NCBI GenBank assembly: GCA_003166335.1
Contig: PMWA01000032.1
Location: forward strand, 1-23,282
DNA length: 23,282 bases
Reading direction: 5' to 3'
Source: Methanobacterium sp.
GTDB lineage: Archaea; Methanobacteriota; Methanobacteria; Methanobacteriales; Methanobacteriaceae
Part shown: in pieces, positions 1-23,282 of the stretch
Numbering within the stretch: position 1 is the stretch's first letter
Layout of the letters: each line of letters begins with the position of its first letter
Notes under the pieces: model-generated
Seen by the model: only the letters and a program-made list of their open reading frames with translations
What the model was told of the DNA's origin: nothing
The model's database searches: none
Position numbers and translations under genes: made by a program

Positions 1-2
1 GT

Positions 3-287
3 CCTTTAATGTTCCCTTCGGATGCAGATATGACTCCTGATATATGGGTAGATGATGCGTTAGTTGTATCTAATAATAATTTATTAGTTGAAGGGAACGA
101 TGCATATTTAACAGCGGGTACTAGTGAGCGTGGTCCTCAGTTTGGTCCTTCAGACGTTGATCCAGAAATTCCTTTATATATTACTTCCATTTGTCAGGTA
201 GGACTTAATAGTCTTAATTTTGTAATTTTGGATTACTGGGGTGATCGGATAGGTTGTAGTCCTCTTTATGTTGTTCTTAATGATTGA
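3..287 (+). CDS. 5'-truncated putative viral tail/adhesin protein (C-terminal beta-rich module)
   Basis: The frame is open from the window edge, so the first ATG at 9 is probably internal. It carries the module DDA..ITSICQxGxN...IGCSPLYVV, which occurs twice in the next gene, and lies upstream of the lysis genes. Confidence 0.55.
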   Translation, partial: PLMFPSDADMTPDIWVDDALVVSNNNLLVEGNDAYLTAGTSERGPQFGPSDVDPEIPLYITSICQVGLNSLNFVILDYWGDRIGCSPLYVVLND

Positions 288-320
288 AAAAATAGAAATT
301 TAATATAGGAGAAAAATTTC

Positions 321-1589
321 ATGGTTGGAACTTATCTTGATTGGAGTATTGGCGGTTTAGTACCTACTTGGATTGTTGATGTGAAATGGGGTTTCGGAGG
401 AGCTTCTAGTAGTTCAGGTTCTAGTGCGGGAAGAGCAGATAGTACGGTTACGCTTCATTGTGCTACTAAGACAAGAGATGAAATTGAAACATTTAAAACT
501 TTAATGACACCGGTTTTTACTAATACTAATCTATTGAATGGTGGAACAGATTTACAGGTTACTCCAGATGGTCAAATATTAACTATTGTGAATGGTTCTT
601 ATACATGGAATGGAATCATCTCAAGTGTTCAATTCGATGAAGATGAATACGCTACCATTGATGGGGATGCTGCGATTGAATTTGATATTATATTAGAATT
701 GCAGAGAGGAGCGGGTGCTATTAGTGAAAATGTTGCTTGTGTTCCTGCTCAGATGACGGATAATGCTATTCAAATCAGTGCTGGATTCGATCAGCCGGAT
801 CAGATGATAGGTGAAAAGATTGATTTGGGAAGTACGCCGGGTGGAGTTACGATTAATGGAGATTTTAATACAGGGTGTGTTTGTTTTAATTGGGATGGAA
901 CTGGTAGAGTATTTATAGTTTCTGATCCAACTGCTGATCCGACTACTAATACTATTTTTACTGATGATGCGATGACTGTTACTAATAAAACTAATAGTCA
1001 AAGTTTGTATGCAACTAGTGGAAATGTAGGGAATGGTCAAGCTCAATATCCTGCTCCGGAGATAACTTCAATTCTTCAAGCGGGAAATAATTGTGTAAAT
1101 GTTGTAATTCAGGATTTATATGGTGATTTAATCGGTTGCAGTGCATTATATATTGTGCAATATGAAGGTACTGGAAGTGGTTTATCAAGTGGAACTGGAA
1201 CAGGAAGCGGTTCAGGTTCTGGAGGTTCGGGTTCAGGGAGTAATTTGGTTAAAGTGCAGATTACAGCAGGATTTGCTAGTACTACAGAAGTTCAGGGGAA
1301 TGATTGGAATGTAGGAAAGTTTACTTTTAATTGGAATGGTCAGGGAAAGATTTATTTAGCCAGTCAGCAGGAAGTTTCGAATCCCACCTTGGATTTTATT
1401 CAGTTCTTCGAAAGTGCTACCATAGCAGGTAATTTAGGTGCTATTGCCACCGGTAATAATGTTATTCCTGATTTTGACATTACTAGTATTTGTCAAACAG
1501 GTAATAACACTATTGATATTACAATTCACAGTTCAGGTAATGCTACTATTGGTTCGGGTCCTTTGTGGATTATTCAGATAAATTCTTAA
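321..1589 (+). CDS. Putative viral tail/receptor-binding protein: N-terminal beta domain plus two tandem modules joined by a Gly/Ser linker
   Basis: 422-aa ORF with an AGGAGA RBS; G/S/T/N-rich; internal repeats FNW(D/N)G.G...ITSI(L/C)Q.GNN...IG..L(Y/W)I; GSG linker at ~1168-1240; followed by a T-rich terminator. Confidence 0.6.
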   Translation: MVGTYLDWSIGGLVPTWIVDVKWGFGGASSSSGSSAGRADSTVTLHCATKTRDEIETFKTLMTPVFTNTNLLNGGTDLQVTPDGQILTIVNGSYTWNGIISSVQFDEDEYATIDGDAAIEFDIILELQRGAGAISENVACVPAQMTDNAIQISAGFDQPDQMIGEKIDLGSTPGGVTINGDFNTGCVCFNWDGTGRVFIVSDPTADPTTNTIFTDDAMTVTNKTNSQSLYATSGNVGNGQAQYPAPEITSILQAGNNCVNVVIQDLYGDLIGCSALYIVQYEGTGSGLSSGTGTGSGSGSGGSGSGSNLVKVQITAGFASTTEVQGNDWNVGKFTFNWNGQGKIYLASQQEVSNPTLDFIQFFESATIAGNLGAIATGNNVIPDFDITSICQTGNNTIDITIHSSGNATIGSGPLWIIQINS

Positions 1590-1592
1590 AGG

Positions 1593-1612
1593 TTTTTTTA
1601 TATTCTTTTTTT
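1593..1612 (+). terminator. Oligo-T archaeal terminator after the structural gene
   Basis: T6 and T8 tracts directly after the stop at 1589. Confidence 0.4.
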
Positions 1613-1665
1613 GAAGTTAATAAGGTAGATATGAAAACAACATTTTTAAATTAGTTAATCCATGT

Positions 1666-1875
1666 TTAATCCTCTAAAGTTAATCCTATTGTATCTTGAA
1701 GTCTTAAGAAGTCTTCCCAATCCAAAAAAATATAATATTCCATCTCCTCATAATTACTAGATTCAAATTTAAAACTTGTCCCTTCTTCCATTATCTTATC
1801 AACAGTTTCTTTTAATTCATCATAATCCTTAAAAATTAATTTAATCGTGTCTTGTGTCGGATAATCATGTTCCAT
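1666..1875 (-). CDS. Small acidic hypothetical protein (69 aa)
   Basis: Lies within ORF 1666..1962. The ATG at 1875 (MEHDYPT) follows GGGGTGA; alternative starts are at 1917 and 1962. Confidence 0.6.
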   Translation of the reverse strand: MEHDYPTQDTIKLIFKDYDELKETVDKIMEEGTSFKFESSNYEEMEYYIFLDWEDFLRLQDTIGLTLED

Positions 1876-1904
1876 CCCCAAATCACCCCTATTTTTACCC
1901 TTTT

Positions 1905-2000
1905 TTAATCTGGACATTCTCCTTCTATTAATCGTCTTCCCATAAAATTTTCCCTTTTCCATGAAAATAACTCGTTAAAACTAATCAATTCTTTAATCAT
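1905..2000 (-). CDS. Possible 31-aa micro-ORF (MIKELISFNELFSWKRENFMGRRLIEGECPD)
   Basis: Fills the gap between co-oriented small ORFs; the RBS is weak. Confidence 0.3.
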   Translation of the reverse strand: MIKELISFNELFSWKRENFMGRRLIEGECPD

Positions 2001-2012
2001 AAATTCAAATTC

Positions 2013-2150
2013 TTACCCTAAATCACATTTGCGTTTGTTTATCTTTAAATCTAGGGTATAGAATTCAATTTTATGATTTATTTTCTTTTTAAGATGATTT
2101 AATTCTTCAGAAGTTAATGAATCATCTACATCAAAACATAACTTGCCCAT
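2013..2150 (-). CDS. 45-aa hypothetical protein (MGKLCFDVDDSLTSEELNHLKKK...)
   Basis: Manual translation; AGGAGA RBS; starts 2 nt after the stop of the AbrB-like ORF. Confidence 0.55.
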   Translation of the reverse strand: MGKLCFDVDDSLTSEELNHLKKKINHKIEFYTLDLKINKRKCDLG

Positions 2151-2152
2151 TT

Positions 2153-2281
2153 TTATTTCTCCTTCCTTACTATCACATCAATCCAGTCCCCTTTTTTAGC
2201 ATTAATAGCTCTTAAAGTGTTTTTTGGAACATAAATTTTTAAATCATCTTTTACTTCGACTGTTATTCTAGCTTCTTTCAT
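2153..2281 (-). CDS. AbrB/MazE/SpoVT-family DNA-binding microprotein (42 aa)
   Basis: Manual translation MKEARITVEVKDDLKIYVPKNTLRAINAKKGDWIDVIVRKEK fits the swapped-hairpin pattern V..D..I.(I/V)PK..R.....GD.(I/V).V; GTGA RBS. Confidence 0.75.
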   Translation of the reverse strand: MKEARITVEVKDDLKIYVPKNTLRAINAKKGDWIDVIVRKEK

Positions 2282-2300
2282 GTCATCACATCAGTTGAGA

Positions 2301-2335
2301 TTTGTTATTATGTTATATTAACAGTTATTAAAACA
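2301..2335. promoter_or_regulatory. Divergent promoter region with repeated TGTTAT boxes
   Basis: TGTTATTA (2303), TGTTATAT (2311), AGTTATTA (2323) and the palindrome TGTTA-TAT-TAACA (2311-2323) lie between divergent operons. Confidence 0.4.
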
Positions 2336-2357
2336 TTAGTAAAATGGAGGTAAAAAC

Positions 2358-2573
2358 ATCACAGACGAGTTTAAAGAATTAACAGAAACTGTTTTAGATG
2401 CTTATAAAACAAAACCTGAAAAAATAAGCTTAATAACTAAAATCAAATGTTTACTGAACCGACATGTTTGGGAATATCACAGAGACACCCAAGGAAACAC
2501 ATATCGAATGTGTATTTATTGCAACAAAATAGAAGAGAATATTTGGACTCCCAATTGGGGCGATTATGTATGA
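2358..2573 (+). CDS. Phage-type Zn-binding small protein (C-x4-H...CxxC; DUF1660-like) with an apparent ATC start
   Basis: GGAGGT at 2346-2351 is followed after 6 nt by ATC. An in-frame TAA at 2340 leaves no upstream ATG. The translation contains KCLLNRHVW...RMCIYCNK, and the stop overlaps the next ATG (ATGA at 2570). Confidence 0.65.
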   Translation: MTDEFKELTETVLDAYKTKPEKISLITKIKCLLNRHVWEYHRDTQGNTYRMCIYCNKIEENIWTPNWGDYV

Positions 2574-2785
2574 TTTTCGCAAATAAAATGGAAACTGTAC
2601 AAATACAAATTGAAGAAAAAGGGGAAAACTGGATACTCTATATTAATAAGACTGTAAATGAGTTTAAACGTGAATTACAGAATTATAAGGATGATATTTT
2701 AATGGGGAATTGTAAGAAGTTTAGAATTATGGATTTTATTGAATATTTAAGGAAGAATGGCTATGATGTCATGTTCATGCAATAA
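2570..2785 (+). CDS. 71-aa hypothetical protein
   Basis: 3' part of ORF 2447..2785; the ATGA overlap with the upstream gene favours a start at 2570. Confidence 0.6.
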   Translation: MIFANKMETVQIQIEEKGENWILYINKTVNEFKRELQNYKDDILMGNCKKFRIMDFIEYLRKNGYDVMFMQ

Positions 2786-2787
2786 AC

Positions 2788-2809
2788 GAAACTTTTAAGG
2801 AAAAGTTTC
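2788..2809. repeat. Perfect 9-bp hairpin GAAACTTTT-aagg-AAAAGTTTC
   Basis: Inverted repeat seen directly between the small ORF and the lysis genes. Confidence 0.6.
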
Positions 2810-2830
2810 ATCAAAAAAAGGTGAAAGTAA

Positions 2831-3547
2831 ATGGTAACTTATAGACCTGTTTGGATCGCATCAGACATTATTTATAATGCTGAAACTGATGCAAAGAATA
2901 TTGAACTAATTGTGAATGGACTAAAAGTTAGAGGAATAAAGGCTAATGGATATCCAAATACCGGAGCTGATTCACATATTAACGTTTTAAGTGATGCGAA
3001 TGTAGAATCAAATGCTCTAATAGTGGATGTTTATGGTGGAATGGATCCGGGATGTATATATGAGAAGGCAAATGGCTGGTATAAACGAACATTAGGGGAA
3101 CGAAAAGATTCTATAGTTTATATTTTCAGCCACAGTACGATGCCACTGATAACTAATAGATTATGGTTGGCACGGGATAAAACAGATAATTATGACAAAG
3201 AATGGTTTACAGGTATAGCCCACCCAGATGAATACTTAGAAAGTAATGATGTGGGTTATATTGAACATGTAACAATACCTGCTGATTTAGCTGCTATTGT
3301 TGAATTTATTGCTGAACAGGCTGCTTTGGTGCCAATTTCATTAGATGAAACCCAAGTTCAAGAGGGAATAGGTCGAGTAAACACGTTTTATAATAAATAT
3401 AATAGGATTCCAAAAACGATAAGTTTCCCGAATGAAGTTTTATCATTTACTGATTTTACTAGATTAATTGACTATTATGGTTTGAATTACAATTTCCTAC
3501 AATACGGTATGACCAGTGTAATAACCGAACCAGCTACCGGGGTATAA
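2831..3547 (+). CDS. Pseudomurein-binding-repeat protein with an N-terminal alpha/beta domain (lysis-associated)
   Basis: GGTGA RBS. The C-terminal motif RVNTFYNKYNRIPKTISF resembles the PMB repeats of the next gene. The N-terminal SD.I...ALIVDVYGG...WL.R..DN...F.G.A.PD.YL pattern is recalled from Methanobacteriales cell-wall proteins. Confidence 0.65.
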   Translation: MVTYRPVWIASDIIYNAETDAKNIELIVNGLKVRGIKANGYPNTGADSHINVLSDANVESNALIVDVYGGMDPGCIYEKANGWYKRTLGERKDSIVYIFSHSTMPLITNRLWLARDKTDNYDKEWFTGIAHPDEYLESNDVGYIEHVTIPADLAAIVEFIAEQAALVPISLDETQVQEGIGRVNTFYNKYNRIPKTISFPNEVLSFTDFTRLIDYYGLNYNFLQYGMTSVITEPATGV

Positions 3548-3550
3548 GGA

Positions 3551-5089
3551 ATGACTGTAATCAACTGTTTAATTTATAACGGTAGCCATGCAGCTCAAGA
3601 TGATGTTCAAGGTACCATAAACGCTTTGAATACGCCAGATTTTAAAGTCAATTTATCGGGAACTATAGATGCAAAATCATTAACAAGTGATATAAATGTT
3701 TTATTGATACCTGGTGGGGATGGAGGATTAACATATTTACAATGTGGTGATTTTAATGAAAAGGATATCCAGGATTTCATATATAATGGTGGAGCAGGAT
3801 ATTTTGTTTGCGCTGCCAGTTATGTTGCCGCTAAACAAGCGGTAGGGGTTAAAAATTATGTAGGTTGGGGTGTTGCACCTACTGTAATAGCCAACGGATT
3901 AACCGACAATGAACCCAACGGACTGCTCATTAAGGTTTTAAATATATTAGGAATCAGTGGATTATTCACTATAAATCATTTCCAGGGACCGTTCTTTACA
4001 GATCCAACCAATACTATGACCGTTTTCGCGACTTTTGCAGATAACCAAACAGGACATGAAGGAGCAGCTGCTATTGTTGGAGAAAAATATGGTAAAGGAT
4101 ATTCTGTTTTAAGTAGTGTTCACCCTGAAAATAAAGAATCAACTTATACTTTAGTTCAGAATTTAGTTAAACTAGCTAATAATGGAGGTAATAGTGTGAC
4201 AAGTTTTGTAATACAAGATTTAGAGGATGCTGGAAGTAGGGTAAAAAGTTGGATTGAAACTAATAAAAAGTTACCTGCTTATGTGGCAATTAAGGGATTA
4301 AATGTTCTAATGCCTGATTATTTGTATTTAATGACTGGTTTACTCGTTACAGGAACTACAATAAATACAATGGCAGTTAAAACTCCGATAGCAACAACTG
4401 AAAACTTCAAGGCTGGAACTCTAACCAAAGCAGATTATGAAAACATGGCTTTGAGAATTAAAAATTATATCGAAAAATATGGACAAGCACCCGCCTATGC
4501 ATCAACATCATTAGGTAATATGCCATTTGAAGATTTGATTTATAATTTCAGTCGAATATGGGCTGTTGCAATACCAGCATCTATAAGCTGTACTCCTTTA
4601 TCTGCTCCAATTATTTCAGCAGGATATTGGGAGCAATTAGAAAAAGGAACCGGAAAAACATTTAACAATTTAACAGCCCTTACACTTGCAGTGGAAAAAT
4701 ACTGTACATACAATGGTTATTTCAATAATCAAAAAACATTCCCTCAAGAGCTACAATCATTAGAAGATGATATGAATGGAAAGGATAATGGAATAGTTGA
4801 TGAGGATAACTGTGTAGACTTTGCGGAATGTTGTACAAAACTTGCCCGTGAAAAAGGTTATGGTGCTACCTTATATGGTGTTTATTGTCCTGTAGAACAG
4901 ATAAACCATGCAGTAGTGCATGTAACTGGTGGAGAGTTTGTTAATAATACATGTGTGATTAATGGACAAACTTTATCAGGTATTATTATAGACTGGGCTA
5001 AATTAGCTAGTGATGGAGGAGCTATTGGAACATTTTGGTGTGATATTAACCAGGCAACTGAAAATCCGTCATGGCTTCCCTATGAATAA
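3551..5089 (+). CDS. pei: Pseudomurein endoisopeptidase (peptidase C71, PeiW/PeiP-like) with PMB repeats, fused to an N-terminal BPL_N/class I glutamine amidotransferase-like domain
   Basis: N-terminus: LIYNG, LLIPGG, IQDFIYNGG, nucleophile elbow C87, HPE (H191/E193). Middle: PMB-like repeats RVKSWIETNKKLPAYV and RIKNYIEKYGQAPAYA. C-terminus: NCVD (C421), H453, D481, WC...NP.W. Confidence 0.8.
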   Translation: MTVINCLIYNGSHAAQDDVQGTINALNTPDFKVNLSGTIDAKSLTSDINVLLIPGGDGGLTYLQCGDFNEKDIQDFIYNGGAGYFVCAASYVAAKQAVGVKNYVGWGVAPTVIANGLTDNEPNGLLIKVLNILGISGLFTINHFQGPFFTDPTNTMTVFATFADNQTGHEGAAAIVGEKYGKGYSVLSSVHPENKESTYTLVQNLVKLANNGGNSVTSFVIQDLEDAGSRVKSWIETNKKLPAYVAIKGLNVLMPDYLYLMTGLLVTGTTINTMAVKTPIATTENFKAGTLTKADYENMALRIKNYIEKYGQAPAYASTSLGNMPFEDLIYNFSRIWAVAIPASISCTPLSAPIISAGYWEQLEKGTGKTFNNLTALTLAVEKYCTYNGYFNNQKTFPQELQSLEDDMNGKDNGIVDEDNCVDFAECCTKLAREKGYGATLYGVYCPVEQINHAVVHVTGGEFVNNTCVINGQTLSGIIIDWAKLASDGGAIGTFWCDINQATENPSWLPYE

Positions 5090-5213
5090 AATTTTACTTT
5101 TTTTGGAGGTTATGAAATTTATGAAATCACATCCAAGTGTAAAACATCCATATAAAAAAACTAAAAAGTTCTATAATTAGTTTTTATTTCTTTAAACATT
5201 GGATTATTTTTTG

Positions 5214-6833
5214 TCAATCTTTTGTAATGGTAAGATTGTCTATGTTGATATTTGTGTTATTTCCGATTTCAGAATAATAGATATTGTATCCATCCGAAAA
5301 TGTTATTGTTTCTACATTGATTTGAGATTGCAACTCCTGTAAATAATTGAAATTATCGGTTGCGCCAAAATTAGAATTATCAGTTACCATCCATATTATA
5401 TATTTTGTTGATGAATTTAGAATAATTTGATTATTCTGAGGATTAATATCGGTGCTTTTATGATTTTTATAATATATAATAGATTGATTTGTTTTTCCAG
5501 ATACGTTGTATCGGAGGTTAGTTAAAGATTCATAATTAGTGTAATAGTACATATATTTTCTCCAATCATCTTCATTTGTGAAAAAAATCAATGTATCGTT
5601 TGGATTAAAGTCGTTTAATGATTCGATAAAATATTGTGTAGTTAAATCTTTTGATTGTATATTCCCATAATCGATTCCTTTAGGATTAGGTGAAAGTGAA
5701 GTAAATTGTGTGATACTAAAAAATACACATAAAACAAGTAATAATATTATTAAATAATTTGAAGGGATCCCTTTAATTTTTTTATTCAAATTTGAAGAAA
5801 AATTAACAATTACATAACTAATTACCAGGACAAAGACTGGTACATAAATTAAAGTATAACCAGGTTTTGGTATATAGATTAAGAAATAAAAAAGGAAGGA
5901 AGGAAATATCCATAATATTAAAAAGATTGCCTTGCTATTTCTGAGGATAGATAAAGTGAATTTATTAAAATTTAAGGCAATGTAAATTGATAAAATAAAA
6001 ATACTTAAAATACCTATTCCATCTAAAGTCCAACTTAATAAAGTATAATCCATCATCAACTGACTTTGGAGGTTTGCACCAAAAAATATTGATGAACCTC
6101 CAAATGCAATCAGCCAAACTTTTTTAGTAACTTGGGAATAATTTAGATAACCTCCAGATAAAAGTATGGTGGGAATATACCAAAAGAGTGCAAATTCAAT
6201 TAGAACAATAAAGGATTTAAAAATCTTTTTATAATCAAAACCCTGATAAATTAGACAGAAGAACCATAATGGAAACATTAAGAATATAAGATCTGATCTA
6301 AAACCTCCAGATAAACCTAGAGCAATAGCTGATATATAAATAAATCGATTATCACCCTTTAACATTTGATATGAGGTATAAGCTATTAAAGTTGCAAATA
6401 AAGCTTCACCCATATAGATTGTGGAAGTTTCTCCATAAAACCAGAAAATAGGATTAAAAATAAGCAATACGGACGCAATAATGGCTATTTTTCTTGAAAA
6501 CATCTGTTTTGCCAGGAAATAAACCAAGAAAACTGTTAAAATACTGAAAACGATACTGATAAATACCATTGAAGTGTTAGGATCATTAAAAACAATGTTA
6601 ACAATCCTTCCCAAAGCTATAAAGAGGATATAGCCTGGTGGTTGTGGTTGATCTAAGTAAATATTAAAATTCTGGAATGCTAATGCATAACTAACAGCAT
6701 CTCCATCATACAAAAATTTACTTGCAAAAGGGATTCTAATTAAAAGAATCATAAAAAATAAGATAAATAGAATTACAAGGTCAAATCTTTTTGTTAAAAA
6801 ATTCCTCAACTTACCAATATTAATATTCCTCAT
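5214..6833 (-). CDS. GT-C fold membrane glycosyltransferase (PMT/ArnT, GT39/83-like)
   Basis: 539 aa with many TM segments; DGDAVSY and QPPGYIL in loop 1; LVYFLAKQMFSRKIAIIASVLLIFNP; soluble C-terminal domain. Confidence 0.8.
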   Translation of the reverse strand: MRNINIGKLRNFLTKRFDLVILFILFFMILLIRIPFASKFLYDGDAVSYALAFQNFNIYLDQPQPPGYILFIALGRIVNIVFNDPNTSMVFISIVFSILTVFLVYFLAKQMFSRKIAIIASVLLIFNPIFWFYGETSTIYMGEALFATLIAYTSYQMLKGDNRFIYISAIALGLSGGFRSDLIFLMFPLWFFCLIYQGFDYKKIFKSFIVLIEFALFWYIPTILLSGGYLNYSQVTKKVWLIAFGGSSIFFGANLQSQLMMDYTLLSWTLDGIGILSIFILSIYIALNFNKFTLSILRNSKAIFLILWIFPSFLFYFLIYIPKPGYTLIYVPVFVLVISYVIVNFSSNLNKKIKGIPSNYLIILLLVLCVFFSITQFTSLSPNPKGIDYGNIQSKDLTTQYFIESLNDFNPNDTLIFFTNEDDWRKYMYYYTNYESLTNLRYNVSGKTNQSIIYYKNHKSTDINPQNNQIILNSSTKYIIWMVTDNSNFGATDNFNYLQELQSQINVETITFSDGYNIYYSEIGNNTNINIDNLTITKD

Positions 6834-6949
6834 ACAAATCTTATCTTATTATTTAATCATTTATATATCCAATCCCCAGCAAAACAGATTTAATTCTTAA
6901 ACCTTATTAAGTATTGAATTTTAGCTGAAATATTTATGAATTCTAATTT

Positions 6950-7104
6950 TTCAAGTTAATAGTAATCTATTGACAGTTAACAGGTGAATATTCATCTACT
7001 AAATCTTTATAGGTGACTATACATTTATTGAATCATGATAAGTGTATATTCATTTATTAGACCTGAATAAGTGTACATAAATTTATTAAGTTAGAATAAG
7101 TGTA
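6950..7104. repeat. Tandem array of 5 full and 1 partial degenerate 29-bp units, each containing a ~22-bp imperfect palindrome (AATARGTG-N6-CATYTATT)
   Basis: The ARGTG/AAGTT core starts at 6953, 6982, 7011, 7040, 7069 and 7098, an exact 29-bp period. Confidence 0.75.
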
Positions 7105-7145
7105 ATCTCCTTTTTTTAAAATTTTTGCATGTATGGAATGTTAAA

Positions 7146-7340
7146 ATGAATATCCTCCTACACGTGGGATGGAATATCAGCAAATGGTTACTCATCTCTC
7201 CCGGGTTTATCCTAGTTTTCTGGAAGATTCTCTATATAACACTATTTCAATTCAGCTTCTTGAATCTAATTACATTAATTTTATGGAGTAATATAATGGT
7301 TATTTTTTATTTAAGATTCTTAAGGAGAAACTATTTATGA
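7146..7340 (+). CDS. Possible 64-aa membrane peptide coupled to the CDF gene
   Basis: Hydrophobic ORF whose TGA overlaps the CDF ATG (ATGA at 7337); no clear RBS. Confidence 0.3.
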   Translation: MNILLHVGWNISKWLLISPGFILVFWKILYITLFQFSFLNLITLILWSNIMVIFYLRFLRRNYL

Positions 7341-8221
7341 ACCGAGAAAAAGCCGGGAATTCGGCTAATAAAAATGCCATTATTGGAAATATAATTCTCA
7401 CAATTCTTAATTTTGTTATAGGATCCTTAGCAGGATCCACAGCACTTGTCGCAGAAGCTGCCAACAACTTAGGAGATTGCCTCTCCACAGCCATATCATG
7501 GTTTGCCTTTAGGATTGGAAACCGAAAACCTGATGAAGAACATCCATATGGTTACGGAAGAATTGAACCGTTGATGAGTATTTTCATTGCATTATTACTG
7601 TTTTATGTAAGTTATGGAATTTTAACGGATGCTTATTCAAAGTTTATTACAGTTGGATCCTTGACAGCACCGAATTGGATAAGTGCAGTTATGGCGTTAA
7701 TTGCAGCGGTTATATGTTTTTATATGTCCAAAAACTTAACCAAAACAGGAATTAAAATTAACAGTCAACTGCTCATAGCTCAAGGTAATGAAAAAATGAC
7801 GGATGTATATGTAAGCATAACTATCTTTTGTGGTATTGTAGGAGCACACCTCGGATATCCTATTTTGGATCCAATACTCGCAGTAGTGATCGCAGCATTA
7901 GTTATTAAAGTTGGATTTGAAATGTTCCTGGAGAATATTGAGAACCTCCTGGGACATGTGCCTAAAGGTTTAACGGATAAAATTATGAAAGTTGCCTTAA
8001 GCGTTAATGAAGTTCGAGATGTAAGGAATCTTAAAATAAATACAGTTGGTCCAACCAATAGCTGTGAATTAGATCTCATATTAAATGATGAATCTAGCTT
8101 TGATGATGTATACGAAATCAGTAATAAAGTTGAAAGTGAGATAGTACGTTCTATTAATTTTATTAGCAGTGCATCTATTCATGTTGTGCCTGACACTAAG
8201 ATTATAACTGATGATTTTTAG
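7337..8221 (+). CDS. Cation diffusion facilitator (FieF/YiiP-like) metal efflux transporter
   Basis: GSTALVAEAANNLGD, KPDEEHPYGYGRIE, LDPILAVVIA, about six TM segments, and a C-terminal ZT_dimer-like domain ending in IHVVP; AGGAGA RBS. Confidence 0.92.
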   Translation: MNREKAGNSANKNAIIGNIILTILNFVIGSLAGSTALVAEAANNLGDCLSTAISWFAFRIGNRKPDEEHPYGYGRIEPLMSIFIALLLFYVSYGILTDAYSKFITVGSLTAPNWISAVMALIAAVICFYMSKNLTKTGIKINSQLLIAQGNEKMTDVYVSITIFCGIVGAHLGYPILDPILAVVIAALVIKVGFEMFLENIENLLGHVPKGLTDKIMKVALSVNEVRDVRNLKINTVGPTNSCELDLILNDESSFDDVYEISNKVESEIVRSINFISSASIHVVPDTKIITDDF

Positions 8222-8837
8222 CATTTTTATAAGTTAAATGAGCTTCTTCTTCATCCTCAAATAAGCCTAAATGTTTTTGTTTCCCATTTAGAAAAATATA
8301 TGCTCTCCATTTTTGAAGATTTTTATGCCATGAAACACCTTTATATTTACTAGTTTTTGGGAGTGATAATGTTGAAATTTCATTACCTTTTTTAATTTCA
8401 TTACAAGCCCAATCATAAGCTTTGGCTGCTTCTTTCTCGTTATCAAATGTTCCTAAATACTTCTTTTTTCTACTTATTTTTATTTGAGCAACCCATCTTC
8501 CAGTCCTATCGTCTAAAATAACACCAGGATATCTTGATCTTATAGGAATATGCAAATTTTGACTGTTTTCTCTAGGAGTAACTACCTTTAAATTTGATCT
8601 ACAATTATTTAATCCATTACCATCAATATGATCAATTTGCATATCTTTAGGTGGATCCATTATTAAACGATGCATCCAAATAAATGGATATTCATCTTTA
8701 ATAGGAGATACTCTACGGACATAATAACTTTTTCTTCTAGTTTTAATTGCATGCCATTTCCACTGGTTTAACCATTCATAATACTCATCATCAACTAAAG
8801 CAAATTGATTCTGTGTTAATTCAATCTTTTTAACCAT
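8202..8837 (-). CDS. HNH homing endonuclease with two AP2 DNA-binding domains
   Basis: ALVDDE, MHRLIM, IDHIDGNGLNNCRSNL...N, then two AP2 repeats (SRYPGV..W.AQI..KYLGTF..EAAKAY and SKYKGV.W..W.A.I..KHLGLF). Confidence 0.92.
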   Translation of the reverse strand: MVKKIELTQNQFALVDDEYYEWLNQWKWHAIKTRRKSYYVRRVSPIKDEYPFIWMHRLIMDPPKDMQIDHIDGNGLNNCRSNLKVVTPRENSQNLHIPIRSRYPGVILDDRTGRWVAQIKISRKKKYLGTFDNEKEAAKAYDWACNEIKKGNEISTLSLPKTSKYKGVSWHKNLQKWRAYIFLNGKQKHLGLFEDEEEAHLTYKNAKNHQL

Positions 8838-8925
8838 GTTTATAGCCCCTAGTTCCGCCCTTTAGCTCTAATTTATCCCATTGTTAATGGGCGAGTGGGG
8901 ACGGAGCTAAAGAACATCCCCACAC
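8838..8925 (-). ncRNA. Structured 5' leader of the HNH-AP2 gene (C4-antisense-like or pseudoknot)
   Basis: GC-rich island with stems 8895-8901/8917-8923 and 8877-8882/8886-8891. The loop 8904-8912 is complementary to 8860-8868, and 8889-8893 to 8856-8860. A TTTATATA box on the minus strand at ~8948-8955 lies ~25 nt upstream. Confidence 0.6.
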
Positions 8926-8981
8926 TATTAATTATTTGTTTATAGTTATATAAATATTTTATTCATTAGAGATGATTAATA

Positions 8982-9116
8982 ATGAAATCAAGAATTTATT
9001 TAATGGAATGCCCAGATTGCGGCCATGAATTAAGAGATAATCATATCTCAACACGCTGCCATAAATGCAAAACTGGTAAATATGATATAATATTCGAATA
9101 TCCAGGAGAAATTTAA
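8982..9116 (+). CDS. CPxCG-type one-domain zinc-finger microprotein (44 aa)
   Basis: Manual translation MKSRIYLMECPDCGHELRDNHISTRCHKCKTGKYDIIFEYPGEI, with two CxxC motifs. Confidence 0.75.
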   Translation: MKSRIYLMECPDCGHELRDNHISTRCHKCKTGKYDIIFEYPGEI

Positions 9117-9117
9117 A

Positions 9118-9189
9118 ATGCTCCATAGATTAAAAAAATGTCCACATAACCCCTGTAACTGCCAGCAACGAGGAAAAATTATAAAATAA
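9118..9189 (+). CDS. 23-aa Cys-rich basic micro-ORF, possibly truncated
   Basis: MLHRLKKCPHNPCNCQQRGKIIK; AGGAGA RBS inside the upstream gene; 1-nt gap after its stop. Confidence 0.4.
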   Translation: MLHRLKKCPHNPCNCQQRGKIIK

Positions 9190-9207
9190 ATTTTCAAGTC
9201 TCGATAC

Positions 9208-10176
9208 TTACAAAGAATTGTTTTTAACTGTTATGATACTTGACAAATCCGTTGAAGGCAACTTTACTTCAAAATCAAACTCTTGTATGATCAAAGCAGT
9301 TTCAATTACAAAATCTATACAAAATTCTACATCCTCTTTTTTTATACCATTTATCATTTGACTTTGATTAAAATAATATTTAGAAGGTCCACTTTCTATC
9401 TTTACTCTCTCAGGTGTTAGTATTCTAAATTTAGCATATTTTTTATAATCTATTCCTAAACTGATAATCTTTAAAGCATTGCCCATAGATTCGATTGTTT
9501 TTTTAGTCGTATCTACAAATTTCGATATTTCTTTTATTTCTGGTACTTTAGAATTTTTGATTCTTAGTCTAAAACTACTCATATGATTCATTGAAGAACT
9601 GAAATCGAATGGAGAATCTCCAAAAGGTCCTACTTTTTTATTTTCATATTCATCTAGAATTGTATAAAAAGCTTCAGTAGATGCAAGTAATGAATCTTTT
9701 AATTTATTTTCATTTAATAACTCATAAGATCGTTTTAAACGTCTTTTAGCAAGTGAATTATTTACAAGATCAATTAGAGATAATTCCAAGAAATCAAGAT
9801 TGAATATTAATTTACTATTTTCAGTGAAAAAGTTCATTGCATTAACTCTGAATTTTTCTATATCAACTTCATGAACAAGATTTCCTTTATGTTTGAGCTG
9901 TATTCGTGCATCATTAAGTTTACTTATTGAACTTTTTTGAGTTACTAGTTTTTTGGATTTACCATATATTAGATCCCAATATTCCATAAAATTTATTTGT
10001 GTAGTTTTAGTGCCCCCTACTTCTTCATAAGCAAGCACTAAGAATAATTCTATAGCATCATGAAACATTAAAATTGACAATTGAGATGCAGGATAAAAAG
10101 CATAAGATTGTTCTTCTGCCTTTTGAGATATATATTTAATAAAAACTAAGCGCTCCATTATACTACTCATTTTCAT
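9208..10176 (-). CDS. HEPN-domain protein (putative RNase toxin or defence effector)
   Basis: N-terminal helix SILMFHDAIELFL and an R-x4-H motif (DARIQLKHKG); GGAG RBS. Confidence 0.65.
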   Translation of the reverse strand: MKMSSIMERLVFIKYISQKAEEQSYAFYPASQLSILMFHDAIELFLVLAYEEVGGTKTTQINFMEYWDLIYGKSKKLVTQKSSISKLNDARIQLKHKGNLVHEVDIEKFRVNAMNFFTENSKLIFNLDFLELSLIDLVNNSLAKRRLKRSYELLNENKLKDSLLASTEAFYTILDEYENKKVGPFGDSPFDFSSSMNHMSSFRLRIKNSKVPEIKEISKFVDTTKKTIESMGNALKIISLGIDYKKYAKFRILTPERVKIESGPSKYYFNQSQMINGIKKEDVEFCIDFVIETALIIQEFDFEVKLPSTDLSSIITVKNNSL

Positions 10177-10257
10177 ATCTAATACTCCAAAAGATGTTTT
10201 TTTCCTTAAACTAGTTATTTCATGAATTCTAATAAGATAATTACAATTTATTGATAC

Positions 10258-10545
10258 TTATTTCTTTAATTCATTATTGATTAAATCAATATACCAGTTT
10301 AGTTCAAAATCATCGTGTTCATTATAATCCTCAAGAATCTTTTTTACTAAAAGTTTCTTTTTTACTAAAAGTTTCACGGACATGAAGCCATTTTTGGTAG
10401 ATTTTATAAGCATCTGTTTCCCTATTAATATCCAATCCTAAACGTTTCATTTCACTGTAATAAGCGTTGGTAGCTTCCAATTCCGTAAAATAATTACCTA
10501 AATATTTTTCTTTCCCTTCTATTCTGACCCTGGTCTACCATATTT
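10258..10545 (-). pseudogene. Remnant of an AP2-domain (HNH-AP2-like) gene
   Basis: Translates as W*TRVRIEGKEKYLGNYFTELEATNAYY, an AP2 pattern with an in-frame stop, no start codon and an internal 18-bp duplication. Confidence 0.65.
10338..10375. repeat. 18-bp perfect tandem duplication (TCTTTTTTACTAAAAGTT x2)
   Basis: Seen directly in the sequence. Confidence 0.9.
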
Positions 10546-10553
10546 CGAAAAAG

Positions 10554-10573
10554 TTAGGATTAATAGATCCTAA
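10554..10573 (-). terminator. Hairpin TTAGGAT-N6-ATCCTAA followed by a T-tract on the minus strand
   Basis: Overlaps the stop codon of the 10570 gene. Confidence 0.45.
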
Positions 10574-11088
10574 GTTTGAAATCCTAATACTACACTACAA
10601 TCAGGTAAAATACCTATAACATTTTCCACATCTATAAATCGGGAAGAACCACTTAATTCAAAATTTTTAACAATAGTAGTGTCAATTTTTATATATTCAT
10701 CTGTAATAACAACTTTAACATTACATTTTGGATAATAGAATTTTCCTTTCAATTGGAAATCTCTTAATCCAATTTTTTTAAAATCTAACCAAACATCCTT
10801 TGTATTCTTATTTGTTACTTTAATCCATTTTCCATCATCACTCCAACTTATATCATATTCATCTTTATTAGGTAAACTATAAATGGGGTTACTTTTATGT
10901 AATACAACAACTTTATCCCCATTTTCATCCAATAACGTACAGTTTAATAATATTCTTCCATTCTCATCTTCTCTAAACCTAAAAGGTTGTTTATTTAGTC
11001 CTTCCCCTACAAGATTAAATACACCATCACAATTTATTGCCCATAACGACCCAAATTTGACATTATATTTTTTAGCTTCTTCCAACAT
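10570..11088 (-). CDS. Hypothetical beta-rich protein (~172 aa)
   Basis: Lies within ORF 10570..11103; the ATG at 11088 follows GGGGAA; no family recognised with confidence. Confidence 0.7.
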   Translation of the reverse strand: MLEEAKKYNVKFGSLWAINCDGVFNLVGEGLNKQPFRFREDENGRILLNCTLLDENGDKVVVLHKSNPIYSLPNKDEYDISWSDDGKWIKVTNKNTKDVWLDFKKIGLRDFQLKGKFYYPKCNVKVVITDEYIKIDTTIVKNFELSGSSRFIDVENVIGILPDCSVVLGFQT

Positions 11089-11185
11089 CAAAAATTCCCC
11101 CAATAATTTATTAATAATTTCCTATTCTTTCATATAAATTTACTTAAAAAATTTACTAATTAATTATATTAGATAAATTCAAACA

Positions 11186-11203
11186 ACAAAAACTTTATAT
11201 AAG
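11186..11203 (+). promoter_or_regulatory. Archaeal BRE/TATA promoter of the toxin-antitoxin operon
   Basis: A-rich BRE-like run followed by TTTATATA at 11194-11201, ~60 nt upstream of the ATG at 11262. Confidence 0.55.
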
Positions 11204-11261
11204 GGTAATCATAGTTTAACATGTTACCTTTTCATTAATTTGAATAAGGGATGGGAGAAAA

Positions 11262-11777
11262 ATGGCTGTGTTTGATATAGAGAAATTTAAAACTATTATT
11301 CATTTTGTAGTAGATAACTGTGAAGACAAACCAAATTTTGGGAAAACAGTTTTATTCAAATTATTATATTTTTCTGATTTTAATTTCTATGAATTATATG
11401 AAGAAAAATTGACTGGTGCAGACTATGAAAGACGTCCATTTGGTCCTGCACCCCTAAAACCAGAATTTGATAAATCCATAGAAGAACTCGAAGAAGAAAA
11501 CGCAGTAATTCAAAAGAGAGTAGATTTTGATGATGAAGTTTATCAATTCCGTTATTTTTCATTAAAAAAACCAGATATACATAATTTATCTGAGGAAGAG
11601 GTAGAAGTCATAACTAATGTTATAAATAAATGTTCTGATATGTCTGCTACTAGGATAAGCGATTATTCTCATGAAGATCTTCCCTGGCAAGCTACAGAGA
11701 CAGGTAACATTATAGATTATGAACTAGTTTTTTATAGAACACCGGAGTTTTCAGTGCGTGAGTATGAGGAAGATTAA
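11262..11777 (+). CDS. Panacea-domain antitoxin (DUF4065/SocA/GepA-like)
   Basis: KTVLFKLLYFSD, Y.RRPFGPAP and SATRISDYSHEDLPW motifs. Confidence 0.88.
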   Translation: MAVFDIEKFKTIIHFVVDNCEDKPNFGKTVLFKLLYFSDFNFYELYEEKLTGADYERRPFGPAPLKPEFDKSIEELEEENAVIQKRVDFDDEVYQFRYFSLKKPDIHNLSEEEVEVITNVINKCSDMSATRISDYSHEDLPWQATETGNIIDYELVFYRTPEFSVREYEED

Positions 11778-12132
11778 TTTTGATCGTGTAGAGGAATTTG
11801 ATAGAGACTGTATTAAATTATCAAAAAGGAAATGCAAAACCTTACTCGACGATTTAGAAACTATTAAGAAAGCTTTAAGGGTTAAAATTCCAGAACACCA
11901 AAGTACAAAACGTATTAATGATTTAGGTGAATTAGTCAAAATTCCAATCTACAAAGTAAGACGTTTTCGTTGTAGAGCCATAAAAAAAGGATCTTATAGT
12001 GGATTTCGCCTCATATATGCATATATCGAAGATTCTTCTACTATAACATTTATACAATTTTATCATAAAGATAATGAGAAAATTGAGAATAGAAAAAGAA
12101 TTTATAAGTATTTCAAAGAAAAAGAAATTTAA
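11764..12132 (+). CDS. RelE/ParE-superfamily toxin (HigB-like)
   Basis: Basic 122-aa protein with F.RD..KL, IYKVR...KGSYSGFRLIY and YHK; overlaps the 3' end of the antitoxin; alternative GTG start at 11758. Confidence 0.75.
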   Translation: MRKINFDRVEEFDRDCIKLSKRKCKTLLDDLETIKKALRVKIPEHQSTKRINDLGELVKIPIYKVRRFRCRAIKKGSYSGFRLIYAYIEDSSTITFIQFYHKDNEKIENRKRIYKYFKEKEI

Positions 12133-12202
12133 GATATTAAATCAAAGAGTTTTTCCAATTTGTAGCTAAATCTATTATGAAAATTTAAATTTTTAATACT
12201 AT

Positions 12203-12526
12203 TTAATCCTCAAAGCGTTTTTCAAGTTCTTTAAATTCCATATACTTTTCTTTAAGTTTTTCTTTACCTGGAGAAAGATTTTTTTCAAAAAACTTAAAAT
12301 AAGGGAAATAATCTTCTAAATAAACATCTATCCAAAGATCTTTACCCATTAAAATTTTTAATTTTCCACCCATTTGCACAGTAGATATATATTGATCATC
12401 ATCAATACCTCCATCTGCATACATAAGCCTAAAAGAATCATCTAATACTCTTTTAATACCCTTTTCTAAATCTTCAAAATCTTCTTTACTTACAAGTTCA
12501 TCAACTTTAATTTTAACAACCTCCAA
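12203..12526 (-). CDS. Hypothetical protein (~102-107 aa)
   Basis: ORF with a TTG start at 12526. GGAGGT (12519-12524) sits 7 nt before an in-frame ATT at 12511, an alternative start. Confidence 0.65.
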   Translation of the reverse strand: MEVVKIKVDELVSKEDFEDLEKGIKRVLDDSFRLMYADGGIDDDQYISTVQMGGKLKILMGKDLWIDVYLEDYFPYFKFFEKNLSPGKEKLKEKYMEFKELEKRFED

Positions 12527-12605
12527 TTATTATTTAATGGTATTTATTCCACTATTTACAAATTCCTAAAATTAGATAGGATTTTGACGTAATACTTTTA
12601 GATCT

Positions 12606-12690
12606 ACGCGTGAACCGGAGCTGCATTGTGGACCAGAAGATCCCGAAGCTCCAGGTCAATAACTGAACTCTACAAATACGACGTATTTCG
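12606..12690. other. GC-rich intergenic hairpin of unknown nature (possible ncRNA or att/boundary)
   Basis: ACC-GGAGCT pairs with AGCTCC-A-GGT; a second palindrome AAATACG-A-CGTATTT lies at ~12674-12688; the background is very AT-rich. Confidence 0.35.
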
Positions 12691-12770
12691 AGAAAATAAG
12701 AATAAATATAGAATTAATTAATTTAAAATTGAAATCAGTTGAAACTACATAAGTAATACTATTTTAAAAC

Positions 12771-12789
12771 TGGTCCTACTATAGGACCA
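12771..12789 (-). terminator. Perfect hairpin TGGTCCTA-N3-TAGGACCA directly after a stop codon
   Basis: Abuts the TAA of the 12790 gene and is followed by GTTTT on the minus strand. Confidence 0.55.
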
Positions 12790-13680
12790 TTAAATATGGA
12801 ATCCTGATGGGAACGCTACTCTGGAATTTTTTTCTAAAACTAAAAGATTCCGATTTTGTTCAATTAATTTGAAATCCAAATTTGCGGGAGATTCAAATCC
12901 CTGTTTTTTAATTAATTCGATATATTTACTGGGATTATTCTGTAAATCTTCTTCAAACCGTTTTATTCCCAGAAATAATTGATCACTCCATATTGTAAAG
13001 TTACCACCTGTTTTTGCAGTAGTTATACCTCCACCCATGGGAAGGTAAGACATTCCATCAATTACAACATTTGTTACAATACCTGTTCTTCTTAAATCGT
13101 ACCTATCTTCGTCGCTTAATTTATCGTTTTCTTCTTTGGAAATCTTAAATGGGTTCAGTAAATGTGGCCAGTTGTTTTTGATTATTCTTAAAAGATTTTT
13201 TTCTACCCAAACTAAGTTGGGTGCGTTATCATTAGCTTTCAATTGATGTGGTAGGACATCAATGAAATATCCATTACCTGCTGATAAGAAGAAGAATAAT
13301 AAATTTTTAGATCTGGAATAAAAATAGTCAGAAGGATTATCTTTAGAATCACTGAGATGTAAATGTCGAATATCCCAATCATATAATAAAAAATCAGGTT
13401 TATCAGGATTGAAAGCATCTTTGCTTAGATAGGGATTGATATCACCTGAATTCTGGAATTTTTCCTCAATATCCTTTAATATTAAATTATAAGGTCTGGG
13501 TAAAGTTTTTGATTGGAGTTCTGTAGAATATAGAACATCCCAATTAGTTGAAGTTATTGTTTTTGATATAAAATTAAAATATTTAATTAACAATTCATGT
13601 ATTCCAGTATAATTAACTTGGACACCCCTTATTCTAAACCCATCTAAAATGATATCTTCCAGATCTTTGTTTAAATCCAT
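12790..13680 (-). CDS. Hypothetical protein (296 aa) with a D.LLYDW.I.HLHL...RS..LLF motif
   Basis: Lies within ORF 12790..13695; the ATG at 13680 is matched by the ATG of the paralogous remnant at 16547. Confidence 0.8.
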   Translation of the reverse strand: MDLNKDLEDIILDGFRIRGVQVNYTGIHELLIKYFNFISKTITSTNWDVLYSTELQSKTLPRPYNLILKDIEEKFQNSGDINPYLSKDAFNPDKPDFLLYDWDIRHLHLSDSKDNPSDYFYSRSKNLLFFFLSAGNGYFIDVLPHQLKANDNAPNLVWVEKNLLRIIKNNWPHLLNPFKISKEENDKLSDEDRYDLRRTGIVTNVVIDGMSYLPMGGGITTAKTGGNFTIWSDQLFLGIKRFEEDLQNNPSKYIELIKKQGFESPANLDFKLIEQNRNLLVLEKNSRVAFPSGFHI

Positions 13681-13780
13681 AATTTCTCGACTCAATTCAA
13701 ATTTTCTTCAACAATCTGGATTTCATATTAAGTCAACCCATAGAGTTCATAAAACATCTGTCTAATCTATGCATCAATTT
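13561..13780. repeat. Diverged direct repeat, copy 1 (pairs with 16431-16645)
   Basis: 32-bp exact identity between 13573-13604 and 16443-16474; the flanks align over ~220 bp. Confidence 0.9.
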
Positions 13781-13790
13781 TTCTAGTTTC
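13692..13790 (-). pseudogene. 3'-terminal remnant of a Type IIG R-M gene
   Basis: Translates as KIDA*I/DQMFYELYGLT*YEIQIVEENLN*, matching the R-M C-terminus at 16563-16645. Confidence 0.8.
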
Positions 13791-13989
13791 AATTCTTTTT
13801 AATAGATGTATTATTATTAATAATCTTCCTTTATATTATTTTTAGATCCTGAATTTAATTTGATATTATTACAATTTAAATTATTATGATTAAATTTTAT
13901 TTTTTTTAATACATTACTTCTCATTTGCTCTCTTGGATAATCCTCGTTAATGTTGCAAACTATAGTGATCCACCCTGAGGAGTGATATT

Positions 13990-14340
13990 ATGGAAGACAT
14001 GAAAACTGTAGTAAAAAAGGATTTAGAAGACGTTGAGAAGTTAAAACATAGGGAATTGGTTATAATTCCTAAGAAGGATTTTATAAATTGGTACGAATTC
14101 ACCAGGAACCAACTCAATGAAATTGAGATGAAAAGAAAGGAAATGGGATCTGATTTTATGGAATGTCCCAACTGCCGGGAAACCATGGAGGATTATTATC
14201 TTAAAGAGCCACCTGAACAGGAGCTCTGGCATCTATGCCCTCATTGTAACTTGACATTCTCCCATAACCAATACAATCGTTTTACTGAGATAATTATGAG
14301 AGCAATAACCTCGAATAAAAAGATTGGAGGTGAATCATAA
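13990..14340 (+). CDS. Zinc-ribbon protein (CPNC...CPHC)
   Basis: 116-aa ORF; GAGGAGTGA RBS; two CxxC motifs. Confidence 0.8.
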   Translation: MEDMKTVVKKDLEDVEKLKHRELVIIPKKDFINWYEFTRNQLNEIEMKRKEMGSDFMECPNCRETMEDYYLKEPPEQELWHLCPHCNLTFSHNQYNRFTEIIMRAITSNKKIGGES

Positions 14341-14478
14341 ATGTATAAACGTTGTTTAGCTTGTGGCGAGCCTAAAACAGATTACAATGCATTGTTAACT
14401 GGAATATTCGTTGCAAGTACTTGGACATTTGCAGCTGCATTGTTCGTACTGATATTACAACACAAATTAATTTTTTAA
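14341..14478 (+). CDS. 45-aa membrane peptide with an N-terminal CxxC
   Basis: MYKRCLACGEPKTDYNALLTGIFVASTWTFAAALFVLILQHKLIF; GGAGGTGA RBS; abuts the upstream stop. Confidence 0.7.
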   Translation: MYKRCLACGEPKTDYNALLTGIFVASTWTFAAALFVLILQHKLIF

Positions 14479-14513
14479 AAAATTTTTAATGCTGATTATG
14501 GAGGAAGTAGTAA

Positions 14514-14891
14514 ATGAGAATAAGTGAGGGGGTGCCGAATGGAAGGATTGCAGAATTGTATAACCCTAAAATGTTCCATGAACATGAAGAAGTTATTGTA
14601 TTCGCAAGGGAGGAATTCAATAGGATTTACCGTTCTATTCAGGAGCAAATTGATTATATTAATAAAGTGGATATGCATCTTGATAGGAATGAAGAATGGA
14701 TGTTATTGGGTTATTGGCCGAAAATCTTAGAGAGAATACACATCTTAGACATAAATATGAATTCAATGTTCAAAGAAGAACCAGTCCAGTGCTATCTTGA
14801 TGCATATCTATATAATACAATTAAAAGTTCTAAGAATAATGTGGCAGCATCCCCTAGGAAAGTACCTATACAATCAAAGCTTACTATTTGA
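14514..14891 (+). CDS. Hypothetical protein (125 aa)
   Basis: ORF with a GGAGG RBS, co-oriented in the operon. Confidence 0.75.
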   Translation: MRISEGVPNGRIAELYNPKMFHEHEEVIVFAREEFNRIYRSIQEQIDYINKVDMHLDRNEEWMLLGYWPKILERIHILDINMNSMFKEEPVQCYLDAYLYNTIKSSKNNVAASPRKVPIQSKLTI

Positions 14892-14909
14892 ACTAAATTT
14901 TTATGTAGA

Positions 14910-15032
14910 TGGAGAGTATGAAATACAACAACGGCATCATGGATGACGCCGAAAAAACATGGTTTAAACCCAATATATGCTGATACTGATGGTTTCTACG
15001 CAACCTATATTGGATCATTAGATGATGATTAA
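14910..15032 (+). pseudogene. polB1: 3' remnant of a family B DNA polymerase (split PolB1-type C-terminus)
   Basis: IMDDAEK/HGLNPIYADTDGFYATYIGSLDDD*: motif C (YxDTD) at 14976-14993, a frameshift in the A6 run at ~14952-14957, and a stop soon after the motif. Confidence 0.75.
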
Positions 15033-15095
15033 ATTATAAAAATAAATTTATAATATTTTCATTTAAAAATAAATAATATAAACTATCAAAGAAAT

Positions 15096-16409
15096 TTATC
15101 TAGATATTTTTCTAGCAAAAACATAGACAAATAATGCAGTAAAAATACTCAATAAACTTGATCCTACAGCAATGATAAGATTATTATTCGGATTTGAAAA
15201 CACTGAAGCTATATAAATTATCCATGAAACTAGAAAAATAAAGAATATGTAACCTAAATTTTCGCCATATCCCGTACCGTAATGTAAAATATTGTAAAGA
15301 ATCCATGATATCCACTTTTCTTCTTCCCGATAAACTTCTTTATTCATGTTCATTTCTTTAACATAAAATTTTCCTGCTTTATCGTATGCTCCCTCTTGTT
15401 GCAAACTTTGTCTTATCCTTCTATAAGTATCTGCAACCGTTCTAGCATCTAATCTGGCTTTTAAGTAAGCTCTATATTCTGGAATTATATTATTTTCCCA
15501 TTTTGATGTTGATAATTCACAGTTTTCAAATATAACATTCTGAAATTTAACGTTGGAGAGATCACAATTTCTAAAACAAGTATTTTTAAGTCTTGCACCC
15601 TCAAATGATAAACCATATTTATTGATTCCTTCAAAAATCCCTGAACTTTTGAAAGACGAATCTACGAACCCCGTTTCTACTTTTACTTCTATATCAGGAA
15701 AATATGAATCCCCGAAAAGTTTAATCCTGTTAAAGTTATTGTATATACAGATATCTGGATTTAAATTAAACTTAGCTCTATTAAAATATGCATCACCTAA
15801 AATTTTTGTACCATCAAATTTAGCTTCACCACCAACTCTTGCATCAATAAGCATAAATTTACCTTCAATATTAGCTCCGATAAAATTTATATAATTACCT
15901 ATCTCAGCATGATTGAAGTCAACATTCTTTTTAACAATTATATGACCGAAATCAGCTATTTTTATCTTTTTTGAATAAGAAAAATTCAATTCACCATCAA
16001 TTTCTGCATTATTAAAATAAACATCACCATTAATGGTAGTCCATGAAAAATTGACATGACCACATATTTTTGACTGGCTAAATCTGACTTCACCATAAAT
16101 AACAGAGCCTCCAAAATTCACATCCCCGTGGATATGCGCCTTCCTACAATTTAACATTAAAATAGGTTGTTGATAAAAATCAATTCCTTCCAGAATTGCA
16201 CCTTCAAAATTAAAATCACCCTTAGCAGCTTTTTCTTTTAATTTTTTTTCTTTTTCAACACTTAATTCTTTATATTCAATAGAATCCTTATTTCTAGGAA
16301 AATCTACATGTAATACACAATAATCCGAGCCAAGCCAAACTTCTTTACCACATTCAAAGTCTCTCTCAATCCCTACACAATTGTATTTACAACTTTTCAT
16401 GTTCATCAT
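15096..16409 (-). CDS. Pentapeptide-repeat protein with C-terminal membrane helices
   Basis: Many F..A.I.G repeats, an N-terminal C..C..CVLH motif, a YRRIRQ..AGKFY.KEM helix, then GYGE and two TM segments. Confidence 0.8.
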   Translation of the reverse strand: MMNMKSCKYNCVGIERDFECGKEVWLGSDYCVLHVDFPRNKDSIEYKELSVEKEKKLKEKAAKGDFNFEGAILEGIDFYQQPILMLNCRKAHIHGDVNFGGSVIYGEVRFSQSKICGHVNFSWTTINGDVYFNNAEIDGELNFSYSKKIKIADFGHIIVKKNVDFNHAEIGNYINFIGANIEGKFMLIDARVGGEAKFDGTKILGDAYFNRAKFNLNPDICIYNNFNRIKLFGDSYFPDIEVKVETGFVDSSFKSSGIFEGINKYGLSFEGARLKNTCFRNCDLSNVKFQNVIFENCELSTSKWENNIIPEYRAYLKARLDARTVADTYRRIRQSLQQEGAYDKAGKFYVKEMNMNKEVYREEEKWISWILYNILHYGTGYGENLGYIFFIFLVSWIIYIASVFSNPNNNLIIAVGSSLLSIFTALFVYVFARKISR

Positions 16410-16417
16410 GTTAATTC

Positions 16418-16547
16418 AGAAGTAAATGGTTTTTGATCTGATATTAAAATATTTAATTAACAATTCATGTATTCTATTATAATTTACTGGGATGCCCCTT
16501 TATTTTGAAGCCATTTAATGATGTCTTCTAGATCTTGTATAATCCAT
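16418..16547 (-). pseudogene. 5' remnant of a paralog of the 296-aa gene
   Basis: Frameshifted MD..DLEDII..GF.I.GIPVNYNRIHELLIKYFNIRSKTI, compared with MDLNKDLEDIILDGFRIRGVQVNYTGIHELLIKYFNFISKTI in the intact gene. Confidence 0.8.
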
Positions 16548-16645
16548 TATTTCTCATTAAATTCAAATTTTCTTCAATAACTGAATTTCTTCTTCAGTTA
16601 ATTCGTAGAGCTCATAAACCATTCTGTCAATCTCTGCATCAGTTT
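16431..16645. repeat. Diverged direct repeat, copy 2
   Basis: Matches copy 1 at an offset of 2870 bp. Confidence 0.9.
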
Positions 16646-19600
16646 CTTTTATTTGCTGGAGCAATGGATTAATTTTATTTATGCTTTCTTCGAATTCCTT
16701 TTCAAGAAGTTCTTGAGTTTTTCTTTTTGTAGTATCTACTTTTTTCTTGTTTAATTCAGCTAAGAAGTCACCAAAATATAATTCATAATATTTATCGAGT
16801 TTTTGTGAGAAATTTTCAACATGATAAGTACGTTGTAACCAGTCTTTAAATCCATTAATTTCAGCTACTAAACCTTTATTAAGAAAGAGCATTTTATCAG
16901 CTTTTTCAATATATGGTTTTTGTTTAATGTCCTCTATTAGTTTAATTGGGAGCCGTTCAACATATTTCTTGTTTAAATCAAAACGTTTACCTTCTAATGT
17001 ACTTCCTAAAAATTTAAATATAAAATTTAAGGTTTTTGAAGAAGTAAAACTCCTAAATATTTGAGGTTAATAGTATCCGAAGTTATAATGTAACATTTTT
17101 GATTAGTATAAAATCCACTATCATCAAAAGCAACAAATAATTTCGGCGCTATATTTGGGTAAATTAGCTTTTCTTTTTCAAATTCAGCATAATAATCAGA
17201 AGCATATCTACTTAAAGCAAACCAATCAACACGACCCGCTTTTACTTCAGGTCGTTTTTCAAGATTAGATTTAAATTTAGATAGATGATCTTTAATTGAT
17301 ATATATTCATCAATCGGAAATCTCCATGGAATATACAGGATATATAAATCTTTATAATTTATTTCCCATTTTTTAATATCCCTACCTCTTAAAAGAGACT
17401 TTATAACATCTTTACTTTTAGGATCTTTTTTTATTAGTTCATTTCTTACTTTTCCATCAATTACAAATGCATCATTATAACCACTTAGTAAACCTCTATA
17501 AAACCCTAAACCAGAAATATCTTTTATAAAAGAAGAATTAGCATTGATTTTATCTCTTAAATCAAGAACTTCAGGTCTTTCAAAACTCCAAGAAGTAACA
17601 TCTAATCTATTTTGCTCTAATTCAAAATCATTATCCACTAAAATATTATTATCATTGTTAAATCCATTTTTAATTATAAATACTGATGAATGAACAGTAG
17701 CTCCTTCAAACACTTTATCCCAAGTATGATCAACATATCGCTCAAAAGAAGTACCAGTCATGATTAATTCACGTAAATTTTTACCATAATTAGACTTTAT
17801 AAACTTATTAGAAGAAATATAACCTAATTTACCATCATTTTTAGTATTTGAAAACCTTTTTCAAAGAAATAAACATATAGATCAGCAACACCAGTATAAG
17901 TTTTATAGTGTTCCTTCAGATACGGTTTTATCTCTTTAATCTTCTCTTGCCGTACATAAGGTGGATTTCCAATCACTACATCAAATCCACCTTCCTTGAA
18001 AATTCCTGAGAATTCTTTTTCCCATTTGAATGCTTTGTCTCCAGCATATTCTGGGTAATCGATAAGTGAATTTCCACATTTTATGTTGTTATCCAAGTTA
18101 GGTAATTTTAATCCTTTTTTACATACTTTTAAGAAGAGTGATAGTTTAGTTATTTCCACTGATTCTTCGTTTAAGTCAACTCCGAAGATATTTTGAAGTA
18201 GGATTTCTCGTCTTTTTTCGATGGCATCAAAAACAATTACCCCTAAGTCAAAGTGTTTAATAGATTCTATTTTTCTTCTCTTTCCTTTACCAACTTTAAT
18301 ATCTGTGGTAGTTGTGTAACCCATCTTAAAATCATATATTGCATTATGGATTTCTAATAGAACATCGGCGGCTTTATTTAGGAAAGCACCGGATCCACAT
18401 GCAGGATCTACTATTCTTATTTTTTCAAGTTTTTTATCTAACTTTTCGAGTTCAGTAGGGGACCATGAATATTCTCCAATCAATTCATCAACAGTATTAG
18501 AATTTCCAGATTTACTTAAATAAGGGATAATAGTATTCCTGCAAATGTAATCGGTTATATACTGCGGCGTATAGAAAATTCCTTCTTTTTTCCTTCGACC
18601 TTTAACATCTGCTTTGAGTACTTCCAGGTCTCCAATAGAATTCTCAAAGATGTGACCTAGAATGTTAACATCTAGTTCTGACGAAAAGTCAAAAGATGAA
18701 ATAATCAGTAAATTCTTATAAATAGGATTTACTTTATTGGCATGAGGTACCAGCATTTCATTAATACTTGACTCATATTCTTCAAAATTCCATTCCTGCC
18801 ATGCATCTTTAAAGATTTCTTTATCAATTACTATGTCACGGATTTTGATGAAATCTAAATCCTCCTCAAATAAGCCACCATTATAAGCTGAAATATGTTT
18901 AAACTCGTTTCCTTCATTAATGTCTTCGAATAGTTCATTTAAACGTTGCCAAATACTATTATGTCTTAAGTTTCCCTGTCTTATAGGAGTAATGATTGTA
19001 TTCGAAGAAATTTGACCAATAAGTAAACCAGCGTCTTCAGCAAACGAAATGAACATGTATCTGTTAAGAATTAATTGAGCATAATGAACAGCATCAACCC
19101 TATTAAAATCATTAAATTCCTCTAATTCCTTTATCAGCATCATCCGAGTTTCATGAAATAATTTATAAAAATTATTTTCTAACTGCCTTTCAATTACTAA
19201 AGTTTCTTCAAGTAATTTCACAGGATACTCATTATTTATGTATGATTCTTTAGAAAATGCAAGCATAAAATAACAGAACTTCTCACTATCAAACAAATCC
19301 TCATAATTAAAACAAATCCACTTATCACTCTTCTTACCATAATTATACAGTCTAAATTCCTTAAAATTCGAAACAAAAATCCAATCAATATCACCAGTAT
19401 GTTGCGCATAATCAAAAGCCTGATCCACAGGAGTTCTCTTATCATTGAATCTATGCTGGGGTTTATCCAGATCCGATGTTTGGTCCTTGAGCTCAATGAC
19501 CATAAATTTTTTATCACCAGACTTCAATGCAAACTCGCTTTTACCCCTTCCAGTGCCCTCTTTCTCACTAAACAGGATATTCTTTTCACGGTCATATCCA

Positions 19601-19779
19601 AGGATCTCTTTTAGAAAATCATAAAAATAAAGATAATTGCTCTCTTCGGATTTAAAATCTCCATTTTCAAACATTTCCGTGTGTTTCTTAATGAACCCAT
19701 GTTTAGATATTGTTAATTTAAATGCCTTATTCTGGGCATATTTTTTCATCAGGGCCTGGTTGAAAAGATTATTTTTCAT
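16563..19779 (-). pseudogene. Type IIG (Eco57I-like) fused restriction-modification enzyme, frameshifted
   Basis: N-terminal nuclease (SEFALK..IELK, Q..DYA), DPACGSGAFL (motif I), NPPY (motif IV) and a TaqI_C-like TRD. Split into ORFs 17824..19779, 17027..17761 and 16563..16892 by single-base losses at ~17840 and ~17042. Confidence 0.88.
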
Positions 19780-19870
19780 GGATGATCTTAATGTTTAAGT
19801 CTTAGAATTTAATAATTAGTTTATGTTTTTCAGTTGAATACAATTCTGATAATTTTGCTTTGTATGTATA

Positions 19871-21472
19871 TTATTCAAATTTAAGTTTTTCTAAATAGTT
19901 ATAAAGATCGTCGACTGATTTGAAATCATATTCATCTCCAAGTTTAATAAGTTTAAAAATTACTTCTTGGACAACGATAGATAAATCAATCATATCATTT
20001 ACTGATACAAAAACATCTCCATTATGTACAATTTGACTTCTTATCTCGTAAAGTTCTTTTAAACCCTTAAAATAATTTATTCTATCTTCATATTTATCAG
20101 CTAAAAGAAAAGCAGTTCGTTCCGCTAATTTATCGGTTATTGATTCATTTTTTTTAACTAATACTGATTCCAATGCATTAGATAACTTAAGAAATTTATC
20201 ACCAAACTTAAAATATCCTAAGTTTTCATGCTTTTTAGCCCTTCTTTCAAAAATTTCTTCATTTTCTTTTTTTATATTTAGTTTAGTATTACAAGATTCT
20301 CCAAACCAGTAAATTGATGTCAACAAACTATCTTGAAAATTATTTTTATTAGGATTTATTAATATATTATCTAAGATATTAAAACCCCAATTAGACATGA
20401 GATTTAGCCTATCTTTGTCTATTTTAAAATTAGGCAATGGGCCAAGAATTTCGTAAGGTATTCTCATCCGATTGTTGTTATATCCAATTAAAATTCTAGA
20501 ACTTTGTGAAATAATTTCTCCTTTTATTCCAAAATAATCATCCTCTAGATAACTATAAAGTTTGATAACATTTATTGCTAATCTGATTTTACTTAAAGCT
20601 AATTGCTTCGCACTTTCAAATACACCCTTTACTTTTGTTATTGCTACAATATCTTCATCTTTTATTTTTTCCACATCTTTTACTGCATTATTATAAGTTT
20701 CAGGTTTTTCTTTATCGGTTATAGATTCATTTTCAAAAATAAGTTTGTGAAGTACATTTTTAATCTCATCCTTAATTTCTCCATAATTACAAAACGACAC
20801 AGTACCTATTTCCAAAGAATCATCTAAAGATAAATGCTGTATAGGAGCTACAAATGTCCATTCTTGTTTTTCACTTAAAAAAGAAGATTTTAAATTCTTT
20901 AATTTTTTATCAATAAAAACATCCCTCTTATCTTCTTCCAAACCCATAGCTTCAGATAAAACAAGATATAATTCGTTTTCAATTACATTTTTTATGATAT
21001 TAAATTTTATATAATCATCATTCCTTAATTCATCTATAGCTTTATTAAGTTCAGCATATCCTTTAGAACTTAATAAAACTACAATTTTGGTCTTTTTTGA
21101 CCAAAATAAATTCCCACGTTCTTCTAAATTTCTTTGGTATTCTGAGTTATTACATATTTTTAATAAAGAAATTTTAACTTTTTCTAAGTCTGCTCCAGGG
21201 ACTGTCAATAGCCAGCCACAGTTTTTTAAATAATTAACTGTTTCATTAATTTCGTTCAAAGCGTCAGTAGATACATCTTTTATCAGAAATTTGCCTGTAA
21301 TCACCTTTTTTGAAGAATCATGACCCAATATGAATTTTAAGTTATTCAATTCTTTTTTTATCAATTCTAATTCTATTTTATCATCATAAACTGCTTTTAT
21401 TTCAATAATACCAGTATATTTCCGTTTTTTTGGAATTTTATAATCTACTGAAATAATTTCTTTTTCTACCAT
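19871..21472 (-). CDS. ApeA-like HEPN-domain protein (putative anti-viral RNase)
   Basis: C-terminal LSNALESVL...LAERTAFLL...LYEIRSQIVHNG (R-x4-H); ATG at 21472 follows GGGTG. Confidence 0.8.
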   Translation of the reverse strand: MVEKEIISVDYKIPKKRKYTGIIEIKAVYDDKIELELIKKELNNLKFILGHDSSKKVITGKFLIKDVSTDALNEINETVNYLKNCGWLLTVPGADLEKVKISLLKICNNSEYQRNLEERGNLFWSKKTKIVVLLSSKGYAELNKAIDELRNDDYIKFNIIKNVIENELYLVLSEAMGLEEDKRDVFIDKKLKNLKSSFLSEKQEWTFVAPIQHLSLDDSLEIGTVSFCNYGEIKDEIKNVLHKLIFENESITDKEKPETYNNAVKDVEKIKDEDIVAITKVKGVFESAKQLALSKIRLAINVIKLYSYLEDDYFGIKGEIISQSSRILIGYNNNRMRIPYEILGPLPNFKIDKDRLNLMSNWGFNILDNILINPNKNNFQDSLLTSIYWFGESCNTKLNIKKENEEIFERRAKKHENLGYFKFGDKFLKLSNALESVLVKKNESITDKLAERTAFLLADKYEDRINYFKGLKELYEIRSQIVHNGDVFVSVNDMIDLSIVVQEVIFKLIKLGDEYDFKSVDDLYNYLEKLKFE

Positions 21473-21690
21473 TCTTACACCCAATTAACTAAATTTAGAT
21501 CAAAAAACCTTTATGTATTAAAGTAAACATTTGGAATTTTTCTAAAATGTTGGATATTGTAATATAATAGTGAATTTAGTAATAAATTTTATAATTCCTG
21601 TATTATAAAATTAGGCTAAAATCGCAATCTTTTCAGGTTGGTTGCATTTAACAAATAAAAAAAAACATTAATTTTTAATTTAAATTAGTC

Positions 21691-22773
21691 TTAAATATAA
21701 TGTTTCGCGGTGCTTTTTAGCTTTTCTGAGTGTTTATAAATGTCATTAAGATTATCTATGGTTACTTTTTCCTCTATTTTAGCACCACTTGCGCGTTTCT
21801 CTTGATTATCGAAGAATCCTACAGATTTTAGTTTTCGTGATTTAAAATGCATTCTACATAAAACTTTGTATTTATTATCATCAAGGAGAACACTACAATA
21901 ATTATGCCTGTTACGAATGAATACTCTCGCCGGGTCAATTAATTCACTGAGGATAGCTTTGGCAATATAATATCCTTCCCATTCTTCTTCAGTCGTGATG
22001 ATTTCACTTTTATCTCTTTTAAAATCAATGTCTTCTGTAGTTTTTTCTTCAGCGTTTTCGGAAGCTAATGCTTTTTCTAATCTCTCATCGACTCTATCCT
22101 TAATGAATTCATTTAATGCCGACTTGGTGATTTGAGCAAATTGAGTCTTGGCATTCTTAGTTAATGGACTAGAATATACTTTTTTAGCAAAAAATCTTAC
22201 AAAATCATCTGATGGATCTTTAAGTTGTTCTGCTAATATTTTTTTCATTTCATTTTTGTATTTTAACTCGCTAGCGGATGCTAAAATGTTTTCCAGGTCA
22301 AATGATGATTTTGTAAACTGTTTAAGCTCTTTTTTATCCGTATCTGTAACATTTCTTAAATCAATCTCAAAGAATGGTTTTTGGTCCATTTTGTTTGGTT
22401 CATCAATATCTGTATAAAATCTAAAAATAATTCCATTAGTTAAAATTCCAAACTTTGCTTCAGTAACAGAAAAATATCTATATAGTTGAGATGCATGTTC
22501 TTTATCCAGGTCGGTTTTTGTTGTCTTACATTCAATCAGTATGATGGGTTTGCCCTCACTCATAATAGCATAATCTACTTTTTCCCCTTGTTTAATTCCA
22601 ACATCTGCAGTGAACTCAGGAACAACTTCTGCAGGGTCAGTATGGTCATATCCCAAAACAAGCCTTATAAAAGGAAGTATAAAAGCAGTTTTTGTAGCTT
22701 CTTCAGTTTTTACCAGGTCTGATTTTTCAGATATTTTAAATGTAAGTTTATCAATTTCTTCTGACATCCCCAT
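21691..22773 (-). CDS. HsdR_N-like PD-(D/E)xK restriction endonuclease (COG4748-like)
   Basis: TEEATK..FILPF..LGYD, EVVPEF.ADVG.K.GEKVDYAI, IECK, QLYRYF, ILTNG. Confidence 0.85.
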   Translation of the reverse strand: MGMSEEIDKLTFKISEKSDLVKTEEATKTAFILPFIRLVLGYDHTDPAEVVPEFTADVGIKQGEKVDYAIMSEGKPIILIECKTTKTDLDKEHASQLYRYFSVTEAKFGILTNGIIFRFYTDIDEPNKMDQKPFFEIDLRNVTDTDKKELKQFTKSSFDLENILASASELKYKNEMKKILAEQLKDPSDDFVRFFAKKVYSSPLTKNAKTQFAQITKSALNEFIKDRVDERLEKALASENAEEKTTEDIDFKRDKSEIITTEEEWEGYYIAKAILSELIDPARVFIRNRHNYCSVLLDDNKYKVLCRMHFKSRKLKSVGFFDNQEKRASGAKIEEKVTIDNLNDIYKHSEKLKSTAKHYI

Positions 22774-23282
22774 TTCAACAATCCCCCATCAATTTTTTTA
22801 ATTGTCTAATTACAATTATTTACAAACCATATAATAAAATATTATTATATTTAAATCCAAATAATAATTAATCGTGGAGCTGCACTGAAACATTATTCAC
22901 ATCCCAAAACTTAAAAAGGGGATGATTAAGCCAGTCTAATAAATAAATACTTATGAAATTAAATTTTCTGCACACCTAATAAGTTGGGGGGAATGTAAAG
23001 AAATTTGGTTATGTTCGATGTTATAGCGTTAAGATATTTTTAGCTAAATCGATGATTAGAGCGTTTTAATTTATATAAACTCTAAATATGGCGTATTTTT
23101 AATATTTTTTTTATGAATTAGAGAATTTCTTTTTTTTTGAATTAATGAAGTTTTATAATTTTTTTTTATCTAGATAAAAAAAAAGAAAACTTCTTATTAC
23201 TATTTATTATTGAAAAATAAATAACTATTTTTTTTTTAACATAAAATTTGATTTATGGCTTTATTAATTTTATTTCGAAAAA

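Follow-up and report, generated by a model that had tools for sequence, protein, structure and literature searches.

A candidate provirus endolysin of a pseudomurein methanogen carries a glutamine amidotransferase-fold domain that may be a second wall-cutting module

Why would a lysin directed against the pseudomurein wall of a methanogen begin with a domain of the class I glutamine-amidotransferase (GATase) fold? The question is raised by a gene at 3551..5089 (+ strand) of a 23,282-nucleotide stretch of Methanobacterium sp. DNA (contig PMWA01000032.1), which we call the window. The ORF, of 512 aa plus stop, is the candidate endolysin gene of a tailed provirus. Pseudomurein withstands lysozyme and bacterial wall hydrolases (PMC4592898), and the characterised methanogen lysins that we found in the literature are PeiW, PeiP and PeiR only. 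They serve for the preparation of protoplasts, for cell permeabilisation and for the experimental inhibition of rumen methanogens (PMC4592898, PMC6189367), and chromogenic substrates for Pei enzymes are in use (PMC4592898). A sequence-only reading of the window had proposed a bifunctional enzyme, in which the GATase-like domain would hydrolyse gamma-glutamyl bonds while a C-terminal peptidase cuts elsewhere in the same wall. As far as sequence and fold comparison can tell, this N-terminal domain (N-domain) may indeed be a second, so far undescribed wall-cutting activity.

The viral setting of the gene is read from one related genome of the same genus (G058), as the window itself, which begins at contig base 1, holds the last ~5.1 kb of the provirus. 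This right end (1..5112, +), cut off by the contig start, was delimited by blastn synteny with the G058 provirus at window positions 285-1590 and 3001-5112. There, the orthologue of the lysin is the last gene, on the same strand as those for TerS, TerL, portal, protease, tape measure and tail proteins; the PHROG matches include TerL (phrog_979, E 3.9e-66), a tape measure protein of 1363 aa, the portal, the protease and tail proteins. Since the orthologue closes this series of genes in a tailed provirus, the lysin is a provirus endolysin by position; the sequence-only reading had already supposed an endolysin. Cell lysis is the predicted function of the protein. The orthologous protein (L010) also has 512 aa and aligns without gaps, at 90% identity. 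Between the two, dN/dS is 0.113 in the N-domain, 0.128 across the repeats and 0.093 in the C-terminal domain (C-domain), a pattern of substitution which indicates that the N-domain evolves under purifying selection.

The order of the modules, a GATase-fold domain of the BPL_N family, two pseudomurein-binding repeats (PMBRs) and a divergent peptidase of the PeiW/PeiP type, is real, and we are highly confident that a provirus lysin with this three-module architecture exists. No signal peptide precedes the N-domain, whose first beta-strand opens the protein. All the catalytic residues named from the letters alone proved to be numbered exactly (C87 in GYFVCAASY, H191 and E193 in SSVHPEN, C421 in DNCVD, H453 in INHAV and D481 in IIDWA). 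In the HMM scan that had been suggested, BPL_N and PMBR were both found, and Peptidase_C71 was not matched at E <= 1. Our literature search returned no publication describing such an architecture, and NCBIfam holds no family for the lysin or for its upstream neighbour. Similarly, a tblastn search with the whole lysin against 50,697 phage records gave nothing at E <= 0.01. Among the IMG/VR viral contigs, the single lysin yielded 3 pattern matches and a 10-sequence alignment (A3) 111, none of them confirmed in either case.

The two repeats are the most easily recognised part of the protein. Pfam PMBR (PF09373) matches the window lysin in 2 stretches with 49.9 bits (E 2.3e-13; cut-off 24.9 bits), in agreement with the PMB repeats that had been seen downstream of the GATase-like domain. 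The second repeat (residues 288-318, 4412..4504, +) is the best Pfam stretch, and the first (about residues 217-248, 4199..4294, +) was placed from the best stretch of the orthologue (219-247) and from the visible internal repeat. By analogy with the Pei family, they would anchor the enzyme to the wall.

The C-terminal part (residues 345-512, 4583..5086, +) is a divergent, Peptidase_C71-like cysteine peptidase. Pfam Peptidase_C71 (PF12386) misses it at E <= 1, the cut-off of 22 bits being a detection threshold and not a structural feature, and the orthologue falls below it with 17.4 bits. There was no match to this Pfam family anywhere in the same genome, and control genomes gave none either. 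We nevertheless assign the domain to the C71 type because of four lines of evidence. The window lysin has weak direct matches to a PHROG (E 0.0035) and to PeiW (E 0.47). Relatives retrieved with its C-domain exceed the cut-off (24.5 bits for P0004, which is 55% identical to the window protein, 27.1 for L011 and 40 for L012). The C-domain profile finds PeiP (8z4f, E 6.3e-17) and PeiW (8jx4, E 4.8e-14) among PDB sequences. Finally, a Foldseek search with the structure model (pLDDT 85.7) places PeiP 8z4f and PeiW 8jx4 at ranks 1-5, with E values from 3.9e-7 to 5.9e-6, TMq of 0.61-0.62 and TMt of up to 0.69, the next match having E 2.1e-3. Furthermore, Cys421 (NCVD motif, 4811..4813, +), His453 (4907..4909, +) and Asp481 (4991..4993, +) are invariant in 24/24 sequences (alignment A2) and align with NCTD, GH and WD of PeiP, the NCTD motif being shared with PeiW; a Cys-His-Asp triad is the hallmark of Peptidase_C71 (PMC2989375). 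The C71 domain that had been read from the sequence is thus upheld by profiles, fold, relatives and triad, with the Pfam C71 model itself remaining silent. By analogy with PeiW and PeiP, the C-domain probably cuts the pseudomurein peptide at the Ala-epsilon-Lys isopeptide bond.

Like PeiW and PeiP, which are provirus and phage lysins, the window lysin thus has PMBRs ahead of a C-terminal Cys-His-Asp peptidase of common fold. It differs from them by its 2 PMBRs in place of 4 (PMC6189367), by a C-domain too divergent for Pfam C71 and by the additional 215-aa GATase-fold domain. Another lysin from a methanogen provirus, PeiR of phi-mru, likewise combines two PMBRs with a cysteine peptidase of clan CA at the C-terminus; this peptidase is a Peptidase_C39, where the window lysin ends C71-like, and the published PeiR lacks a GATase-like domain at its N-terminus (PMC6189367). 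All three Pei enzymes are active lysins devoid of such a domain (PMC6189367, PMC2989375).

What, then, is the N-domain? Residues 1-215 (3551..4195, +) match Pfam BPL_N (PF09825) in 2 stretches with 44.2 bits (E 1.5e-11, best stretch residues 5-96), above the curated cut-off of 24.2 bits, and the orthologue scores 42.1 bits. The structure model has a pLDDT of 96.9. PdxT was the best match both in Foldseek (2nv2_B, E 1.4e-9) and in the VIA structure comparison (2nv2_F, Z 22.1, rmsd 2.2 A over 185 of 191 residues), in which 541 of the 1000 chains reached a Z of at least 8. The nearest solved structures are the glutaminase subunits PdxT, HisH, PurQ and GatD (Z 18-22, at 10-19% identity). A profile match to the PdxT-like 1q7r (E 9.4e-11) brings the Cys and the HPE motif into line with GTCAG and HPE of that protein. 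On the evidence of the model and of these comparisons, the domain truly has the class I GATase fold of triad type, which bears out the BPL_N/class I GATase assignment made from the letters. A closer kinship with gamma-glutamyl hydrolases was not seen. Peptidase_C26 (PF07722) has no Pfam match in the window lysin at E <= 1, nor in the 107 (40 + 67) relatives at 1e-3 or 1e-5. The 50 VIA entries listed contain no gamma-glutamyl hydrolase, an absence which does not exclude that family. A BFVD fold search returned viral GATase proteins of a generic kind and a small number of proteins from uncultured phages, with no archaeal lysin among them. To our knowledge, a GATase-fold module is absent from known lysin domains.

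The triad is well conserved. Cys87, the predicted nucleophile (3809..3811, +), lies in the elbow F85-V86-C87-A88-A89, and His191-Pro192-Glu193 form the HPE motif (4121..4129, +). In an alignment of 67 sequences (A1), C87 and E193 do not vary, and conservation reaches at least 90% at H191, P54 and G56. In a representative search, the C/H/E triad was present in 150 of the 156 domain instances spanning all three positions, so that the triad described earlier as intact-looking holds across the family, which also retains the P-G-G of the oxyanion strand. The elbow is less orthodox. Triad GATases have G-x-C-x-G and the family has G-x-C-A-G, whereas the lineage of the window has F-V-C-A-A. Position 85 is Gly in 164 and Phe in 3 of the 179 filled cells of the relatives, and position 89 is Gly in 173/177, the window having F85 and A89. 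A bulky residue two positions ahead of the nucleophile could impair the elbow. In the FastTree of the N-domains, the F85 clade sits on a long stem branch (length 1.0). Its members (window, L010, P0001 and P0002) all keep the triad, which at 75-88% identity is weak evidence.

The N-domain can be compared with three known systems. With PdxT/Pdx2, HisH, PurQ and GatD it shares the fold of the whole domain and a Cys and H-P-E at equivalent alignment positions; unlike these subunits, it has no synthase partner, is fused to wall-binding repeats in what would be an extracellular lytic setting, and departs from their G-x-C-x-G elbow. With the N-domain of the eukaryotic class III biotin protein ligase (BPL), the founder of BPL_N, it shares the Pfam family and the Cys-His-Glu triad, but that domain is cytosolic and fused to a biotin ligase, whereas ours is fused to wall-targeting and wall-cutting modules. 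Human GGH and PuuD (Peptidase_C26), Cys-His enzymes of the class I GATase fold, cleave amide bonds of the gamma-glutamyl type and provide a chemical precedent, with no specific kinship to the N-domain beyond the superfamily. The ligase comparison also calls for caution. The yeast enzyme keeps the triad (C89/H215/E217) and yet formed no glutamate from glutamine in vitro; its BPL_N domain is thought to touch the protein substrate (PMC12582158). Therefore, an intact triad is no proof of the presumed chemistry, and the description of BPL_N as an orphan domain is confirmed (PMC12582158).

The relatives show in what company the domain is found. About 16 lysin-type proteins begin with it, and their C-terminal peptidases are of three kinds, C71, C39 and transglutaminase. 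A Pfam scan of 107 relatives found PMBRs in 18 and a cysteine-peptidase domain in 11, namely 7 of C39 type (P0002, P0005, P0013, P0032, P0044, P0065 and P0087, all close relatives by their N-domain), 3 with a transglutaminase core and 1 of C71 type. By alignment, P0007, P0010 and P0016 share the C71-like end of the window lysin, and the P0007 and P0010 types are examples of this architecture with the canonical G-x-C-A-G elbow. P0002 ends in a C39_2 domain, yet its N-domain is 75% identical to that of the window. Of the 16 lysin-type rows in a FastTree built from 153 N-domains, 14 fall into one group (SH-like support 90), irrespective of the peptidase. The N-domain is the constant partner of interchangeable wall peptidases. 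Moreover, two host paralogues in this same genome begin with what resembles a signal peptide and carry the domain, with GICAGAY and xHPE motifs, together with two PMBRs. The N-domain family therefore operates outside the cell, where it is unlikely to have a glutamine-dependent synthase as partner. Pfam recognises no synthase domain within the lysin ORF which could use ammonia.

We consider that the N-domain could act on the wall as a second active site of the lysin, a reading to which we give slightly less than even odds, and its gamma-glutamyl specificity, derived from the chemistry of the fold only, is less probable still. Pseudomurein does offer suitable bonds, as the sequence-only reading had stated: its peptides contain Glu-gamma-Ala-epsilon-Lys and a gamma-linked Glu on Lys (PMC10117817, PMC4592898). 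In the proposed mechanism, Cys87 would attack the side-chain amide carbonyl of a wall glutamate to give a gamma-glutamyl thioester, as in class I glutaminases. This would set free the amine partner, which would be Ala-epsilon-Lys if the stem is attacked and Lys if the target is a gamma-Glu-Lys link, after which the thioester would be resolved by water. Two different bonds in one wall peptide would in this way be cut by the lysin. Staphylococcal CHAP + amidase endolysins, with two catalytic modules and a wall-binding module, cut two wall-peptide bonds; the logic proposed here is like theirs, but their target is bacterial murein and their folds are different. The points against the proposal are the atypical elbow, the lack of specific C26 likeness, the yeast precedent, the patchy occurrence of BPL_N and the existence of Pei lysins without the domain.

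Several of these points would be explained if the C71-like domain alone did the cutting and the N-domain served in binding, oligomerisation, folding or auto-regulation, its triad being a family legacy. We regard this as possible, though the chances are against it. The F-V-C-A-A elbow and the long stem branch of the clade are in its favour, as are the weak matches of the relatives to the class I GATase-like Pfam families ThuA, LBP_M and Glyco_hydro_42M, which are mostly non-catalytic modules. The yeast domain, with its triad and without glutaminase activity, points the same way, being thought to contact substrate (PMC12582158), and PeiW, PeiP and PeiR need no GATase-like domain (PMC6189367). 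However, the near-constant C/H/E and the P-G-G would be superfluous in a pure binding module. The N-domain dN/dS of 0.11 also counts against this reading, though a structural role fits it too, and the triad persists within the F85 clade, with the reservation on sequence identity made above.

Alternatively, the N-domain could be catalytic and cut no wall peptide, as a glutaminase or amidase acting on small molecules or amides, or as a gamma-glutamyl transferase by which wall peptides are edited or re-linked. To this we assign a low probability. Its nearest structures are glutaminase subunits, GatD belonging to the peptidoglycan-amidating MurT/GatD complex, and the secreted PMBR-bearing host paralogues suggest a housekeeping role in the wall. 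The enzymes for pseudomurein cross-linking and recycling are also still to be identified, transglutaminases being no more than postulated (PMC10117817). On the other hand, the ORF carries no synthase partner, ammonia would be of no obvious use in an extracellular or lytic setting, and re-linking makes little sense for a lysin. An essential cross-linking enzyme would furthermore be hard to reconcile with the distribution in the family of the host, where BPL_N was found in 83/314 genomes and 7/27 genera. It seems very improbable that the protein is something other than the egress endolysin, such as a virion-associated entry enzyme or a domesticated host autolysin remaining in a decayed provirus. 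The gene does directly follow tail/baseplate-like genes, no holin was recognised, and the window's provirus, cut by the contig end, may not be intact. But the product stands on its own, with 512 aa, bears wall-binding repeats, contains no domain of tail proteins and is kept under purifying selection in two genomes. The gene also comes last in the late module, where published methanogen lysins are reportedly encoded as well.

If the N-domain does cut the wall, a module of different mechanism would widen the lysin toolbox and suggest lysins of greater potency, or from which escape is more difficult, for methane mitigation. Such an activity would help to trace the yet unidentified enzymes with which hosts remodel and recycle pseudomurein (PMC10117817), and would provide a first testable substrate class for the BPL_N Cys-His-Glu triad, that of eukaryotic biotin ligases included (PMC12582158). 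A broader view, which we advance tentatively and would bet against, is that the BPL_N domains of pseudomurein methanogens form a new family of wall-active thiol enzymes opening gamma-glutamyl isopeptide bonds. In hosts they would serve secreted, PMBR-anchored remodelling, and in viruses they would be the constant first warhead of two-warhead endolysins, the second (of C71, C39 or transglutaminase type) being swapped. On this view, BPL_N would gain its first enzymatic function and endolysins their first GATase-fold module.

The distribution of BPL_N bears on the host side. The largest genus of the family (g19) has it in 0/103 genomes, and this patchiness implies that BPL_N is dispensable for pseudomurein as such. 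The idea that it is the missing universal pseudomurein cross-linker is disfavoured by the same counts. We also considered whether the pairs of ~450-475-aa BPL_N genes lying 14-28 kb apart in genus g10 were provirus pairs, and rejected this from the pair in G074, in which both proteins have signal-peptide-like starts and the genes ordinary chromosomal neighbours.

Finally, the gene just upstream deserves mention. A 238-aa ORF at 2831..3547 (+) stops 3 nt before the ATG of the lysin. No family could be assigned to it, and its C-terminal part is PMBR-like below threshold. Its profile found nothing among PDB sequences (best E 0.15), and the Atlas leads to GH25-like clusters at 0.85-0.86, under the 0.9 bar. 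A read-through from 2831-3547 into the lysin, conceivable from the shared frame and the 3-nt gap, is ruled out, as the two frames differ in G058. The pairing with the lysin is conserved in the related provirus, and the ORF may belong to the lysis cassette as its second component.

The gene at 3551..5089 (forward strand) encodes a 512-aa protein, a Pei-type lysin of methanogen proviruses in a new variant with three modules. Its N-domain (residues 1-215, positions 3551-4195 on the forward strand) matches Pfam BPL_N (E 1.5e-11, 44.2 bits for a cut-off of 24.2) and is followed by two stretches of pseudomurein-binding repeats (PMBR; E 2.3e-13, 49.9 bits, cut-off 24.9). The Pfam scan thus bears out, above cut-offs, two of the families named in the sequence-only reading, whose residue numbers (C87, H191, E193, C421, H453 and D481) are all exact. 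An NCBIfam search with the lysin gave no match, and no signal peptide was found in the protein, which starts with strand 1 of the N-domain fold.

The window begins at base 1 of its contig, in a genome of 2.49 Mb (126 contigs, 99.4% complete). A second genome of the genus, G058, carries a lysin orthologue of 512 aa, 90% identical in protein sequence, and aligns with window 285-1590 and 3001-5112 at 71% and 81% nucleotide identity, respectively. In G058 the orthologue is the last gene of a same-strand virus array in which PHROGs recognized, 5′ of it, the terminase small subunit, the terminase large subunit (E 3.9e-66), the portal (E 2.8e-37), a head maturation protease, a 1363-aa tape measure protein (E 8e-31) and a 1002-aa tail protein. 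By this synteny, and by the virus genes upstream in G058, the right end of a tailed provirus covers window 1 to about 5112, and our gene is by position the lysin of that provirus. No tRNA was found in the window.

In our reading, the C-domain (residues 345-512) is a peptidase of PeiW/PeiP type that has diverged but has the Cys-His-Asp triad published for these enzymes (PMC2989375). The C71 domain proposed earlier stands in this broader form, by profile and by fold, and not as a Pfam assignment, since Peptidase_C71 gave no match on the lysin at E <= 1. Direct searches gave a weak PHROGs match over residues 361-441 (phrog_37889, 'pseudomurein endoisopeptidase', E 0.0035) and, in the PDB, PeiW (8jx4) at E 0.47 with NCVD opposite NCTD. 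The profile of the C-domain reached PeiP (8z4f) at E 6.3e-17 and PeiW (8jx4) at E 4.8e-14. Furthermore, the five best Foldseek matches of its model (pLDDT 85.7) are PeiP and PeiW chains (E 3.9e-7 to 5.9e-6), the first other entry coming at E 2.1e-3. N420-C421-V422-D423, C446, H453, D481, W496 and C497 are invariant in a 24-sequence alignment. The domain has matches in 50 of the 314 genomes of the host's family, most of them ORFs of about 270 aa. When we scanned 12 relatives (11 ORFs from family-genome loci and P0004, from the protein searches), 10 passed the C71 cut-off of 22 bits, among them P0004 (24.5), L011 (27.1) and L012 (40); L015 (19.2) and the 90%-identical orthologue L010 (17.4) lay below it. 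P0004 (477 aa) is the closest C-domain relative outside the genus (55% identity), and its N-terminal 310 aa or so are different, with no Pfam match, in place of BPL_N and PMBR. Another protein, P0003 (891 aa), joins GHL10/DUF4015-like, PMBR, C71 and transglutaminase-core domains. Wall enzymes thus shuffle their modules extensively.

The N-domain has 161 related proteins at E <= 1e-3, 48 of them at E <= 1e-10, among 1.84 billion representatives. G55, C87 and E193 are invariant in a 67-sequence alignment, where conservation reaches 90% or more at P54, G56, G80, H191 and further positions; by local HMM, the C/H/E triad is found in 150 of the 156 domain instances covering all three positions, and the six exceptions include copies from tandem-domain proteins. 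The AlphaFold model built on this alignment (mean pLDDT 96.9, pTM 0.93) matched PdxT/Pdx2 glutaminases best in Foldseek (2nv2_B, E 1.4e-9, TMq 0.71), then PurQ, GatD and HisH, and VIA superposed it on 185/191 residues of PdxT (Z 22.1, rmsd 2.2 A). The alignment profile reached PdxT-like 1q7r at E 9.4e-11, with GiCAG opposite GTCAG and HPE opposite HPE. Taken together, conservation, model, fold match and motif equivalence show that the domain has a genuine class I amidotransferase fold of the triad type, with its predicted catalytic residues, Cys87-His191-Glu193, at the expected sequence positions, as had been proposed. Many distant relatives (the P0047-P0070 class, about 730-770 aa, up to 1196 aa) have two or three tandem BPL_N domains, and some have lost the Cys from one copy (G/H/E in P0047 and P0080, for example), which suggests pairs of a catalytic and a degenerate domain.

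Several observations bear on whether this domain is a working module. Purifying selection is similar on all three modules, with dN/dS against the G058 orthologue (Nei-Gojobori) of 0.113 (N-domain), 0.128 (repeats) and 0.093 (C-domain). Among the top 40 N-domain relatives, Pfam found PMBR (16/40), a C39-type peptidase (6/40) and a transglutaminase core (3/40); among 67 further relatives, PMBR (2/67), C39_2 (1/67) and C71 (1/67) scored above cut-off. By alignment, P0007, P0010 and P0016 also share the C71-like end of the lysin; P0002, 75% identical to it in the N-domain, ends in Peptidase_C39_2. In a FastTree phylogeny of 153 domain sequences (SH-like supports only; P0001 and matches under 170 residues left out), all PMBR- or peptidase-linked sequences form one clade of 57 (support 99), and a single group of 16 (support 90) takes in 14 of the 16 lysin-type sequences, independently of the peptidase that follows. 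Two host paralogues in the source genome consist of a hydrophobic signal-like start, an Asn/Thr-rich linker, a BPL_N-type domain (GICAGAY and S/PHPE motifs) and two PMBRs, with no peptidase domain, and another genome, G074, encodes similar secreted proteins in an ordinary chromosomal neighbourhood. More distant relatives are linked to a T9SS sorting tail, fn3, Big_5, GH97, Peptidase_C69 or N-formylglutamate amidohydrolase. The family thus acts largely outside the cell; in methanogens it is tied to the pseudomurein wall, and in lysins it stays constant while the wall peptidase joined to it is exchanged. This is the pattern expected of an independent wall-active module and is no proof of catalysis.

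A second catalytic activity in the amidotransferase-fold domain is the best single reading, which we hold tentatively, at a little under an even chance. In class I glutaminases, a Cys attacks glutamine at its gamma-carboxamide and forms a thioester. Cys87 would act likewise on a gamma-glutamyl amide in the wall peptide, and the C-domain would, like PeiW and PeiP, cut the Ala-epsilon-Lys bond; this two-bond mechanism, substrate specificity included, is what we infer for the bifunctional endolysin first proposed. Pseudomurein peptides are described as containing Glu-gamma-Ala-epsilon-Lys and a Glu gamma-bonded to Lys (PMC10117817, PMC4592898).

Against catalysis stands the atypical nucleophile elbow, F85-V86-C87-A88-A89 instead of the family's G-x-C-A-G, because of which this reading is weaker in the lysin's own lineage. 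Among filled cells, Gly makes up 164 of 179 at position 85 and 173 of 177 at position 89; F-V-C-A-A is common to the lysin, P0001 and the G058 orthologue, P0002 has F85 but Gly at +2, and in the domain tree the stem of the F85-elbow clade is long (1.0 changes per column). Also counting against it, Pfam gave no signal of Peptidase_C26, the gamma-glutamyl hydrolases, in the lysin or scanned relatives, nor was there one in the VIA entries listed, and PeiW, PeiP and PeiR are reported to lyse cells without such a domain (PMC6189367). The BPL_N founder, yeast biotin protein ligase, conserves the triad (C89/H215/E217) in a placement predicted to be correct, yet is described as releasing no glutamate from glutamine in vitro, and the triad's role is called unknown (PMC12582158). 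BPL_N occurs in 83 of the 314 family genomes: 17/18 in the window's own genus, 20/26, 28/32, 9/23 and 6/7 in four others, and 0/103, 0/26 and 0/24 in three large genera. This patchy distribution makes it an accessory function, outside core pseudomurein synthesis.

By title, nothing pertinent linking BPL_N/PF09825 or an amidotransferase with pseudomurein lysins was found in the open-access and bioRxiv literature. 'Amidotransferase' is absent from the accessible text of PMC9800368, PMC11375127 and PMC6189367, on methanogen viruses and lysins, whose supplements with viral gene annotations could mention the domain; the only endolysins described in that of the MSTV1 paper are PeiW-like (C71) and PeiR-like (C39).

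The lysin may not be the only wall enzyme of these proviruses. A 238-aa ORF (2831-3547, forward strand) stops 3 nt before the lysin ATG, an order kept in G058, and may give the lysis cassette a second wall enzyme. It matched no Pfam family and no PDB entry; its C-terminal part has a sub-threshold PMBR (19.2 bits), and the ESM Atlas gave weak leads (0.85-0.86) to GH25/Rv2525c-like glycoside hydrolase clusters. Many polar residues are invariant among seven homologues (53-68% identity), with H49, E78, D93, H101, D119, H131, D133 and E145. The 1002-aa G058 tail protein (L039:12409-15414) has weak PHROG matches to 'tail protein with endopeptidase domain' and baseplate hub, and may be a virion-borne wall enzyme separate from the terminal lysin.

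On the 3′ side of the lysin, G058 (L040) runs on directly into matches to window 6959-7329 and 8981-9164, and the window therefore carries extra DNA, from 5113-6958 on. Within it lie a 539-aa PMT_2/TMEM260-like membrane glycosyltransferase (5214-6833, reverse strand) and two genes, one for cation efflux (7337-8221) and one of HNH/AP2 type (8202-8837). The junction between provirus and host is variable. Further on, a defence-type cluster of restriction-modification and HSDR_N genes (17027-22773, reverse strand) includes an MmeI/Eco57I-like fused restriction-modification enzyme, split into a 651-aa ORF and a 244-aa TaqI_C specificity part, and a 360-aa HSDR_N-domain protein; with it we list a SocA/Panacea antitoxin-domain protein (11262-11777).

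Follow-up and report, generated by a model that had tools for sequence, protein, structure and literature searches.

The window analysed here is a 23,282-nt stretch of Methanobacterium sp. DNA (assembly GCA_003166335.1, contig PMWA01000032.1, positions 1–23,282 of the forward strand). It contains a lysin ORF of 512 codons that is the final gene in the late module of a tailed provirus. In the genome carrying a 90%-identical homolog (G063), the TerS, TerL, portal, protease, adaptor, tape-measure and tail genes all lie upstream of the lysin, and the best explanation of the window gene is that it encodes the endolysin of a tailed provirus in peat Methanobacteriaceae. The full-length start is probably translationally coupled to the upstream gene at 2831–3547, because the stop codon of that gene lies only 4 nt before ATG3551; in G063 and in a related provirus, G100, the lysin likewise follows this gene end. 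The features of the locus are the following:

2831–3547, forward strand: upstream gene of 238 aa with a weak C-terminal stretch resembling a pseudomurein-binding repeat (PMBR)
3551–5089, forward strand: full-length lysin ORF, 512 codons, stop included in the coordinates, no internal stop
3551–4180, forward strand: N-terminal class I glutamine-amidotransferase-like (GATase-like, BPL_N) domain, residues 1–210, without a signal peptide
3809–3811, 4121–4123 and 4127–4129, forward strand: putative N-domain triad, Cys87, His191 and Glu193
4150–4207, forward strand: 58-nt run identical to the G063 homolog (90% amino acid identity), spanning the SD-like site and the GTG
4181–4201, forward strand: interdomain linker, residues 211–217, N-G-G-N-S-V-T
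4184–4189, forward strand: SD-like hexamer GGAGGT (codons Gly212-Gly213)
4190–4195, forward strand: spacer AATAGT, 6 nt
4196–4198, forward strand: candidate internal start GTG (Val216), 7 nt after the GGAGG core
4196–5089, forward strand: predicted short isoform of 297 aa, PMBR region plus C71-like peptidase, collinear with PeiP
4202–4591, forward strand: PMBR region, residues 218–347
4622–5086, forward strand: C-terminal cysteine-peptidase domain, divergent C71 (PeiW/PeiP-like), residues 358–512
4811–4813, 4907–4909 and 4991–4993, forward strand: candidate C71-like triad, Cys421, His453 and Asp481

The domain boundaries were drawn from Pfam matches and an AlphaFold model of the 512-aa lysin (mean pLDDT 92.1). 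The N-domain matches PF09825 (BPL_N; 44.2 bits against a cutoff of 24.2, E = 1.5e-11) and resembles Pdx2/YaaE, HisH and GatD in Foldseek (TM (target) 0.67–0.80, with 0.78–0.79 for Pdx2/YaaE 2nv2). C87, H191, P192 and E193 do not vary among the 15 leaderless homologs compared, the G100 relative reads H-W-E at the His-x-Glu position, and dN/dS for the domain is 0.11 against the G063 homolog. A helix (196–210) closes the N-domain in the model, followed by a coil (211–217) and a strand (218–220) that opens the PMBR part; pLDDT falls to 80 in the block 211–220. PMBR matches cover two stretches (Pfam, E = 2.3e-13), and the model shows two helix-strand repeat units. The original prediction had placed an internal start exactly at the boundary between the GATase-like domain and the pseudomurein-binding repeats, and the modelled linker together with the BPL_N and PMBR matches confirms this position.

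The C-terminal domain aligns structurally with the PeiW catalytic domain (Foldseek to 8jx4_A: E = 5.7e-7, TM (target) 0.70, rmsd 3.6, 158 columns). Its sequence is divergent: phmmer against 8jx4_A gives E = 0.47, PHROG 37889 gives E = 0.0035, and the C71 profile PF12386 does not match the window lysin (P0001) even at E up to 1, whereas two homologs pass its cutoff of 22 (P0021 at 36.5 bits and P0159 at 23.4 bits). Cys421, His453 and Asp481 are candidates for a Cys-His-Asp triad, which we take to be the catalytic triad of C71; they correspond, by sequence alignment only, to the ‘NCVD’, ‘H’ and ‘D’ columns in the consensus of a 38-row alignment, and C421 also aligns with the ‘NCTD’ cysteine of PeiW in the marginal phmmer match. 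The top Foldseek match of the lysin is full-length PeiP (8z4f_A, E = 1.4e-11), with 306 columns against a 300-residue chain, in agreement with the earlier claim that a product begun at the internal site would be the size of PeiW or PeiP.

The site itself reads as had been described: GGAGGT at 4184–4189 is followed after 6 nt by a GTG at 4196 that is in frame ((4196 − 3551)/3 = 215, making it codon 216), and translation from there yields 297 aa. Judged by their lengths, the 512- and 297-residue proteins would have masses of about 56 and 33 kDa. The ORF was checked for a stop codon before 4196 and is open throughout 3551–5089. We calculated an SD duplex energy of −10.7 kcal/mol at this site against −6.4 at the annotated start, with an assumed anti-SD sequence (the 3′ end of the 16S rRNA was not found in the assembly). 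This is stronger than at 93% of longest-ORF starts in the genome and the best value among the 17 in-frame start-capable codons of the gene (runner-up, −6.0). The spacing between GGAGG and the start codon at ORF starts in this genome peaks at 6–10 nt. Scored with a fixed-position start-site matrix, the site falls at the 28th percentile of chosen starts and is equalled by 5.8% of internal decoys, the matrix being a poor discriminator. Local mRNA folding is unremarkable (MFE −9.2; mean over the gene, −7.6), and the unpaired probability, at the 84th percentile, does not make the site unusually open. Upstream of 4184, an AT-rich TTATAC near 4144 was considered by eye as an internal archaeal promoter candidate.

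Homologs were compared in two forms, free-standing and fused to the N-domain. Two free-standing proteins begin close to the candidate start: P0021 (288 aa), which is 39% identical over residues 224–512 of the window lysin, starts at the equivalent of residue 217, and P0058 (325 aa) starts at the equivalent of residue 213. A second fused lysin, P0159 from the G100 provirus, matches PF12386; its overall identity is 25%, and its wall-binding module is of another kind. Its junction DNA reads GAA GGA GGT AAT AAT TTG, so that GGAGGT is followed after 6 nt by an in-frame TTG; this is the sole GGAGG of that gene and its best internal SD (−11.4). Conservation of GGAGGT in fused homologs, an expectation of the original prediction, is thus seen in two of two independent fused lineages whose DNA was compared (window/G063 and G100), each with 6 nt before an in-frame start-capable codon. 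For more distant fused homologs, the only records come from Logan, ENA or a 1-kb JGI contig, and these were compared as protein.

Relatives were sought in several further collections. Across 314 family genomes, the C-terminal domain occurs in six, and only in G000 and G063 is it part of a fusion. A search of the family genomes with the N-domain of the G100 lysin found host paralogs and nothing else besides the query itself. Viral contig scans returned no relative or only 25% matches, genome contig scans only G063 and two unrelated bacterial loci, and tblastn against GenBank phages no match. The one metagenome scan recovered only near-identical copies (L039 at 98%, L040 at 99%, and L041 covering residues 1–193), and repeating the word-based protein search with a 15-row profile added nothing to the three proteins of the first.

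At the protein level, we asked how often the junction carries a footprint of such a site, using a pattern that was defined after the data had been seen: (GG or EV)-x(1-3)-M, or GG-x-x-V. Of 16 leaderless homologs, which include three close kin (P0001, P0004 and P0123), 7 carry the footprint, against none of 31 leader-bearing host paralogs; in the other 9 leaderless homologs it is absent or unclear. Gly-Gly stands at the junction of 8 of the 16 against 1 of the 31, and a methionine anywhere in the 24-residue junction window in 7 of 16 against 7 of 31, which is no clear difference. Each of the three deep clades in the N-domain tree, which are separated by more than 2 substitutions per site, contains carriers. 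In host paralogs that combine the same two domains, the aligned position is occupied by neither a hydrophobic residue nor Met, and GGAGG was found in the junction zone of none of the 27 whose DNA was compared (best SD there, −3.9).

The 58-nt identical run across the site is the second-longest in the gene in comparison with the G063 homolog (scan permutation p = 0.003) and falls within a stretch of low dS. In this stretch, codons 167–220, dS is 0.072 against 1.22, 0.45 and 0.59 in the other parts of the gene. The gene is mosaic between strains, L041 differing from the window at 43 sites in 3551–3750 and at only 16 in 3751–4129, and because of this mosaicism the low-dS stretch may be a recombination tract.

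From these comparisons, we consider it fairly probable that the internal start is functional and that one gene gives both a two-enzyme lysin of 512 aa and a PeiP-like lysin of 297 aa. The start has probably been retained and is probably working, because free-standing homologs begin there, P0159 has the same kind of site and the footprint spans three clades. On the late mRNA, some ribosomes would start at ATG3551 through coupling with the upstream gene and make the 512-aa protein; GGAGGT, doubling as the codons of linker residues Gly212-Gly213, would recruit others to GTG4196 for the 297-aa protein, which would be a complete PeiP-like lysin. The N-domain may be a second wall-cleaving activity, possibly with gamma-glutamyl bonds of pseudomurein as its target. 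With GTG and TTG as weak start codons, the short form would be made at a lower dose. The anatomy behind the original claim of one gene and two lysins is supported by Pfam, the model and Foldseek, and the homologs add comparative support; the two products themselves we infer. A broader proposal is tentative and rather doubtful: leaderless GATase-like/Pei lysins of methanogen viruses might be two enzymes per gene in general, with the N-domain an unrecognised pseudomurein hydrolase related to a large family of host surface proteins and a selected RBS-start linker giving each infected cell a two-headed lysin and a PeiP-like short form, perhaps as a mixed oligomer. Archaea would then have their first internal-start lysin system, whether it arose independently of those of bacteriophages or in parallel with them.

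The same letters could in principle be a coincidence, with Gly-Gly as an ordinary flexible linker, Val, Leu or Met as an ordinary first residue of the next module, and an incidental likeness to an RBS. As a background, we counted in-frame deep-internal sites in this genome, taking 1706 crude ORFs with a minimum length of 150 aa. GGAGG followed after 5–10 nt by an in-frame ATG, GTG or TTG occurs 82 times in 74 of the 1706 ORFs, and GGAGGT with 4–9 nt before a start 20 times in 18 of them. Among the 14,762 start-capable codons that lie internally and in frame, 113, spread over 102 of the 1706 ORFs, have an SD duplex as low as −10.7. GGA and GGT are also the commonest two Gly codons (41.7% and 39.2%), and the G063 homolog has another equally strong internal site at codon 60, in a PGGDGG motif; this site and the equals in 102 ORFs mean that chance sites exist, and the motif by itself is within chance expectation. 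Nevertheless, 391,943 internal codons contain the exact form GGA-GGT plus two codons plus a start just 5 times, the 4184 site included, and yet it stands in the linker of both independent lineages. Host paralogs with the same two domains lack both the GGAGG and the hydrophobic or Met residue, and free-standing homologs begin at the equivalent of the junction. In these sequence comparisons, the linker position and the recurrence in relatives exceed chance. A chance origin is therefore unlikely in context, given the best internal site in the gene, the homolog starts, the second fused lysin, the footprint and the 58 identical bases, and we regard coincidence as improbable.

The other alternative is that the RBS and start persist as the scar of a module junction, where a PeiP-like cassette that was once a free-standing lysin gene, or keeps being exchanged with one, was joined to the N-domain, with little or no short product made or needed; the site would then have survived either because the fusions are young or because the conserved junction is used as a recombination site. 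Modules are indeed exchanged precisely at this point: as far as ‘...NGG’, P0004 and P0123 have the same N-domain (70% and 74% identity), and beyond it they continue into another kind of wall-binding module and a peptidase of the C39 type. Identity of the window lysin’s PeiP-like part to free-standing P0021 (39%) exceeds that of the full protein to fused P0011 (34%), strains are mosaic within the lysin gene, related proviruses have different lysin cassettes behind the same upstream gene, and 9 of 16 leaderless homologs show no clear footprint. Against this, no unfused leaderless GATase-like gene was found among the 150 best of 643 matches or in the 314 family genomes, which makes a fresh fusion unlikely. 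BPL_N-only open frames were considered as the unfused state and rejected, being membrane-anchored host genes of about 280 aa. An unselected linker should also have decayed across three clades more than 2 substitutions per site apart, and GGA-GGT is kept in two lineages although the genome under-uses this pair (observed/expected 0.64; 10.6% of Gly-Gly pairs, with a background of 31% for GGA-GGN). Moreover, a strong SD 7 nt from a start codon would be expected to initiate, ‘meant’ or otherwise. The relic RBS of a recent fusion, which the original prediction had offered as its alternative, is thus weakened as to recency, and junction shuffling and strain mosaicism continue to speak for it; a scar in either variant seems to us somewhat unlikely, and we favour a retained and probably working start.

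A working start would have counterparts in bacteriophages. PMC9430671 reports internal starts predicted in about half of Gram-positive phage endolysins, with four of four tested being confirmed. As described in PMC9430671 and PMC12203907, the endolysins of staphylococcal phi2638A, mycobacteriophage Ms6 (LysA/Pollywog) and streptococcal Javan488 have, like the window lysin, an internal RBS and start at a domain boundary of one ORF, placed directly after the first catalytic domain. Their short form retains wall binding and the second catalytic domain, as the predicted short form does here. Unlike that type, the window lysin has an archaeal pseudomurein host, unrelated domains (GATase-like, PMBR and C71), a wall-binding module between two catalytic domains and a GTG start (TTG in the relative), and its two products are predicted. 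CTP1L, Lys170 and CD27L share the internal start in the lysin linker (PMC4777826), which in them precedes the wall-binding domain, but their short product is the binding domain alone, which joins the full-length enzyme in hetero-oligomers, whereas a complete enzyme is predicted here. Our literature search found no report of an internal-start lysin in an archaeal virus, or of a glutamine-amidotransferase-like domain joined to Pei-type lysins.

Among methanogen viruses, close counterparts are PeiP and PeiW of the Methanothermobacter phages psiM2 and psiM100. Residues 216–512 match the PeiP fold (8z4f_A) end to end, and PMB repeats before a cysteine peptidase are common to both, although sequence likeness is marginal (the phmmer and PF12386 results above) and PeiP and PeiW (chain lengths 300 and 148–150) lack the GATase-like domain. 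C71 pseudomurein endoisopeptidases cleave the Ala-epsilon-Lys isopeptide bond of pseudomurein (PMC4592898). The leaderless N-domain is also joined to a C39-type peptidase, as in PeiR-like Methanobrevibacter virus endolysins, in the relatives P0004, P0112, P0072 and P0123, unlike the C71-like domain of the window lysin; both classes are known in methanogen viruses (PMC11375127). If the favoured reading is true, SD-driven internal initiation would be seen to tune lysin dose and composition in Archaea too, and the host surface-protein family that shares the N-domain would become a candidate for pseudomurein remodelling. Methanogen lysins such as PeiR serve as methanogen-lysing tools and methane-mitigation candidates (PMC6189367); under the same reading, a short active form with defined limits and one more candidate catalytic domain would become available for such work. 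Were the site only a scar, it would still mark the exact joint of lysin-module exchange in these viruses.

The two halves of the gene, as well as the junction (X15, 4023–4224; X16, 4067–4228), are represented in contigs from four peat RNA-library runs; being contigs, they are silent on transcript ends and translation starts, and DNA carry-over is possible. They contain no variant at 4023–4287, and the same contigs vary on both sides of this interval.

The window, the opening 23.3 kb of contig C17 in a genome of 2.49 Mb (99.4% complete, 32% G+C), contains the lysin gene, an open reading frame at 3551..5089 (+) that encodes 512 aa with no stop inside. Pfam detects a BPL_N domain, which is class I glutamine-amidotransferase (GATase)-like (E = 1.5e-11), two pseudomurein-binding repeats (PMBRs; E = 2.3e-13) and no C71 domain, and an NCBIfam search gave no match. 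An AlphaFold model from a 38-row alignment (mean pLDDT 92.1) divides the protein as follows.

Domain layout of the lysin in the AlphaFold model
Residues up to helix 196-210: N-domain
Residues 211-217: interdomain coil, a 7-residue linker
Residues 218-347: PMBR region
Residues ~352-355: second linker, ill-defined
Residues 358-512: C-domain

The top PDB match by Foldseek was full-length PeiP (8z4f_A; E = 1.4e-11, 306 alignment columns for a 300-residue chain), followed by the PeiW catalytic domain (8jx4_A; TM on target 0.70), and the N-domain resembled Pdx2/YaaE, HisH and GatD glutaminases (TM on target 0.67-0.80). Because P0021, a free-standing homolog, is 39% identical across residues 224-512 and scores above the C71 profile cutoff, we classify the C-domain as a divergent C71 relative. 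Cys87, His191 and Glu193 are unchanged in 15/15 homologs that are leaderless (without signal peptide), and the N-domain is under purifying selection (dN/dS 0.11 against the copy in G063, another genome of the family), which together argue that the long form is made and that its N-domain is probably an enzyme.

The sequence features behind the original prediction of an internal start in this gene are confirmed: GGAGGT at 4184-4189 is followed by AATAGT and an in-frame GTG at 4196 (codon 216). The site does fall between the GATase-like domain and the PMBRs, within the 7-residue linker of the model, and initiation there would give, on translation, the expected 297-aa product, near the size of PeiP (chain of 300 residues). 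Since the 16S 3' end is absent from the genome assembly, all duplex energies rest on an anti-Shine-Dalgarno (anti-SD) sequence that we assume to apply. On that assumption the internal SD reaches -10.7 kcal/mol versus -6.4 for the annotated start, beats 93% of longest-ORF starts and is well ahead of 16 other in-frame candidates in the gene (runner-up -6.0); the GGAGG-to-GTG spacing is 7 nt, and the genome's preferred range is 6-10 nt.

By itself, the site is no more than chance. Among 1706 crude ORFs of this genome (longest ORFs, at least 150 aa), 74 hold a total of 82 cases of an in-frame deep-internal GGAGG followed after 5-10 nt by a start. Of the 14,762 in-frame codons inside these ORFs that could serve as a start, 113 (in 102 ORFs) have an SD duplex that matches the -10.7 kcal/mol of the site under the assumed anti-SD. 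Pointing the other way, the GGA-GGT codon pair is under-used genome-wide (observed/expected 0.64), and its combination with two further codons and a start is found in 5 cases in 391,943 internal codons, the window site counted among them. At codon 60 of the G063 lysin (L009), a PGGDGG motif creates an extra strong SD-like site (GGTGATGGAGGA) just before an in-frame TTG, at which the window has TTA; Gly-rich motifs can give rise to such sites by chance.

Junction DNA was compared in two fused lineages (window/G063 and G100) and 27 host paralogs. The second lineage came from a search of all 314 genomes of the family for the C-terminal region of the homolog P0004, which yielded an additional fused lysin with DNA, P0159 (G100:C53, 443 aa). 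It is 25% identical to the window protein and combines BPL_N with another type of wall-binding module and a region matching PF12386. Its gene sits in a related provirus after the same upstream gene as the window lysin, and its junction reads GAA GGA GGT AAT AAT TTG, that is, GGAGGT, six bases and an in-frame TTG. This is the sole GGAGG in the gene and its best internal SD (-11.4, assumed anti-SD), and a free-standing relative in a further family genome (G152) starts about where the TTG product would. GGAGGT, 6 nt and an in-frame start-capable codon are therefore present at the junction in 2/2 independent fused lineages with DNA, versus no junction-zone GGAGG in any of the 27 host paralogs, whose best junction-zone SD before any in-frame start-capable codon is -3.9 (assumed anti-SD).

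An exhaustive, profile-free homolog search gave 643 proteins at E ≤0.001, and the 150 best hits were listed. In the free-standing lysins P0021 (288 aa) and P0058 (325 aa), which consist of PMBR and C-domain, the first residue aligns with residue 217 and residue 213, respectively, of the window protein. Sixteen leaderless N-domain fusions were retrieved, a count that takes in the fragment P0123 and the window protein itself and has three close kin among it; their downstream modules vary (PMBR or other wall-binding module; C71-like or C39-type peptidase). Many family genomes also encode host proteins that start with a signal or membrane leader and carry the same N-domain followed by PMBR or nothing. 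A junction pattern defined post hoc, (GG or EV)-x(1-3)-M or GG-x-x-V, is carried by 7/16 leaderless versus 0/31 host proteins, and junction Gly-Gly by 8/16 versus 1/31; Met anywhere within the 24-residue junction window shows no clear difference (7/16 versus 7/31). In an N-domain tree (quick search, long branches), pattern carriers are spread over all three deep clades and host proteins group separately, the label needing 2 changes (0/500 shuffles as low).

The GATase-like host surface proteins form a large family in the host and its relatives (G000:C20:6225-7277, L002; G000:C23:1940-2989, L003; L053; L054), matched by 81/314 family genomes at E ≤1e-8. In some, of ~440-670 aa, BPL_N and PMBR follow a signal or Thr/Asn-rich leader; others are membrane-anchored, BPL_N-only, ~280 aa long and end in 'WAANS'. 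Because the triad motifs are retained, these proteins may be unrecognised pseudomurein-remodelling enzymes. In P0104, P0144 and P0128 the C-domain of the window lysin is attached to N-terminal repeats that look, by eye, like bacterial peptidoglycan-binding (PG_binding_1-like) repeats, so the peptidase family may not be limited to pseudomurein hosts.

Over 512 codons, the window and G063 lysin genes differ synonymously in 121 and non-synonymously in 52; codons 167-220 contribute 2 and 4 of these, respectively. While dN is 0.05-0.10 across the whole gene, dS varies by region.

Synonymous divergence along the lysin gene, window versus G063
Codons 1-166: dS 1.22
Codons 167-220: dS 0.072
PMBR part: dS 0.45
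C-domain: dS 0.59

The low-dS stretch has p = 0.003 by scan permutation, and a 58-nt run identical to G063 (4150-4207), the second-longest in the gene, crosses the internal site. In the gene region, contigs of four peat RNA libraries vary at 40 positions, with 0 inside 4023-4287. Low dS, the identical run and the lack of variants around the site fit constraint on the nucleotides but are not clean evidence for it, because the lysin gene is mosaic between strains and a recombination tract is an alternative.

We consider it reasonably probable that the internal start works and that the gene yields both 512-aa and 297-aa PeiP-like lysins: the linker holds an SD-like hexamer, strong and suitably spaced, together with a start-capable codon, and both are kept in a second lineage and stand where free-standing lysins begin. 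The strongest competing reading is a junction scar at which initiation is negligible; modules have evidently been shuffled at this exact point, as P0004 and P0123 have a common N-domain up to 'NGG' and then diverge, and we regard this reading as unlikely though credible. Coincidence would suit the site taken by itself and appears quite improbable to us. With a working internal start, ribosomes would load at GGAGGT/GTG4196 on a late polycistronic mRNA and produce the 297-aa lysin alongside the 512-aa protein, the long form would contribute a second catalytic head, and GTG and TTG start codons would hold the short form at a lower level.

In a study of Gram-positive-phage endolysins, internal starts are predicted in about half and were confirmed in 4/4 tested (PMC9430671). 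One group there also has its internal start between two catalytic domains, of which the window lysin would be a predicted archaeal virus case; the main text does not contain the word 'archaea'. Methanogen viruses are described as carrying PeiW-like (C71) or PeiR-like (C39) lysins (PMC11375127; PMC9800368). Full-text literature searches of limited coverage yielded no account of an archaeal virus lysin with an internal start, nor of one bearing a BPL_N/GATase-like domain.

The 90%-identical lysin copy in G063 forms the end of a tailed-provirus late module with small and large terminase (phrog_979, E 3.9e-66), portal, protease, adaptor, tape measure and tail proteins, and the same 240-aa gene precedes the lysin in that provirus and in the window. 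Since homology to G063 stops ~25 nt past the lysin stop codon, the window is read as containing the right end of a provirus and then host genes. The upstream gene at 2831-3547 (+), 238 aa, stops 4 nt ahead of the lysin ATG, and its end is also found before the lysins of G063 and G100. Its product has a weak PMBR-like stretch (residues 180-199, E 0.0013, under cutoff) after an N-terminal ~170 aa without family match, and may act in the lysis module as an additional wall-directed protein.

Sixteen nt past the lysin stop there is a second GGAGGT (window 5105-5180), and the ATGs after it, at 5112 and 5121, lead into no more than a basic ORF of 19-22 aa; the matching GAGGT in G063 precedes a longer, different sequence, and inter-genome homology ends there. 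This segment probably marks either a cargo boundary or the right end of the provirus. Window 2400-5300 is present in peat and permafrost metagenome runs from 16 studies, and parts of it occur in contigs of 6 metatranscriptome libraries; the provirus thus has a wide distribution in peat, where it may also be transcribed, although library contigs cannot prove transcription. Further along, 8202-8837 (-) encodes an HNH and AP2-domain protein, with a similar HNH/AP2-like gene within the G063 provirus, and 15096-22773 (-) holds large ORFs that by eye resemble restriction-modification or defence genes.

Follow-up and report, generated by a model that had tools for sequence, protein, structure and literature searches.

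An uncatalogued family of leader RNAs before homing-endonuclease genes of Methanobacteriaceae and viral contigs, with a loop that may mask the ribosome site

Here, we report that positions 8923-8838 on the minus strand of a 23,282-nt stretch of Methanobacterium sp. DNA (GCA_003166335.1 PMWA01000032.1:1-23282, hereafter the window) probably form the 5' leader of an HNH-AP2 homing-endonuclease gene and one of the seven members of an uncatalogued, covariation-supported family of leader RNAs. Together with their promoter, these leaders stand before HNH-AP2, HNH, and GIY-YIG homing-endonuclease genes of Methanobacteriaceae and viral contigs, and their hairpin loop likely masks the ribosome site except when it is engaged by a similar site farther upstream. 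As judged from sequence comparison, the RNA family is new, of a known functional kind, and real, and its mechanism is a proposal.

The leader of the window measures 86 nt (table 1) and opens with hairpin S1, whose stem holds seven Watson-Crick pairs, or nine pairs if a U.G and a G-C pair are included. Loop element A matches, without a mismatch, the reverse complement of A' (9 perfect bp, 8912-8904 with 8868-8860), which lies 35 nt downstream of the loop and would thus form a pseudoknot with it. Element B is likewise the reverse complement of B', and since the elements succeed one another in the order A, B, A', B', the two helices cross. The second hairpin, H2, overlaps B, so that H2 and B/B' exclude each other. 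Every element that a previous sequence-only reading of this DNA had listed was recovered on the minus strand at its coordinates, base for base. The GGGCG of that reading is also present, but it corresponds to 8860-8856 and shares G8860 with A', the proper partner of B being GGCGG at 8859-8855.

Table 1. Elements of the leader, its promoter, and the nuclease gene, in window coordinates.
Feature	Position	Strand	Remark
TATA block TTTATATA	8947..8954	-	Predicted promoter of the conserved module, from the sequence and its alignment with the TATA-like blocks of all seven homologs
Hairpin S1, 5' arm GUGGGGAUG	8915..8923	-	Pairs with 8903-8895
S1 loop, 11 nt	8904..8914	-	Contains element A
Element A CUUUAGCUC	8912-8904	-	Inside the S1 loop; pairs with A'
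Loop stretch UAGCUCC	8909-8903	-	Complementary to the ribosome site
Hairpin S1, 3' arm CGUCCCCAC	8895..8903	-	Stem; an RNA-library contig end (8897) falls inside
Element B, UCGCC plus C8889	8889..8894	-	Pairs with B'; overlaps the 5' arm of H2
Hairpin H2, CCCAUU AAC AAUGGG	8877..8891	-	Arms 8891-8886 and 8882-8877; mutually exclusive with B/B'
A' GAGCUAAAG	8860..8868	-	Pairs with A; resembles the ribosome site, upstream of which it lies; proposed decoy
B' GGCGG	8855..8859	-	Immediately 3' of A'; partner of B
Shine-Dalgarno site AGGGG	8850-8846	-	Part of 8843..8850
GGGGCUA (Shine-Dalgarno and next bases)	8849-8843	-	Complementary to loop 8909-8903 (7 bp, one G.U)
AUG of nuclease ORF	8837-8835	-	Start codon
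HNH-AP2 homing-endonuclease gene	8202..8837	-	211 aa; Pfam AP2 (E 7.5e-16) and HNH_3 (E 9.5e-8)

Tests on this single sequence were mixed, and the decisive support is comparative, coming from six further homologous leaders in which compensatory changes preserve every pairing. As a nested fold, the leader is not exceptional (RNAfold -28.1 kcal/mol, z = -1.29, 24/200 shuffles folding equally well). Pairs of perfect helices that cross and total 16 bp are rare, at 3/3000 dinucleotide shuffles and 39/1376 own-genome leaders, and scoring crossing helices by hydrogen bonds gives 1/3000 and 3/1376, both statistics having been picked after the finding had been seen and the comparison set being made of 1376 upstream stretches of 90 nt from crudely called ORFs. 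A perfect 9-bp match is common by length alone in these own-genome leaders (162/1376), because the genome is AT-rich. With a GC content of 47.8%, the leader ranks highest of the 1376 (median 20%), the whole genome having 32.4% GC.

The seven distinct leaders comprise, besides that of the window, two in G102, a genome from another genus of Methanobacteriaceae, and four on viral contigs. The single window leader served to make a covariance model of S1 and H2 only (R1), which was run over 150 other genomes of the family, where it matched G102 twice at full leader length (E 9e-10 and 2e-7). One of these copies (C4, on contig 4, unrelated to the C4 RNA of P1) precedes a GIY-YIG+NUMOD3 gene, the other (C12) precedes a 229-aa HNH (PF01844) gene, and both have the same loop and the same A'. 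A DNA pattern of the conserved parts led to V1, located before another GIY-YIG gene on a 29.5-kb viral contig. Through relatives of the GIY-YIG protein of V1, we then reached V2 and V3, which occur together on the same viral records and are each found in identical form on several viral contigs, and protein alignment led to V4, on a viral contig, whose ORF was classed by its GIY-YIG start motif and tblastn only. In all seven cases, a homing-endonuclease ORF lies directly behind the leader, its type being HNH_3+AP2, HNH, or GIY-YIG+NUMOD3. The similarity among the homologs covers a purine-rich stretch and the TATA block and runs through the start codon, the flanking DNA upstream and the ORFs downstream being unrelated. 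Against the family model (R3), the window scores 85.2 bits (E 1e-15), with the TATA block, S1, all helices, and the nuclease ORF present.

The HNH-AP2 protein itself is sporadic, with relatives at E<=1e-20 in 7 of 301 family genomes and a best identity of 53%. A protein search for its relatives yielded 18 genome-contig, 79 viral, and 78 metagenome loci, only one of which is close, namely the metagenome contig L117, with an identical protein (100%) and an identical leader. When 181 loci around HNH-AP2 relatives were searched with blastn, nhmmer, R1, and R3, the leader was found in the identical L117 only, with no other match at E<0.4. Since, L117 apart, the leader was found at none of these loci, it is not a property of the HNH-AP2 family. 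The earlier proposal that it controls an HNH-AP2 nuclease thus fits the window, where such a gene follows, but is too narrow for the leader as a whole, which also precedes GIY-YIG and plain HNH genes. Other HNH-AP2 genes have GC-rich inverted repeats of their own in their leaders, non-homologous to the present one: a 10-bp repeat lies upstream of an HNH-AP2 paralog in the same genome (L004, C16), and a 9-bp helix ends beside the ribosome site in G005, of the same genus (L019).

In its own genome, the leader is single-copy by BLAST, and model R3 adds none there. BLAST against 18 other genomes of the genus gave no match spanning 8923-8838. In the genus of G102, 1 of 32 genomes, G102 itself, carries the leader, and a class sample of 151 genomes, identical to the phylum sample, has it in G000 and G102 only. 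GenBank phages returned chance AT-rich matches only (blastn), the 29-nt S1 sequence had 0 matches as an exact pattern on viral contigs, and a GIY-YIG gene with 47% identity (L284) comes without such a leader. The pattern GTGGGGA-N8-22-TCCCCAC, searched over 314 family genomes, was found in 16 other genomes versus 4 for the reversed control, and all matches in those 16 genomes lie in coding or unrelated intergenic settings. A looser leader pattern gave 18 matches in the 314 genomes versus 11 for its control, the real ones being confined to G000 and G102 (two copies); one was discarded because it is coding at its locus (G018), and the remaining ones were judged from the matched sequence alone. 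Also set aside were matches inside a conserved coding gene (G330 and G333), a low-complexity chance match in a giant-virus record (L247), and weak R1 matches that resemble coding sequence without the helices (G035, G069, G019, and others).

When the seven leaders are aligned by MAFFT without regard to structure (A9), S1, A/A', and B/B' together have 97.4% of their 152 cells paired versus 88.3% in shuffles, none of 500 of which reached this value, and 37-56% with slid partners. Eight pairs change on both sides, in seven sequences from related elements that contribute, for each loop helix, two variable columns and one shared deletion. For S1 taken separately, 98.3% of the cells are paired and five pairs change on both sides; its U.G pair is retained in 6/7 leaders, which points to RNA of the sense strand rather than DNA. 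All 59 cells of A/A' are paired, with four A-U, two U-A, and one G-C at one position and six A-U and one G-C at the next, and in V3 and V4 the loss of one U in A comes together with the loss of one A in A'. The value for B/B' is 91.4%, all three failures belonging to the misaligned row of V2, which has a 7-bp B/B' of its own; between homologs, this helix changes from U.G to A-U and, in V2, from G-C to U-A. An equivalent of H2 is found in all seven leaders, always overlapping B, as 4-6 perfect bp in five of them (4 in V4) and as G.U-containing 5-bp stems recognized by eye in G102 copy C4 and V2. On a model-fitted alignment (A5), which leans toward the model, H2 is 91.7% paired with six covarying pairs. 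The unpaired bases GUUC, before A, and AAAGGG are invariant.

These comparisons bear out the non-nested pairing of A with A' and of B with B' that the sequence-only reading had put forward, both being retained by covariation in 7/7 homologs. They also agree with its TATA box upstream of the first stem: the block begins 30-33 nt before the first base of S1 in all seven leaders (about 31 nt in the window). The usual archaeal spacing between TATA box and start would place the beginning of transcription at the foot of S1, which would accordingly lie at or beside the predicted transcript start. As for the covariation that the same reading had proposed to seek among leaders of HNH-AP2 genes, it does appear among the homologous leaders, but the 181 loci of HNH-AP2 relatives furnished no relative other than L117.

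Beyond these pairings, the S1 loop is complementary, in 7/7 leaders, to the Shine-Dalgarno core and the two to five bases that follow it, a pairing potential rather than a measure of occupancy. The match amounts to 7 bp with one G.U in the window, 6 bp in C12 and 10 bp in C4 of G102, 9 bp in V1, 7 bp in V2, and 8 bp in both V3 and V4. This loop-to-Shine-Dalgarno complementarity is a new observation, overlooked in the earlier reading. For this helix, the MAFFT alignment has 48 of its 49 cells paired, versus 89.2% in shuffles (1/500 reaching it) and 33-53% with slid partners. Moreover, the two variable bases after the GGAG/GGGG core are those of A' in every leader (CU, UA, UA, UU, UC, UU, UU). 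As A' and the Shine-Dalgarno flank share these variable bases and both pair with the loop, the loop, A', and the flank covary three ways. The predicted duplex energies follow the same matching: cognate loop:A' duplexes average -12.1 kcal/mol versus -7.4 for non-cognate ones, and cognate loop:ribosome-site duplexes -10.3 versus -7.1. In V2 and V3, which share one viral record, the loops differ and each matches the ribosome site of its own leader, which favors a cis-acting element over an RNA shared in trans.

On this basis, given that the loop matches both A' and the Shine-Dalgarno site and covaries with them, the likely mechanism is an anti-Shine-Dalgarno loop with two alternative seats, the ribosome site and a decoy; with the loop also matching the Shine-Dalgarno site, A'/B' becomes a probable decoy instead of a regulatory target. 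When seated on the ribosome site, the loop would prevent initiation and keep translation off, and when seated on the decoy A' and locked there by B/B', it would leave the ribosome site free. By withholding B, H2 would favor the former state. Either an equilibrium or a signal shifting H2 versus B/B' could then set a low level of a nuclease that is potentially harmful to the genome carrying it. Restraint of the nuclease had been suggested before as the purpose of the structure, and it is a reasonable one; the structure itself is a real RNA feature of the minus-strand leader.

The energetics qualify this scheme. The duplex energies favor the decoy A' over the ribosome site in 5/6 leaders, by 0.6-3.5 kcal/mol, and B/B' adds -7.6 to -9.8 kcal/mol. 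With the decoy duplex the stronger one in 5/6 leaders, free RNA might therefore mostly leave the ribosome site open, and an additional factor may be required for the "off" state, unless regulation runs the other way. By our own reasoning, a 9-bp helix that takes up nine of the 11 loop bases would leave a 2-nt linker and be sterically tight. The similarity of A' to the ribosome site could also, in principle, come from duplication and not from two selected pairings.

An unlikely, though not negligible, alternative is that the leader is structured for another job, in which the double pseudoknot formed by S1, A/A', and B/B' would bind a protein or a small ligand or protect the 5' end of the mRNA, the match to the ribosome site being a side effect of its likeness to A'. 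The greater stability of the decoy state in 5/6 leaders would fit this view, as would the invariance of several unpaired bases (the GUUC and AAAGGG mentioned above) and the location of S1 at the predicted 5' end in 7/7 leaders. However, it gives no account of why the dinucleotide after the Shine-Dalgarno core tracks the loop in 7/7 leaders with four different dinucleotides. The encoded nucleases are, besides, unrelated, which makes autoregulation by the encoded protein unlikely.

Transcription of the locus can be approached through 13 RNA-library runs from 10 studies that contain parts of the window, in the form of assembled contigs only. Contigs of runs X1 (7969-9119) and X2 (8508-9025) bridge both the leader and the promoter, so that DNA or read-through RNA is a possible source. 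One contig each of X3 (8412-8897, depth 21.9) and X4 (8747-8897, 151 nt), from different studies, terminates at 8897 with no loose end, a point 2-3 nt into the 3' arm of S1. This shared end weakly hints at a discrete end, not at a small RNA, and might result from processing or from reverse transcriptase halting at the fold; as a promoter, 8897 is poorly placed. With contigs ending inside S1, much of the RNA or cDNA may lack the loop. Positions 8898-8910 are without contig cover in X3, X4, X5, and X8, a gap in cover that is not evidence by itself. One contig of X5 begins at 8974, shortly ahead of the zinc-ribbon ORF, which is divergent from the nuclease gene.

The sequence-only reading had interpreted the leader as C4-like, and the corresponding view, that its 5' part is cut out as a small antisense RNA that pairs with A'/B', possibly in trans, and represses the nuclease, now seems improbable to us. 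C4 is a stable small RNA with two elements, a' and b', that undergoes RNase P processing and whose target covers the ribosome-binding site of the regulated gene, the CI RNA of P4 being an analogue. In P1/P7, the C4 antisense RNA of the immI operon blocks icd/ant expression (PMC8198154). The likeness is genuine in that short single-stranded elements pair, within one transcript, with two adjacent downstream sites in non-nested order, an arrangement that is real and conserved here, and in that both systems belong to a mobile-element setting. Processing might explain why contigs of two studies end discretely at 8897, and the loop and A' shared by the two copies of G102 would make cross-talk possible. 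However, cleavage at that position would break up S1, the piece released being some 26 nt long, and the RNA-library contigs, a form of data unsuited to revealing a small RNA, showed none. Furthermore, A' and B' end at 8855 and do not cover the ribosome site (8850-8846), which is a separate, third match of the loop.

No Rfam match to C4 was obtained at any threshold tried. At the gathering level, the window gave no match to any family; at E<=10, region 8750-9150 gave six weak matches, none overlapping 8838-8960 and none to C4. Five homolog loci at E<=1, and the leaders of V1 and G102 copy C4 at E<=10, gave no C4 and no family assignment, the few matches in the leader stretch of the latter being chance-level, far below threshold, and all to unrelated families. 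The Rfam int-alpA motif was not among the matches for the window or the homologs tested. Membership in a C4-like family is thus contradicted in the window and the homologs tested. Nor does the release of an antisense RNA of about 50 nt, also part of that reading, find support, the self-matched leader copies V2 and V3 in one virus favoring cis action. In contrast to C4, then, the present leaders appear to act in cis and have an archaeal promoter and host, RNA release being only proposed for them.

The anti-Shine-Dalgarno reading has a closer parallel elsewhere. In T-even phages, RNA structures that mask the ribosome site control the homing endonucleases I-TevI, I-TevII, I-TevIII, segB, and Aeh1 mobE (PMC2988022, section 12); there, the site lies hidden in a simple stem, and the masking is relieved by a late promoter internal to the structure, whose transcripts lack the masking arm (PMC2988022). 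These masking hairpins are the closest published analogue, with the same presumed purpose and setting and another architecture. In both cases, an RNA structure able to pair with the Shine-Dalgarno site lies directly upstream of a mobile nuclease gene, recurs before unrelated nuclease families within one virus group, and presumably serves to hold translation back. Unlike the phage structures of section 12, the leaders described here have their sole recognizable TATA block upstream of the whole structure in 7/7 cases, with no internal promoter; the masking partner would be a hairpin loop, in a pseudoknot, with a competing look-alike site upstream; and the hosts are archaeal, no sequence relation to the phage hairpins having been found.

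With regard to the surroundings of the leader, window positions 7818-9127 align to L117:1211-2520. Within them, 8022-9051, which takes in the nuclease gene with its leader and the greater part of the zinc-ribbon ORF, differs by one base, whereas 7818-8021, in a cation-efflux gene, differs at 17 bases. To the right of about 9127, the DNA of the window and that of L117 are unrelated, and to the right of 9120 yet another context is seen in RNA contigs. The pattern suggests recent movement or conversion of the cassette, as expected of a homing endonuclease. The zinc-ribbon ORF (44 aa, 8982-9116, plus strand) is divergent from the nuclease gene and has two CxxC pairs, its zinc-ribbon Pfam matches being weak and below cut-offs. 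Further along the window, a 171-aa ORF (11262-11777, plus strand) carries a SocA/Panacea antitoxin domain (E 1.4e-20), and an ORF that overlaps its end (11758-12132, plus strand) may be the partner toxin. In G102, the leader-bearing HNH gene (L222, G102:C12:16500-20600) stands beside a HicA/HicB-like pair and a tyrosine recombinase-like ORF, both recognized by eye from translations. A second HNH-AP2 gene (L015) lies 6 kb from it, and the locus looks like an integrated element. The GIY-YIG copy of G102 adjoins a lysin-like gene. The C-terminal 50 residues of the GIY-YIG+NUMOD3 proteins of L225, L227, L233, and L223 resemble, by eye, an AP2-type DNA-binding segment (W-R/A-x-x-I ... K-x-LG-x-F), with no Pfam match to AP2 at E<=0.001.

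A DNA-level element, that is, an operator for a regulator such as the divergent zinc-ribbon protein or an inverted-repeat site of recombination or homing, would suit a stretch flanked by divergent genes and closely following a TATA region common to both, in a cassette that looks recently moved, but it is hardly credible because the conserved U.G pair of S1 would turn into an A.C mismatch in DNA or in RNA of the opposite strand and because helix sequences change with pairing retained, an RNA signature; nor is the zinc-ribbon gene a conserved neighbor of the leader in G102 or the viral contigs (E 0.54 against the G102 neighbor). An upstream small ORF (AUG 8917 to UAA 8873) was ruled out by a 1-nt indel inside it between copies C12 and C4 of G102, and a tRNA or att remnant was likewise rejected, no tRNA being found and the GC-rich part having no other copy in the genome.

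To our knowledge, few cis-regulatory leader RNAs are known in archaea, and in the literature searched (titles and abstract openings) no such leader was found for archaea or their viruses, methanogen viruses included. Going one step further, we tentatively entertain, as a possibility more than an expectation, that the module is a portable promoter-plus-riboregulator cassette of methanogen viruses. Its bistable pseudoknot leader would flip its loop from the ribosome site to a decoy of its own and back, and the toggle of H2 versus B/B' would read a viral or host signal. It would then be the first family of cis-acting translational RNA switches described in mobile elements of archaea, and would extend to archaea a general rule whereby unrelated homing endonucleases are governed by loop-to-ribosome-site leaders.

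Unrelated homing endonucleases of archaeal viruses thus appear to have one common expression-control module, as in T-even phages, which suggests a general need to restrain such enzymes. The compact, covariation-supported fold offers a testable design, with one loop and two competing targets, and may represent a natural small part for translational control in methanogens, where genetic tools are scarce. In Methanobacteriaceae genomes, finally, the leader marks mobile nuclease genes.
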